Made by a program: the position numbers and the translations under genes
Shown here: positions 1 through 64,000 of the stretch, in pieces
How the letters are laid out: each line of letters begins with the position of its first letter
How positions within the stretch are numbered: position 1 is the first letter of the stretch
Notes under the pieces: generated by a model
Database searches by the model: none
Told to the model about the DNA's origin: nothing
What the model saw: only the letters and a program-made list of their open reading frames with translations
NCBI GenBank assembly: GCA_001599295.1
Contig: BCGN01000002.1
Span: 558,001 to 622,000, forward strand
DNA: 64,000 nucleotides
Source: Sporopachydermia quercuum
Taxonomy: Eukaryota
Direction: 5' to 3'

Positions 1-513
1 TTGGACGCGTTTGTCCGATCGTTAGCAGCTTATTCAATCATATGTTATGTCTTACAAATAAAGGACAGGCATAACGGAAATATTCTTCTGGACTCGTCGG
101 GACACATTATTCATATAGATTTCGGATTTTTACTCAGTAATTCACCAGGAAGCATGGGTTTTGAAGCAGCACCGTTTAAATTAACTATGGAATATGTTGA
201 GCTTATGGGAGGAGTGGATAGTAAGCATTTTAAGATTTTTTCCCAGTTGATGAAAGATTCATTTAAAGCTCTCCGAAAAGAAGCGGAAGAGATAATCATG
301 TTAGTGGAGATGATGCAACGAGATTCAACATTACCCTGTTTTTCATTAGGTCAGAATACATCCGCACAATTAAGACAAAGGCTACAATTGCATTTAAGCG
401 AAGCAGAGGTTGATTTGTTCGTTGAGAATATACTTATTCAAAAGAGTCTTGGAAGCATCTATACTCGATTGTATGATCAATTTCAATTGCTCACACAAGG
501 AATTTATAGTTAA
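1..513 (+). CDS. PIK1: Phosphatidylinositol 4-kinase Pik1, C-terminal end (5' partial)
   Basis: PI3/4-kinase catalytic motifs QIKDRHNGNILLD and HIDFGF; C-terminus DQFQLLTQGIYS is typical of Pik1. The ORF runs off the left edge of the window. Confidence 0.93.
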   Translation: MDAFVRSLAAYSIICYVLQIKDRHNGNILLDSSGHIIHIDFGFLLSNSPGSMGFEAAPFKLTMEYVELMGGVDSKHFKIFSQLMKDSFKALRKEAEEIIMLVEMMQRDSTLPCFSLGQNTSAQLRQRLQLHLSEAEVDLFVENILIQKSLGSIYTRLYDQFQLLTQGIYS

Positions 514-2879
514 ATGAATTTTGGGTAAATAAGTGTAGAGTTACGGTCTAGAAACGGATAACATGATAATATATATGAAAGTTATATGAAAAAATTGGTC
601 GTAGGAGGAGAAGTATGTGGAGTAAGAATATTTTATAAGCATTAAACTGGATGGGATACTAGAACTAGTGGGATTTGGGACATTTGGTACTTTTGTTTTT
701 CTTGTCTTGTTATTTATTCGATTATACTACTCATTTGACGTTCACAAACAACAATAGAATTAAAAATAATGATATCAGCATAGTGGAGAAGAAACCGAGC
801 TATAAATTGATGAAGTAATTTAAATAAATATGCAGAAATGATTGCACGGAGATTTCAGATGATAATTATGATTTCCCCGTTAGACTGTCTTGTCCTGTGT
901 TGCTTCGGGACAATGATTATCATCACTTTCCGTACTCTTGTCCGTTGTTACATCTTCTTCATTCTCCATATTCCAGATGTATATGTATGTCAAGTTAAAA
1001 GTTCAACTTAAATAAAGATCTGGCACCATTTTACCTCAAGTTGAAGAGTAGTTATGAAATAATAAAAACGATACTATAACTTTACTGGATACACAGTAGT
1101 AACAAGTCATTGCTAACAGTATATTACTTCCATTATTGTCTTGAAATTTCCCAAAAAATTTCCCTGAATTCAATTGCAAACACTCTTTGCTTCTTCTCCC
1201 CAATCGCGCGTCAATAACCAAAAGTATTTCTCTCCTAAAAAAATAGAATTCATTCATTTGAGTAGCAGCTAAATACCAGGCTGCTCAGAACTATTAATCT
1301 ATTTATGGTAGCCATTAGAAGCAACATCTATAAATAATCATTGAAATCGAAACTAAAGAAAGCGATGATTTGTCAAAGAAAACAATTTACACTAACCTCG
1401 GGACTGAGTATTACAACTGGACAGCTTCTTTCCATGTAATATAAGTGATAATGAAAATCCATCATCTTCTCTGGCGAAACACCAGGAGGAGCTATATAAA
1501 CGAAGAAGTTCTATACATGAGATAATAAGAACGATATGTTTGAACCAAATAGTGATAAATAGCCTTAGCAAATAATGCAACGCAGTGGCAAATATATGTA
1601 AAAGGCTGTCATCATTTAATTCACATTCGATGACCATTGAATTATCTCGGAAGGCAATACAATAACAATTGACAAATATATTGAAATCTGTTTATTCTCT
1701 CTATTCTCTGCTCATTATCTATGCAACCAGGATCCCATTTACGCTCCGGAAAGCCATCCCAACGCCCACATTATGCAAAACATTCCATCTTCTTTGGATA
1801 CCAATTTATGGAATTGGTTTTCGTGTTTCACATTGCCTTCCATCTACTCATCACATGACTTCCATCACTCTATTTCTATCACCGATCCATGCGAATTCTA
1901 TTATTTCATATCTTTACTACCTTTACAGCATAATATCTTGTATAATAAGCACTATAAAAAATAATGAAATCTCAATTATTTGTTTTATTTATTATTTGAA
2001 TCATTCGTTTATCGTTTTCATATGGCAATCGAACAAAATTTGCCATCATTAGTCAACTCGTAGGTCCTCAAATTCTTCTTTCCATTCTACCACATGAAAA
2101 GAGACAACTTGTCAAAAACAAATTCTCGCTTCTGTACTTCGTCTTTCGACTTTGTACTTTGTCTCGTCCTTTGTCATTTTGTTGAGCCCTAAAAGTGAAG
2201 GGAGCAAACGGCTGAATTGAATTGAATTGAAAGGATGGTTGGATCAAATAGATAGGAAATAAGAAAGAGGATTATAAGAATCGACAAGGATTAAAACAGT
2301 AATTCTAAAAATAAAGATCAAATAAGGACCAAAAATAAAAGAGCTTCATTCAATTCAGTAAGAAATACACGACAATCACTCTTTATAAAGCTCTCGTTTT
2401 GGTTCGGTTCATCTCATCTCATCTCCTTCTCTCATTTCGTTTGTTTGTTAAAAGGAGACCATTCACCGGTGGTGTTTCACTTCAATATCGTTGGACACAG
2501 CACTAGATAATTGATTGCCGCATTCACAGTCAGTGATTATATTTAATTTCTGATTTTGATTGTTCATTTTCATTCAGATTCATTTTTTTGCGTTGAATTG
2601 AATAGCTGGTTTAGATTTTCATTCAACTCATACAATACTCACTACACGATACTACATGATAGGGTTTTCATGCAATAGGAGAATAAGGCAACCACCACAG
2701 AATTCCAACATTCTTNGATAATTTGACAGTTATAATTCTTCTACCTGTTTACTGTTATTTTATTCAGATATTCATTACTGGAAAAGAAACGATACATTAC
2801 CTGTACCACAAGCAAGCTTCATTCTCTACTACTACTACTACTACACTCCATTCACATATAAAATCGTACAATCAACAAA

Positions 2880-4397
2880 ATGATGAGATCTATTTCATTC
2901 CAATACCCTAAACGGATTGCAGGGAGAAAAATCTGTTATTTGAATCGTCAATCGCTAAAATTCTATAGTCAAAATATTCAAGAAGGCAACCGTGAATACC
3001 AAGATGTGATTGTTTCTTCTATTGATACCAAAGGAATGCCTAAGATGTGCATTCTACCGGATAAAAGCAAGAAAAAACCAAAATCAGCGCTAAATCAACA
3101 AGAAGATGGATTGAAAACAATCTCAAGCTCGAGTGGAAATTCAATTGGTTCTTCTGTTCATCGTTATAGATTAACTACTGATACTCCTGTATCACCGGGA
3201 TTGGATTACTTAGACACTAATGTTACTTCGTTCAAGAAACTGCGAAAGCGAAATGAACTACCAGCTAATTTTGGAATCAATCAGCACATTGGAATGGATG
3301 AGAAATTCGAAGCTCAACTGAGGAAAATTCTTCGCCAATTCAACTCTCCAATTAGGTATTGTTTTGCTTACGGTTCTGGTGTTTTTTCCCAAGGATATAA
3401 ATCTAGTGAGAAGCCTCAGATTGATTTGATATTTGGGGTGACTTATACAGAACATTGGCACTCACTTAATATGGAACAATTTCCAAATCATTATTCAAGT
3501 TTACGATTCCTTGGCTCTGGAGCTATTGCTACTGTTCAAGATAAAATAGGAGCGGGTGTTTATTTCAATCCATATGTGGAGATGGATGGTGCTATAATTA
3601 AGTACGGCGTTGTGAACATTGATACTTTATTCAACGACTTAACTGACTGGAATACCTTATATTTAGCTGGTAGATTACATAAACCGGTCAAGATTCTACG
3701 AGATGATCCAAGAGTACTATTTATTAATCAGAGCAGTCTTATTAATGCTATAAGAGTTGCTTTACTACTTTTACCTGTACAATTCACTGAAAGAGAATTA
3801 TATAAAGCAATTGCTGGAATTTCATACCTTGGAGATATCAGAATGAGTATTGGGGGTGAGAATCCTAAAAAAGTTGATAATATTGTTGATAATCAATTTA
3901 TTTACTTCAGAAGGTTATACGGTCAATTGATGACAATGCTCCCAAACTTNGCTGTTGTATCTGCTCCTTCTAGTTCTCTAGAACAAGATAGTGAAGAGAT
4001 TGGAGAGNTGACTTTCTTACAAGATAAAGATAGTAACGTGAGAGGTAATATGGTGTCAAGACTACCTGCTGCTTTCCGTCATAAGCTTTATAGAAAGTAT
4101 ACTACTAAGTATGGTAGTTCTTTAGACAAAATGGATGAAGAATCCAATTTAAGGCANTTTATAGATGCTTATGATGTTTCTGAATTAGACCCAGTGATTA
4201 AAAGAGGTGGGAAATGTACTGATTTTGATAAATTCATATCTCAGGACGAACAAATCAGGGCAATGATCTCTGAATGTATTAGAGATACCGTGAAAGGTCC
4301 AAGCACAGCTCAAATGTTCAAAGGTGTATTAACGTCTGGTCTATTTAAGAGTTTTAAATATGGAGTTGCAAAAGCAAGTAAATATCTCTCTGCTTGA
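2880..4397 (+). CDS. TAM41: Mitochondrial phosphatidate cytidylyltransferase Tam41
   Basis: Motifs FAYGSGVFSQ, GAGVYFNPYV, IKYGVV, LYLAGRLHKPV, ISYLGDIRM, GENPKKVDNIV; basic N-terminal presequence. Confidence 0.95.
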   Translation: MMRSISFQYPKRIAGRKICYLNRQSLKFYSQNIQEGNREYQDVIVSSIDTKGMPKMCILPDKSKKKPKSALNQQEDGLKTISSSSGNSIGSSVHRYRLTTDTPVSPGLDYLDTNVTSFKKLRKRNELPANFGINQHIGMDEKFEAQLRKILRQFNSPIRYCFAYGSGVFSQGYKSSEKPQIDLIFGVTYTEHWHSLNMEQFPNHYSSLRFLGSGAIATVQDKIGAGVYFNPYVEMDGAIIKYGVVNIDTLFNDLTDWNTLYLAGRLHKPVKILRDDPRVLFINQSSLINAIRVALLLLPVQFTERELYKAIAGISYLGDIRMSIGGENPKKVDNIVDNQFIYFRRLYGQLMTMLPNXAVVSAPSSSLEQDSEEIGEXTFLQDKDSNVRGNMVSRLPAAFRHKLYRKYTTKYGSSLDKMDEESNLRXFIDAYDVSELDPVIKRGGKCTDFDKFISQDEQIRAMISECIRDTVKGPSTAQMFKGVLTSGLFKSFKYGVAKASKYLSA

Positions 4398-5556
4398 GGC
4401 AAGGATTGTTGCGGTTCACGCTTTTATTATGAGATGATATAACTCTACTATGTGTATTAGGTTATGTTCACTTGGTTCTGGGTTAGNCATTTTTCTTTTT
4501 CTCTTTCATTGTGTCATTATAGAGCTGTGATAAAATATCTATTGAAATTTGGGATGCGAATTATTGATTTTTGAACAGCTTGTTATTGTTCCTGTTGTTC
4601 ATCTCATATAATTTCAATTGATACTAATGGTATTATGATGATCCACCAGCAATACAAACTGTAAGATATTACTATGTACCAAAGTGTATAAAATGAAGTA
4701 ATCTCTCATTAGGCAATTGAATCGTATTTTGTCATCTCAATTCTCATAATTGAAACATAAGCTGAAATTAAATTTCACAGGCTATTTAATATAATTAGAA
4801 CTAAGAAGAATATCTACGTACCATAACCATCAATAGTGCGCATAATGGAATCACTTACTACTCTGAGAAGCTTGATTCATATGTCCCTTATCTAGTTTGA
4901 TAAACATTTCCAGCTAGATCATTTAATGCAGATAAAAAGCCATAATAATAACACCTTCTATTTGATTATTGACTATCATCTTTTCATTACAATCTGTATC
5001 ACATCATATCATTATTTGGACAGATACACAATACATGGCTAAAATCTACCTATGACTTGTCGTAGTTGGTTCGTTTTCACTTGAGTTCCATAGAAGTTTC
5101 CTAGTTCATTCATTTGATTTTCCANTTATCACATTTTTTACTTACACAATGATATTGCGGTCTATTTTTGACCAATAATTATCATCAGAAATCTATGAAC
5201 CGGATTCATCTGTTTATGCCGTCTGTCTCATTGACTATTATTCTCTTATCGTCACATCTCTCAAACCACCCCGTCCCATTACACATACTTCATNATTATA
5301 CCTATCTCCTCATCCAACTTTGTTTCGTGGTTGATTTAATTTCGGTTGTACAGAAACAATCATCTGTTTGCTGAACAATTTGTGTTAACTAATTAGCAAC
5401 AAAACAAAACAAAAGTAATTGGTGTAATTCAAATTCTTCTATATATATAAACATCCTTCCTATTTCCAATTAATAGACAATTTTTCTTTTCTGCTGCACC
5501 CGTTCTTGGTATAAGACCGGCTTGAAATTGGCAAGTAATGAATTGTTTGCATCAAA

Positions 5557-7500
5557 ATGACATGGGGAAGCTGGATACTTGCTCCATTTGTATGGGCTTA
5601 CAATAGCATTGAAAACTCTACACATATTTTTGACGATTTATACATTATATCAGGACTCGTGTATTGGGGAACTTGCTATTTGATAGGGGTCATAACTAAT
5701 AATAACAGTTTTTACAATATTTTTGAAAGTTCAGCAAGAAGGTATCCAGATGATNTGGCTTTGGTGTATGCTAGAGCGAAAGGTAGCGATGGAGAATTTG
5801 ATCTTGACAGGTATACTTATTCTCAACTATTGAGTCTTGTGAGAAAGATGTCATGGGTTTTGGTGAACGAATATGGAGTGACTCAGGACGATACAATAGC
5901 GATAGATTTTACCAATGGACCTCTTTTTATCATATTATGGTTTGCAATTTGGAATATTGGTGCACTGCCCGCATTTCTTAACTATAATGTAACAGGTAAG
6001 CCACTTGTTCATTGTATAGAGATTGCAAGTACAAACCTGCTACTAGTAGAGAAAGATCTCAAAGACGTGGTTAAGCCTGTGGAATCAGATATCGGGGAAA
6101 GGGTTCCCGATTGCAGAATTGAATATTTCGACTTAGATGATGTCAACTTCATTCAGAAACTAGTTTCTTACCCAGAACTGAAAGTCAAGCCATCCCAAAG
6201 AGCGACTGATAACAAATACTACAATCCTTCAATTTTAATCTACACTTCAGGTACTACTGGATTGCCAAAGTCGGCCGTTATGTCGTGGCAAAAGGCTACT
6301 CTAGGCTCATCTTTGTTTGGGCATGTAAATAGGATCAAACATGGGGAAACAATTTACACTTCTATGCCTTTATATCACTCCACGTCTTCTGTTCTGGGTG
6401 TTCTACCTTGTTTTGCCGCAGGGGCAACAGTTGCCCTAGGAAAGAAGTTCTCTGTGTCCACATTTTGGAAGCAAGTCAAACTAACGGATGCCACGTTTAT
6501 TCAATATGTTGGAGAAGTCTGTAGGTATTTGTTGAATGCGCCTAAATCACCTTTCGAACGTGATAACAAAGTGTGGGTTGCATATGGTAACGGATTGCGA
6601 AAAGAAATCTGGCAAGAGTTCAAAGAGAGATTTGGAATCAAGGCTATTGGAGAGTTTTACGCAGCAACTGAAGCACCAATTGGTACTACAACGTTTGAAA
6701 CGGGTGATTATGGTGTCGGTGCAATCAGAAAATACGGTAAACTTATCAATTTTGTTCTCAGTTTTGAGCAAACTATTGTTGCAATGAACCCTGATGATGA
6801 TTCTGAAGTTTGGAGGGATCCTAAAACGGGGTTGTGTCGTAGAGCTAAAGTTGAAGAACCTGGAGAGTTTCTGATGAGGCTTTTCACACCTAAAGATGCC
6901 AAAAAGAGTTTCCAAGGCTACAGAGGTAACAAGAAAGAAACAGAGAGCAAAGTACTTCGCAATGTTTATAAAAAGGGAGATGCATACTTTCGTACTGGAG
7001 ATCTATTGAAAATGGATAAAGATGGTCTTTTATATTTTGTTGATCGATTAGGAGACACCTTTAGATGGAAGAGTGAAAATGTGTCAACAAATGAAGTAGA
7101 AAGTATTATTTGCGAAGTTACTGAAATTCAAAATGCTGTTGTTGTAGGTGTGAAAATACCTGGGTATGAAGGACGTGCTGGTCTTAGCGCAATTGAATTA
7201 ACTGAAGAAGCCAAGGAAAGTATTAACAGCAGTTTTTCGTTACTCTCTTTTATCAATAGAACACTTTTGCCTCAGATGAATAGCAATTTACCCAAATATG
7301 CTTTGCCAGTATTCATCAAATTTTTGAACAAGCTAGAGACATCACACAACTTCAAAATAGTCAAGAAAAATTTCAAAAACCAAGTGTTTCCCAAAGGTGA
7401 AGATGGAAATGAAACGATCTATTGGCTCAATAATAGATCATACACTGAACTCACAGAAGAGCATTGGTCCGGAATCATCAATAAAACAATTAGATTATAG
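5557..7500 (+). CDS. FAT1: Very-long-chain acyl-CoA synthetase / fatty acid transport protein
   Basis: AMP-binding IYTSGTTGLPKSA, QYVGEVCRYL, FATP signature YFVDRLGDTFRWKSENVST; ends in PTS1-like -IRL. Confidence 0.95.
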   Translation: MTWGSWILAPFVWAYNSIENSTHIFDDLYIISGLVYWGTCYLIGVITNNNSFYNIFESSARRYPDDXALVYARAKGSDGEFDLDRYTYSQLLSLVRKMSWVLVNEYGVTQDDTIAIDFTNGPLFIILWFAIWNIGALPAFLNYNVTGKPLVHCIEIASTNLLLVEKDLKDVVKPVESDIGERVPDCRIEYFDLDDVNFIQKLVSYPELKVKPSQRATDNKYYNPSILIYTSGTTGLPKSAVMSWQKATLGSSLFGHVNRIKHGETIYTSMPLYHSTSSVLGVLPCFAAGATVALGKKFSVSTFWKQVKLTDATFIQYVGEVCRYLLNAPKSPFERDNKVWVAYGNGLRKEIWQEFKERFGIKAIGEFYAATEAPIGTTTFETGDYGVGAIRKYGKLINFVLSFEQTIVAMNPDDDSEVWRDPKTGLCRRAKVEEPGEFLMRLFTPKDAKKSFQGYRGNKKETESKVLRNVYKKGDAYFRTGDLLKMDKDGLLYFVDRLGDTFRWKSENVSTNEVESIICEVTEIQNAVVVGVKIPGYEGRAGLSAIELTEEAKESINSSFSLLSFINRTLLPQMNSNLPKYALPVFIKFLNKLETSHNFKIVKKNFKNQVFPKGEDGNETIYWLNNRSYTELTEEHWSGIINKTIRL

Positions 7501-7582
7501 ACAAAGCAAAAGCATCACAGAATTTCTACAATATCAATAATCGATGCAATCATAGAAAACTCATTAAGAATAAACATTGATT

Positions 7583-8743
7583 CTACCTACTTACTAATCT
7601 ATAAATATTGTAACCCAGCAAAGCAACAGTAACAGGTATAGCAAACACCTGAGTAACCTCCCAAGAGGACCTCAGCTTCATGTCTGACTCAACTACTTTC
7701 TCAACATTTTCGTTGGGAAACTCTCCATGCTGATAGAAGTAATCTAAAAGAAGTTCCTTTTCTCTCCACAATCCGAACAGCCATTGCTCAAACGGTTTCT
7801 CTTCTTGAGGGATTGTGGAAATATCAAATTTTCTGAAATATAAATGAACCTTTTCCGGTGAATGACCATGAATGAAAACGTGTGATAGAGTATACATATC
7901 TTGACCAAATACAAAATCACGAGACTCGTCATACGGTTTAAGCCCAGAATAACCAATNGTACAATCATACAAGTACCGTGTCGATGGAGCCAAGTATTGT
8001 AACGACACCCTTAAACCAGTTGACCTGGGCAATAAAACATTCTTAAAATATGGTTGAGGAAAATCAATCTTTTTTGAATATTCTAATGAACGTTTTAAAG
8101 GGTTTCCTGCCATATTGGTACCCTCAGGGAATAACAACAATACACCAGGATATCTCAGTCTTAATGGTGATTGTTTGCCTAGAGCAGCAGCATTAATCGA
8201 TTGCAATTGAGAAATTAGATTCTTTTGGTCTTTTTCCCATTTTCTCGACATGAAAATGAACTCATAAAATTGCATTCCTAACCCCAACAAAGGGATATAC
8301 TGCAATGATTTCTTTAGCATGATATAGATAGATCCGTGCAGTTGAGCACAGTATGTTACGAACCATAAATAAAGCCAATCTGTATATATTTGATGATTAG
8401 CAATCAAAATAGTTGTGCCATCTTTAGGTAAATCAAATCTGAAAACACCATTTTCATCTACCCCGATCTCTGAGGCAACAGATGATTCTCCATAGATTTT
8501 AAATCTTGTAGGGCAATACCATTGGGTAATAGAAGTCAATAATANGGAAAACGATTGTTTAGTATAGTCCATATAAGGTCTATAATAATCATAAGACACT
8601 AACACCAAAGGCCATCCAATTATCTGTGTAGCTACAATTGATACTGACGATGCAAGAAAATACACTACAACTGAAAATATTCTTAGAACTCTTAGAGGTT
8701 GTGAGAATTCAGTTGTCTTCTCTATTGAAAGTTCTTCTGGCAT
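7583..8743 (-). CDS. CST26: Lysophospholipid acyltransferase (Cst26/YDR018C family)
   Basis: NHQIYTDW (HX4D) and FPEGTN motifs, N- and C-terminal TM segments; convergent with FAT1 as in S. cerevisiae YBR041W/YBR042C. Confidence 0.8.
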   Translation of the reverse strand: MPEELSIEKTTEFSQPLRVLRIFSVVVYFLASSVSIVATQIIGWPLVLVSYDYYRPYMDYTKQSFSXLLTSITQWYCPTRFKIYGESSVASEIGVDENGVFRFDLPKDGTTILIANHQIYTDWLYLWFVTYCAQLHGSIYIMLKKSLQYIPLLGLGMQFYEFIFMSRKWEKDQKNLISQLQSINAAALGKQSPLRLRYPGVLLLFPEGTNMAGNPLKRSLEYSKKIDFPQPYFKNVLLPRSTGLRVSLQYLAPSTRYLYDCXIGYSGLKPYDESRDFVFGQDMYTLSHVFIHGHSPEKVHLYFRKFDISTIPQEEKPFEQWLFGLWREKELLLDYFYQHGEFPNENVEKVVESDMKLRSSWEVTQVFAIPVTVALLGYNIYRLVSR

Positions 8744-10052
8744 CCTTTTTCTTTTTAATGTCGAGTTTGCTATGAGGGCAATTGATCTGTTAGTATTTTG
8801 ATGTTGATCTTTGTTTTACTTTTTTTCAGAGATGTACTGAGACTGATTCTTGTTCCTCATATGTTGCTTTTCCTATTCTGATGCACATAATATCTTCTGT
8901 TGATTTACTTCCAATACCTAATTTTCTCCCAGGCGACATAAATATGCATTGGATATCTTAATAATGATAATCAATTCAAATCCTCCTTCGCAAGTATGAT
9001 GAATCTTCACTATTATCTATTATACTATGAATATGATGGATCAGGTACTGTTTCGCATCTACACCTAGAAAAGAGCATACATAAGTTATACTAGGAACGT
9101 ACACCAAATCTTTTATTCTGCTTCATAGTGTTATGTTCTATCACTGATCAACCCCAATAAAATATTAATGGAATCATCGGCAATATAGTCATAATATTAA
9201 AGCGAGATTTCAACTTGTTGTGCATGATGTACACACGGCTTTGAAGTCACATGACTTGAGATAAGGATGGGCACCAAGGAAGGATGGAATCGAGATAGAG
9301 AATAGAATATATATGATCAATTGTTAACATCAACTTGAGTAAACTATGGAAGTGTGCATAATAGAGACGTGTATCAGAATNTCTACATATTTACGACTAT
9401 AGTTATGGTTAATCACTAGAAGTTATAATGACTCAGCCATATACTTCCGGTTGGAGATAGAATATCTATATTCATGTTATGCTGATAAGCCAAGTAAAGC
9501 CAAAAAGACCTATACCACTATGAAAATAACTTGTGACTATTAATGAGTTACACCAAACATAAATACTTGTAAATGCTAATATTATCAAGTATAATCATTA
9601 AAACTTTCCTCATTCCAATCATTTGATTAACTGCCTTCGATTTTTTATTTTTTTTTATTAGGTGAACAATCTCTCTCTTCCAAGCTCAACAATTCACTTA
9701 TCATAAACTTCGGAAATCATAACCCATCCTCCTTTTATTTCATCTTTGTATAGCTNGAATATCATTTCCGACATCTATGGCGCTATGTGGAATCTGTAAC
9801 CAGAAACCTGTTTCTCGTTTTCCTTCTACTTTCCATTCATCACTGTTTATGTGTATATTTACTATAGACTATATCAATATGTATAATAAATGAAATAGCA
9901 ACAAGTCTTCAGAGAAAAGAAATAAATGATTTTGATTTTGTTGGATCTGCAAGTGAGGTACCACATCAAAATCCCAATCATCTGATCCACTCAGACTCCT
10001 ATTGGATTCCATCTGATCTTTTCATTTCTTGTTTATTCTAGATAAATGCACA

Positions 10053-11602
10053 ATGCAGTTGACTTTTTTGTTTATTTCAACCTTTGTTCTCATCTGGAGT
10101 GCAGTAACACCCTCTTTTACTTATCAAATAAGATATAATCCGATCAAGACCGAACTGTTTGATGAGATCTCAGAACCATTGAATTCACCTTACAAGCATG
10201 GATATTCATCTTATTTCAGCACTAAGCTGACTCTTAATTATTACGAACCAAAAGAAACTAGGGGTCCACCACGAGGTGCATTTGCCGGATCAAAACAAAT
10301 ATTATCAACTGAGAAAGATTTTGAGGAGCTTATTGTTGTCCTCTCAAGGTATGTGGTGTTATGAGTAGAAAGCAGTCGCGATATAGGTAACTTAGCTGCT
10401 GTTGCTGTAATACTAAGAATAGCACCCGTTAAAACATCATCTTGTTTTTGGAAAGCGCTAACATTATTAGAATTGAAAGCATCCTAGACGATAAAAAGAA
10501 AAGAGTTGCTCAAGCTGTTACTCAACTTGTAAGTACCAAACGTTCATATCCTTTTACCGCATCAATAGTGAATACTGAATGAGACAATCAACGCTAATAA
10601 TCAGTTTCCCAGTCCTAGAAATATACATATTAACAATCCAAATAGCATTACAATTTTGATCTTGACATTCCACTTGAACAGTTGAAATTTGGCGATTCAA
10701 CTACCTCCCAACTTCATCTAGCTCCTTACGATGTTGGCAAGAGTGTAACGTTTGCCGGATTTATGCCACCAGCAGTAGAAAACAACCCCAAAAATGAAGA
10801 TAATAAGGACCTGGAGGAGGAACAGGAAAACAAGGGAAATAATGGGAACAACGATGATCCTTCTGATATCAGCTCAAAAGATGAAAAAGCTGAAAGCGAA
10901 TGTGAAACCGAACATGATGATGGGCATGATCATGGTATGCGATACTTGAATGATCTCAAAGAAACCTTTGGTGAAGACTCCTTGTCTCTTAATGGAAAGA
11001 AAGTGAATTTCAATAAACAATCAACGGAAGATAAATCTGAGTTAAAGAATCAAAACGAGGTCAAATTTATTGTCACTTGTGATGTGAAGTATGAGAAAAC
11101 TGAGCATGCTACTTACAGATCAATTGTTGTATTCATTACTGTAGATGATAAAGATTTAGTATCACTAGATAATAGTGAATTTATGGTTTCAGCAGTGTTA
11201 CCACCTTTGAATATGGAAGGTGTAATTATCTCCAGTGAAAGGAATCCTTCTAGTTTAGAAGAATATCGAAAATTACACTCAACTAATTCCAATAGTGCTT
11301 CTGATGAGGAAGATGAAGATAATAATGAAAGTACAACTGAAGGAATATTTAGGGTATTGAAATTATCGAAATTATGCAATGAAGCTGTTAAATTATTCAG
11401 TAATGGTTGGTTTCTATTACATTTCTGTTTGAATATCGTTGGTTTGATTGTGTATAACATGAAGAGTGTTTCAACACCTATGAAATTAGAATTGCTCTCT
11501 CACGATGCTAGCAGCAGGCCTTCTTTTTGTCGGGATGGGTCTATTGATGTTGAAAGGAAAGATGCATATAAGGAAAAAGAGAATTTTGATGAGAAGGTTT
11601 GA
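10053..11602 (+). CDS. Uncharacterised 436-aa protein with signal peptide, acidic patches and C-terminal TM; exons 10053-10348, 10471-10528, 10646-11602
   Basis: Intron 1 is GTATGT(10349)...GCTAAC...TAG(10470). Intron 2 is GTAAGT(10529)...TATTAAC...TAG(10645). Joined exons give 1311 nt in one open frame, linking ORFs 10029 and 10682. Confidence 0.7.
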
Positions 11603-12104
11603 GGTTTGAGTAATTTTTTTTTTTTTTTTTTGGTTTGAATGGTTAATTAATAGGGGAACGACCAGAATGGTAAATGATATATATGCATTAGAACTATTGG
11701 TAATCCGATTGTTGTATATTATAATAAGAGGTACTTTCGTATGATTTATATATTTGTTGTACTGTAATAAGTACAAAATAACTCTGTCTATGTATGATAA
11801 TTTACTGGTGACAGAGAGTACAGTTCGATTGTCTGATTGGTGATTTAAAAATACTACTGGATAGTGCGACATGGAAACTAATGGTGAATTATGAAAGCTG
11901 TTCACAGAGTCATAATTCGGGCCTGAGATTCTCATGTATTATACAAATATATATATTTTTGATTTGATTTGATTTGATGGTATGAACTGACTGTTACATT
12001 AAAAGTTGATAATGCAATCTACTAAGTAAAGAGAACATATATGTAGTCTTGAGAAGGAATGAAAGAATTCAGCTGTTCGCATACTAGGAAACTATAGAGT
12101 GAAA

Positions 12105-12112
12105 TATATACA
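12105..12112 (-). promoter_or_regulatory. Puf3-type element (UGUAUAUA) in MRPL3 3' UTR
   Basis: TGTATATA about 60 nt after the stop of a mitoribosomal gene, the known Puf3 target class. The motif is short and the DNA is AT-rich. Confidence 0.4.
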
Positions 12113-12173
12113 GAATCTAGAAAATAGTTTGGCCCTAGGTTTATACTCTTCATTTTAGTGGCATTCTATTGCA

Positions 12174-13432
12174 TTAAGTCACAACAGCTCCACTATCAAT
12201 AACAGAAGGAGCATAGTCTTCATCTTTGCTGTCAGGGTTTATTTCTCTATCGACATCACTTGGTAGAGTAATATCAAGAGGACTGTATAGATACCAACTC
12301 TTCAAAGCATTGACAGATGCTCTCACTTTGGCTTCTTGCAAACTGGCACCTTGACCTTCTCCTAGCTTGTTATTACCACTGAACACGGCAACGATGAAAA
12401 CAGGAGATGAAGAATCTCTACCTGTTTCAGCGATTAATCGTGAAATTGGAGCTTGGAAGCCTTCTTTCAGGCAAAGACGGGATAATTCTTGTGTAGCTTG
12501 ATCAAATTCGAAAAGATCGGCTATTTTAACATCCCTGTGAAGAATGTTTCTGGTGATGAAATCTCTAGCATAACCTAAACCTTTCTGAGCATATATACCG
12601 CCGACTAAAGCACGAATGAATGCAGCCATAGCTTTATCATTGTCAAGATATGATTTAGAATCGGAATATTCGAAAACACCGTCTTCAACTTGTTCGATAC
12701 TAGGTAAATACCTCAATTTACCAAAACTGTACTCTTCTGGTTCTTCACTCAAATATCGTTGTAATCCATTTCTAGTATCAGGTTCAACACCCCACGATCT
12801 ACCAACGATGGATAATGCAGTATTGCCTGTATAAGCATCAGCGGCAGCATTCATTATAATAGGTGGTAATCTTGGGTACTTCAACAACAAGTACTCGTGT
12901 GTGAAATAGGATAAAATGTTCTTACCCAGTATTGACATTGAGTTGTTATCCACATATTTGTTTCCACGACATCTACAAGTTAAACTTCTTGCTAACAGTG
13001 CTAATGGGAAATCTTCCGGTAGTTCCAGACGGGCTTTCAAAGCAACTAATGCTGGTGATTTTTTTGCTTGATCTTCTGTGATTATTTCAAAAGAGCCTTC
13101 AATTCTTTTGTAAGCTCCGAAATCAGTCAGATCTTCTGGTAAGTCAAGAAATTTTGATTGCCGAGCAGTTCTTGTTGCTGCTATATGAGCTACATTTCTG
13201 CCTCCTGCGTCCTTTGCATAGTCTGTTATATTGTTAGTTTCGAATCAATCTGTGAAATAAATAACCAAATAAGATAGGTTGATCCTCAACTATTAACCCT
13301 ATATCTTGTGTTTTGTCTTACTAACTTACGTCTATAACAGTTGAGTCCAACTGATCTATTAATCTGCGACCGAATCAAATGTTTAGTAGTCCCTACAACC
13401 ACTTGCCCCTTTGTTCTAATACTGTAAACCAT
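12174..13432 (-). CDS. MRPL3: Mitochondrial ribosomal protein mL44 (RNase III-like + dsRBD), 383 aa; exons 13432-13330, 13222-12174
   Basis: KYPRLP, RLIAETGR..SSPVFIVAVFSG..KLGEGQGASL.EAK.RAS.NALKSWYLYSP. Intron GTAAGT(13329)...ACTAAC...CAG(13223) joins an Arg-rich presequence exon in frame (1152 nt). Confidence 0.92.
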
Positions 13433-14412
13433 TTCTATATTCTGTTCTGGTTTTTGCTGAGTTTCCTTCTTATTCAGGGACTGAAACCTGTTTGTGGCTT
13501 CTCTTCTGTCCTCAATGATTATTCAGCTAGTTCCCTGATTAAAGTGCAAACTTAGTCTCAGCTCTGTCAATACTATCCTCCACCTATCCACATACATAAA
13601 ATATAAATCCTTCTATATTCCAGAAACAAATGATGCAGCCCACCTCAAACATATGATTATATATTTATTCTGCATCATCTTGTGCAAACGTAGATACATG
13701 GTGATCCACTTACTTATCGTCCGACTCACACAAAAATTTCACTTCAAATCCCCTTGGAAATTATTCCATGCAATCTTAGTGCCTAAATATACCACATTTA
13801 AGAGGCTTTAAAGGTAAACCTGAGTACCCAATCATATTTCTATTTTATACTCAGTATACGGAAGGCAAATGATGTACAATAGAATGATTGTACGAATTCT
13901 GGGAGACATGGAATGAGATGTGATGTGGTAAAAGGTAGGACAGCGGAGAAGGAAGGATGTCTTCTTCAGAAGGAAATAGGACCTATAAGATGGTTTTTCA
14001 GGCAGTTTTGCATTTTTACAATTGAGAGAGAGTAATGTTACTTTTCCAATTCTCGGCTTTCCAATGTACGTCTATCCTGAAAAAGCTAAGCATTTACTAT
14101 TGATCCCTGCCGCATCCTTGCCCTATTGTAACATCACATCTCAGTCCAGACTGTTGGATCACATGACCAGTAAAAACTTGTACACATACTTTTTGCTCCA
14201 GTAACCGCTTTGAGGACCAACCATAGAAAGAAGAGATAATGTAATAAAGAAGTGAAGGCTTCATATAAAGCCATAGAGAAGATAGAAGAAAGAAGGAAGA
14301 ATTAATTAATACAGTATCTCAAGAGGAATAATTGTAACTGTTGCTGAGTTGATTTTATCAGAAACAAATTTGCATAAACGATTGTTTTCGGTAGAACATA
14401 AGACTGTGCACA

Positions 14413-15166
14413 ATGAGACCAAGTTTGTTGCGATTGGTAAGTATTAATGATTCATTTGCATGACATTTAGAATGAGACGGAGAAATTTGCCTGCTGAACT
14501 TATAGGAATTGGTCACTAACTGTTGTGATAGAGTGGTGGAAGATATCCTTTCCCAAAGGTAAGCAATCTTTTGTGAAGAGTGATCAGAGAGTGTGTAATG
14601 ACAGTAAATCAAGTTGGTTAAATGTAAAGAAACTGAAATGTAAAAAGTGTGGCAGAAAGAAAAGAATGAACAACAGATAAAGCAGAATAATCCCTGCTTA
14701 AATTAGACGTCTAAACGGAAATTTCTAAGAATTGGGGATGGTGTTTATCGGTATTATAATCATCCAGAAAGCTCACTTTGACACTCGGATAAGATAGAAG
14801 TATGAACTAATAATGACAGCTCAATACTAACGTTGTTCCAGCATGTTTGGGCTCCCACTGGTGGTTGGTGGCATACACCTGAGAACCATAAGCAAAATGC
14901 TGCTATTGTTTTCACTGGATTCTTTTTCTCTTTATACGTGTTATACAACATTGGCGAAAAGATGACTTACAATAGTAAAACCGAATATGACACTGAGGTA
15001 TGTTCACCAGTCCATAGAATATAGGAGAAGGACTGCTATGTAGATTTGGAACCTCAAAATGAAGACATTTGTATACTAACAACTTAATTAGACTATTGAG
15101 AAGTGGAATGACGCTGCAGCTAAGTATAGAAAGGGTGAAGGTATAAAGTGGGCTCCCAAGGATTGA
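14413..15166 (+). CDS. Small mitochondrial membrane protein, NUUM-like (fungal complex I-associated), 93 aa; exons 14413-14436, 14532-14558, 14842-14997, 15092-15166
   Basis: Three introns (GTAAGT/GTAAGC/GTATGT donors, CACTAAC/TACTAAC branchpoints). Spliced product MRPSLLRL-SGGRYPFPK-HVWAPTGGWWHTPEN...TM...TIEKWNDAAAKYRKG resembles my recollection of Yarrowia NUUM (GGRYPFPK...TGGWW.NP.NW...KWNAAA). Confidence 0.75.
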
Positions 15167-15763
15167 GTTATAGAAACAACTGTATGATCTAGGAATGATG
15201 ATTATATTAATGAGAGTAGTTTATTGGGTTTATGCTGTTTGAAGTGACAAATACACGACAAAGACATGAAGGACTATTATGATTTTCTCACAGCTATTTT
15301 TCAGGCTGAAATCGTTCCTAAGCATTTCTTTTGTATTCTGTTGCATGTTCGGTTTTCGACATTTCAATTCACGGGGTTTTGATTTTTGGCATCTACTGGT
15401 TCCTTTCTTTTTATTTATTTGTGATTATTCACCGAAATACATCATTCTGTATATTTGAAACGTCTGTTATGGTCAGGATTTTCTTCCATATTGTAGGCAG
15501 GAAATGTAAGTGAGATTCGATCATTTGATGGAATAATGATCGACTTCCTAATTCATACCGGTCACCATATCNTTAAATAATCAATTTGAACCAAAAGACT
15601 TTCTTCTATGCTCATAAATTCACTTTTAACGTTCATTCACCTATAAATACCGTCAATCAGTAAGTAAAAAGAAGAAACCATTATTACACTAGCATCTGTT
15701 TAAATGATTACTCTATCATTATTACACACCATTATTATGTAAGAATCTATAAAAAACGCCGAA

Positions 15764-15837
15764 GACTCCGTGGCCAAGCTGGTTAAGGCGCACGACTGTT
15801 AATCGTGAGATCGAGAGTTCGATCCTCTCCGGGGTCG
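15764..15837 (+). tRNA. tRNA-Asn (GTT), no intron
   Basis: Acceptor stem GACTCCG/CGGGGTC, D-arm TGGCCAAGCTGGTTAAGGC, anticodon arm CACGA-CTGTTAA-TCGTG, T-loop GTTCGATCC, followed by T-runs. Confidence 0.97.
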
Positions 15838-16280
15838 TCTTTCCTTTTAATTTTTGCTCTTCCAGTTAAACTGTTCCTATCACTTCTCTCTGTTTGCTTC
15901 TAATTATGAGATGTTATATAAAAGCTCATCATGATAAGCATAACAGCAAACCAGGTACATTAATATTTCAGTATCAAAAAAACAGCCATTTCAGCCTGAC
16001 CGCTAAGGCACGGTGATGATAAATATAGGTAAGGAATGTTCAGACAATCGAACAGTAAGTATATACTACTATAATCAAGCTACCTATCCTTTTCATCACT
16101 TACAATCTACTGTTATAGAAAGAAAAAAAAAAGTTAAACACATAATCAACCGTAATCAACCAGGTATTCTATAATTAAACTTATATACCAACAAGTTATT
16201 GCAATTAGTAGTATATGAGAAATCAAGCATACAATATCTTCGAATATCAAATATTGGATCATAACCTGAACTGCTCTAAA

Positions 16281-19200
16281 TTAAGCAGCAACAAAGAAAT
16301 TCTTCTCACCTTGTTTAGGCTCGACCAAACTTCTCTTAAGAATTGAATCGCCAACAGCTAAACGAATTCTCTCTGAAGTCAACGGACTCTGCATAGGTAG
16401 AAACTCAGCTATTCCATTATCCTTACGAGCATATGAAAGAGCATCTCTTATAGCAAACATTGGAGTAGACCCAAGGAACAATGGAGGCTCACCAATACCT
16501 TTACTTCTGTGAATAGTCTCTAAATGTGAAAAGTCACGGCTTCTCAGCATGGATATATTAAACTGTTGTGGAGTATCTCTAAAACCAGGTATCTTGTAGT
16601 TTCCTGGACCCCGTGTAAATAATGCACCATTATGTCTAAACCATAAGGATTCTTCAATAGTGAATAATCCTTGTCCTTGAACATAAGCACCTTCAATTTG
16701 ACCATAATCGATTGCTTTATTCAAAGGTCTTCCAATATCCATTTTAATATCAGTTCTAAGACACGCCCAATCTCCGGTTAACAAATCAACTTCTACTAAT
16801 GATACAGCAGAACCTTGGGTGAAATATAGAAAAGCAGGTTTAGGGTCAACATTATTGCCCCACTCATAACCAATCTTAGGTGTTTTATAGAACCCATTGG
16901 CTGATAGATTCACACGATCTACATATGCTGCTGCTGCTATTTCCTGCATTGTAGCGTTTGGTCCTAGCTTCTTACGATAGGGTTCTAATCTTGCATTCAA
17001 TTGATCACAGGCATTCTTAACGGCACCACCATTTAAGTCACTACCTGCTGAAGCTGCAGTTGCCGAAGCATTAGCAACAGTTTGAGTTGAAGTCTCAGAT
17101 ATAAAGATGTTTTCCAATGGTACTTTCAGCTCTTCAGCTGCTATCATAGCCATTTTAGTATGAAGTCCTTGACCCATCTCAGTTCCACCATGGGAAAGAA
17201 GAATAGTGCCATCATGATAAATATGAATCAAAGCACCAGCTTGATTTAGGAACAGAACACCGAAAGATACACCAAACTGAGTAGGAACATTTGCTAATCC
17301 CCGTTTAATCCATTTATGCGATGAATTGAACAATTCAACCTCTTTTCTTAATTCATCATACTTGACTTCCTTCTTCAGCTCTGATACGAGCTCTGGAACA
17401 GTATAATCATCGCTAACAGTTTGCAAATAAGGAGTTGTTTGAGGGGCATTCACATCATAGAAATTTCGTTCTCTCAATAGGTCGACGTCAATATCCAAAT
17501 TATGGGCAACCTGATACATCATCGATTCACAGGCGAACATACCCTGGGGACCACCGAATCCTCTGAATGCTGTATTTGAAGCAATATTAGTCTTGCATGG
17601 TATTCCCTTGATAAATGCAGTCGGGAAATGATAGGCATTAGTTGCATGATAAACAGCTCGATCAATAACACCTCGGGTTAAATCCATTGACCATCCTGCA
17701 TTTGCATAGAGTAATATCTTCACACCAGTGAATTTATAATTCTCATCTAAACCTACCTTCCATTTAGCTAAAAACGGATGTCGTTGCCCTGATACAAGCA
17801 TGTCTTCATAACGACTGAGAATCATTCTTGTTGGTCGTTTGAACTTCTTCGCACATACCGCTGCTACTGATGCTAATATACAACTTCGGGTTTCCTTACC
17901 ACCGAATCCTCCTCCCAATCTCTTGGCTCTACAGACAACTCTATTAGATGGTACTCCTAATACTTGAGCAACTAACAGCTGAGTTTCGTTAGGATTCTGC
18001 GTAGAGGAATAGACCTTCATTTCTCCGCCTTCCTCTGGAATAAGAAGGCATCCTTGAGTTTCCAGATAAAAATGCTCTTGAGCACCGAATCGGCTTTCGC
18101 CTTCAAAAACATAAGCAGATTTATCAAATTCTTCATCGACATCACCTTTCTCAATGACTCTTCGATCAGGAAAAAAAGATTTCTCGTGGATAGCTTCTTC
18201 GATAGTTAAAATATGTGGTAGCTCTTCATATTCGACTTTTACTTTGCGAGCAGCTTCATAAGCCCGGTCACGAGATGTTGCACATATAACACCAATGACT
18301 TGCCCATAAACAAAGATTTCATCTTCAGCAAAGAATAGTTCTTTGCCAAATGAAAAATTGCCCCAATAATTGGCTTCTCTGTTTGGTAAATCATTGACAT
18401 CAGCCCAGCCAACAACAGTATCGACTTTCAAAGCTTCAGAAGTATCAACAGACTTAATCTTTGCTCTTGCTTTCTCAGAAGTCACTTGAACTGCAAATAC
18501 TTCATTATACTGGGGTGGGATATCATCAACATATTGGGCTTCACCGCAAGTTTGTTTCAAGGCAGATAAATGAATATTTGATTTACCAAGAACTTTCTGT
18601 TCAAACGGGTTTTCAAGGTCTCGTTTACCATCAGCAGGTTCTCTAGTGATTTCAGCTTGAGAATCAGGCTCAAACTTCACTTCTGGTGTTTCTTTATTCT
18701 CATTGTCATCATTTTCAAGAATCTTACCAAGAATGTATTGATAAAACTTATAGAAAAATGAAACCTTGAGGGTTCTACGGTAAACAGCCATTCCACCAGG
18801 AACACTGTAAGGCAGGTCGAAATCTCGTTCCAGATAGTTGATGGCTTCTTCTAATGTATTGGAAGCTTGTATGCTCTTGCCAATTAAATAGTCTTGGGTT
18901 TGTTTCGCAACGGCCGTTATTGGTGCCATACCACCATAAGCGAACCTAGCATCGATGATTGTATCATTGTTTTCATCTAATTGTAGGCGTAGGCAAGCTG
19001 TTACCACGGCGATATCATCATCCTTCCGCTTAGACTGTTTATAAGCCATACAGAATTCATTAGGTTTGGTTTCGGGAACAAAAATCTTGGTGATCAAACC
19101 ATTAGGAGGTAATGCAGTCTTTCTGTAAGCCAGGAAAAACTTGTTCATATTGATTTCCTGGATGCCATCAGCAACTGACTCTATAGTGATTACTGTATCA

Positions 19201-20522
19201 GATGCAACAAAACAAGGATTCAAATCAGAAATTGGTGAAGCCGTAGCTATATTTCCTGCTGGTGTGGCAGCATTACGAATCTGTCTTCCAGCGAAGAATT
19301 TGATCTGTGAGAGCATTGCTTTATAAACTTGAGTCTTCGTTTCATCATCTAACTGTTCGATGAGCTCTTCCAGTTTATATTCTAGCTGGGAGATAGAAAT
19401 ATTGGACCCAAATTCAACACCTTTACCTGGAATGTGTTTGAAATACTTTAATTCATCAATATCATTGGCAAATACAGATACGTTGTAGTCAGCAGCTTTT
19501 AATTTGATTTCAATCTGAATTTCTGAAGCACCACCAACTATCTTACAGTTTGGATAGTAATGCTTTATTTGCAGTAGTTGATCCTTTGTTGTAGGCCTAA
19601 ACCAGACTTTTCTTTCATTACCATAAAACAATGGTTTAAACTTATGTTTCTTCAAAGTTGGAGGGAAGATTAAATCAGTTGCTTTATTGTAAGGTTTGAA
19701 AGGTTGACCATCAGCAGTGATGCCGCCAGGAGAAGTGAACTGTTCATTCATATCGATTTCAGTTTCGCTACTATTTGAGTTACAGCAGGACTCTTCTTTC
19801 TTTTGCTTTTTGTCTCGGCAACAGCCACCTTTTCTACCACATCCTCCAGTGAAAGTGTTTGCAGCTTGAATAATAGGTTTATAACCAGTACATCTGCATA
19901 GGTTACCGTCGAAGGCTTCACTCACTTGTTCTTTAGTAGGCTCACCATTGTTATTCCTTAACACAGCGTATAAAGACATTACGATACCCGGAGTACAAAA
20001 TCCACACTGTGAGCCATGGAAAACACCTATTCTCTCTTGAATTGCATGAGGACTTTCTGCTGANCCTAATCCTTCAACTGTTATCAAATGTTTTCCTTCA
20101 ATTGCTATTAGAGGGACAATGCAAGCATTCAGAGCACAGTACTCAACTTTCTTCTGTTCTTTATCCCATGAGGCACATACAATTGTACAAGCGCCACAAC
20201 CACCCTCGGAACATCCCAGTTTAGTTCCGGTTAGACCTGCTTCAGAACGGATATAATCAAGTAGTGTTCCTTCAGGATTTGGATTCCGGACGATTTGCTT
20301 CTTGCCATTAAGATAGAAAACAAAGGTGTTGTCGAATCGGAAACTGTCTGCTAGTCCTTCTGCTAAAACTGTTATGTCATTGGTGTCATCTTCTGACTCT
20401 GATGTCGTCAAATCTATTTCAGAATTGCTATCGGAATCTGAACCTGAAGCCGACATAGCATCTGGTGATAGTGGTAGTCGCCTACCCTTTAGCTTGTCTC
20501 TAGAGCTTACGGAATCTGNCAT
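16281..20522 (-). CDS. XDH: Xanthine dehydrogenase/oxidoreductase (2Fe-2S, FAD, molybdopterin)
   Basis: GCSEGGCGAC, QCGFCTPG and NLCRCTGY (Fe-S); RQIRNAATPAGN (FAD); GGGFGGKE, AFRGFGGPQG and SKGIGEPP (Moco domain with catalytic Glu). Confidence 0.96.
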   Translation of the reverse strand: MXDSVSSRDKLKGRRLPLSPDAMSASGSDSDSNSEIDLTTSESEDDTNDITVLAEGLADSFRFDNTFVFYLNGKKQIVRNPNPEGTLLDYIRSEAGLTGTKLGCSEGGCGACTIVCASWDKEQKKVEYCALNACIVPLIAIEGKHLITVEGLXSAESPHAIQERIGVFHGSQCGFCTPGIVMSLYAVLRNNNGEPTKEQVSEAFDGNLCRCTGYKPIIQAANTFTGGCGRKGGCCRDKKQKKEESCCNSNSSETEIDMNEQFTSPGGITADGQPFKPYNKATDLIFPPTLKKHKFKPLFYGNERKVWFRPTTKDQLLQIKHYYPNCKIVGGASEIQIEIKLKAADYNVSVFANDIDELKYFKHIPGKGVEFGSNISISQLEYKLEELIEQLDDETKTQVYKAMLSQIKFFAGRQIRNAATPAGNIATASPISDLNPCFVASDTVITIESVADGIQEINMNKFFLAYRKTALPPNGLITKIFVPETKPNEFCMAYKQSKRKDDDIAVVTACLRLQLDENNDTIIDARFAYGGMAPITAVAKQTQDYLIGKSIQASNTLEEAINYLERDFDLPYSVPGGMAVYRRTLKVSFFYKFYQYILGKILENDDNENKETPEVKFEPDSQAEITREPADGKRDLENPFEQKVLGKSNIHLSALKQTCGEAQYVDDIPPQYNEVFAVQVTSEKARAKIKSVDTSEALKVDTVVGWADVNDLPNREANYWGNFSFGKELFFAEDEIFVYGQVIGVICATSRDRAYEAARKVKVEYEELPHILTIEEAIHEKSFFPDRRVIEKGDVDEEFDKSAYVFEGESRFGAQEHFYLETQGCLLIPEEGGEMKVYSSTQNPNETQLLVAQVLGVPSNRVVCRAKRLGGGFGGKETRSCILASVAAVCAKKFKRPTRMILSRYEDMLVSGQRHPFLAKWKVGLDENYKFTGVKILLYANAGWSMDLTRGVIDRAVYHATNAYHFPTAFIKGIPCKTNIASNTAFRGFGGPQGMFACESMMYQVAHNLDIDVDLLRERNFYDVNAPQTTPYLQTVSDDYTVPELVSELKKEVKYDELRKEVELFNSSHKWIKRGLANVPTQFGVSFGVLFLNQAGALIHIYHDGTILLSHGGTEMGQGLHTKMAMIAAEELKVPLENIFISETSTQTVANASATAASAGSDLNGGAVKNACDQLNARLEPYRKKLGPNATMQEIAAAAYVDRVNLSANGFYKTPKIGYEWGNNVDPKPAFLYFTQGSAVSLVEVDLLTGDWACLRTDIKMDIGRPLNKAIDYGQIEGAYVQGQGLFTIEESLWFRHNGALFTRGPGNYKIPGFRDTPQQFNISMLRSRDFSHLETIHRSKGIGEPPLFLGSTPMFAIRDALSYARKDNGIAEFLPMQSPLTSERIRLAVGDSILKRSLVEPKQGEKNFFVAA

Positions 20523-22232
20523 GTTGATGAATAGTTTGAACGGTGAAGATGGAAACTTGTTGAAACAATAAATGTAAAGCTAGGGTTTTAGGGTTTCAGT
20601 GCTATACAAAGGTATTTCGTATGGTTACTATCCTCATTATAATAGTAAAAAGAGAAAGTAAAGATGAAAGAAGAAATCAGATGACTGGAAATAGTTTGTA
20701 AATTTAAGTGATTCAAACTGGAAATAAAGTTGTGGGAATAAAGATAAAGTTCACTGGATAAGACTTCTTTGCAGATGATTAGAGCCTGCCTGAAATGTTA
20801 ATTTGATGGGATGGGGTATGCCGAGTACAGCTCCGCTGGTTCATNAGCCTAACGGTTATGGAACCTTTTGAATGAAAGGTAGATAATATTTAAATGGCCA
20901 ATTTATTTTTCTTGCCAAAAGAATTCAGTTGAGGAGGNTTCATTATTTGTATACTGAAGGTGTATTCTTTGGTAATTTGAAGAAAAAGAATGAGAAATCA
21001 AAGGCACTCTACCTGATGGATCAGCAAATGTGAGATGGGATAATTCTGCCTATTAGAGTTTGGAAGTCAAACTCTAAGCTACGCAATGATAGCAAGTTGT
21101 GAAGCTCATCCGTACCTCACATANNTGTGGTAATCCAGCTTCTTGATAATGATAATACAATCCTGGAATGGAAAGAGAGTGATCAATATATGAGATAAAT
21201 ACACTATCAAGAAGATCTAGTTCTGAGAAACTCAACCCCTCAATTTGATAACTACTTGCATGGAGTTGTGTCAATCATGACGTTTAAATGGCTCATTGAC
21301 AAAGGTTTGAAGCTTTGGGTTTAAGGTTTACATGCTTACCTTAGGTGATCTCTGCTACTTATTGTTTCGTATCCCCCATAAAACTTTTCATTACTGAAAA
21401 GTAATATGCAACAAAATATGCATGTACAAGCAGATGGTATAAAGATATAATGCTAAGTCTGCAGGAAACCGCAATTCATGAATTTCAAACTGCCTAACGC
21501 CTAATACACCTTCTAATTCATACATTCTTGCGTACAAAACAATTTAGGTTTATCTTTTTTCTTCATTCTAACTATGAAAGATCTATAAAGATCGCGATAA
21601 GCCAGTGACATGAGATGCTGAGTAATGAGTAAGTAACAACTTTCTGCTGCTAAATGAAAATATCAATGATATTCATGTGGAGATGTTTTTCCGTTAGCTT
21701 GACGAAACCAGAGACTTAACTCAATGCTCAATGCTCATATTGTGACCCTCTTATCACTTTACCAGCAGTTACTCAATTCTCCAGACCCTAATTACACTTC
21801 CGCGGTCAAAACTTTAACCCTATGAACAATTGCTCGGGTTTTTCCAGACATCATGATTTCCCATAGAATACCATTGGAATACTGTTCATCGTTCCTTCCA
21901 TATTCAGCAAATGAACATAAAATTGCTGGTTATGGCTGGCTGAGTGTTTTTATAATTTTTTTCTTATTTGAGGAACAATGATCCTTGATCTTAGAGTAGT
22001 GAGGATCTCTTTCTCTTTCATGTGAAAATGCTGGATAACGTCATTAAATAAACGTCATAATTGTCACACATTTTGTGTCTTCAGTAACCCCCTATAAATA
22101 AGAATTCGGATATAATTCTATCTTAAGTTCTACATCTTCTCCGAATTTACAAACCATAGTACATTACTGTATTCTATGATTAATGCTACAAACCATATAC
22201 ATTTTCGACTTAAGACAGAACCAATTATTACA

Positions 22233-25200
22233 TTATTTTGGCTCAACATTATATTTCATCCTAATACCCATAGCCATAAGTTCAGAATCCAAATACTTTA
22301 ATACGAAAGGAATAGCAACCGTTGTAGTGTCATCACCACCAATAAACCTGTTACCCATTCCATCTTCCCAGATATCCAATTCTCCACCTTCATTCTTTGC
22401 AATTTCTTCATTAAGAGCAACTTTATCAGATATTCTCTTAGCACAGTTTCTGCATTTGATTTTCGCTTGAGAGCCAATTCGTGGTATTGTTCTTTGAGTT
22501 GTGAGTAATGAACCACAAGATCGGCATAAAGGAGTCTGACAGTAATCTGAACAATTCAATAAACGATCTTGTAATAAAAAGGCAGTTCCGTGACCAATTA
22601 ATGCATCTCTTTCCATTTCTCCCACTCGGATACCACCAGATCTCTTACGACCTTTAACAGGTTGCATAGTTAATGAATTGACTGGACCAGTACTTCTAAC
22701 TTGGAACTTATCATTAACCATATGACGCAATCTTTGATAGAACACCACACCAATATAAATGTCAACTCTCATTTCTTCACCAGTGACACCGGAATACATG
22801 GGTTCATTTCCATGATAGTTAAAACCGGCTTTACTCAATTGTTCTCCGAAATAATCTGCTGCTGTGTCTGATTCAGAAAATTGCCATGGTGTAGCATCCT
22901 GGGCAATACCGTGTAAAGCACCTGCTTTACCTGCTAAACTTTCAACAAACATACCAATGGTCATACGTGATGGGAAAGCATGAGGATTAATAATAACATC
23001 GGGTTGAATTCCACTCTCACTGAATGGCATATCAATTGTAGGCCATTTCTGAGAGCAAACACCCTTTTGACCGTGTCTAGATGAGAACTTATCACCAATG
23101 ATTGGACTTCTATTGATACGGAATTTGATGGAAAGCTGTTGGAATTCATGATCAGGACCACTTTCTTCACCAATGAGCTTAACTTCTTCAATATATGCTA
23201 CTTCGCTGCTCTTATAGTTCATAGTTTTAGTTTTACCTAAGATATCGTCATAATAAGCGATTATAGGGTCACCTTCTTGCACTTTTACACCAATTATTGG
23301 TAAACCATCAACATCAAGTTTCTCACGCCAAACTTCAGGCCATGAATCTTGACCGAATCCAAAATGTTTAGTAATAGGATCACCTTTTCTTCTTTTACTA
23401 CTTAAATCAATCTTTTCCACTTTATAGATACTACCATGACCAAATCCACGTTCATGAGCACTCTTATTAAGAATCATTGCATCGTCCATATCATATCCTG
23501 TGTAAGAAATAACAGCTACAACAGCATTCATACCATTAGGGAATCCATCCATTCCATACTCGTCATACAGACTAGTACGAACAATTGGCGATTGACCAGT
23601 TTGAAGTTGATAAAGCTTATTATCAGATCGATGCTTCAAAGCTGTACCTGGAGTACCCATTGCTTGCTTACCCATCTGGCATTGGTACATATTTCTAGGA
23701 GATTGGTTGAAATCAGAGAATGGCGTCAAATTAGCAAGAATAGATAACATATTAGTAGGTGAGAATTCAACATGAGTATGTAAGTTGGATTCAATCTCAT
23801 GAGGCGCCACGGCAATGTTAAGGTATACCTGTTCAAATGGTCCAACCATATCTTCTTTGCCTAACGGTAAATACTTGACGGGTCTATACATTCTTGCAGC
23901 GCCCGAGAATAGAAATAAACCAGGATATTGACCTTTATTTGAAGGAGGAACCCAACCAATTTCTAGCTCTAGTGGGATATTATGGCTACCTTCAACTTTC
24001 CAGAATCTTAGGGTATCAGCAATAACTTTAGCAGTACTATGCGAACACCAGCCAAGAATTTTGCCATCTAGTTGAACAACAGAAGTTTCACCAGGACCGC
24101 TGGATAGAGTGTCAGAAGATGATATACCTAAAGCTTGAAGTAATTCAGGTAATCTATGAACATCAGAAGCTTCGGTAGCAATCTTACATTTATGGGCCAA
24201 ATGGTTTAATAATCCGCAGGGTGATCCATCAGGAGTATGAACAGGACATAAGAAACCCCAGGATTCTGGTAACAACTTACGAACTGTAGTTGTTTTCAAT
24301 TGAGCAAAGAAAGAACCTCTATGCACCATTCGGAAATGAGATATAAATCGATAAAAATTGATCTTTTCAGCGACAACCGTATAACCAGAAACTTGCTGTA
24401 AATCGAGACCGGATTGAGAGATAAGATTACCGGTAGATAAGAAATACTGTAGCTTCTGACCAATGTTTTCGCTGAACTTTTGGTATACTTTAGAAAGGTA
24501 TTTACGATCATGGAAATTAACGGCAACGTTATTTCTGTTCACATCGGTTCTAATTTGANTGACATATGCATTCAGGTATTCTTCAATTTTTTCTTTGATG
24601 ATCATACCGTACAGAAATCCACCTAAAAGGATTTCTTGATGTTGACTAGCATCTGGATTATCAGGAGCGCAATCACCAGCAACTAGTGAGTATAATTTTC
24701 TGAGCATAAACATTAACATGCGGGATTTGTCTTTATTGTCTGATAGATTCACTAGTACTATACGTTTTAATACTAGTTTACCAACTTCNACGTCAGTAGC
24801 ATCATTTGGAGCATCGAATACAATTCTGAAACGATCACCAAGATATGCTAAGTTCTCCTCTTGGGAGTATAAATTGTAAGATTTATATGTTCTCAGCAAT
24901 AACTCTAANCGATCGGTTAAGAAACTGTTGTAAGTTTCTTTGCCAACGATGCCATCAAAGATCTCACGATCATTTGTTTGAGTAAGACATTTTAGAACCA
25001 TCATCACTGGGATTAAATATTCGTTTTTCTTCCATGAGAATCTGAACGTAACATTACCATCGTTTAAGTAGTGCAGCACATTGGTTTGGGAGCTTTGGTC
25101 AGGTCTTACACATCTGATTTGAATACCAAAGTGACTGTAGCTGGCACCGCGATTGGAGAAGGAAGGTCTGATGATTGCCATAGGATGATTACGTCTTTGA

Positions 25201-25745
25201 ACCACTAATAATCGAATTAATTTATCAATTCCATTGACAATGAAGTAGCCACCTAACTCTTCACTCTCTTCTCTAGCTTCAATTAACTGAGAAGGAGACA
25301 TTCCTTCTAAATGGCATCTATTACTCTTGAGCATAATAGGTAATAGGCCACCTTCTCTAACGTCAACGATTTCGGGATCATCATTAACTTTGATAACTGT
25401 TTTCAACAACAATCTGCCTTTGTATGAGATCATTCTTTCACGGCATTCACTTGGAAATGTTCTTCTATTAACAGTAAGCTTATCGGAGCTACTTGGTGCT
25501 GGCTTTGCAATTTGAACTGAATCGATTTTAATGCTCAATCTATTCCCGGCGCTATCAAATACAACCTTCTCACCAATATCCTTAACTGCAAGGCCTAACA
25601 AACCACCATTGGGCTCTGTGAGTGCATTGAATGATCCAATATGTGGTTCTACTGCTTCTTGTAGCAAAGGATACGCTGATTTATCTTTTGGAGGGTCTCG
25701 GAACATCCGCTCCCTTTTCAATGTATTAAATGACGCAACTGGCAT
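22233..25745 (-). CDS. RPA135: RNA polymerase I second-largest subunit
   Basis: [59 protein letters not shown], C-terminal zinc ribbon. Confidence 0.97.
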   Translation of the reverse strand: [1170 protein letters not shown]

Positions 25746-25911
25746 TGTTAAACATAATTATCAATCAATGCTCAGTAGTAGGTTAATAGAATTACCTTCC
25801 TGTTCACTAATTGCATCAATTTTGATACTTTGATTGGTATCCCAACAATAACTTCATGTACTAAATCATCCATGGATGATGATGCTTGATAAGACGTTAC
25901 AAAGGCTATAA

Positions 25912-26095
25912 AAAAATTTTATCACCAAAATGAAAAAAAAAAAAAATGAATAGAGGAGGGAGATAGAAAGAGCTCGAGAATGCCCTGTGTACTCAATGGG
26001 AGGAGACGTTAAGATATAATTAGGTTACCCGGAATACAAGTGACAATGTATGTAAAAAGTATTGGAGGTGGAAGGGATATACGATATGAGATGAG
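25912..26095. promoter_or_regulatory. RRPE-like (AAAAATTTT 25912-25920) and PAC-like (GAGATGAG 26088-26095) elements upstream of RPA135
   Basis: Both motifs lie 170-350 bp upstream of a ribosome-biogenesis gene, their known target class. Both are short motifs. Confidence 0.45.
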
Positions 26096-29000
26096 TTGAG
26101 TTGAGTTGAGATTTGAAGTGGATTATCGACTGACTTATTCATGTGTGAGAATGAAGTGAGATTTATTATGTCTTGGTTTGATAGAGATATCTTTGGATTG
26201 TATGAATTGTATGGACTATCTCATTATTGCTTGATCCTGCTTATNTGATATTTGGTAAGGTTTTGATTGTAAACTGAGGAATTGACAGAGGCATCAACTC
26301 AGTTGGCTTTTCGTTGTGCCAAGGGCTGACGGTCAATTGATAGGGGATGGAGGATGAAATACTTTATCAGTTATAGGAAAACACATTGTGCAACAAGAGC
26401 TTTTTTGATCCTAATTACATTTCTATATATCTTCATATGATAACTGGAATTAAGAAAGCCAGTAGAACTTTGATCTGTTATCTTGTATGATCATCTGATA
26501 CTAACTCGAACCACCAACTACTTCCCACAGTCATTATCTCTCCTATGGACATTGACCATTGTGGGGTTTGCTTTACTTGGATCCTAGACCAGACATTACA
26601 AAATAATCAGTACTGTGGCTTTAGTAAGCACTTCAATAAGAGTTAAACGGAAGTCAAACGGAAATCTATTTATTATCTACTGCACGTGGAAGATCTCTCT
26701 CTGATTCAGCGGAACGGCACCATTTACCGTATGGTTCCTTCTATTGACAGATTTATTGCTTCCCTTCTACTATTTCTTTTTTAGAGCTCGTTTGTAAGGC
26801 CTCACTTCATTTCTATCTCTCAATTGAGTTTTCGAATACGAGCAAAAACAGCAGAACTGTTCAAGGTAATTCTCTCAATAGATCCAGTTACTTGCAAAGG
26901 AATATAACTTAAATCCCAAATAATAATAACTAATAATAGTATTAAATACCTGATTTGCAATTGAAAGACTCCCGCCGCAGTTTAGCTACATCAAATAGTC
27001 TCCATCCATGGTTTTCTATCAAATCTTTCAACCGATCGATAGCTGATAATATTCTTGGAACGAAGTAGTAATTCCCTTCTCGACTTATTCTATCCCAATT
27101 TACATCAAATTCAAGGAAGCTAGTTACCTTTTTGGGATTCTTNTATACCTTGATGTATTCGATACCCCATTAGTCCTTTTATATCGATAACCAACTGTAC
27201 TACCTGTCTGGTACTTGCAATTTATTGAGGGTCAATTTTTGCCCTTTTGATCAAGTTGACTCAATTCTTATTAACGTTTCAGCTAAAGGCATATCTGAGT
27301 ACAAAAGATGAAATCTGCTTTATAATCTTAATTTTAGCTTAAACTTTATTTTTATTCATACTTTACTTAATTCATTCATCATTGAACAATAGATTCTCAT
27401 TCTACAATGAATAGACAGACTGATGACTGTTTTGATAGAATAAAGAAACTGTTTATTGTAAGAAACAGCTCCAGTAACGAGAACTACTAGACAAAAGGTG
27501 TATCTCTAAATTGTCACAAAAGAAAAAGAAAAAAATCAAGAAATTTTTTTCTACCAATTTTTTTGGTGATTCCAACTTTTTCAGTAAAAGCAGAGGAGAA
27601 TCACAGCTATTTCAGTAGCATATGAGAGCAAATTCTTGAAACTTTGTAATACAAATTCAATTCATACAATCATATAGACTAACTTGTTTTACATATAAAA
27701 CGGAAAANAAGAAAACATATATTGTTTATCTTCATTTGGAGCTATTTATTGTTTACTGATTATTCACTGTTTGATCGGATAAATGACAAGGAGTATTGAA
27801 ATGTTCAAACTATTGGAGATCGAATTATGCTGAAATATGTGTAGACAATACTTGATAGTCAATGTTTCCTTCTAGAATACAATTCAGCCAAAATAGGTAT
27901 CAAGGTAACAATCTACTTGTCGATTGTAATTCACAATAAAAGGAGGTTAGAAATACCAAAACCTGATGGAATCAACCAATGGAATTTCAAGAGATCGTAT
28001 AAGCTTGTGTTTTATCATCGATCAAAGGTCAGTTAACGATCATTTCAGTTTTTCAAGATAGCCATTAACAAGTATTCCTCATACTTCAGCTGACATGTAA
28101 TTATATAAGATAAATAATAATAAATAATTATATAAATGTCAGTGTCAATCAGATGCTGGAGCATAAAAAGGGATTACAACAGTCGTATCGAGAGACATTT
28201 TTTTCATGCCAATATTTGTCGAATCAAGTAATCGTATTATATTCGTATCGATTAACAAGCGATCCAAAAGAACACGTTACTGATGAAAATGAAAACAACT
28301 ACCCTACTAAAATGTTAATTAAATCTTTCTTTGAATAGGCTTGAAGATGACAACCAATAATCTGAAAAAAGATCTATCCAATTCCACCTGTTCTACAGAT
28401 AGGAAATGGTGAATAATTCGATCATTTTGCTAGTAATTTTCACTGGTTTGACGTTCAAGTTTCATCGATCTAAGACAACTCTAACTATTAAGTTTGAAGC
28501 TAATCAAATAACTCTACCAAATTTTGTAGGAGAATTCCAAACTATAATTGACATTAGCTGGAGTTTTCGCTTAGAAGTTCCGAATACCGTTGAGCAGATG
28601 TATAGTTTTGCGAGAAGAAATCCAAAATAATAGTAAAGGTTGGAGTACTGATATTGCGAAGGGTGTTGTTGCAGTTGAGGTTTGCTCTTTGACTTTTCCG
28701 TGAGATAACTGCCCCTAACTTCTTCTAAGGCTGATATCAATAGGGGCCGATTGGTACTTAGTATTACTTTCACCTTTCAGATATCTATAGGCAATTTAGC
28801 ATAATTCATCCAAGTTTATGCATCATAAGTTGAACAGATCGAACTAAACAAAGCAAGAACCACCTGCTCGAGCAGAATTAATCAGTTTTAAATTGATGGC
28901 TCCCTAAGTATTCTCACATAAACCTAAAATCCCAATTCTAACTTAAATTGTCCAAAAGTGAACAGTTCTTATTCCTTTCCTGCTTCTTTTCGCCTTCAGT

Positions 29001-29854
29001 TGTTCTTCATAGCCAAAATAAGAGGACGAAAACAATGATAAACCCAGTATTAAACCAAGTTCTCCTTCAATCAGAACCTAATCTCAGACAATATATATCG
29101 ATCTATTTTCTCCATAGCAATTTCCTTTCTCCTCGATAAAAACAACTATTCTTTCCATCTTCGTAGTAGTACTCGTACTCGTATATCCCATTTTCACTAC
29201 CAACTACTTTTTCGTTACATAATNTTACAACAACAACTCTTCCTCTTTCTATTGTTCTCTCATTTTGTTAGGATTATTATCAGATCGTGCTGCTATCGAC
29301 TCTTCTTTCAAATCAACTGCATCGCATCCTCTCCATCGAAACCTGTCAACTCAAATCAACTCAAGAACGATTATTTGTTGACATAATCATTTATTTCTCA
29401 TAAAGAATAGAGTTCCAATCTTGGCCTAAGGTTCTGCAAACTACTCCATCATACTTGAAATAGAAAGAAAACTCTATTTCTGGTCTTTCTTCCACTACGA
29501 AATTACCTCCCAGTTAAATAAATAGACAACTAAAGGCGATTACCATTTGTTTACATCGCAGGAAGGATTGATTGCTGGAAAGATAGCAGATTATCGCAGG
29601 AAACTCAAGCAACAAGACATATATATGTCTATTGAAACGGAGATTTCAATAGAAATAACAGATATCCAAACAGGATTTAATCTGTTTGGTGGTTCTTTAA
29701 ATGTAAAGGACTTTTTAAAAGGGCTGTGAAAACAAACCCCTCAAAGGGTGGATCAAGAAGAACAAGATTGAATAAGAGGAGAACGTGATTCGACCAGACA
29801 ATCTATCCTTTAAAGCGGTATTCTCACTGCTTCTCATTGTTATAACTTNAATTG

Positions 29855-29860
29855 ACGCGT
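29855..29860. promoter_or_regulatory. MCB element (ACGCGT) upstream of SWE1
   Basis: Exact ACGCGT about 90 bp before the ATG of a G1/S-regulated gene; CG-containing hexamers are uncommon in this AT-rich intergenic DNA. Confidence 0.4.
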
Positions 29861-29950
29861 TGATTTAGGGCTCCAACAGAATATATCAAGAAGTATACCC
29901 TTTGAACTGTACGTCATAGACACTTAAACATAATCNCAACGTTTTGCCTC

Positions 29951-32900
29951 ATGATGCAGAACTTGTACGAAGAGCCTTCTAATGGCTCCGATGTTCCAAA
30001 TCGACATATAAATAAGCCAAAAAAACATTTGAGGTCTTCAACGAATAGTTCCACTTCAACAACGTCCAATAAACCTTCTATAAGGCGTTCTAATGGTCTT
30101 TTCAACCTGGACATAGCTACAAAGATCTCTCCAAAGAAAACGCCTCTGCTTGACATTTCAAACCACGCTGACAATCCTAATAGGAAAGGAAGACTCAAGA
30201 AGTCATCACATTCACATTCGTTATCGGCATCGTTTAAATCAAATGAAGAGATCACAACTCCTCAGAAACCTCCAAAGGTAACAATGCCAGCTACAATAGC
30301 TCATCCTACTAGTTATTTTTATCCTAACCCAGAGTTTAGTCTTCCTGCACCTAAATCACCTACAAAATCAAGAATTCCTGCGTCGTCATTAGATCCAAGG
30401 CATACAAAGAAGTCTTTTCTGTTTAATTTGCCATCGCCTTCTTGCGATAGCTCGCTTCCTAAACATAAACCGCACACTAAAGCTCTTCCTATGAAGAGAA
30501 GACTGAGAACGAATATTCCATCAGATTCAGATATATTTGACAGAACCACAATATCAAGNTCAGCTTATGATACACCGAATAATACAACTGTCCTATCACC
30601 GAATGATGCTACTATTAGTATCAATAGAAACCAGTTCAAAGCTCATGACAATACTAGTGATCATCTGCACCATAATCATCATGATCCTAATCATAACCCA
30701 GATATAGATTATAATCCTCTCAATAACTCTCATAATCACACTACAGATCAAGACTTCCTGACACCAAACCAAGGTCCCCACAGCTATCGCTTGGTTAAGC
30801 CTCTACAAACAGCTTTCATGTCTTCGGGATTACTATCAAAGCTCAATAGGAAAAGTCAACCACCTATAAGCTCAGTGAAAGCTGATGGCAACTCTTCCAA
30901 TATAAGCATTCATCCACCAGAAACTCCTTGCAAGAAATCAAATAACTTATTCTCTTTAAGCACAACAGTTGGTGCTTCATTATCACCTTCTCCTGGGCTA
31001 CCATTCTCTGTTGCACAGTCTAAGAGGTCCAAGTCGAATCTCAACGTCAGCGTTTCAGCAATTGAAGTTTCAGCCGACCGCGACGCTGATGGGGACTCGA
31101 TTATGTCTGGTATAGAAAAAGACTCTCCTTTAGCTAACAGCAATATGAATAGAGCTATCAATAATTGTAAAATTGCCTCCGATGTTAACTGCAACAGCAC
31201 GAATGACATCAATACATCATCAATGACTGTTCTTGGTGATCGAATGGAAATTGACATTGACGCTGAAGAAGAAGCTTTTTCAAGGTACGTTTCTGATCAA
31301 TTCAGTCTTGACTCACCAGCTACCCCTACTAAAGACGAAGCAACTGCTAAAAAGAAACATAAGAGTAATAAAAATCAGCACAATCCTTATGCTTGGTTAG
31401 ATCCTTCTCCTTCCAAAATGTCCACTCCTTTACAGCAGCCTGTTGATTCTAGTAATTTAAACAACAAGAATATCAGCAAGAATATTATTATCACCAATAC
31501 TAATTATATTAACTCTGGGAAAACACCAAAGGGCATCAACACCATCAAATCCAAGCTCACTAACTATTTCCACAAGAATGACTCAACCACTTTACCTCCT
31601 CCTAATCCTNCATTCTCTCAGAAATCCCAGAGACCGAATCTACAGGTTTCTGTTAGAAGATCGTCTTCTGTTTCATCTATTGTTAATGATGGTAGTAGCA
31701 CAGGAAGTACTCCGGGAGTGTATGCTCTTGGAGGTCATGCCGGTTCAAGTTCACCAGCAAAGACGCCGAAAACACCATCAGAGAGACTGAACAGGTTTTT
31801 AGCTCATACATCAAATGGTCCTGATGCTGTAGATGAACCTATTGATGAAAGTTTGTGTGCTAGATTTGACGATGTAGCATTAGTAGGNAAGGGTGAATTC
31901 TCATTAGTATACATAGGACATACTAAACGGTTATCAGGAGGATCTCAAGCTACAGGATTGCCTACGAAATATGCTATTAAAAGGAATAAACATCCTTGGA
32001 GTGGTCCTAAGGCCCGGCAAAGACTATATGAAGAGGTAACTTGTTTAGGAAAACTAATGAATCCCATATTTGCTAGGCATAAAGCTGAATTCATATTGAA
32101 CCAACAGACGTATACTGAAGAAGTCCCAGACGAAGGAAGAGAGTATATAATAGATTTTGTTGATTCGTGGGAAAATCGTTTGGAAAAACATTTATACATT
32201 CAGACTGAGTTCTGTGAGAATGGAACTTTGGCTCAGTTCTTAGCTGAACATGGCCAGTTTTCTCGTTTAGATGAATGGCGGGTATGGAAGATTTTGGTTG
32301 AACTAGCTACTGGTTTACAGTATATTCATAAAGAGCTGATTCTTCATTTAGACTTGAAACCAGCTAATATATTCATTACTTTTGAAGGGTCATTGAAAAT
32401 TGGCGATTTCGGGATGGCAACGGTGTACCCAGTTCCAGAAGATGGATTTGATAGAGAAGGAGATCGAGAATACATTGCTCCAGAGATCTTGTCGCATAGA
32501 AANTATGGACCACCAGCCGATATTTTCTCTCTAGGATTAATGATGTTGGAGATTGCTGCCAATATCGTATTACCAGACAATGGATTATCATGGCAGAAGC
32601 TACGATCAGGAGATTTAACTGATGCTGGCAGACTTTCCTCAGGAGACCTAAAGCTGGCTTTAGGAAAAGCAGGAAATGTTGGTTATAGCCATAGCCATAG
32701 CCATGGTAATAACCATAGTGCTACTGCAGAAGAGCATTCATCACCATTATCACCAAAATACAAGTGTCGAAGCGTTCCTAAGAATAGAAGTTTAGGATCT
32801 TCGTCTACAGCTAGTTCTGAGGATAATTTACGGTCGGCTTCATCAACAACGACGGTTTCTCAGGGAGATGGCTTGATGTTCAAACCCGGGGTGTCTGGAG

Positions 32901-33313
32901 ACGGTGATTTGGAACTAGGAGTTCCTAGCGGTACAGGAGCAGGAACGGGAGCAGGAACGGGAGCAGGTGTTGATGAGCTTAAAGCTAGATTTGCGACAGA
33001 TGAAACCGAGGTTTTAGAAGCAGCTGACTTGCATAGACGAAGAAAGAATAAGCAGTCATTGGCCAGCCTTTCAGAAGCTATCCCAGAATGGGCCCCTACN
33101 TTTATGACTGATGATTCTGGTACTTTAGACGAATTAGTTAAATGGATGTTGATGCCAGATCCAACGCAACGGCCTAGTGCTGAAGAGCTTGTTTTTAGAC
33201 CAGAATTACTNCTGGTAGAAGAAAGAAGACGTACAGGAGCCACCATTTATGAAGGAGACTTTGGACCACCACCTGAGGTTGAAGACGAGGATGAAGTAAA
33301 TTATGAGCTTTAG
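29951..33313 (+). CDS. SWE1: Wee1-family kinase Swe1
   Basis: LVKPLQTAFMSSGLLSK and PPETPCKK N-terminal motifs; kinase motifs GEFSLVY, HLDLKPANIFITFEGSLKIGDFGMA, EGDREYIAPE, LPDNGLSWQKLRSGDL; C-terminal GATIYEGDFGPPP. Confidence 0.95.
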   Translation: MMQNLYEEPSNGSDVPNRHINKPKKHLRSSTNSSTSTTSNKPSIRRSNGLFNLDIATKISPKKTPLLDISNHADNPNRKGRLKKSSHSHSLSASFKSNEEITTPQKPPKVTMPATIAHPTSYFYPNPEFSLPAPKSPTKSRIPASSLDPRHTKKSFLFNLPSPSCDSSLPKHKPHTKALPMKRRLRTNIPSDSDIFDRTTISXSAYDTPNNTTVLSPNDATISINRNQFKAHDNTSDHLHHNHHDPNHNPDIDYNPLNNSHNHTTDQDFLTPNQGPHSYRLVKPLQTAFMSSGLLSKLNRKSQPPISSVKADGNSSNISIHPPETPCKKSNNLFSLSTTVGASLSPSPGLPFSVAQSKRSKSNLNVSVSAIEVSADRDADGDSIMSGIEKDSPLANSNMNRAINNCKIASDVNCNSTNDINTSSMTVLGDRMEIDIDAEEEAFSRYVSDQFSLDSPATPTKDEATAKKKHKSNKNQHNPYAWLDPSPSKMSTPLQQPVDSSNLNNKNISKNIIITNTNYINSGKTPKGINTIKSKLTNYFHKNDSTTLPPPNPXFSQKSQRPNLQVSVRRSSSVSSIVNDGSSTGSTPGVYALGGHAGSSSPAKTPKTPSERLNRFLAHTSNGPDAVDEPIDESLCARFDDVALVXKGEFSLVYIGHTKRLSGGSQATGLPTKYAIKRNKHPWSGPKARQRLYEEVTCLGKLMNPIFARHKAEFILNQQTYTEEVPDEGREYIIDFVDSWENRLEKHLYIQTEFCENGTLAQFLAEHGQFSRLDEWRVWKILVELATGLQYIHKELILHLDLKPANIFITFEGSLKIGDFGMATVYPVPEDGFDREGDREYIAPEILSHRXYGPPADIFSLGLMMLEIAANIVLPDNGLSWQKLRSGDLTDAGRLSSGDLKLALGKAGNVGYSHSHSHGNNHSATAEEHSSPLSPKYKCRSVPKNRSLGSSSTASSEDNLRSASSTTTVSQGDGLMFKPGVSGDGDLELGVPSGTGAGTGAGTGAGVDELKARFATDETEVLEAADLHRRRKNKQSLASLSEAIPEWAPXFMTDDSGTLDELVKWMLMPDPTQRPSAEELVFRPELXLVEERRRTGATIYEGDFGPPPEVEDEDEVNYEL

Positions 33314-35269
33314 GGTATAATTAGCNGTTTGAACGGAAACAATGAGCTGTTTCTTGAGAAATTAGAATGAGAATTGGAATAAACTGAAGTACAGAAGAGT
33401 AAAGTAGTAGAATATGGAAAGGTTAGGTATGGGAAGGTTATGATATGATTTGAATGCTATGAATGCAATTGCTTACGAGCGGATCGATGTATCTTGGTTC
33501 ATTCATTCATTTATTATTAGTATTAGTATTATTGTTATTACAATTATTAGTTTTATGTTATATTTATGTTATATTTATGTTATTTATGTTATTATTATGT
33601 TTCATTATTATGAGTTTAGAGGAGGTTTTCTTGATTCTATTTCAGCAGTTCATATGGTTAATTAATGGTGTATTATGTGTACTATTTGTATAATAGCAAT
33701 CAATCATAAGTTCATCATGTTAGTATCAATATCAATGTAGAATGGAATAGACAGACGGTTATATTGAGTGCAAAACTCAGAAAGTGCTAAATCTTCTAAC
33801 AACAGTTAATGGTGTTGTTAGTTTCATTGTTTCATAAGGATATATAACAGTATAATGATAACAGAAGTTGTATTCGGAAGAATAGATGAGCAGCCGCCGG
33901 GAGTGGATAACAATTGCAGGAAGTAAACTGTTTTGGAATATCTGTTGACCAAGTAGTTTCCATATAATTTATTATATAATATAATATACTACTAGTGATC
34001 TCAGCTGAATAGTATTAATGCAAATTCTCTATCGTTGATCTGATCTTCTATGCCATTCATGTCAATTGGTGTCTCTGACTAATCAGAGTATTCTGAGCAC
34101 CCTTCAAAGGAACCACTCCGAATATTAGCAGTAGGGCAACAAACCAAGCAGAAAANGGATGATAGACTCTGATTGATCGGAAGTGATGAAACTGGTTGAA
34201 TCTGAGTGCGTAGAAGTATATGAGCAAATAGAAATATATTATGGTCTTCATTTCGTCTGATTTGATGAAGACGAAACATAATCGAAAGAGCGGTTTATCG
34301 CTGATATCTCTCGAATACCCCCAAGTGTTCAATCGAAGAACTACTTCTAATACTCCTAATTGGACTCTATCACATGCTACCATACGGCGCACAATCGACG
34401 AACAAGTACTGTGAAACCAGCTTGCTTGTAAATAACGTCAATAAAAGATAAACCAAAGGTCCTAGCAACCAAACCAAAACATCAATATTNTCCACACGAA
34501 ATTATGCTTACTCCTTTTCCACCAATCTACCTTTTACCTACCGAAGTCCCTTTCTCTAATCTACTTGAATCTCGCCTCAACCCCCCAAATCCAACCTGCA
34601 TTATCATCTCCTGAAACGCCCTTCAACCCACCTCCTCTCTTATCTCACCAGATTCATATCAGATTACATAATCGGTGAAAACCCGAAATTCCCCAGAACC
34701 CCCGTTTTCTTGAACCTTTTGGTCATTGGGGAACGACGACAAATATTATCCACAAAGGTTGCCTGATTGACTGTTCAATTGAATAGATAAATAGATACGT
34801 CCCTCAAAAGATATGCAGTATCAAATACTTGGAAGATAGTGCTTTAGATGGATACATATTTACCTGGGAAGAATATTACTGTAAAAGTATCAAATAGTGC
34901 TACTACTTTTGTATCTGTATCCTAGTGCCCTGTGGTTTGAAAGTTATCGGTGACCGAAAGATTTGATGATAACAGGAACAAATTCTCAGCATTTAAAGCG
35001 GAAACTTATATTACTTTGTTTAGGACCAAATTTGGAGGCTGTCTAACGTTTTAAAGGATCTTTATAATAAACAATCCTACTGCTAGTGCTATTCGTTAAT
35101 TCTGAGAAAAGCTAATAGTAAACAGAGTGGAGCGAAAGAAGCGAAAGAACCGAAAGAGAGTGAGAAGCGAGAGAGAGCGCCAGACTTATAAAAAAGGTCT
35201 CTTAAGCATAATAACAAGTCAATTGAAACAAAACACTCACTTCTAAGTAACNAAATATATTTTGAAACA

Positions 35270-38200
35270 ATGGCGGAAGATANCGGATCTAGCGATTATG
35301 CTACCTATATTGTAGCTACCAACCCACCTATTGGATCTGCTGAGATTCTAAGAGCTCGTCTAAGAGCTATTCAGAATATGAACGATGAGATTGCTTCCTT
35401 CTTCTCAGAGATCATCGAAGCTGAAAAACGATACTCAGCCGATTTAAAAGGAATATATCGTCAATATAGCTCTATTGGTAAGAGTATTAAATCTTTCAAA
35501 GCTAGCTCAGTTGTTTTGAATCCAAATCCCAAGAATACTGACTTGAATGTTCAATTGGGGCTTGTATCTGACCTTTGGACATCGGTGATTCAAGCCTTTG
35601 AACAGGAAGTTGATACTATTGATTCATTTACTAATAAAGTAGCTGTTGAGGTTGAACAGCCCATCAGTAGAATTACTAGAAATTCCAAGACTTGGAATGA
35701 CATGAAGTTGGCTTCTAATAATGTTTCAAGTCAAGCGAAAGCTCAATTGGCCTTGGAAAATCACGAGGAGAGTAAACATTCTTTGAATCCAAGCCATTTA
35801 TTACATAAAAAGGAATCGTCGAATAAAGATGAACTAGAGAAGCTGAAGTCAGAATGGGAAGAAAATGCTCCTAATGCTTTCCAGCAATTGCAACATTATG
35901 ATGAATATAGGTTAAGTAATTTGAAAGATGCTTTGTTGCGTTATGAAACTTGCTTTGTCGATAAACATCAGGCTAATATCAGCAATTCTGAGAGAATCCT
36001 TGATACTATTTTGTCTTTTGATCCTAAAGATGAAATCAAACGTTATGCATTAGAAATGCAATCTTCCGGTGTTAACTCGATGAAAGGCTCAGCTAATGGT
36101 TCTCATCACCAAGGTCCGAAGGCTCCTGCTTCTCGTAAGAGTGGAGTAGCAAGACAACCTTCTATTTCCTCTAATATAACTACTGGAAATGAACAATGGG
36201 GCGCTAGTGGCGCAGGCTCAGTTTCTAAAGGTCCTGCTTCCCCTGCTAAGAGAAACGTCTCAATGTCTTCTAATAGACCGGAATCTGTAATGGGAGTTGG
36301 TGCTAGTGGACTTATGGCTGGTTTCACGGAAGGTTCTGCTAATGCTGCTGCTGCTCCAGGATCACCATCAAAGTCTCCTAAGAAGCTCAGAAAGAAGATT
36401 GGTACACTCTTTGGAAGAAAAGGAAGGAAGAATAAGAAAAGCAAAGGTGAAGATGCTACTTTTGCTAGTATAAATGAAAGCGCTACAAGCTTTGGCACTC
36501 ATGACACTGGTGAAACTAGTTCTGTTGCTATGGGATCTCATATAGCCGAACAGTCTTCTCTTGCTGGTGAATCATCTGTAATTGCTGAAGAACCCAACAC
36601 CAAACCCCAGTCGGAGCCTGCTAACGCTTTTATTGACGAGGCCGACGAAGCTCTTTACGTTAAGCCTGCTGCAGAACTACCCAGTACTAAGCCTGCAGAG
36701 GCAGAGAACGATCTTTCGTTTACATCTACTCCTTTGGAACCGGTTAAACCTACTGGCCAATCAGGTGAAGAAATAGCTACCTCAGGANCCAGCCATTCTG
36801 CCGGTGCTGCTACTGGTGCTGTTGTCGGCGGTGTTGCCGTTGCAGGAGCTGCTGCTGCAGGAGCAGTTGCCGCAGTGACTGCTGCCTTGGGCCATCAGCC
36901 ACCTCCACCACCACCCTCTCGAAAATCTGCTGGTACCTCTTCAGGTTCTCATATCCCATCAGCAGATGCGTTTGCGGACGTAGAAGAAGAAGAAGAAGAA
37001 GACGACGAAGACGAAGACATCGATAAACCTGAAACACAACCAGGAGTTTATGGAAATACAGCAGCTGCTGATAATACCAGNGAAGATAGCTCATCTTCTG
37101 ACGATGAAGAACCAATCTCTGCTAGGGAGATTACAAGACCTTCAACATCATCAAACAGTATTCCTGCTGTTAAGGCTCAAGAAGAACTAACAGGAGGAAC
37201 TAAAGATGATTCAGAAGCTGCAGAAGCCGAAGATGCCATTTCAAACATTGCCAACTCTTTACCGAAGACAGAGCCTCGGAGAAGAAACAGAAAAGAAGTC
37301 ACATCTTCCATGTTTGAAGGTGTCACTGTCAACCCGACTAGTATTAACTCAGGTCATGGTACACCTAGTGATCCAGCAGCAGCTTTAAGAAGCTTATCTC
37401 TAAGCTCTAATTCGCCAGTATCACCAGTAGGGGATGAACTGAATTCGCTCCGTACCATGAGTATATCATCTAGCTCACAGTTAGGCCCATCTGGTCATTT
37501 GAACCCTGCAAACGTGTTTAGACATCCTGAAATCAATATCCCAGGTTTATACGGAAGTATCATTGAGGTCGTCAATGCAGAATACGTCAATGGGGTTCAA
37601 CAGAAGGTCCAAGTCATCGGTGAAGTTGCATTCAGGTATAACAAATCAGAATCTGATGCTGAAGGTGTTGAACCGGAAGCTATCAAAATCAGGCTTGTTC
37701 CTGGAGCAGCCCAACTAGAAAAATTACTGCCTAACACTACATTTGTTAAGCCTATTATTAGAACTGCTGAAGAAGAAAAGGAAAACCCTGGTGACGAATA
37801 CACTATTTCCTTACATCCTATAACGTCAAGAACATTAGGAGCATTGAAATATATGATCACTACGACATATTCCCCAATAACAATCCATCCAGTATGGAAA
37901 TTCGAACCTCATCAAGTCAGTTTGTTGTTCACTTATAAACTATCACCAGAATTCCTTGAAGAAGTATTGGGTTTCAATCTTAACGATGAAGAAGAAGTGG
38001 CCGATTTAGTCTTGCCTGTATCTGATCTTATTGTCTCTGTAGGCATTGAAACTACCAGCGGAATTAAGAGTGTTATGAGTAAACCAACTGGATTGTATAA
38101 TAAGGCAAACTCAAGAATGTATTGGCGATTTAAAGATATCAGTCATGAAGATGTAACGTTATTGAAATATGGCACGGAAGAGAAAATCCTAGTTAGATTT

Positions 38201-38401
38201 TTACTTGATAATACTAGTCAAGAAATCACTAGTAAGGAAGACAGTAGAGGAATCCAGTTCAGATTCTCATTAGATCTCTCAAATTACTTGAATTATAATA
38301 ATGATAAAGTGTTGAAGCTTCTGTCTCTTACTAGTGATGACTGGGGACTTATTAGATCTTATAGAAAGCTTGTGAGTGGTTCATATACAGCTAGAAGTTA
38401 G
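35270..38401 (+). CDS. SYP1: Muniscin endocytic adaptor (F-BAR + proline-rich linker + mu-homology domain)
   Basis: Helical N-terminus (RARLRAIQNMNDEIASFF..EKRYS), PPPPPPSRK, muHD motifs SIIEVVNA, GEVAF, WKFEPHQ, SKPTG, LVSGSY. Confidence 0.9.
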   Translation: MAEDXGSSDYATYIVATNPPIGSAEILRARLRAIQNMNDEIASFFSEIIEAEKRYSADLKGIYRQYSSIGKSIKSFKASSVVLNPNPKNTDLNVQLGLVSDLWTSVIQAFEQEVDTIDSFTNKVAVEVEQPISRITRNSKTWNDMKLASNNVSSQAKAQLALENHEESKHSLNPSHLLHKKESSNKDELEKLKSEWEENAPNAFQQLQHYDEYRLSNLKDALLRYETCFVDKHQANISNSERILDTILSFDPKDEIKRYALEMQSSGVNSMKGSANGSHHQGPKAPASRKSGVARQPSISSNITTGNEQWGASGAGSVSKGPASPAKRNVSMSSNRPESVMGVGASGLMAGFTEGSANAAAAPGSPSKSPKKLRKKIGTLFGRKGRKNKKSKGEDATFASINESATSFGTHDTGETSSVAMGSHIAEQSSLAGESSVIAEEPNTKPQSEPANAFIDEADEALYVKPAAELPSTKPAEAENDLSFTSTPLEPVKPTGQSGEEIATSGXSHSAGAATGAVVGGVAVAGAAAAGAVAAVTAALGHQPPPPPPSRKSAGTSSGSHIPSADAFADVEEEEEEDDEDEDIDKPETQPGVYGNTAAADNTXEDSSSSDDEEPISAREITRPSTSSNSIPAVKAQEELTGGTKDDSEAAEAEDAISNIANSLPKTEPRRRNRKEVTSSMFEGVTVNPTSINSGHGTPSDPAAALRSLSLSSNSPVSPVGDELNSLRTMSISSSSQLGPSGHLNPANVFRHPEINIPGLYGSIIEVVNAEYVNGVQQKVQVIGEVAFRYNKSESDAEGVEPEAIKIRLVPGAAQLEKLLPNTTFVKPIIRTAEEEKENPGDEYTISLHPITSRTLGALKYMITTTYSPITIHPVWKFEPHQVSLLFTYKLSPEFLEEVLGFNLNDEEEVADLVLPVSDLIVSVGIETTSGIKSVMSKPTGLYNKANSRMYWRFKDISHEDVTLLKYGTEEKILVRFLLDNTSQEITSKEDSRGIQFRFSLDLSNYLNYNNDKVLKLLSLTSDDWGLIRSYRKLVSGSYTARS

Positions 38402-39202
38402 AAAGCATTATTTTTATACTGACGGATGTCAGGAGAATATACGGGCTAGCTTCTGGCAAATGGAGTATGTTAGTATGGTCTAGAAGTATATTGTGTATGG
38501 TATAATAGGGTGAGCTATAGTGAAGTTGTATTAAAAGGAGGGAAAGTTGGAAATGTATACATAATTGAGAAAAAGGAAAGAATGAGGAGAAGAATGAGGA
38601 AAAGAATGAGAAAAAGAACGTGTGATTACAAGAAAAGTGATTGATCGATTGACTTTTTTGAATATTGCACTTTCTTACTGATTCTTTTTCTTCCGTTGAT
38701 GTCTTTCACTGTAATTCATACTAAAATTTATGTTTAGTTATATACACTTTTGTTTTGATTATTTGCTTTACTCAATTGTCATTTGAAGTTGTTTACAAGA
38801 AGAGGGTTGATCGTAGCAATAGTAATAGTAATAGTAGTAGTGGTAGTATTCAAACATTTACAGTACTCAAATAGTGTAAACCATTATATACATACAATCG
38901 TNTCTATAGAGTAATCACATACCATACTAATATTGATTATACCTGTTTGCTCATACAACTGAAAGAAAATGCCCATACTAATCAATCTCATCACCCTTAC
39001 ATTATACGTTCCGTTCCATATTTTCACCTACTTCATCATCCATAATNAAACACCGACCAACCAGTTATCCCAATCATAATCCATCCGAATGCCACATAAC
39101 TTATCATCTATCCTATTATACTACTCCATAGTTAATATATACATGACAATAAACTGTTTCTCAAAGTATCTTTTTCTATTTCCATGTTCTTGCTCATTTG
39201 AT

Positions 39203-40252
39203 TCAATTCACCTCATTCGAACTACCGAGATATGCAGAGAATATTGACCTATCATCCCAAAATTCGTCTCCTGGCAATCTAAACTCATCATCATCAAATA
39301 TAGATGATGTTTGAGAACATGTGGTTAGAAATAAATGTGTAGATGTTAATTTGGCTGTAGGTGGTTGGGGCACATGCCTCAAACCAGAGGTCAATGATTT
39401 GTATAATGGTGATGCAAAGAATTTCAACAGAAAAGGCTCAGTAGATGAAGAAGGCCCATAATGTGTTTGACAGAAGGAATTGTGATAATTTATATTTCCA
39501 GCTTCTTGCTTGCTAATTTTATTCTGTTGTTGTAGCAGTTGTTGTTTCTGTAATTTGTTGTATTGCAATTCTTTTGCTACTTTCTTAATTAAATCCACTT
39601 CCCAGGTTTCACAATTTTTCAATAGATCTGATGTGTAGAAATGTGGTTTATGTTTGGTGTCTGGCTTATTCAATTGAACTCTACGCGTTCCCGTTCTCAT
39701 TTCACGAAAACTAGGAAAGGTAGCACCAGGGACCGTTGTTGACTGAATGCGATAGACATAAGAACTTGTTTCACCAGCATCATCACCAACGCCACGGAAT
39801 GCAGTTATGTCTGCAACAGCTACATCGTCTTGATCATCAACACCCCAAGAAGATATAGGATTGCCAGTGCCTGTTGTGATATCAGATCCAGAAGAAATAA
39901 CACTGCCTCTGTTTCTATTCTTTCGTCTTTTCTGTCTTCGAATATACTCGCTTATCATCTCAGCAGATTGTTCTTCTTGCCAAGCGTTGATTCTATCTGC
40001 CACAGAGGGCACCAAACTCCCAGCACGAGGATTCAAGTGAATTGGCGTGGCAATAACCTCATCAAGATCTGATAAAGAGGAAATACTTAAAGGTTCTGTA
40101 GAAACATCGTCAGTATGAGGAGAGAAAACTACCCAGTCCTCTGATGGTGTTCTCGTTATATTTCTTGCTTCTACCTCAGTAGAGACAACACCATTATCAG
40201 AATTCGAAACCGCTCGGCTCTTATATGCCGCTGCAAATTGGTTGAATGCCAT
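39203..40252 (-). CDS. Uncharacterised 349-aa low-complexity protein; candidate selective-autophagy (pexophagy) receptor of Atg30/Atg36 type
   Basis: Intact single-exon ORF with S-E-D-W-V-V-F-S-P (cryptic AIM-like) and E-P-L-S-I-S-S (Atg11-binding-like). The ORF is solid; the function is inferred. Confidence 0.55.
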   Translation of the reverse strand: MAFNQFAAAYKSRAVSNSDNGVVSTEVEARNITRTPSEDWVVFSPHTDDVSTEPLSISSLSDLDEVIATPIHLNPRAGSLVPSVADRINAWQEEQSAEMISEYIRRQKRRKNRNRGSVISSGSDITTGTGNPISSWGVDDQDDVAVADITAFRGVGDDAGETSSYVYRIQSTTVPGATFPSFREMRTGTRRVQLNKPDTKHKPHFYTSDLLKNCETWEVDLIKKVAKELQYNKLQKQQLLQQQNKISKQEAGNINYHNSFCQTHYGPSSSTEPFLLKFFASPLYKSLTSGLRHVPQPPTAKLTSTHLFLTTCSQTSSIFDDDEFRLPGDEFWDDRSIFSAYLGSSNEVN

Positions 40253-41909
40253 CTTGAAAGTTGAAAGTTATATGTTCAGAAAGCGTTTTTATGTTACTAT
40301 TTATGAGCTCCCTTGTAGCTGACCAGCGTTCACAAAATAAAAGTACTAAACAGTCTGTCCAGCGCTTAACGCGTATTTTTTAGAAAATTCTGTAAAATGT
40401 TTGTAAATTGACTGTTAAAACCTTTATCTTCTCAGCTTGTCCTTTGGAGCCTCACAAAATTCAATGCTCATCAACAAATACTTGTAGTTCAATTCAGTTT
40501 TTCGTCACTATGGGTATCTACGTTTCTTATCGGCTGCTGAAGAGTCTTGTCCTTTATCAGTAGTAAAAGATATGTCTGTCACACGGACTCGAACACGTCA
40601 AAGCTTGCTTAACAATTTATACAAAATGTGACCGTATAATAGCATTCCAAAAATACATGCAATACTATACAATCCAGGAGTTTCTATCCTTCTTCTAGGT
40701 GTCAGAGTAGTTGATAAATAGAAGAGTGACAAACAGTGTTGTAATTGTCACTTCGATAAACTTAGTTACACAATACTTTCTTAATGATGCAAATTCAGGT
40801 GGAGGCAATTTTACCGGACAAAAAAGAAGGACAAAAGGGGAATTTTGATTGATAAGAGTGAGCTCGTCCGGTGTTGGGAGAAATGTATTGTGTGAAGGTA
40901 GGAAGGAATGTACGATGATGTAGGAAGAGAGGTGTTTTAATGAGAGTAAGCGATAAGAAGAATATGTGTTTTATTTGGATACGGTAAATGGGGGGTGATT
41001 TTAGTTATTAGTTTCACCGAGATAATAGGAGAAATATGCCGATTATGTGTGTAGGTAGGTAATCGCTCTTGCTAAAAGATGGTAGATAGCCTTTACTCAT
41101 CATTAATCGCCCGGATAACCGGACAGAGTGCAGATAGGGGTGAAGCTGGATTCATTTCCCGAACGGACGAGGACGGAACAGGAGCAAAAAAGGACAGGAA
41201 ATGGCAGTGGAAATGATAGGAAAACGTTAGAATGAGTATATTGAAAAGGAGAGAATATGATTCATACTACAACATTGGATACAGCAAGTTGAACAATGGA
41301 AGGATTGTAGAATACAAATTGTGGAAAGGATGTATGGCTGTCATTATGATTGAAACAAGGTTAGAGATAGCCGAAGTAGACAGTGGATGAAAGAATCGGA
41401 AAGATACGAAATAATTCCTTGATATTACTGACAGAAATAAAATACAGAAAGCTACTAAATAGAATTACCTAGAGTAGAATATCCTGGTTGCCATATCGTA
41501 GAATGTAAAAATTTCATGTCTTAAGGCACTTGATCTCTGTATCTCCGAAGAACCAATGTAGGCTAGGTAGTAGATAACCTGATTCTAACCAAGCACAATC
41601 AAACGGTTGAGAAATTAACTACAACTGTGTCATTCCCTTACCTCTAACCTATTTACACTTGATGTAGCGGTTATCAGAATATTTCACATAATAGAAGAGA
41701 CAACTTATTGGTTGTTCAAGCCTTCCTTCCCATCAAACAGCAATTCATCCGTTATCTTGTCCATTCAATTTTTGGGACAATTGCAAGGACATTAAATATG
41801 ACATAATCAAAAATAGATAAGGAAGATGACCTGTAAGTGTCATGTGTGGCTCTTCCGAATGAATGGGTGTAAAGTCAGGATCCAAACTTGCACAATCATT
41901 CGCCAAAAC

Positions 41910-41917
41910 TCACGTGA
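41910..41917. promoter_or_regulatory. Cbf1/bHLH E-box TCACGTGA upstream of the MIN8-like gene
   Basis: Perfect palindrome about 370 bp upstream of the ATG at 42289. Confidence 0.35.
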
Positions 41918-42288
41918 TAGGCACTATACAAATGTCAGAAATGTCATACTCTTATAACAAGAATCAAGCAGTTTTGTCCTGTTTTCAACGCCAATGTATC
42001 AAAGTTTCTTCGGAGGTGAGCTTTCCAAATTGGACATCAGGTCATTTAAAGAAAACCGAAGATGACATACGAGACACGAGCAAGACATACTTTCCACACA
42101 GTAGAGTACCATTCACTACCATCTAACCATCAAATTGACACAGTTTTTCTTGACTTTTCCTTGTAATTGGTGGGAGAGGAATGGGATCTTATGAGAAAGT
42201 GTATAATTTCAACAACTTACGATTGAGATAAGAGACAAGTAATTGGTTACTTTGTATATTCGATACATCAACTAAATATTAATTCAAA

Positions 42289-42925
42289 ATGAGACCTACC
42301 AATGTTGCATTGAACGCCAGTGCTGTATGTTGAAAAAATGTGGAGAGAAGAATGTAAATGATGGATGTTTTGCTAGTTAAAGGAAGGGACTTGATTCAAA
42401 TAATACGATAAGTTGAAAGGGTATATTCTGGGTCTATGTGAAATTAATGCTAGCAAAATGTCATCAGGCAAAAACCGTGGTAACAAAGAATAGGCGATAC
42501 TAGTTTCGCGATGATCTCAAGTGTCGATACAGATTTACTAACATGTTGCAGAAAAAGGGCATCCTCAAGTACGTTCCTCCTGAATTGGCTCCTCTTTGTA
42601 AGTAACACTTTGAAGAAATACGAATGGAATATCTTTTCATCAAGAATATAAGAAGAAAATCATTTTGCTAACATTCTACTAATAGTCGCTGCTGTTGCTG
42701 TTGCACTTGCTTGTAAGTAAAACCTCATATCATATATTCTCATCAACAATTGAGATTCAAGTTAACGACCCAACTATACTACGTTACCATTACAAAGTCT
42801 AACCATATAATTCAGCTGGTGTCTATTTCACTACTAAGAAGTTCAAGTATGACGAATCTTTGAGATTGTCTAGAAATCCTCACAATTCTGCTTTCGACGA
42901 ATCTTCTGGAGAAATCAAGAAGTAA
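42289..42925 (+). CDS. MIN8: NDUFA4/COXFA4-like mitochondrial microprotein, 72 aa; exons 42289-42324, 42552-42597, 42686-42712, 42816-42925
   Basis: Three canonical introns (GTATGT/GTAAGT/GTAAGT; TACTAAC/GCTAAC/TCTAAC). Product MRPTNVALNASAKKGILKYVPPELAPLFAAVAVALASGVYFTTKKFKYDESLRLSRNPHNSAFDESSGEIKK matches the pattern of S. cerevisiae YPR010C-A as I recall it (P.EL.PLF.AV.VAL.SG.YFT.KK...DE.LRL..NP). Confidence 0.88.
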
Positions 42926-43689
42926 ATCAAAATGATAACAAAATTTTGGAAAAAAGTCTTTTTGGGTACGCTTAATCGATATATGGTAAAGTGTACTGTT
43001 CATGTCTTAAGTATTTGAATTGATATTTATATTCTCGTCGAAATTGCATTATAATTTTAATCTGGCATTGTCTGCTGTAGATGCGTCTGGTGGTGATTGT
43101 AGATCTTGACCAGACTATAATTGTGCACTTGTCAATCCCTTTATAATTGAAAACCTAGCACGTTNAACCATCAAAACTGAACTAGGTTCCCTTAAACTGA
43201 ATCTCTCAAAAATTCAGGTCATTGGAAGCTAAGTGATAAAAATTTCTATTTTCAAGTCCCGTACTTACATTTCCATCTACTCATAGCTTGATATTATACA
43301 TTCTTTTCTGCTTTTTACCATTGGCCATACACACTAATAGAATTAATAGTTCCATGCAGAACTATGCAAACTCATGCGAAAGTTCTTAAAGTGTTACACC
43401 CAAACATTTGAGAATTATTTAAGATTTGGCGATTCTGAAGATTTTGTGTAACTCAATTGTCAGGACCCACATAAAAGCATTGCCATTCCATAGTCAAACG
43501 AATAATTGAGATACCAATTGAGATACCATATAACTACCTAATACCTTTCTACTATAAATAATGAGGATTTCCTATAAAATTTAATTTTTGCAATCCGACT
43601 TGTTTTATTTTGCCTGAACTTCCTTTTCTTTTTCATTGGAAGCCAAATAACCATTCAATGTCAGTGCTCAGGCCAGCCATGTATCCCTT

Positions 43690-43698
43690 TCACGTGAC
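43690..43698. promoter_or_regulatory. Cbf1 site TCACGTGAC upstream of RIM1
   Basis: Full RTCACGTG consensus on the minus strand, about 250 bp upstream of the ATG. Confidence 0.4.
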
Positions 43699-43945
43699 AT
43701 TATCATTTCAAAATTAGTAATTGACCTGCCTTCATGTGTGACAATTGTCCTTCTCAGACATGAACACAACAAAACAATTAAGAATTCTCGCGTTAATAAT
43801 CATTTGTTCCTCTGAAAGGATTAGCAGTTGACATTTATTCTCTATNTAAGTAACTATTTTGANAGTAACGATAGAATCAAAGAAGTAGANTAAGAAATAA
43901 TATAAACCGTCAAAAATCTATTTAATAATATTTTAATTATAAAAA

Positions 43946-44542
43946 ATGCTGTCAGTGTTCAAGAGAAGCTTTTCCTCAAATGCTGTGAAAAGCGATGTGG
44001 CCAAGCTCACACTTATTGGTCATCTTGGTTCTTCTTTGGAGGCCAAGAAAGCAAGCAACGGTAGAGAATACTTGAGATACTCTTTGGCTGTTCATACCGG
44101 TCGTGGTGACAAGGAGACTACTTCATGGTTCAATATTGGCGTTTTTGACGATAAGACTATTGAATATATGACTAGCTCTGTTAGAAAAGGGTATGTAATA
44201 TAGCTTGAAGTTTGATTGAGCCAATTGAACATATATTCATATATATCGGCATATAATCGCGATTATTGATAGTGTAACTAACAATTTTTTTTTTTGTTTT
44301 CTAGTGCCTTGTTATATGTTGAAGCCAATGCTTCTATTCAAGCCTATGAGGATGAATCTGGTGTTAAGAGATCCAACTTGCAACTTTTCCAACGTATGTA
44401 TAGGATAACCTAGGGAACTGCAAACTTGTCATAACAGAAGCTCACAATAACCATGTAAAAGTGAGTGNTTTACTAACAAATCATTGCAGAATCATACAGA
44501 ACTATTAGGAATGGTCCTGAAAAGACTGAAGAAAGTGCTTGA
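43946..44542 (+). CDS. RIM1: Mitochondrial ssDNA-binding protein, 128 aa; exons 43946-44190, 44305-44393, 44490-44542
   Basis: SSB OB-fold (KLTLIGHLG, YLRYSLA, TSWFNIGVF, VRKG/ALLYVEA). Two GTATGT...CTAAC...YAG introns restore a 387-nt frame. Confidence 0.93.
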
Positions 44543-44967
44543 ATGTTTGTCTAGATTTTCGCTGGCTATCCCCGGTGTATATTTGTATATTATTGAATCT
44601 TTAAAAGTATAATGATACCTTATTTTCTTCCTTCTCCTCTCAATTATTTTTTCCTATCCAATGTACTTTTGCTTGTTGATAGAAACTCTGTCATTCTTAT
44701 TTAATTATGAAAAGATATATTACGATAACCTTAAATGTAAGTATTACTTGTTCTGTTTCTGATACTACAGAAGGGGTCTTACAGTGCTTGTTAAAAATGA
44801 TATCCATAATATACTTATTAGTAAAATCAAGTGTACNGAGTAAGCTTGGAAAAGAAAAGAGAAGCGTTTAGCATCAAATTGAACAATTATTTGAAACATG
44901 AGCATCAACTGTATATACCAGGAAAGAGGCATACTTACCTTTCATTATCCGGATGGTTTTTATCTCT

Positions 44968-46140
44968 TTAATCCGTAAAATCAACACTGCTTAGCTCAAA
45001 ATTCTTGAACTTGCTTGTTGATTTAATGGAGTCTTGTGAATCATCTGTCGTCCTTTCAATAGCATATGTATGGAAATGAAATTTGGCAGTAACAGAATCT
45101 GAACTCTCAGCATATTGAGAGCCAGTCTCAAGATCAAGATTAGTGATTGAATCATTATCTTTTGATATCATTTTTCTCATAGCATTTATACATTTTCTAT
45201 CAAATTTATTCTTCTTTTCTGACATATAATCAACAGAACTTCCAAGCCCAATCTTTCTTAACCATGAGGCATACATTTTCATGGAATCAGTACCCGTACC
45301 AAGGAATATGAATGTTAAAAAAGCGACAACAAAATAGATCCATCTTTCTAATAGTGGTGGTTGATCTATTTTGAAAACATAAGCAGAATACTGGTAAATC
45401 AATTTTGGAGTCCAAGGGATCATGCTTTCTCGCAGGATATATATGAAATCAATGAGAATGTATAAAGCACAAGGTCCTGTGACTAGAATGACTCCAATAC
45501 AAAAGACCATTACCCTTAGAAGTCTGGAAACATTGAAGCCAGATTCAGCACAATGCAAGAAATCCTTCAAGTTTCTTTTTCTTTTGACGACCTGAATAAC
45601 AGCTAAAACAGCATAAACAACAGCAACAATCGACCATAAAACGGGAACAATTCCAACCGTTAGTAATGCTAACCAGGTAGATGCCAAACCAATCTCACAA
45701 CCGGAATATCGTAGCACAATATATCTCACGATCATATTCAATACCGAGATAATCATTAGATAAATTGGCGTTACCAAGCAGAATAGTAGGTCTTCAATTA
45801 ATCTTCTTTTAGGAGGCTTTTCAGCAAAAGCAGAAGGATTATTCATAATTAGATATACTTGTCTCATGATAGCAGTAATGGCGCATATGATTCCTGCTGA
45901 ATATGCTACTTTGAAACGAACCATTATGTCACAATAAACGTAGCCATTCCAAGAGTTTTCTATCATATTTGCATCACCCCAAATAATGGCATCAATGAAA
46001 GTTTTCAGACACATTATCAGTGTCCAAGTGATAAGAATGATTGTTGATACATTCCTATTTATTATGTGAAAGATGAATGGAGGAATGTTGAGTATTATAG
46101 CCAGAACTGACATAGATATTAATGCTGCTTTATAATCCAT
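44968..46140 (-). CDS. STE3: a-factor pheromone receptor (7-TM GPCR)
   Basis: Seven hydrophobic segments; W.G..YCDI, RY...RYSGC, SGFNVSRLLRV, FIFLGTG.DS..MY motifs of the Ste3 family. Confidence 0.95.
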   Translation of the reverse strand: MDYKAALISMSVLAIILNIPPFIFHIINRNVSTIILITWTLIMCLKTFIDAIIWGDANMIENSWNGYVYCDIMVRFKVAYSAGIICAITAIMRQVYLIMNNPSAFAEKPPKRRLIEDLLFCLVTPIYLMIISVLNMIVRYIVLRYSGCEIGLASTWLALLTVGIVPVLWSIVAVVYAVLAVIQVVKRKRNLKDFLHCAESGFNVSRLLRVMVFCIGVILVTGPCALYILIDFIYILRESMIPWTPKLIYQYSAYVFKIDQPPLLERWIYFVVAFLTFIFLGTGTDSMKMYASWLRKIGLGSSVDYMSEKKNKFDRKCINAMRKMISKDNDSITNLDLETGSQYAESSDSVTAKFHFHTYAIERTTDDSQDSIKSTSKFKNFELSSVDFTD

Positions 46141-46353
46141 GATGAATACGATTCAACCGTTGTTATGCAAGAATTGTGAACTTGAACTTCTAAAGCCTGT
46201 TAATCGTTGAGTATACAGTTTCCAGTAAAGCCTTTCGTTTATGTTGACAGGACTTTCTAGGTGCATCTCTTTTTCGTAACCAAGCTGATGCACATCATAA
46301 GACACAGAGGCATTCATTTTAACAGGATTTGCTATGCTTTTTATCACCCCAAG

Positions 46354-46378
46354 TTCATTGACATTCCAATTACATTTG
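46354..46378. promoter_or_regulatory. Possible MATalpha1-Mcm1 (QP'-like) site upstream of STE3
   Basis: TTCATTGA-CATTCCAATTACA has the same CATTG-to-AATTA spacing as my recollection of the S. cerevisiae STE3 site (GTCATTGT-GACACTAATTAGG), but the distal GG is missing. Confidence 0.35.
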
Positions 46379-47158
46379 ATTGCAACTAATCATCTTCAAT
46401 TCTATCATTTACAACATGAAATATATTTAGTCAAGAGACTTCTAACTACTATTCTCGATCCAGTAAAAAAAATTCCCTTTTTAAGCGAGAATAAAGTTTA
46501 AGTTTCACAACTTTAAATTTAAATTAGACTCCGGAACGGTAAGAACTAGTAGCTCTTCTTAGTGNTGGGTCGAAAATGAACCGGGAAAGCTGATAATAAA
46601 AAACATGCTTGAAGCGGCTAGCTAGCTATTATATACTTGTTAATTTGTCATAAATTGTACTCTATGATGTTCGAAAGTGGACTTATAAGATCTATATTCA
46701 CTTCTGTTGAATCTCATCGAGTTTTCACACATTAAAGTTGGGGATGTTGTATGAATGCGGAAGGGGAAATAAAAATTACCGAATACAGATTTAAGTTCAA
46801 AAATGATAAACTTAAAAGTGGTCCTGCCAGAGGTGATACTTTTTGAAACCAGTCGCTAAATGGAGATCTTTTATTAATGATCCTCAATGGATGGTGTACT
46901 ATCAATCTAAATAAGTTTATTAGATAGAATTGAGAGTAGTGCTTGTATGAGGTAATCCTGAAAACCGTTTGATACAAACCAATGTTTTCGAGTCATGTAG
47001 TTGACATATGGCTCGAACACCACTTACTAGTGCTTTTGATCTTTTTAAAGGTGAATACATACTTCTTTTTCTTATCCAAACGATAAATAAAAAGCTTTTC
47101 GTTCAGAATTTTTATCTGTTTGTTTTACATAATCTTCAATGAGATGTTATAGANGTAT

Positions 47159-47661
47159 TCAAACAATGTATACTGAGACTGTGGAGTACTTTATTGCTAA
47201 GAGCAAGAAGCTTCCGAGAAGACAGTACACTATCAAGATGAATAATGAATAACCATTAAATCTCATCAACCTTTTTGTAGTTCTATCATGTGAAGTTTCA
47301 ACAGGACAAGTTTCTATGTTATTACTTTCTTCAGCAGGGTCTAGCAGACAGTCTGATGAACAGCATGATATAAGACCATAGAAGAGGAAGACCAGTGAAA
47401 AGATATACAGACCAATAAATGTTAAACTAAGGAGAGTGAACACCTAATTATTTTTGTTAGAATAATCAAACCACATTCAAAAATTAATGCTATTTCCAAT
47501 ACAGAACTACTCACTACTGGTTTTGTAAAGAAATCAATGACTCTACAACGTCCGCAATCGCATTTATGACTCTCCAGCTCATAGCCTTCATAATCACAGT
47601 CGAAGGCATGTGGTGAAGAAATAACAAACTCTTCAAAAGAGCTTTTAGTGTCGTATTCCAT
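47159..47661 (-). CDS. ASG7: Asg7-like a-specific regulator of Ste3/Ste4 signalling, 143 aa; exons 47661-47515, 47443-47159
   Basis: A 71-nt intron GTGAGT(47514)...TTCTAAC...TAG(47444) fuses two 'overlapping' ORFs in phase 0. The product has a CxCxxC motif (CDCGRC), a TM, and C-terminal SHD..K....N..SL..LI...L..F.LL..K.S, all like Asg7 as I recall it. Confidence 0.8.
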
Positions 47662-47972
47662 TCTATGGTGACTGTCTTTTGTTTGTTTCCCAGATAGATT
47701 TATAAGAATAAAGGGATTCCTGATTTGGTCGCTTGAAGTATTTCTGGATTGACCTGCCTTCTTTCTCTACAACATGACTGGGTTCCTGAATGTTTTGATT
47801 GGACAAAAGCTATGCAATACTATAATTTCTACAGTAATATTTACAAAAGAACACTGAATTTGTATTTCAATTATTGACAAAATTCAATCGTTTAAATACC
47901 CTTATTCGCCAACAATCTTTTATTCACCATATAGATAAAGCGGTACCCAATTTGATGCCAGTTGATCAATTG

Positions 47973-47996
47973 TTACCCTTTTCGGTCAGAACAATG
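47973..47996 (-). promoter_or_regulatory. MATa2-Mcm1 composite site upstream of the ASG7-like gene
   Basis: Minus strand reads CATTGTT-CTGA-CCGAAAAGGG-TAA: HMG/a2 heptamer CATTGTT next to a CC(N6)GG Mcm1 box, 312-335 bp upstream of the ATG. Confidence 0.65.
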
Positions 47997-48671
47997 GAGC
48001 ACTTAAACAAACACTAAACTAAGGCAAAGAGAAACCAATGTTATCAATAAAAAACCCTCACCAACGCAAATTTAATTACTGGATAACAATGAAATTGAGT
48101 TTACAGAGATGATTTTTAGCAAGAGATCTTGTAAAATAGCAGATATGACAAGAAAGTAGCACTTGGTGAACCAATTAATGTATTTATAACTAGCATGAGA
48201 AGACAAGCTTAACCTCTACGAAACCCGATTCAAGGTTAAACCCATACAATAATGATTCAACAAAAACTTTATAGTCCTGCTTTCACCGAAATTTCTTATT
48301 CCATTCATAATCTTAATTAATCTCCTGCTATTTTAATTGGAATATGATGATTTGTATAATTTATGGTATGTTATATTACAATTCAAGAGGTATGAGACAT
48401 TCTTGACATTTTGAGGTTTTTCCCTCAAGTTAATCCGAAGGCACCAAAAAGTCACATTTGAAAATGACATGACATGACAATAGTTGTTGGTCATAGGGTA
48501 ACAGTATTGTAAGATTACCCGGACTGACATATGGATCAAGTCAAGAAATACCAACAAACAAAAATTGGCAATTGTATAAAAGGAATTTAAGCTGCTGTTT
48601 TTCGCTTTTCCAAGCTCTCCTTTAACAAATCTTTGTAATTTTGATTTTTCCTTTTCCTCTTTCCTTTCCTC

Positions 48672-48888
48672 ATACTTACCTGGAAACGTCATCAGAGATC
48701 AAGAAGTCTGAATGACCAGAGCGGTAGTTTGCATTGCACAGCGTGAATTTCACCGTTCTGCCTGCTATCAAAGATAGTCTGGGTTTCATAATTTTTGATT
48801 TCACACCTTTTATCAAATTCATTTCTTGAATTGTTTACTTGTTAATTTGATTTGTTTGCATGAAGATTTGAATTGTGATGAAAGGTGT
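48672..48888 (+). ncRNA. SNR19: U1 spliceosomal snRNA (mature 3' end uncertain, between about 48800 and 48888)
   Basis: 5' ATACTTACCTG; helix H GAAAC/GTTTC; SL1 loop GATCAAGAAG (48697-48706); SL2 with C[ATTGCACAGC]G U1A loop; short SL3; Sm site AATTTTTG (48790-48797); then hairpin ACACCTTTTATCA...TGATGAAAGGTGT. Confidence 0.95.
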
Positions 48889-50210
48889 ATAATTGGAAAG
48901 TATGAGGCAATTTTTGCTTAACTTTTTCTTTCTTTTCAGATGTAATGTTTTGCTAGGTGGCGGAACCATTTGAAAAGTTTTAGAGGAAGTTTTAGAGGAA
49001 GTTTCATCAAGATCTGGAAATATGCACTATACGTTTTGGCAAAACAGTGATTTGGGTTATATTGAATCAATGATTCGTTCAAAGTTGATCCTGAATGTGA
49101 AGTAAATATGACTGTTATCATTTATTTTTAGTTTGAACGATATCACCTACGTAAAATTTTGATCTAGCNCCTACAATTACTCGCCAGGGTATCCAATGAA
49201 CTCCACAGCAAATACTTCGATGTACTTATAATCCTTACACTAGTCAACTCTCTTATCAGTTTTCATTTNCGAAGCTTGATTCCATTCTAATTTATTCCGT
49301 ATCCTTTTAATTTTAATTATTTATCAAAGCCTCAAAATACCTCTTACTTATCTCTCTAAGTAATTCCCATCCACCGTTTCCAATAGTTACTTGCCGACCC
49401 AGCATCATCTCATTTCCTTCCTTGATCACTCTTAATGTTCTCTACTTCTGTCCCATGTCGTGCCCCACTGCATATCAGCACCTCCTGTCCCAAAACCCCT
49501 TACATGCGGATACCAATGACCTCCCCCTTTTCCGCACAATTCCAGCTCCACCCGACTTCTCCCGCTATTTCTTACGCTGATGTTAGGAGTCATCGACGAA
49601 GCGTGACAAACTTCATGTCAGGTGAAAAATAAGCATGTGAGTTTTTTGGGTAAAGAAGTACTAAATAACTAAAGGGCTATTTGTACCATCAGTATAAGTG
49701 TGCTAACTACTGCACCCATCAGTAACAAGCGCTTGCTATTGTTACTGTTGGATGTATTATTTGACTAAAGAGTGAGAAGACAAGTATATATAAATATATA
49801 AAAAACACTAAGGAGCCTTGATGAATTGGAATCAACGCAGTATTTAATCAGTTGATTTGCATATTTGATTAGATGAGGATACTGGATGAAAGTTTATGAG
49901 CTACCTTAACAAAATTGATTGACCCCACAAGAAAGAGAGGAGAGTATTTTCTGGAGATCTCATGAGGAGTGAATAAATGACCAAGGAAAACTGGGGTATC
50001 AATAGTATTTATTGTTAAAAGCATTTCCCTGCTAACCACTCAGTTACTAGACGATTATATTTGCATAGATTCAGATGGTTGTTATATCTACTAACCTATC
50101 TAAATCCACGAATCATCCAAAAGCATAATTTCGTATATCCAATTGAAATTCACATTCGCAGCATTGTCAGAATAAAGCCATCCAAAAGTAATCAACGCAA
50201 GCCATCAAAA

Positions 50211-51623
50211 ATGCCAGTTTATAACATCTCTCATGTTGAAAACGTGAGGATTTGCGTGGTAATGGTAGGTTTACCAGCTCGTGGTAAATCCTTAATTGCT
50301 CAAAAGATTGTAAGGTATCTTACATGGCTGTCAATCAAATCAAAATGTTTCAACGTTGGAATGTATAGAAGAACAAGCGAAGCACATCCAACTGCTGAAT
50401 TCTTTGATGCTAATAATGAAGAAGGGAAAAGAATCAGAAAGTTATCAGCTCAAATGGCTGTCACTGATATGATGAAATGGTTTAATGAAGAACAAGGTGT
50501 TGTTGGTATTCTTGATGCTACAAATTCAACTAGGGAGAGAAGAGAATGGATTCTTACTTTATGTAGAAGTTATAAAATAGAACCTATGTTTGTTGAAAGC
50601 TGGTGTACCGATAAAGATTTGATCATGCAGAATATTCTTGATGTGAAGACTTCAAGTCCTGATTATGTGGGGACCGACCCTGAAGTTGCGGTTAAAGATT
50701 TTCTTGATAGAATTGAAAAATATCGTGAGGTTTATGAAACAGTCAACGATCCTGATTTAACGTACGTGAAGATTATTAATGTTTCAGCCCAAGTTATAAT
50801 CTCAAGGATTGAAACCTATTTAGAATCAAGAATCGTTTACTTCTTGATGAATCTACATATTAAACCAAGAGCTATATGGCTATCAAGACACGGGGAGTCT
50901 ATGTTTAATTTATCAGGACAGATTGGTGGTGATGCTGATTTATCGCCTCGAGGTCGGCAATATGCCCAAATGTTACCTGCTTTGGTGAAATATTCAGTAG
51001 GAGATCGTGATCTTACAGTATGGACATCTACTTTAAAACGTACTCAACAAACTGCAAGTCTTTTATCTTATCCAAAACTTCAGTGGAAAGCTTTAGATGA
51101 ATTAGATGCTGGTGCATGTGATGGAATGACCTATGAGGAGATTGAAAGCATTTACCCTGAAGATTTCAAAGCTCGTGATGCCGATAAATATGAATATCGT
51201 TATAGAGGAGGTGAATCATATCGTGATGTTGTTATCCGTTTGGAACCTATTATTATGGAACTAGAAAGACAAGAAAACATTTTGATTGTTACTCATCAAG
51301 CCGTTTTACGTTGTATTTACGCTTACTTTATGAATGTTCCTCAAGATCAATCTCCTTGGATGGATGTTCCTTTGCATACTCTCATTAAGCTTGAACCAAG
51401 AGCTTATCATACTGTTGTCACTCGCATTAAGGCCAATATCCCTGCTGTGAGTACCTATAGAGAGAAAGGTAAAAGCGTGTTAGGGAATTCAAATCCTGGT
51501 ACTCCTGTTGCTGGTCAGCCTATTATAACTCTGGGTGAAGATAGTACTGGCAGAACATTACCTCAAATGTCTCAAGGTATTGAAGGCTGTACCGTTAGTA
51601 CAACTATTGTCAAAACAGTATAA
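50211..51623 (+). CDS. FBP26: Fructose-2,6-bisphosphatase / 6-phosphofructo-2-kinase, 470 aa
   Basis: VMVGLPARGKS, DATNST.ERR, RHGES, ELDAG, YRGGESY, THQAV. The likely start is AAAAATG at 50211, not the TTG at 50061. Confidence 0.93.
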   Translation: MPVYNISHVENVRICVVMVGLPARGKSLIAQKIVRYLTWLSIKSKCFNVGMYRRTSEAHPTAEFFDANNEEGKRIRKLSAQMAVTDMMKWFNEEQGVVGILDATNSTRERREWILTLCRSYKIEPMFVESWCTDKDLIMQNILDVKTSSPDYVGTDPEVAVKDFLDRIEKYREVYETVNDPDLTYVKIINVSAQVIISRIETYLESRIVYFLMNLHIKPRAIWLSRHGESMFNLSGQIGGDADLSPRGRQYAQMLPALVKYSVGDRDLTVWTSTLKRTQQTASLLSYPKLQWKALDELDAGACDGMTYEEIESIYPEDFKARDADKYEYRYRGGESYRDVVIRLEPIIMELERQENILIVTHQAVLRCIYAYFMNVPQDQSPWMDVPLHTLIKLEPRAYHTVVTRIKANIPAVSTYREKGKSVLGNSNPGTPVAGQPIITLGEDSTGRTLPQMSQGIEGCTVSTTIVKTV

Positions 51624-53002
51624 TGTGAAGCATATAAATAGCATCAAATGGTGTATGAAGAAATAAATAGTTAGTATTTATGTACTTATCAGGGAAGGAA
51701 CTTAAACATAAGAAAAGAAGAAGTATTGAGAAGCAGCAATGACATCATAATTAGTCAATATTAGCAATAAAGTGGTTACAATGCCCTATGATCTAAACCC
51801 CTTTTCATAAGTTCCATTTCAAGCTAAGCTGAAATGGAGTTTATCATTCGATTATATCAATTGAAGATTGAACAGCATGGCTGCTTCTCTTCACCTGATA
51901 GATCATCTNAACATCTGCTTGATTTATCGCCAATCCTAAGATAAACTCATGAGCAGTTAGCACAGCACAGTCATAAGCTCACAGCTCGTCCCAGCTCCTG
52001 TAGGCTTTGCATTGATAGAGCCTTTTTCAGAGCAGAACATAACCTATTGCTATACATGAACCTCCTAGAGAGGCATAAAGTGAACANTGTAATCAGTTGA
52101 TTTTTCCAAATCTTTTGTAGATATTTATAGAGTTTCAGAGAGGGAATTGATGTCGAGATGAGACATTGCAGTTGATTATTCAAATCTGCTGTTTTTACGT
52201 ATGATCGAAAATGTCCCTGTAAATGAACAAAGAGCTCACTGCTTGTTAATTGGACACTAGACATTGAAACTACTATTGTCGAAGTTACATTATGATATTC
52301 ATTCTGTTTCNATCAGCTGTAATAGCAGATCCTGCTCTGCATTGAAGTATAACGTTAGTAGTTTTTAATTGATTCAATAGACTGAACTAAATATCATCAT
52401 TCAGAACGTTCGGACGATTCTGATTACTGAACTTATAGAACAAACAGGTAGTACATAGGTAAATGAATAATTATAAAAGGAAGATTAATAGAAATAGTAG
52501 TGGCAATAGTAATACTAAACGCCATTTTCAAATATTTATTCACCAGATGATACATCTTCCTAGTATTTTTACTCCTAATATTATATGTTATATATGTTAA
52601 TTATTTGTACAACTAGCATATGTTTTACAAATATATGTTTTCCTTGATTAGCTGTAATTGTTTTTTTTTTGTTAGTTGACCTATAGAATTATTGCGCTAA
52701 AGAACGAATCTGCTACTAGGTATTNTCTATCATTTATTAGCCATCAATTTGGATGTAACCTTCCTCATTAATTAGCTTGCTAGCAACACTACACTACAGT
52801 ATACTATAGGTAAGATTAGTAATTTATAATATAGATAAATCGTTAGTATTGATCCTTTTCTTCCCATTGTTTCTATTTCTCCATAAAACAATCATACAAT
52901 TATATATAAACACATATTTCTCTTCTTGTTCCCATTCTNNTTCTAGTTAATTCCTAATTCATACCAATCATCTTCATTTCCATTACCGCCATCAATTCCG
53001 TT

Positions 53003-55810
53003 TTATTCGTTTGTTCCTTCACTTTCACTTTCTTCATCTTCACTGTCACTGCCATCGACATTGTCATAAAACTCATCTTCCGCTTCATCTTTTCCTTCAG
53101 AAACATCTTTCACACCCACAAGACCCCATGAAATCTTAGTGACCTCTTGCAACCTATCAAGAATCTGTCCCATAGGTGTGAATAGGCCAAACTGTTTCTG
53201 TTCACCATCATATGAATGTAACATGCCAACAACACCTAATCCAGCTTCAGATTTCTCTTGTTGTTGCNGTTGTTGTTGCTTATCATTCACTTGTAATCTC
53301 TCAAATATCGTACCTAAATACCCTGAACCGCTTCCTTTTGATGATCCACTCATAGAGTTGGCTGTTCTAACAGTACTACTACTATTAGCACTACTAGTGC
53401 TATTTCCACCACTACCACTATCATCAGATAACTTACTGAGTATCCATGCCCCAGAATCTCCACCGGTAGCAAACATTGGATTGTTCCCATTAGAACTAAC
53501 AACAAATTCACTACTATGAAGCTTTCCGTTCGCCCAATAAACTATCTTTGGCCCATTGATTTGTCCAGAAGTGTACTTTGACGTACTACCATATTTAAAC
53601 ACTTTCAGACCTGATGTTGGATTCACAAGCTTTTTAACGTATAAATTGCCAAACATTAGACCAGCATCATATTCTGAGAACTCTACGTCATCACCAAGAT
53701 AGTTTCTACAGATAAGCTCACTTCTGCATTTGATTACTGCAATATCTGATATAGAACCTTTAATAACAGCTCGTTCTCCCCATACAACTTGACCAAACGA
53801 GAACATTTCCTCACCTTTTTCTTTGATAGAACCACCTGAAGATGTAGCCGAAGCTGAGACAGAAGGAAATAACGCATCAAGTTCTTCTAAAGCATTGGAA
53901 TATCCAATGAACTCTTCTGACGTTTCCTTGTATTTATTCTTCTCATTCCGAAGAACTTTCCTATACATCTTAATCAAAGCAGGAGAAGGCACAGCAACAT
54001 TAGGGTAACCAACGGAAACATCCGGAAGCACCACATGGCCACAAGTTAGAGCAAATGCCGATTTTGCATATTCTGCAAGATCCACATCGTCTTTATTAAC
54101 TTTCGGATAAACATAGCCTCCGAGAGTTCCCGATAGAGTTGTAGCGTTGATTTCGGCCAAGGACATTGACATTGGCGGCGCTTTAGAGTTTGTGGGTATT
54201 CGGAACGGAGGTTTCACGGTAATCTTCCGACGAGCCGAGCTCCCCAAGCCTGCAGAACTTGCCGAGCTTGAATCGCCTGTTCCACATAGCTTGATATAGT
54301 CCTTCTGACAACAGAAATGCACATCTGGGAACAAATCAAACAAAGAATGAACAATCTGATAATGCTCGTTTTCTGGATTGGGGAATCCAAATATAACAGT
54401 TATAACTGAAGATTCAGGCGACAGGCCTCTTATTACTGGAGCCAGAAAAGCACCATCTTGATCGGCAACCTGGGAAGAATCAAAAGCTGACGCAAGCTCA
54501 ACAACACTATGAATCACTTCGTGAGAAGGCAACTCGTCAATGCAACCAACAGCAAACGTTTTCGGCACAGGAAGCGTTCCCGAGGATCTGTTCACTAGTT
54601 CTAACTGTAAGCATAACTCATATAATGCTCTTAGCACCAAACTTCGCGATTGAACAAAACCAGCCGAATTGAGTAGATTATCGATGAAATGCAGTAAGAT
54701 TTTTATGATTCTTCGTAATGAAGCATTGTTATGAACAGTGATTGTCTTGGGTGGTAAAACTGCAAAGTTAGCACAGGAAACAGTTGACTTCACTGCTTCG
54801 GATACTTTGATAGAAGCCCGGGATAAATCCAGTACATTACATTGAATATCAGTCATCACGGTATCTAGTTTCTTTGCTAGAGCAGAAAGCTGGTTAAGAG
54901 CGTTGTTTTTAACTGCAAACAGGTTGATATTAGAATTGAGTGTAGGAGAATTACCAGCGCTTGAACAAGGGGAGATACTAGAATTTGACTGAATGGAACC
55001 TCCTGATTGACTGCAGATGCGACCTTTATCACCCTTAGGAATAGCTATTCCTGTTGAAGAGTTAATAGAACCTGTTGTAGGGAATCCTCTGGCACCAGGA
55101 ACAGCTCCANTAGCAGCAGTATTAGAAAAAGCTCCCTCGGGAAATACGAGGGTGTTCCTTAAACCAGCGGAAGCAGAGGCTCGAGCACTCCAAAGGCTTG
55201 AACCAGCGTTCCGTGGTTTCCTGGCTTTTGATGAGTTCAGTGATGCTGAATCAGAATCAGAATCTTCTTCTAGATCACCAGATTGTAGTATTACTAATGG
55301 TTTACCAATATCAGCAGCTTTCGATGATTTCTCACTTTCTTCTTCAACCTGCTGTAGTTTCATATCTTGTTGATGAGATAGTGCGCTTTTACCTGCTGTA
55401 AAGCTATTAGAACCCACAGTTGAAGGTCTAGTAGAAGTTGTCCGTTGATCACCAGCACCGGAAAACACACTGCTGGAATAAGTGTCTGGTTGACTTGAAA
55501 CAGTCGAATAAACGTCAGAAGATACTATTTTCAAAGCTTCTATAGAACCTCTAAATTTGTCTATTGAATCCTTTGACTCATTCTCCTTTAATTTATTGGT
55601 ATCTTTACCCATTTTTCCTCCTGGGGTTGAACTTGATGCTTCATTTGATGATATGACTGATTTCAGTCTTCCTTGGCTAGCAGTTCCAGTGATATTAGTC
55701 AAAGAGTTATCTTGATTTGAGGAGCTGGTTTGAGACGTTTGGGATATGGAGCTAGCATCAGAGTTCCTTCTTTTCACTCTTCTCCAGTTAATACTAGGAT
55801 AAGGTGCCAT
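53003..55810 (-). CDS. SSY5: SPS amino-acid-sensor serine endoprotease (peptidase S64)
   Basis: Ser-rich pro-domain; PFRIPT..APPMSMSL, SGTLGGY; catalytic triad TCGHV / SDIAVI / GDSGAW; GMLHSYDGE.KQFGLFTPM..IL.RL..VT.I.W. Confidence 0.92.
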   Translation of the reverse strand: MAPYPSINWRRVKRRNSDASSISQTSQTSSSNQDNSLTNITGTASQGRLKSVISSNEASSSTPGGKMGKDTNKLKENESKDSIDKFRGSIEALKIVSSDVYSTVSSQPDTYSSSVFSGAGDQRTTSTRPSTVGSNSFTAGKSALSHQQDMKLQQVEEESEKSSKAADIGKPLVILQSGDLEEDSDSDSASLNSSKARKPRNAGSSLWSARASASAGLRNTLVFPEGAFSNTAAXGAVPGARGFPTTGSINSSTGIAIPKGDKGRICSQSGGSIQSNSSISPCSSAGNSPTLNSNINLFAVKNNALNQLSALAKKLDTVMTDIQCNVLDLSRASIKVSEAVKSTVSCANFAVLPPKTITVHNNASLRRIIKILLHFIDNLLNSAGFVQSRSLVLRALYELCLQLELVNRSSGTLPVPKTFAVGCIDELPSHEVIHSVVELASAFDSSQVADQDGAFLAPVIRGLSPESSVITVIFGFPNPENEHYQIVHSLFDLFPDVHFCCQKDYIKLCGTGDSSSASSAGLGSSARRKITVKPPFRIPTNSKAPPMSMSLAEINATTLSGTLGGYVYPKVNKDDVDLAEYAKSAFALTCGHVVLPDVSVGYPNVAVPSPALIKMYRKVLRNEKNKYKETSEEFIGYSNALEELDALFPSVSASATSSGGSIKEKGEEMFSFGQVVWGERAVIKGSISDIAVIKCRSELICRNYLGDDVEFSEYDAGLMFGNLYVKKLVNPTSGLKVFKYGSTSKYTSGQINGPKIVYWANGKLHSSEFVVSSNGNNPMFATGGDSGAWILSKLSDDSGSGGNSTSSANSSSTVRTANSMSGSSKGSGSGYLGTIFERLQVNDKQQQXQQQEKSEAGLGVVGMLHSYDGEQKQFGLFTPMGQILDRLQEVTKISWGLVGVKDVSEGKDEAEDEFYDNVDGSDSEDEESESEGTNE

Positions 55811-57170
55811 TATGAGTCATATAACATATAATAATGTACAGATTGCAAGAAGAGTTTGAAAGCTCAAGGAACTTTAGTTGTAATATAATTGAATGCACCA
55901 AAACAACAGTACTAGTAATCCCAATAGTAGTTCTGATATTATCTAAATGTAGACATTAACAGGGGTAAAGTCCGAAGCTAAGATTGAAAATAACCGTAAT
56001 AAACGGTTAAACAATGAGTAATAATTATCNAAACAAGGGAGAAACACCTCTTAATATGGCAATCAATTCCGTATGAAGATTGGGTTATGGAATAGAAGCC
56101 CCAGATTGGTTTTCAATAGAAAGCTGTGCTAAGCCGATTTAAAGCAAACAAACTCNTTGCCGAAGAAATGTAATAACCGTTTGAAAGCTGGGCTTCTAAA
56201 GTGAGATGGATAATGAATATGAAGGATTTATGATCAGTTTTTGTTGCTTACTGCTCGTTATTACTGCGAATCGGACTGTAGCTGAATGCTTTTACAAAGG
56301 CGTTGTGCACAACACTCCTGTTTCCGAGCTTCGGAGAGTTAATTAGAATGCAATCAAGACTTTTCAGCACTTCTTTATTGCTTTCTTAAGCCTGAATTTC
56401 ACCTATAATGCAATGAAATAAGCTACAGTACTATCAAGTGCTAAGGTGATAGCAGTAGGTAATCCTGTTGACTAGATGACAATGAGAAGAACAAGGCAGT
56501 TTGATTGAATATGATTACTGGATCAGAAGCTTATTTGCCTTCCTGAAGTTAAATTTGTTTGGTGATATGAGCTTAAAACAAATCGTTTTCAGTTTTAACC
56601 CAAGTTGATGTTATAATACTAATGAGAAGAACAATAAGCATAGCGAATAAGGAACTATCATATGGACAATTTATTGATAGAGTGAAAATTAAGGCTTAAG
56701 AAAATTATANTGGGAAGGAAATAAGGTTGTTAGTGTAGGGCATCAAATTTAAGAGGAACTGAGCTTAAATGTATGAAGACCTAAGATTTAAGCTGTAGAG
56801 TAGATGAAACCTTATGCACAAACGATGCATTATCTTTATTGAGTTACTGGATTGGGACAATAAACTAAGAGAATGANTTACTTTAAGAAGCTGGGGAGAN
56901 AGGATGAGTAATTCCTACGATTGAATACGAGATTAACNAAGACATGAAAACGGAGATAAATATTCCTGGTTAAAGTTAATTACAAACTATCGGTGGGGTA
57001 GGCGAGATTTCTTCGGTAATTATGTGAAATCACACGTTCTGTAACATAGTACTATAGTACTATAAAAGTTAATTTCAAAGTAGCTCATGGTTGGAGCCGT
57101 GCAAAAGCCTTTGAACTCTCTTGTATCACTGGATGGAGCAGTTCAAACCAAAGTGCAGGGAATGATTTTG

Positions 57171-57179
57171 ATGACTCAT
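57171..57179. promoter_or_regulatory. Gcn4/AP-1 consensus ATGACTCAT upstream of SSY5
   Basis: Perfect 9-mer about 1.36 kb upstream of SSY5; a second copy lies at 55812-55820 next to the ATG. Confidence 0.3.
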
Positions 57180-57662
57180 ACAGCGCTGCGGACAGTTTTT
57201 GATACTCAAAACAAATAGTAGGCGTATATCAATTGCAATTAATCTGACGATTTTCTCGTCGTATCTGAATGAAGGACCAACCAGGTAATACAGAATTATA
57301 CATGATTAGATAATCAGATAACACCTTAAGATATTAGATAATCAGTTGATAGAAATAATCAATCTATCATTTCCGGTTATTGCACTCACTGACTTTCGTA
57401 GCTCTCTAATTATTTCCGTAATATTGATTTATTTACAGTTTGTAGAACCTATCTATCAAAGAATGATCAAATTGTTTAGTGCTTCATTATCAAATAGAAC
57501 AACAATTTACAGCATTACCTTTCACATCAATGCATTGGTGATATAATATATAGTATAGTACATANGAACTCGAACACGACTAGAAAAACAAACCAAAAAG
57601 AAAAAACACAACAANGGAAATATAACAAATCATAAATTACACTCAATTACAAGCCCGCACCA

Positions 57663-59345
57663 CTATTCAAACTGAATCTCTGGTCGATTGGCCTCACTGA
57701 ATATGTTATTAGGATCAGCATCAACATCTACAACATCAACATGAGATTTCTCTGTGCCCTCCTCATGGGATTTTGATTCAATGTCAAGAGTATCCACACC
57801 ATCGTCATCAGTAGCAGAGGCAGCAGCGGCAGCAGCAACTATTGCAACTGCAGCAGTTGCAGTATCTGTTGCATTACCATAGTTTTCTCCAGTTAAAGCT
57901 AGCTGAGCTTTTTCCTCAACAGCTTTCAATGATTCTTCTTGAGCAAACAGATTAGCTTCAGTATCATCTTTTGAAATCTCGGGCTGAGTGTCCATAGGTA
58001 TAACTCCGGAAACACCCATAGGATCAATAATCAATTGTTGTCTACGAGAAACACTCAATACTCTATCGGGGAACAATTCTTTCAGCTTTTCTTCTTTAGA
58101 AACAGGAATCAAACCAGCGGCTTCAAACTCTCCAACTGGGTTAAAAGTATGGTATGATGTCAGTCTATGTTCAGCATATTTCGAGCACCAGTCTACTTCA
58201 GAAATCTCAGAAGTAGCAATGTCGATTTTACTGCTTGTTTTCTTTGGATTAATACCTCCTAAATGCTTAGCAATCTTATTTCGGATAGCTGGTATAATGT
58301 TTAGTTTCAAAGGATTCAATCGATTAGCATAACTATGTGTTGCTGGAAGAACAAATAAAATCAGCTGATTTGCTCGACAATAGTTAAGAAACTCTATTGT
58401 AGTGATAAAATCAAACCCTTCACATACTAACAGCTTGTTCTTAGTACCTTTGGATTCAAAAAGGCTTTTATTACTCTCCAAAAAGTCTATGAGATGTTTA
58501 CTAGTTACTGTCGTTTCATCATTGAAATGGACATCCAATTGGTTGTTGACACTTAGGTCTTCAGTTAATGTATCGTCAGATATTTGCTTATTGGCATTTA
58601 TGAAAATGCTTGGTTTAAGTGTCTCTCCGGCTCCACTTACACATTCAAACGCGTTTATATCAAGAAATGGTTCCCCAGAGACTGTTTCTTGCCCATCCTG
58701 TGTTCTTGAAGTAGTATATATATACTTCTGCATGTCCAATGCGAAGAATACTTCGTTGGTAATATATTCTGTATTCACGATTTTGCTTAGATATTCAAAC
58801 CAGTAATCGATTTTTTCCCTTGTTATGGAAACATTCTTAGCCATAGCACCAAAAGTTGTGTCAAGGACCAAATCGTTTTTATGCCTAGAGACAAAATGGT
58901 CAAACCAACTACCACCAATATGACAATATTTAACCGGTTCTGTAGCAGGAGTTTGTCCTTGAGAGACAAGGTTATCATAACGTGCCTTTAGTAGTTGTCG
59001 AGCTAATTTTTCAATAACCGCTTTACAAGGTAAAAGACCATTTGTAGATAATCCTTTGACATAATGCATCAATACTTCTTCTTCTTCTGGAGTAAGCTTT
59101 TGTTGAGTAGAATGAGAGTCTCTTCCATTCTTAGCTCCTTTGAACCTATTATGTAATGTTGCTCTTGGAACGCCATATTTCTGAGCAAGCTTTCTGAATG
59201 ACATTTCTCTATTAGAGCTAATGTATTCCTGTAGAGCAGCAGAGATTATAGCATCTTCACGATAATGATCTGGTTTCCATGATGTTGGTTTCTTTGATGG
59301 AGTTTTCTTTGTCTCCCGTTTCTTGACGGCGCCTGAAGTNTCCAT
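57663..59345 (-). CDS. pogo/Fot1 transposase-derived (CENP-B-like) DNA-binding protein with degenerate DDE domain
   Basis: HTH_psq-like SFRKLAQKYGVPRATLHNRFKG; Tc5-HTH KLTPEEEEVL...IGGSWFDHFVSRH; DDE-like segments ALDMQKY, ECVSGAGETLKPSIFI, KLLVCEG, LPATHS...LNPLK; acidic/Ala-rich tail. Confidence 0.8.
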   Translation of the reverse strand: MXTSGAVKKRETKKTPSKKPTSWKPDHYREDAIISAALQEYISSNREMSFRKLAQKYGVPRATLHNRFKGAKNGRDSHSTQQKLTPEEEEVLMHYVKGLSTNGLLPCKAVIEKLARQLLKARYDNLVSQGQTPATEPVKYCHIGGSWFDHFVSRHKNDLVLDTTFGAMAKNVSITREKIDYWFEYLSKIVNTEYITNEVFFALDMQKYIYTTSRTQDGQETVSGEPFLDINAFECVSGAGETLKPSIFINANKQISDDTLTEDLSVNNQLDVHFNDETTVTSKHLIDFLESNKSLFESKGTKNKLLVCEGFDFITTIEFLNYCRANQLILFVLPATHSYANRLNPLKLNIIPAIRNKIAKHLGGINPKKTSSKIDIATSEISEVDWCSKYAEHRLTSYHTFNPVGEFEAAGLIPVSKEEKLKELFPDRVLSVSRRQQLIIDPMGVSGVIPMDTQPEISKDDTEANLFAQEESLKAVEEKAQLALTGENYGNATDTATAAVAIVAAAAAASATDDDGVDTLDIESKSHEEGTEKSHVDVVDVDADPNNIFSEANRPEIQFE

Positions 59346-60025
59346 CTTTTGTAATTTACAGCTATGATTTGGTATCGACTTCTAACAATTTTTTCTTTAT
59401 CCTTATACAATTCAGTTTACCTTGCGCGTAGATGTTTTGGTTGTTTATGTTCGTAGTCTCCGTTGTTTTCTCTCTGGTCAACGTTCTGGGCGAGACTTTT
59501 TAACTGATCCCTTTAGAGTATCCAATCTTTCAATCAAACAAACAATCTAACTGATAAGTTTTTATAAACAGTTACAGATATTGAAACCAATACTAGTAAT
59601 CATCTTCAGCATATAGTATCATTATCACATAACATACAATAGGTTTCTTCATCCCATTACTGGTGTTTGTTTACACCTTTTGTTTTGTTTTGACAGTAAG
59701 AGCTTCATAGAACCTTTAGGGATCACCCGGACATGGGACGAGGAAAAGTTTGATGACGTCTTATGTGGGGTATGGTGAAGACTAGGATTCTGCATTTGAC
59801 TGAGGGGGTAATGCTAGAACCTAGAGACTTGGCCGACAACTGTGAGCTTTGGGGGAATCCGGGAGATTTGGAGGGCTGGAAATAAGGCATCATAAAACCT
59901 ATCTATTTCAGGTGTCAGAATCAATTATATAACCAGGATTAACATTTTTGAAACAATATTATATGTATATATGTATGTATGTTATTTTTCTATTAATAAT
60001 GAACCGTNTCCTCAAAATAAATACT

Positions 60026-62731
60026 TCAGACATCAATATTAATGTCCTGGTACTTCTCGTCGGTCTCTCGTTGGCGGGCAATGTAGCTCAAAGTACGTTC
60101 AAAATGTTTCTTGGGAGATTCGCTGACCCCAGATTCCGCATTGTTGCTTAGGTTTGTTTGAATTAACTCGATCAACCCATTGATATACTTGACTGTAATA
60201 GCCTCATTATCATGGAAGAAGTAATACAGACATCTGTTCAATATTTCAACAAACAGTTCGACAGTAACTGCAACGTCCATGCATGCATCAGCAACTCTTA
60301 ACGATCTTTGCAAACACTCCAAAACTCTCTTAGGATCTCTAAACAGTTCAGTATTCTCATCTTCATTCAGGGCTGAAATCTCAGTACACCACCANAGGTG
60401 ACTAGCAAGATAAACAGCTCGGCATTGGTCAGGTTTCTTTAACAACTTTGCACCATACAAAGCGCATTTTGTGATTAGAGTATCATAGTTTTCTCTGGAA
60501 AAGTTTCTAGTTTGCTGTAATGCTGAAGCGACTACACAAATTGCTTGGAACTGCGCACGCGAATCTGAAATCGACTCTTCGTAGACAGAAAATCCTTGAG
60601 CAAAGAATTCATAACTAACTTCTTCTGAACCAATCTGATCCGCTATCTGAGCACTGGTGATGTACAAACGTAGAGCAAGCTCTGATCTTCCGACACTATG
60701 AATATCTGAAATTACTTTCTGTAGGAACTTGAACACAGGACCTGTACGAGTTATAACGTCGAATGGCTTGCTCTTTGACTTTTTCTGCTTTTCTAACCCT
60801 TTGTATCGTCTTACTAGCTTCAAGGCTGATGTGACTAAAGCAGGATAAGTAAATTGAATCTTGTTGCCTCCTTCACTTAGAGCCTTCCTAGATGCAATCA
60901 ATAATCTTGCTTGAACAGTTGGATTAGGATTACGTAAAAGATGGACTATACGAACAACTTTTTCTTGTTCATTGATGAATTCTGGGGAATATGCTTCAGA
61001 ATCGGTTGAATCTGCAGCTCCAAATAAAGCAGAGTTTTGTTTCAATGCCTTTGATGTAACATTTGATTTATCACCGACGATTAAAATTCGTACTAAACCA
61101 AAGATTCCTTCTGCATTCTCAACTGTATCGATAATGTAATCATTTCTCAATAATGCGTCAATGACAGCCCAAGAAATTCCTCTTTGAGTTGCTGGAGACT
61201 GCAAAGTCAGCAAAGGAATGTAGTTGGGAATCGATAGAACAGTTAATAGTCGTGTGTAAGCTCTGATAGGAGCAATTAATAGAGCCTTTAGGTTTTCGGT
61301 TGTACCAGGACTGTAGAGATCCGTTGTTTCTTTCAGTTCTTCAACTTTCTTTAAAGTGAATCCCAGAATTTCATCGACATACTCCAACTTTTCAGGATAA
61401 CATGTTAAACAAAGTCTACATAAAGCTTCCAACAATGCAACGATTTCTTCAATCCCGGTTTCCGGTTTCGCATCTAATAATCTACCAAAGTACGACCAAA
61501 AAACCTCAAATAAATTGATATCAACAGGAACACCATGTGATAATTCAACTGGGCTTTCGCTGGTTTGATCTTTGTCATCTTTCCCTGTCTCTTTATCTTC
61601 AGTTGTTTCCTTGACAGTGTCATTTCCAGTTTTTGTTGTATCTATGGGTTCTGTTTCTGTTGCATCTGTTGGCGATTCTTCATCCTGTTTAACGCTTTCC
61701 TTTTCATCGTCATTTTCTCCAACTTTTTCATCTGTTTTTCCGTCATACTTTTCTTCAATATTCATTTGTTCAAATCCAGAAGTGTCTAAGTCTTCTCTGC
61801 TAGCAAAAGCAGTTAATCTATCTAACATAGTGATCACAATTCTGCGTATATTCACAGCAGGATTCAATTGCATAGTAGCATCGAGGAATTGTTGTAAAGT
61901 GTATAAATGAAACTCATCAGGAAACACCTGTGTGATAACATCAAGCAGGTATTCTTGGGCAATAACGTCTCTACACTGAACAACTTGCTCTAAGATAGTC
62001 GGTAGGATATTAGTTTTGTAGTATTCTTTATCAATACCTTCAAGCTGCGATAAACGAACCAAGTTAGAACCAACCAGGATCTGGAGTTCCTTTCTTTCTC
62101 TAGTTCTCTTTTCACGTTCTCTAGAATGTCCTTGATGTTGTAACCGAACCCATAGTTTATTCATTTCAACGAAATTAGTAATAACAAACTGGATGGAGTC
62201 TGATAGATTACCTTCTGATCCTTCACTGTTACCAATAGGCAATAAATCTCTTGTTCTTTGTGACAGATAGTATCTCAGAAACAAACCTCGAATAGGATGC
62301 TGTACACCTCTGCACATTTCCATCATATCTTTCATGATCTCTTTGACTGGAGCATCAGGTATTGACATATAGACGGTACCCACAGTGATCAAGAGATATA
62401 ACCTAGGGATAATGTTACCAGCATACTGAACCAATTCATACAAATCAGCCAAGTGGTTTGTTGGATGTGATTCTTTGAGATATGTTGCCAAATAGCCTAA
62501 AGCATCAAACACAGCAATGTATAATTCGTAGTATTGTTTAGGTGTTAAGTTAGAAGTTCTTAGTTCGGCTAAAAACGTTGATGCATGTTTCAAAGCATCC
62601 ATGGTTCTACCTTTGCCAGCATCTAAACATTTACGCATAGCTTGTTGCTGTTGCTTGATGACCATTAGAGAGTCTTCAAGCATTCTAGCTTGTTCCTCCG
62701 GTGTTGGCGGAGGAGGAGCAACTGAAGACAT
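60026..62731 (-). CDS. VPS35: Retromer cargo-recognition subunit Vps35
   Basis: [74 protein letters not shown]. Confidence 0.97.
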
Positions 62732-62947
62732 GAATGATGATAGTTTCTTGTTGAATGAAAACTCGCTAGTGTCAAAAGAGAGATAATAATCAAATAAATA
62801 TTGTAGATGAATTCCCAGTTAAATTTCTTTGATAATGAGGATTGTTTACGCCAGTTACTAGTTATGCACTCTGCCGTCACAATGCACACCACAGCACACA
62901 GTACGCTTATCGACCTCCGACCCAATGAAATACCTATCTGATGACCG

Positions 62948-63308
62948 ATCAATCAATCAATCAATTAATCAATAGAACAAATCTATCATAAGCCAATCAA
63001 ACTAGTTGAAACCTACCAACAAAAGTTCATTCTGATTATATATAGTTTATTCTTTTTTATCCTTACGAGAAGTTCTCCTTATCTGACGATGTATGGTACG
63101 TAAAGTATGCGGTAGAATATAATAAGGAGATATGGGGCCAGAATGGGTTACAATAGCAAAAACGGAGCGAATGGGGTTTGTGGTGGAAGTTCGGAGAAGA
63201 TGGAAAATATTAGGATTTTAGGATAACGGATATTATATAAATAGGTATATTTTCCGAAATTTCATTATCGGAGTCCTATTGTAGAGGATTGATTGATTGA
63301 TTGATTGA
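62948..63308. repeat. Inverted pair of (ATCA)n / (TGAT)n microsatellites in the VPS35 upstream region
   Basis: ATCAATCAATCAATCAAT at about 62948-62965 and ATTGATTGATTGATTGATTG at about 63288-63307. Confidence 0.6.
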
Positions 63309-64000
63309 ATAATATGAATAAAATATAGAAGGAAAATAAAAATGGGGAGTACAAAGAATCAGTATTGAGAGAAGAAATTAGTTTGTCGAAGATATCCGTA
63401 CTTTTGGAGCAACTATGAACTGTGCAGTTGTTGGTAGTGGCAGAGTGTTCATGACATGCCCATGTAGAGGCTGATGGCTATGCAGGTGCTATTGATAGTA
63501 TATAGTACGTATATGAGTAATTTGATCACAAATTTGTGACTGGTGGAGTTGAAGCAGCAATTTTCTGAAATCCAGAGAGTCAAATATCTAGCAGAAGATC
63601 GGCAGAGCATCAACAACTTGAAACTCTATTATAGTTAATTCCTACTCCATCATAGGAACCGTTTGCTGATCAATGTCAGTTCGAACTGCTGTTGGTTCAA
63701 GAAAAAAAGCTATTAATGTATTGAGCAGGAGTTCAGGGCATTGAAAGACTGTGTAGCAAGAACTATGTTCTGCATTGACAAAAAAGTATATCCAATGCCA
63801 TCTTCTTAAGTTCGTGTAGAAGTGCACCATATGTTTGGTAGGTAGTTGGGATTCAGCAATCAGCTATGGGATCCGTTGCTGGTAATATTTTTAATGATGA
63901 AAAGGCCATCAATTTTCTAATAAATATAATAATGATAATAGTAATAATCATCATTTGTTCATGTCTAAATGCTGCAATAGTATCCTTGATCGACGTAACA

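Follow-up and report, generated by a model that had tools for sequence, protein, structure and literature searches.

An undescribed ascomycete protein family with an Atg30-type W-x-x-F motif, one member of which may occupy the place of ATG36 in Sporopachydermia quercuum

Could Atg30 and Atg36, which have been described as functional counterparts without homology, be two forms of one receptor? The question is raised by a 64,000-nucleotide stretch of Sporopachydermia quercuum contig BCGN01000002.1 (the window), in which a sequence-only reading noted an open reading frame with Atg30-like motifs in a neighborhood like that of ATG36 and proposed that the two receptors are diverged orthologues. What that reading said about the receptors agrees with published papers: Atg30 has phosphosites at its AIM (S71) and at its Atg11 site (S112), the Atg11-binding consensus is D/SILSSS, ATG36 is YJL185c, and Atg36 is described as not homologous to Atg30; according to a 2025 paper, only Atg30 and its homologues are known to have F as the fourth residue of an AIM. 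The open reading frame, P0001, and the parts of its product discussed below are located in the window as follows.

39203..40252, minus strand: ORF P0001, 349 aa, ATG-to-TGA frame; belongs, as a divergent member, to an unnamed family of ascomycete proteins that are mostly disordered
40178..40189, minus strand: VVST, residues 22-25, hydrophobic-Ser/Thr motif 18 residues before W40
40118..40144, minus strand: SEDWVVFSP, residues 37-45, Atg30-type W-x-x-F AIM-like core (W40, F43), then invariant S44-P45
40064..40117, minus strand: HTDDVSTEPLSISSLSDL, residues 46-63, acidic Ser/Thr-rich stretch with DDVSTE and EPLSISS
39908..40003, minus strand: helix 1, residues 84-115, amphipathic with a basic run at its end, pLDDT 82-96
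39839..39850, minus strand: SWGV, residues 135-138, short block common to part of the family (SWG[VI], SFGIE)
39500..39607, minus strand: helix 2, residues 216-251, pLDDT 72-85, starting at invariant W217 and containing DLIKKVAKEL
39248..39265, minus strand: EFWDDR, residues 330-335, nearly invariant C-terminal Trp block, W332 being present in at least 90% of the alignment

Is this frame a protein-coding gene, and what kind of protein does it encode? The GC content at its three codon positions (0.46/0.44/0.29) is typical of coding sequence, and the frame is intact across 349 codons in a window of 36% GC. The two segments that the sequence-only reading had singled out lie exactly where it put them (SEDWVVFSP at nt 40144-40118; EPLSISSLSDL at residues 53-63, nt 40096-40064). 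Its description of a disordered, Ser-rich N terminus also holds, as residues 1 to 83 contain 13 Ser (16%) and are predicted by AlphaFold2 to have no secondary structure, with mean pLDDT values of 39-54 over ten-residue blocks. Likewise, the segment RINAWQEEQS (residues 87-96), read from the letters as a helix, falls inside AlphaFold2 helix 84-115. Two AlphaFold models (mean pLDDT 52.6 and 54.6) are confident in the helices only, and the P0001 chain is otherwise disordered.

The same reading had called P0001 an orphan, a label that proved wrong, since homologues were recovered by phmmer, BLASTP, and profile rounds. A phmmer search with P0001 against 1.84 billion representatives returned three matches at E <= 0.001, one of which, P0003 (E 1.7e-6), was collinear; BLASTP aligned P0001 and P0003 with 23% identity over 211 aa (E 5e-10). 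The remaining two, P0002 and P0004, are long repeat proteins that match residues 38-98 through 10 and 14 short stretches with nothing collinear, and they were rejected as homologues. Two successive profile rounds collected 4 and then 17 proteins. The profile searches yielded 16 relatives from yeasts, the named sources being two Trichomonascus species, and the Sordariomycete protein P0020 is also a family member (54.8 bits against the family HMM, compared with 7.8 for the best of 2000 shuffles). All members are annotated as hypothetical.

What holds these proteins together? The alignment of 17 homologues (alignment A3) has a mean column identity of 28%; counts out of 18 members given here add P0020. 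Family members share, in collinear order, an MA[FY] start, the block [DE]-x-W-[VTI]-[VL]-F-S-P, the block T-P-L-x-F-P-x-H-x-G-x-G-x-F, a helix with R-[VI]-N-x-W-R-x-[DE]-Q, a second helix with W-[EQD]-x-x-hydrophobic-hydrophobic, and a C-terminal Y-W-[ED] whose conserved Trp lies 13-20 residues from the protein end. P0001 has the start (MAFNQ, common to P0006 and P0007), the W..FSP block, both helices, and W332, and it retains 10 invariant residues of alignment A3. Those of helix 1 are R87, W91, Q95, and E102, and at helix 2 the family pattern hydrophobic-hydrophobic-x-K/R-hydrophobic-hydrophobic reads LIKKV in P0001. The segment H-x-G-x-G-x-F is found in 17 of the 18 members, P0001 being the sole exception, and P0001, the most divergent member (17-27% identity), has likewise lost the W-G-[DE]-V or PVW at the C terminus. 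Conservation of the family extends from budding yeasts (the Trichomonascus lineage) to filamentous ascomycetes, of which at least one has a member.

Searches against known families and structures gave the family no name. A Pfam scan of P0001, all 17 members of alignment A3, and P0020 found nothing at or near family cut-offs; a CB_ParB_C match in 3 of the 17 members (5.6e-4, the best one repeated) was taken as noise. A PDB search with the family profile returned ankyrin repeats only (E 0.31), and the ESM Atlas held no usable match to P0010, while its best match to P0001, "YBR071W-like," scored 0.79, which is at noise level. Two scans of metagenome contigs gave 596 pattern matches each, none of which was confirmed by tblastn, and revealed no related locus. 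Sequencing-run contigs revealed no relatives; they showed the source organism and, in two further runs from its study, two tiny identical fragments at depth 2. Neither Atg30 nor Atg36 appears by name among the 17 profile-search proteins, an absence that is weak evidence because the search scores only proteins sharing 5-residue words; behind the same prefilter, it returned no Pichia, Ogataea, or Saccharomyces protein.

We then asked whether the AIM-like motif belongs to the family or only to P0001. W40, F43, S44, and P45 are invariant in alignment A3, and all 18 members have W..FSP, preceded by D, E, S, or T. The W-x-x-F motif with preceding Ser or acidic residues, which had been noticed in P0001, is thus a hallmark of the whole family and no accident of one protein. 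The motif reads S-D-W-V-V-F in P0006 and P0007 and T-E-W-V-V-F in P0012 and P0015; in these four and in P0020, an S or T stands at position -2 from W, whereas P0001 reads S37-E-D-W40-V-V-F43. The Atg8 pocket usually tolerates L, I, or V in the place of the F. The invariance of this F and of the S-P that follows therefore suggests a recognition more specific than that by an Atg8 pocket.

The flanks of the motif are less uniform. By eye, DDVSTE of P0001 aligns with a family [DE]-[VIL]-[ST]-S block, which in most clades lies 8-14 residues downstream of W, and P0006 and P0007 carry EEVLSTT, close to D/SILSSS and to D-E-I-A-I-L-S97 of Atg36. EPLSISS, which had been proposed as the Atg11 motif, is specific to P0001 and has no conservation across the family; the strict Atg11 consensus [DS]ILSSS is found in 0 of the 18 members. 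Upstream, [ILVAM][LIV][ST][ST] occurs 13-20 residues before W in half of them (9/18). The looser Ser/Thr-hydrophobic motifs sit in Ser-rich, low-complexity sequence, and per-sequence shuffles give them P values of 0.006-0.26.

How far does the likeness to Atg30 go? Atg30 is the pexophagy receptor of Komagataella phaffii, Ogataea polymorpha, and Candida boidinii, and its AIM residues are W73 and F76. At the level of motifs, the P0001 family resembles Atg30 in having an N-terminal W-x-x-F immediately preceded by Ser, Thr, or acidic residues, and the family spacing S/T-x-W-x-x-F is that implied by S71 of Atg30 with W73 and F76. P0001 is also Atg30-like in being mostly disordered with a few short helices and in having Ser/Thr-rich flanks suited to phosphoregulation. 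Atg30 of H. polymorpha is reported to be unstructured but for short helices that contact Pex3, one of which is FLKKLII; helix 2 of P0001 resembles this segment, a short resemblance that could be due to chance. Unlike Atg30, the family lacks the strict Atg11 site; the P0001 motif stands at residue 40, compared with about residue 73 in Atg30; and the family has blocks of its own (F-S-P, H-x-G-x-G-x-F, and R-V-N-A-W-R-x-x-Q). The distance from W to the downstream block is 8-20 residues in the P0001 family, about 39 in Atg30, and 64 in Atg36. In filamentous fungi, no Atg30 or Atg36 homologue is reported, Nbr1 being used instead, whereas the P0001 family reaches a Sordariomycete.

Does the locus, for which the sequence-only reading gave the gene order SWE1-SYP1-[ORF]-MIN8-RIM1, correspond to that of ATG36? 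The following genes of the window bear on this.

29951..33313, plus strand: SWE1, Wee1/Myt1-type kinase; positional anchor
35270..38401, plus strand: SYP1, FCH and muniscin muHD (Pfam); positional anchor
43946..44203, plus strand: RIM1 exon, mitochondrial SSB domain (Pfam); positional anchor
44968..46140, minus strand: STE3, a-factor receptor; positional anchor
50211..51623, plus strand: FBP26-like gene, 6PF2K and histidine phosphatase, 470 aa; named from architecture and size only
53003..55810, minus strand: SSY5, peptidase S64; positional anchor
60026..62731, minus strand: VPS35; positional anchor

Domain matches confirmed SWE1, SYP1, and RIM1 in that order, the kinase at 29951-33313 being assigned to SWE1 because it matches Myt1/Wee1 best, whereas MIN8 was not found. 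The 3.7-kb interval at 40253-43945 contains no ORF with a convincing Pfam match, no tRNA, and no Rfam match; a transposon suspected there from 19-base matches has no terminal repeats and was dismissed.

For S. cerevisiae we take the map to be as follows. SWE1 (YJL187C), SSY5 (YJL156C), FBP26 (YJL155C), and VPS35 (YJL154C) presumably lie with ATG36 on one strand. SYP1 (YCR030C) and RIM1 (YCR028C-A) are assumed to belong to the whole-genome-duplication sister block, to which we also ascribe the pairs RPS14A/B (YCR031C/YJL191W), ELO2/ELO1, and PHO87/PHO90, and STE3 (YKL178C) presumably belongs to the next sister block, along with the pair RPL17A/B (YKL180W/YJL177W). When the tracks are interleaved on these assumptions, ATG36 comes to lie in the SYP1-RIM1 interval, in the orientation of SSY5 and VPS35 and opposite to that of SYP1 and RIM1. 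On this assumed map, and in this one window, P0001 may occupy the place and the orientation of ATG36 and may be its positional counterpart. The other genes of the SYP1-RIM1 map interval have recognizable domains, and P0001 has none. SWE1 is an exception, as the interleaved map would put it across SYP1 from its place here and in the opposite orientation; order and strands otherwise fit. The positional argument is stronger than the sequence-only reading had made it, although it rests on the map as we take it to be.

Atg36, the pexophagy receptor of S. cerevisiae, has 293 aa, a length similar to the 349 aa of P0001, and neither protein has a known domain. On the presumed S. cerevisiae map, their genes may also have position and strand in the SWE1...SSY5/VPS35 block in common. 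Two stretches of Atg36 were read from primers, seven residues each (A-S-V-N-N-Y-Q after the start Met, and D-E-I-A-I-L-S97). There are two coarse parallels: an aromatic-x-x-hydrophobic segment at 33-36 in Atg36 and at 40-43 in P0001, and a conserved Trp near the C terminus, at a distance of 11 residues in Atg36 (W282/L285) and of 13-20 in the P0001 family. Unlike the W-x-x-F of the family, the AIM-like motif of Atg36 is F-x-x-L, with the Atg11 site A-I-L-S97 following 64 residues later. Homologues of Atg36 are reported only within the Saccharomycetaceae.

What might P0001 do? The reading that we tentatively prefer, at somewhat less than even probability, is that it would be a phospho-controlled receptor for selective autophagy, comparable to Atg30 and Atg36 and most likely acting on peroxisomes. 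We infer Atg8, Atg11, and Pex3 as its putative binding partners. The E-D-W-V-V-F core would bind Atg8 at its two hydrophobic pockets, in the manner of the Atg30 W-x-x-F AIM; phosphorylation of VVST upstream, of DDVSTE and EPLSISS downstream, and of the invariant S-P would switch on binding to Atg8 and Atg11; and helices 84-115 and 216-251 would anchor the protein on its cargo, for which Pex3 is the obvious candidate. In favor of this reading are the conservation of the gene and of W..FSP, the disordered chain with confident helices only, the Ser/Thr motifs on both sides of W, the likely position, and the coarse parallels with Atg36. Against it count the invariance of F and S-P, the lack of the strict Atg11 site, the short distance from W to the downstream block, the family blocks missing from P0001, a promoter with no CCTCGG, the deviating place of SWE1, and the reported absence of Atg30 and Atg36 homologues from filamentous fungi. 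The initial proposal stands in part, namely, in the W-x-x-F motif, now family-wide, and, on the presumed map, in the ATG36-like position; it finds no support with respect to orphan status, the Atg11 motif, and MIN8.

The invariant S44-P45 can also be read in a different way. P0001 could be a disordered regulator unrelated to autophagy, in which V-V-F-S-P-x-x-[S/T/D/E] would serve as a proline-directed phosphodegron of the Cdc4/Fbw7 type; the gene would be expressed at G1/S, and its proximity to SWE1 would be coincidental, or the gene would have been lost in the Saccharomycetaceae. The Cdc4 phosphodegron consensus consists of hydrophobic residues, pS/pT-P, and an acidic or phosphorylated residue at +4. 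In the family, the residues preceding the Ser are hydrophobic, and by our own reading, S, T, D, or E stands four positions after it in 8 of 12 clades. The promoter of P0001 carries one element that fits G1/S expression.

40369..40374, no strand assigned: ACGCGT (MCB-like hexamer), 117 bp upstream of the P0001 ATG

The window has five copies of ACGCGT, compared with 2.1 expected (5 of 100 shuffles reach five), and just one of the others is promoter-proximal, 96 bp ahead of SWE1, which in S. cerevisiae is a G1/S gene. CCTCGG, an element of the fatty-acid/peroxisome type, does not occur in the P0001 promoter. One hexamer is weak evidence, however, and the degron consensus leaves unexplained both the invariant Trp four residues upstream and the acidic residues before it; a degron would give no role to the conserved helices and would not account for the collinear ATG36 position. 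We consider this regulator unlikely. P0001 could also be an endocytic or clathrin-adaptor accessory protein, in which W-V-x-F would be a "WVxF/WxxF-acidic" motif for the AP-2 alpha appendage; the W-G-[DE]-V with which some members end would be a gamma-ear/GAE-type motif. These motif classes are known from stonin, NECAP, and epsinR. All 18 members have the core W-[VTI]-[VL]-F, followed by acidic residues, and the last four residues of P0006, P0007, and P0020 are WGDV or WGEV. NPF, DPF/DPW, FxDxF, and clathrin boxes, of which an endocytic accessory protein usually has several, occur in 0 of the 18 members, bar one loose FGDRF. We consider this role improbable. That P0001 is a decaying or nonfunctional copy of the family in S. 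quercuum is more improbable still: its divergence and the missing H-x-G-x-G-x-F and terminal Trp motif point that way, but the long intact frame with coding-type GC periodicity, the 10 invariant residues, both helices, and the MAFNQ start argue against it.

If P0001 is a receptor of the Atg30/Atg36 kind, do Atg30 and Atg36 share an ancestor? With its rare Atg30-type motif and its possible ATG36 position, P0001 suggests that both receptors may have a common origin. They would then be orthologues that diverged from a single pexophagy receptor of ancient ascomycetes, marked by an N-terminal acidic W/F-x-x-F/L Atg8 motif, phosphoregulated flanks, and Pex3-binding helices; the P0001 family would be the missing link, having stayed next to SWE1, SYP1, and RIM1 on the chromosomes of budding yeasts while also surviving in filamentous fungi. 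We regard this scenario as unlikely on the present evidence. If true, it would replace two lineage-specific inventions with one fast-evolving ancient receptor, offer a concrete pexophagy candidate for the Trichomonascus-group yeasts, where no receptor is known, and illustrate clearly how a gene can look like an "orphan" because it has diverged too far to be recognized. Even with no role in autophagy, the family is undescribed and is common to yeasts of one lineage and a filamentous ascomycete; its sharply defined motifs, conserved over that distance, make it directly testable.

Two features of the family have parallels in other proteins. In Atg19, a W-x-x-L AIM lies about 20 residues after the Atg11-binding Ser cluster, a layout comparable to that of the nine family members with a hydrophobic-Ser/Thr motif ahead of W. 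The motifs of Atg19 and Atg34, which are Cvt receptors, are C-terminal and stand behind folded cargo-binding domains, and no homology with P0001 is implied. The Ser cluster of Atg19 has been placed at S391. Arabidopsis ERC1 is a coiled-coil plant protein unrelated to P0001 that carries WDFF at its extreme C terminus; in the 2025 paper, pull-down and mutation data show that this WDFF binds ATG8, and an F at position 4 is therefore compatible with Atg8 binding.

The frame is unbroken from ATG to TGA (39203-40252, minus strand; 349 codons), and its GC content by codon position is 0.46 (first), 0.44 (second), and 0.29 (third). The motifs singled out by the sequence-only reading lie at the nucleotide positions claimed for them: SEDWVVFSP at residues 37 to 45, EPLSISSLSDL at residues 53 to 63, and RINAWQEEQS at residues 87 to 96. 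An AlphaFold2 model based on an alignment of 17 homologues had a mean pLDDT of 52.6. Residues 1 to 83, described as a disordered, Ser-rich N terminus, contain 13 serines and had no predicted secondary structure, and the helix expected at RINAWQEEQS was modeled with confidence over residues 84 to 115 (pLDDT 82 to 96). A second helix spanned residues 216 to 251 (pLDDT 72 to 85). Because frame, motif positions, composition, and model agree, the descriptive part of that reading is correct.

Is the ORF an orphan, as had been proposed? Pfam gave no match for its product (P0001), and a word-indexed search with this single sequence found nothing. In an exhaustive phmmer scan covering 1.84 billion representatives, three proteins reached E ≤ 0.001. 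Two of these, long repeat proteins whose scores were summed over 10 and 14 short stretches, were dropped. The third, a 298-residue hypothetical protein from Trichomonascus vanleenenianus (P0003), was collinear with P0001 over 211 residues (23% identity; pairwise E, 5e-10). Two rounds of profile search yielded 4 and then 17 proteins, and with these 17 homologues the label of orphan falls. Sixteen are yeast-type proteins of 260 to 332 residues, all annotated "hypothetical," with species named only for T. vanleenenianus and T. ciferrii. The seventeenth (P0020; 611 residues), from the Sordariomycete Geosmithia morbida, came in at a database-wide E of 0.014; when scored with an HMM built from P0001 and its 16 yeast relatives (17 aligned sequences), it reached 54.8 bits, compared to 7.8 for the best of 2,000 shuffles of itself. 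This score lies far above the shuffles, and the family is therefore found not only in budding yeasts but also in one or more members of the Pezizomycotina. Across all 18 proteins, Pfam gave no match at or near family cutoff, and a search of the PDB with the family profile found nothing. The ORF is a real gene of an undescribed, sharply defined family found in Trichomonascus-lineage yeasts and a filamentous ascomycete.

Mean column identity in the family alignment was 28%, yet the following blocks were sharply conserved.

Conserved blocks of the family (18 proteins)
Start: MA[F/Y]
[D/E]-x-W-[V/T/I]-[V/L]-F-S-P: W..FSP present in all 18, with these four residues invariant
Linker after the W..FSP block: acidic, Ser/Thr-rich
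T-P-L-x-F-P-x-H-x-G-x-G-x-F: 17 of 18, absent only from P0001
Helix 1, R-[V/I]-N-x-W-R-x-[D/E]-Q-S-x-L: invariant R87, W91, Q95, and E102
Helix 2: begins at invariant W217; pattern hydrophobic-hydrophobic-x-K/R-hydrophobic-hydrophobic
C-terminal Trp: near-invariant, 13 to 20 residues before the C terminus

P0001 is the most divergent member; W..FSP and W332 are nonetheless retained, as are the start and the two helices. The model of a more typical member, P0010, was unstructured but for the helices (mean pLDDT, 54.6). At their C-terminal extremity, P0006, P0007, and P0020 carry W-G-[D/E]-V, which has the canonical W-x-x-V form of an AIM-like motif (or is of GAE type); most other members end in P-V-W, and P0001 ends in N-E-V-N.

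No feature of the Atg30 family is rarer than W-x-x-F, and none is better conserved in the present family; the presence of this motif in both suggests a role in autophagy more strongly than any other sequence argument. A 2025 paper, according to which Atg30 and its homologues are the sole known cases of an AIM with F at position 4, also reports that a WDFF motif binds ATG8. For Atg30, a review names two phosphorylation sites, S71 for binding Atg8 and S112 within the Atg11-binding region, in essential agreement with the Ser-preceded AIM and downstream Atg11 site of the sequence-only reading. The proposed Atg11 motif, EPLSISS, did not hold up: it is private to P0001, and the strict D/SILSSS consensus, proposed for Atg32, Atg36, and Atg30, occurs in 0 of 18 members. 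Looser motifs flank the Trp within Ser-rich, low-complexity sequence. A hydrophobic-Ser/Thr motif lies 13 to 20 residues upstream in 9 of 18 members (VVST in P0001; also ALSS and VLST), with per-sequence shuffle P values of 0.006 to 0.26, and a [D/E]-[V/I/L]-[S/T]-S block was seen by eye 8 to 14 residues downstream in most clades (DDVSTE in P0001). EEVLSTT of P0006 and P0007 comes near both the consensus and D-E-I-A-I-L-S97 of Atg36 (the latter read off a cloning primer). Such flanks would be compatible with phospho-regulated Atg11 binding without being evidence for it.

Hansenula polymorpha Atg30 is described as unstructured save for short helices predicted to contact Pex3 (169-178, 276-287, and 333-342, the last being the FLKKLII motif). 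The ORF has D-L-I-K-K-V-A-K-E-L in helix 2, a short amphipathic likeness to FLKKLII that could easily be chance. Atg36, encoded by YJL185c, has an F33/L36 motif near its N terminus and a conserved W282/L285 11 residues before its end (Motley et al.), coarse parallels to the present family.

We then asked whether gene order links the ORF to ATG36.

Genes around the ORF, in window order
29951-33313 (+): SWE1, a kinase with best matches to Myt1 and Wee1 structures
35270-38401 (+): SYP1, with muniscin muHD and FCH domains (Pfam)
39203-40252 (-): the ORF
43946-44203 (+): RIM1, encoding an SSB domain (Pfam)
Then STE3 (-), an FBP26-type gene (+; 470-residue 6PF2K/phosphatase), SSY5 (-), a Tc5-like ORF (-), and VPS35 (-)

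Of the order SWE1-SYP1-[ORF]-MIN8-RIM1 proposed from sequence, SWE1, SYP1, and RIM1 were borne out; MIN8 was not found in the 3.7 kb that separate the ORF from RIM1, where no ORF had a convincing Pfam match. This interval (40253-43945; 35% GC) holds no recognizable gene, tRNA, or Rfam family.

On the Saccharomyces cerevisiae map, SWE1 (YJL187C), SSY5 (YJL156C), FBP26 (YJL155C), and VPS35 (YJL154C) share the Crick strand of chromosome X-left with ATG36, and SYP1 (YCR030C) and RIM1 (YCR028C-A) adjoin RPS14A (YCR031C), the ohnologue of RPS14B (YJL191W). ELO2/ELO1 (YCR034W/YJL196C) and PHO87/PHO90 (YCR037C/YJL198W) are further ohnologue pairs and confirm this part of chromosome III as a mirror-oriented duplicate of YJL198-19x. 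STE3 (YKL178C) is two genes away from RPL17A (YKL180W), whose ohnologue is RPL17B (YJL177W). When these tracks are interleaved, the preduplication order is roughly SYP1, SWE1, ATG36, RIM1, ..., STE3, ..., SSY5/FBP26/VPS35, and ATG36 shares its strand with SSY5 and VPS35 but not with SYP1 and RIM1. The ORF has SYP1 on one side and RIM1 on the other, and its strand is that of SSY5 and VPS35 and not that of its two neighbors, matching ATG36 on this map in placement and strand. The other S. cerevisiae genes of the interval (MNN5, GON7, MNN11, RBH1, ATP12, PFD1, ATG27, and RPL17) all belong to recognizable families, and the ORF matches none of these; ATG36 is the domain-less gene of the interval and similar in size (293 versus 349 aa). 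Two features misfit the map: SWE1 lies across SYP1 from the predicted side and on the other strand, and the FBP26-like gene and SSY5 are swapped. Two locus scans for a second genome with this arrangement returned nothing, and the gene order is known from one window.

The likeliest reading, which we put forward tentatively, is that the ORF encodes a selective-autophagy receptor of the same kind as Atg30 and Atg36, regulated by phosphorylation and located in the chromosomal slot of ATG36. Such a receptor would bind Atg8 via W40/F43 and Atg11 via the phosphorylated flanks of the motif, and its two helices would hold cargo, with Pex3 as a candidate partner. Counting against this role, no CCTCGG fatty-acid element lies near the ORF, and filamentous fungi are reported to lack Atg30 and Atg36 and to use Nbr1 instead. 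The main rival, an unrelated, kinase-regulated disordered protein, strikes us as somewhat unlikely. The invariant F43 and S44-P45 hint at recognition more specific than the second pocket of Atg8, and V-V-F-S-P-x-x-[S/T/D/E] fits the consensus of a proline-directed phosphodegron. MCB-like ACGCGT occurs 117 bp upstream of the ATG of the ORF (40369-40374) and 96 bp upstream of that of SWE1 (29855-29860), a possible sign of G1/S control; the 64-kb window has 5 copies (2.1 expected), a count reached by 5 of 100 shuffles. W-V-x-F is also known as an AP-2 alpha-ear motif, which would make the protein endocytic, but none of the 18 members has another endocytic motif.

A bolder form of the receptor reading, in which this family would link Atg30 and Atg36 as orthologues and carry both into filamentous fungi, is doubtful in our judgment. 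Counting against the receptor reading in either form, no protein named Atg30 or Atg36 was among the results of our searches, whose scoring is limited to proteins that have 5-residue words in common with the query.

Elsewhere, the right half of the window (29951-62731) shows collinearity with chromosome X-left of S. cerevisiae (SWE1 ... FBP26-like, SSY5, VPS35), with SYP1, RIM1, and STE3 of the duplicate blocks interleaved. Single N bases occur in SYP1 (35270-38401) and at about 39047, 43100-43900, and 44800, giving X in the SYP1 translation and gaps in intergenic sequence. Because an RNase III plus dsRBD ORF (12174-12938, minus strand) has only 254 aa, it probably represents a single exon of an RNT1-like gene split by introns; the adjoining 279-aa ORF (10763-11602, plus strand) had no Pfam match. 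A full-length xanthine dehydrogenase/oxidase-type gene (16281-20522, minus strand; 1,413 aa) has all molybdopterin, FAD, and 2Fe-2S domains; this enzyme is not known from most budding yeasts. The 560-aa ORF at 57663-59345 (minus strand) matches HTH_psq, Tc5 DNA-binding, and, weakly, DDE_1 in Pfam; this insertion between SSY5 and VPS35 is a transposase of pogo/Tc5-like type or a domesticated relative.

Follow-up and report, generated by a model that had tools for sequence, protein, structure and literature searches.

In the current study, we analyzed a mating-type-related locus of the yeast Sporopachydermia quercuum within a window of 64,000 nucleotides (contig BCGN01000002.1, positions 558,001 to 622,000). 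The pheromone receptor gene STE3 and a small, predicted two-exon gene upstream of it, termed ASG7-type here, are flanked by RIM1-type and FBP26-type genes. The features are listed below by their coordinates in the window.

35270..38401, plus strand: SYP1-type muniscin gene, context (ancestral position Anc_1.151)
43946..44203, plus strand: RIM1-type gene for a single-strand binding protein, first coding part (two introns in the gene; Anc_1.153)
44968..46140, minus strand: STE3, a-factor pheromone receptor, 390 aa (Pfam PF02076, E 6.5e-67, 226 bits, residues 10-290, the seven-helix region)
46141..47158, minus strand: gap of 1,018 bp, in which the ASG7-type gene's 3' end and the promoter of STE3 lie; it contains no a-type site, and an alpha1-Mcm1 site is not recognisable
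47159..47443, minus strand: exon 2 of the ASG7-type gene, 285 nt, 94 codons plus stop; membrane helix 1, an acidic Cys-containing loop, an SHD...N..SL segment and membrane helix 2
47444..47514, minus strand: predicted spliceosomal intron, 71 nt, phase 0; GTGAGT donor, TTCTAAC branch at 47462-47456, TAG acceptor
47515..47661, minus strand: exon 1 of the ASG7-type gene, 147 nt, 49 codons, acidic; CxCxxC at residues 34-39
47719..47728, minus strand: second CC-N6-GG (Mcm1-like) box, 67 bp upstream of the ATG
47976..47996, minus strand: predicted a-specific-type operator, composed of CATTGTT, 4 nt and CC-N6-GG, 315-335 bp upstream of the ATG
50211..51623, plus strand: FBP26-type gene, context (Anc_1.192)
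53003..55810, minus strand: SSY5-type gene, context (Anc_1.191)

SYP1 is presumably the gene name that corresponds to the systematic identifier at Anc_1.151. The window also contains XDH, as claimed in an earlier sequence-only reading and confirmed by Pfam. No a-factor-like ORF was found near the locus, and no second copy of the ASG7-type gene was found within the S. quercuum genome. An altered CUG code was considered and rejected, as all five CTG codons compared in an RNA polymerase I subunit aligned to leucine.

The proposed gene is built from an ORF at 47422-47661 (minus strand, 79 aa) and a stop-free frame at 47159-47443 (minus strand, 94 aa). A frameshift between the two was rejected because a consensus intron explains the change of frame. 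Among 18 GT..AG pairs that would leave a frame of at least 110 aa, the predicted intron is the only one with a GT[AG]AGT donor, and its style of donor and branch site recurs at other introns of the window. When the surrounding 3.26-kb region was subjected to dinucleotide shuffling, an ORF of at least 130 aa joined by a consensus intron arose in 0 of 1000 shuffles. The sequence-only reading had proposed that a canonical intron joins the two frames into a protein of 143 aa, encoded about 1 kb upstream of STE3 on the same strand; the position is confirmed, and the splice stands as a predicted gene model. Codon usage scored higher in exon 1 than in 35 of 36 non-coding control frames, and in exon 2 it fell mid-range among such frames and was indistinguishable from them. 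One could therefore argue, citing exon 2 together with the absence of a homolog by sequence, that the locus holds no functional gene but only chance or decayed frames around a chance intron-like stretch. We regard this as very improbable in view of the shuffling result, the regulon-type promoter site and a Saccharomycopsis schoenii gene that matches in layout and location, the latter two of which are described below.

The spliced product would be a small membrane protein with two helices, as predicted from hydropathy peaks of 2.33 (residues 49-67) and 2.68 (residues 115-133). Its CxCxxC cluster precedes the first helix, and its C-terminal part carries SHD at residues 100-102, N at 112 and SL at 115-116, in keeping with the two-helix protein and motifs described in the sequence-only reading. 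We take CxCxxC and SHD to be motifs of S. cerevisiae Asg7, and likewise assume that the overall layout and the SHD...N..SL segment agree with that protein. The layout in which a Cys cluster precedes the first helix of a small membrane protein arose in 52 of 20000 shuffles, and 4 of 1080 other frames from the same genome likewise contain a hydrophobic stretch behind CxCxxC. AlphaFold2 modeled exon 2 alone as a two-helix hairpin (mean pLDDT 66), a fold for which the PDB gave no match at E<=0.001 (17 weak rows).

Searches for relatives of the ASG7-type protein yielded no Pfam family above cut-off; matches below cut-off to CD20 (E 0.016) and EPF (E 0.025) were rejected as chance resemblance of hydrophobic or Cys-rich sequence. 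With exon 2 as query, a word search retained 0 of 8 candidates, phmmer found nothing at E<=0.001 among 1.84 billion representatives and 0 of 595 stretches of metagenome contigs were confirmed, while queries of the ESM Atlas with either exon gave no usable match. Since single exons rather than the spliced protein were used as database queries, these blanks carry little weight. Relatives of STE3 amounted to 1 of 2909 candidates and one locus from 349 metagenome stretches, and prokaryote genomes, viral contigs and plasmids yielded none. At a metagenome locus (L031), a hydrophobic stretch upstream of STE3 was rejected, as it was not significantly like either candidate ASG7-type sequence (scores reached by 676 and 822 of 2000 shuffles). 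Because none of the searches linked the protein by sequence to a named Asg7, naming the S. quercuum gene as ASG7 rests on position and regulation.

With respect to regulation, we take CATTGTT in the predicted operator to be an HMG a2-type half site that lies beside a Mcm1-type box. The search pattern was drafted after the site upstream of the ASG7-type gene had been seen, and the match of that site is thus by construction. The exact pattern was found 10 times in 16.4 Mb vs. 3 times for a reversed control. Six of the matches have the 4-nt spacer, and besides the ASG7-type site, three of the other five precede genes for a-factor, STE14 and an M16 peptidase (AXL1-like). All four intergenic matches with this spacer lie ahead of one of these three genes or the ASG7-type gene, and the STE2 promoter contains a copy with one mismatch. 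A matrix was also built from four other operator sites, with the ASG7-type site left out. In a scan of 323,646 positions it ranked a STE6-like promoter 1st and the ASG7-type site 3rd; the latter scored 13.2, and three of the four training sites scored higher (training sites 13.0-22.4, leave-one-out). A putative a-specific cis-regulatory site upstream of the ASG7-type gene is, by these matches, common to the a-factor, STE14, AXL1-like, STE2 and STE6-like promoters, and this shared site is part of the basis for considering the gene probably a-specific. In W. anomalus, ASG7 appears on a list of a-specific genes together with STE2, STE14, AXL1-like, STE6-like and a-factor genes.

Two control schemes for a-specific genes are known, namely activation by a2-Mcm1, as in C. 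albicans and W. anomalus, vs. repression by alpha2-Mcm1, as in S. cerevisiae. Within the assembly of S. quercuum, the a-type and alpha2-type genes of the MAT locus adjoin each other. An intron-split HMG-like gene, a candidate for a2, lies beside an a1-type homeobox gene and next to SLA2; its two halves had no Pfam match. A genome search run without a positive control did not find an alpha1 gene, and no convincing motif for an alpha-specific site was common to the STE3 promoter and two MF-alpha promoters. It had been suggested that the two partners would be expressed in opposite mating types. The a-specific half of that suggestion is probable, judging from the promoter site, but the word "opposite" needs care because a-type and alpha2-type genes are neighbors at the MAT locus.

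Position provides the second line of evidence. In a 2009 table of ancestral gene order before the yeast genome duplication, STE3 is Anc_1.167 and ASG7 is Anc_1.169, with ASG7 upstream of STE3. The two were kept close in all six non-duplicated species of that table, with a third gene between them in five; their identifiers are consecutive in Z. rouxii, and gene names in E. gossypii place ASG7 upstream of STE3 on the same strand. In Ogataea polymorpha, OPOL_10419_ASG7 is annotated as a-specific and "upstream of STE3," a phrase that the annotation table uses for position elsewhere. By its coordinates, an unnamed S. schoenii gene, sch_g325, is separated from STE3 by 738 bp on the upstream side and shares its strand; a 147-nt exon 1 is followed by a phase-0 intron of 65 nt, and the product has 181 aa. 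In Pichia californica, an annotated "a-factor receptor" of 639 aa (KAG0680665.1, P0004) carries CxCxxC and a hydrophobic helix in residues 1 to about 155, before the part that corresponds to STE3. A genomic ORF (P0005) diverges from this record after codon 49, as would be expected at an intron. The distance from the last Cys to the intron is 10 residues in S. quercuum and 12 in P. californica, so it is not proven that the two introns occupy the same position. The expectation that annotation would handle this gene badly is borne out by the unnamed S. schoenii gene and by the P. californica record, in which it is apparently joined to STE3.

Conceivably, a genuine a-specific membrane protein gene unrelated to Asg7 has taken the position upstream of STE3. 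The single-exon searches gave no Asg7 match, even the P. californica piece is weakly similar (scores reached by 129 of 2000 shuffles for the whole piece and 49 of 2000 for residues 1-80) and 143 aa is shorter than a 25.7-kDa Asg7-like protein of Kazachstania. Nevertheless, such a gene would have to coincide with ASG7 not only in position and strand but also in regulon and in its CxCxxC-helix layout, and we consider this origin improbable. ASG7 identity, as asserted in the sequence-only reading, is instead made probable by the ancestral position, the same-sized exon 1 in S. schoenii and the shared promoter site. Overall, we put at roughly 85% the probability that 47159-47661 on the minus strand holds a genuine gene of two exons, orthologous to ASG7 of S. 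cerevisiae and in the ancestral position directly upstream of STE3.

The linkage of ASG7 and STE3 is old and was already visible in published tables, both in the 2009 gene order and in the Ogataea annotation, even though none of the literature titles or passages available for screening stated it explicitly. ASG7-type/STE3 linkage spans distant lineages, including the Saccharomycetaceae of the table, Ogataea, Pichia, Saccharomycopsis and S. quercuum, with identities in Pichia and Saccharomycopsis being inferred. Of the old clustered shut-off system proposed from the sequence, the age of the linkage holds, but the 2009 table and Ogataea contradict the idea that it is special to this yeast. Moreover, linkage is not a functional requirement, given that the S. 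cerevisiae system works with its genes on different chromosomes. A "functional module" is therefore unproven, because the linkage is already in published tables and was lost in S. cerevisiae.

Simple inheritance of gene order, in which a 1-kb gap is seldom broken by rearrangement and adjacency has no functional role, is the explanation that we moderately favor for the linkage. The genes at Anc_1.151, 1.153, 1.191 and 1.192, from the same ancestral segment, also occur in the window; across the Saccharomycetaceae species examined, STE3 "has not moved" relative to its ancestral place; and the third gene between the pair in most non-duplicated species, together with the separation of the pair onto different duplicated tracks in S. 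cerevisiae, S. bayanus and N. castellii, fits neighbors without a joint role. Against inheritance alone, the pair stays together while its flanks differ, with RIM1-type and FBP26-type genes here vs. TAL1, YFH7 and an unnamed gene on one side and lub1 on the other in S. schoenii. Selection might instead keep the order, either because a-specific transcription toward the STE3 promoter helps to keep the receptor off in a cells or through shared pheromone-response elements. The same strand and order in four lineages and the joint induction of ASG7 and STE3 when Ste12 is overexpressed in O. polymorpha (log2 5.1 and 5.5) would suit such selection, as would the lack of a separate alpha-specific site found at STE3 here, although a failed motif search is weak evidence. 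The intervening gene in most pre-duplication Saccharomycetaceae and the full separation in S. cerevisiae make selection on order unlikely. Equally doubtful, if not slightly more so, is its extended form, whereby ASG7 and STE3 are an ancient two-gene unit of budding yeasts in which transcription of the inhibitor dampens the receptor promoter in a cells. Self-signaling would then be blocked in cis before fusion and in trans afterwards, and some Pichia may splice both genes into one self-inhibited receptor (P0004).

In the reading that we favor, the pair would function as follows. MATa2 and Mcm1 would switch on the ASG7-type gene along with the a-factor, STE14, AXL1-like, STE6-like and STE2 genes, such that the protein is made in cells of the a state. 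On fusion of an a cell with an alpha cell, the ASG7-type protein would meet Ste3, and by analogy with S. cerevisiae genetics this encounter would turn off pheromone signaling at the G-beta-gamma step and allow the zygote to quit the mating program. The side-by-side position is an old inherited arrangement, with no sign that the mechanism needs it.

The biology of this system is already known, and the linkage is implicit in published tables. Asg7, which brakes a G-protein-coupled receptor and has been studied in S. cerevisiae, is nevertheless poorly understood, and its evolution is too rapid for the searches by sequence described above. One rule for finding it is that the gene directly upstream of STE3 should have two exons, encode CxCxxC and carry an a-type promoter site. 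This rule gives candidates in three further yeasts where they were left unnamed or joined to STE3; the S. quercuum copy may likewise be missed by annotation. Such candidates would provide an alignment for identifying conserved residues and would date the post-fusion shut-off before the split of these lineages. Some over-long Ste3 records may also prove to be joined gene models.

Compared with known systems, the P. californica protein resembles the S. quercuum gene in its CxCxxC cluster followed by a hydrophobic helix, the codon-49 break and the position ahead of STE3; it differs as a single annotated protein with STE3 and without the second helix, which is either a real fusion or a prediction error. 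S. schoenii sch_g325 shares the immediate upstream position, strand, two exons, 147-nt exon 1 and short phase-0 intron, but differs in length (181 vs. 143 aa) and gap (738 vs. 1,018 bp) and has no assigned name or function. O. polymorpha ASG7 is alike in its a-specific description and in being "upstream of STE3," which could also mean upstream in the pathway. The predicted regulon, with its site before STE2, STE14, AXL1-like, STE6-like and a-factor genes, resembles the MATa2-Mcm1 a-specific regulon of C. albicans and W. anomalus and fits the W. anomalus list, but differs in that a single locus of the S. quercuum assembly contains both a-type and alpha2-type MAT genes. In S. cerevisiae, Asg7 and Ste3 bring about a Ste3-dependent shut-off of pheromone signaling after cell fusion. 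Unlike S. cerevisiae ASG7 (YJL170C), the S. quercuum gene has a predicted intron, encodes only 143 aa, still adjoins STE3 and carries a promoter that appears to be of the a2-Mcm1 activation type rather than subject to alpha2-Mcm1 repression. The two are alike in their ancestral position upstream of STE3, in a-specific control, which is predicted for S. quercuum, and in encoding a small membrane protein.

The two ORFs that the sequence-only reading had joined into one gene upstream of STE3 form a consistent two-exon model, laid out as follows.

47515-47661, reverse strand: exon 1, 147 nt, 49 codons
47444-47514, reverse strand: predicted intron, 71 nt, with GTGAGT at its start, TTCTAAC at 47462-47456 and TAG at its end
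47159-47443, reverse strand: exon 2, 285 nt

A frame of 110 aa or more is left by 18 GT..AG pairs, of which this intron alone has a GT[AG]AGT donor, and its donor and branch style recurs at other introns within the window. Shuffling the region 1000 times never produced an ORF of at least 130 aa joined by a consensus intron. Codon usage in exon 1 is coding-like, exceeding 35 of 36 controls, and that of exon 2 was not distinguished from controls. CTG corresponds to Leu at 5/5 aligned positions of an RNA polymerase I subunit, so the genetic code is the standard one. Removal of the predicted intron yields a 143-aa protein with CxCxxC at residues 34-39, SHD at 100-102 and, as had been claimed, two hydrophobic stretches (peaks 2.33 and 2.68). 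The distance to STE3, put at about 1 kb on the same strand, is 1,018 bp. As far as sequence can show, the model is correct.

We consider this gene to be ASG7 with a probability of roughly 85%, on the basis of its position, layout and promoter site; the proposed identity holds on these grounds, but not through a sequence match to a named Asg7. CxCxxC and SHD...N..SL presumably resemble elements of Asg7; searches returned no named Asg7 sequence. STE3 matches Pfam PF02076 (E 6.5e-67), and no Pfam family reached the cut-off for the candidate protein. With exon 2, a word search gave 0/8 candidates and a comparison against 1.84 billion representatives gave no matches; Atlas searches with exon 1 and exon 2 separately gave no usable match. 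Since these database queries were single exons, and STE3 itself found just one relative (29% identity) among 2909 candidates, the blanks say little.

A similar layout occurs in other yeasts. In the available part of PMC13148404, the Saccharomycopsis schoenii gene next upstream of STE3 (sch_g325) is unnamed, has the same orientation at a distance of 738 bp and encodes 181 aa in exons of 147 and 399 nt around a 65-nt phase-0 intron; that annotation pipeline used RNA-seq, and the model itself is labelled GeneMark. In Pichia californica, the a-factor receptor record KAG0680665.1 carries about 155 extra residues ahead of the STE3 body; these include a hydrophobic helix and, at 32-37, CxCxxC. A genomic ORF of 52 aa agrees with the record over its first 49 residues, after which it reads Val-Ser-Gln-stop, as would follow from read-through into a GT-x-AGT donor. 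Given this ending and the two 147-nt first exons, a break after codon 49 appears in three genomes, that of P. californica being deduced. The equal length may be partly coincidence, since the last Cys lies 10 residues before the break in S. quercuum and 12 in P. californica. Similarity is weak: the score of the candidate against the whole upstream piece was reached by 129 of 2000 shuffles, and that against residues 1-80 by 49 of 2000. Residues 1-155 of the record join an ASG7-like first half to STE3 in one annotated protein. A single helix ahead of the receptor's outside N-terminus is topologically consistent with a real fusion; the likelier reading is that two gene models were joined. On metagenome contig Ga0058698_10139019 (231-464, forward strand), a Trp-Leu-Pro-Arg-Phe-Phe hydrophobic stretch lies about 0.9 kb upstream of, and on the same strand as, a STE3 whose start looks filamentous-ascomycete-like. 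We take it to resemble the first Asg7 helix; it was not significant against the candidate protein or the P. californica piece. If real, it would extend ASG7-STE3 linkage beyond budding yeasts.

YKL178C is presumably STE3. The table of ancestral gene order in PMC2675101, as far as available, lists it as Anc_1.167 and YJL170C, named ASG7 in the PMC10136162 supplement excerpt, as Anc_1.169. There the two lie a few gene numbers apart at most in 6/6 non-duplicated species, with one listed gene between them in five and none in Z. rouxii. The E. gossypii pair is AEL131C and AEL129C, which by gene-naming convention would place ASG7 upstream of STE3 on the same strand. After duplication, the genes are on different tracks in S. 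cerevisiae, S. bayanus and N. castellii and on one track in V. polyspora, and C. glabrata is missing from the ASG7 row (PMC2675101). In the available part of the PMC5720833 supplement, the O. polymorpha ASG7 entry reads "upstream of STE3"; another gene is placed there by the phrase "upstream of KAR4". Linkage is old, widespread and already visible in published tables, and a functional role for it is hypothetical. Inherited gene order is the probable explanation. Retention by selection, through cis interference or shared elements, seems unlikely. Both here and in S. schoenii the pair has outlasted its flanking genes, yet S. cerevisiae manages without the linkage. The suggested old clustered shut-off system stands as to the age of the linkage (ancestral table, O. 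polymorpha), not as to its necessity. The titles and passages searched, in a literature that leaves out most subscription papers including key regulon work, held no discussion of this linkage. The gain is a hidden gene and a useful route to the fast-evolving ASG7 family; the system's outline was already known.

Genes of Anc_1.151, 1.153, 1.191 and 1.192 also lie within the window, and the reported XDH is present and complete.

16284-20579, reverse strand: complete gene of xanthine dehydrogenase type, with its molybdopterin, FAD and Fe-S domains all present
39203-40252, reverse strand: 349-aa ORF, no Pfam family, between SYP1-type and RIM1-type genes; by place and orientation probably a diverged ortholog of YJL185C (Anc_1.152)
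about 42460-42925, forward strand: tiny gene, at least two introns (42598-42685, 42713-42815), short one-helix protein, presumably resembling NDUFA4/B12D-type respiratory subunits; its last exon alone has no Pfam match
49435-49722, forward strand: 65-aa ORF ahead of an FBP26-type gene, followed by an 86-nt intron of consensus type (49637-49722); may be an upstream exon or 5' leader intron
57666-59381, reverse strand: 572-aa frame in which HTH_psq and, weakly, a Tc5 transposase DNA-binding domain are recognised; flanked by SSY5-type and VPS35-type genes; may be a domesticated transposase

The candidate gene is preceded by an a-type site.

47976-47996, reverse strand: CATTGTT, 4 nt, CC-N6-GG, 335 bp before the gene

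We take CATTGTT to be an HMG half-site. A pattern derived from this site and that half-site has 10 exact matches in 16.4 Mb; its reversed control has 3. The 4-nt spacer is found in six of the 10, including two within coding sequence; the four with a 3-nt spacer showed no tie to mating genes. Besides the candidate's own site, the 4-nt-spacer matches outside coding sequence are:

303 bp before a STE14-type isoprenylcysteine methyltransferase gene
372 bp before an M16 peptidase gene, apparently AXL1-like, the lower-scoring of two insulinase-like genes
687 bp before a 39-aa a-factor precursor (PF17317, 24.3 bits, cut-off 25)

The precursor (gene at L010 718-834, reverse strand, contig C5) ends in a CAAX box. 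A reverse-oriented copy of the site with one mismatch is found at STE2. A matrix built from these four other sites, with the candidate's left out, was run over 323,646 positions: the best (19.4) lies upstream of an ABC transporter, probably STE6-like, the second (16.0) inside a coding region, and the candidate's site is third (13.2; training sites leave-one-out, 13.0-22.4). This gene set agrees with the list of a-specific genes, ASG7 among them, that the available part of 10.1101/565234 gives for W. anomalus.

Beyond the gene model, its position and its promoter site, we infer that a2 with Mcm1 would switch on the candidate along with the a-factor pathway and that, by analogy with S. cerevisiae, its product would meet Ste3 after fusion and stop signalling at G-beta-gamma. 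The primary papers on that shut-off are reportedly those of Roth, Kim and Rivers; the accessible parts of PMC8108519 and PMC4824985 describe it in S. cerevisiae at G-beta-gamma after fusion.

Two alpha-factor precursor genes (L032 on contig C4; L033 on C2, the contig of the window, some 39 kb ahead of it) encode an identical 13-residue mature peptide, in several repeats in one gene and as a single copy in the other. On contig C3, after SLA2 (L044 103-8019 and L045 3414-4358), the MAT locus contains in order an a1-type homeobox gene, an intron-split HMG-like gene, an unassigned 374-aa ORF, an alpha2-type homeobox gene and a mitochondrial carrier. A search for alpha1, run without a positive control, did not find it, and the three 10-kb pieces examined held no long repeats. 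Of the partners claimed to be expressed in opposite mating types, the candidate is probably a-specific, given its a-type site; at STE3, a comparison with the two MF-alpha promoters revealed no convincing alpha-type site. The a- and alpha2-type genes share one locus. Since these genes are contiguous, in a locus resembling the contiguous primary-homothallic class in the available part of PMC6692504, "opposite mating types" may here mean opposite transcriptional states.
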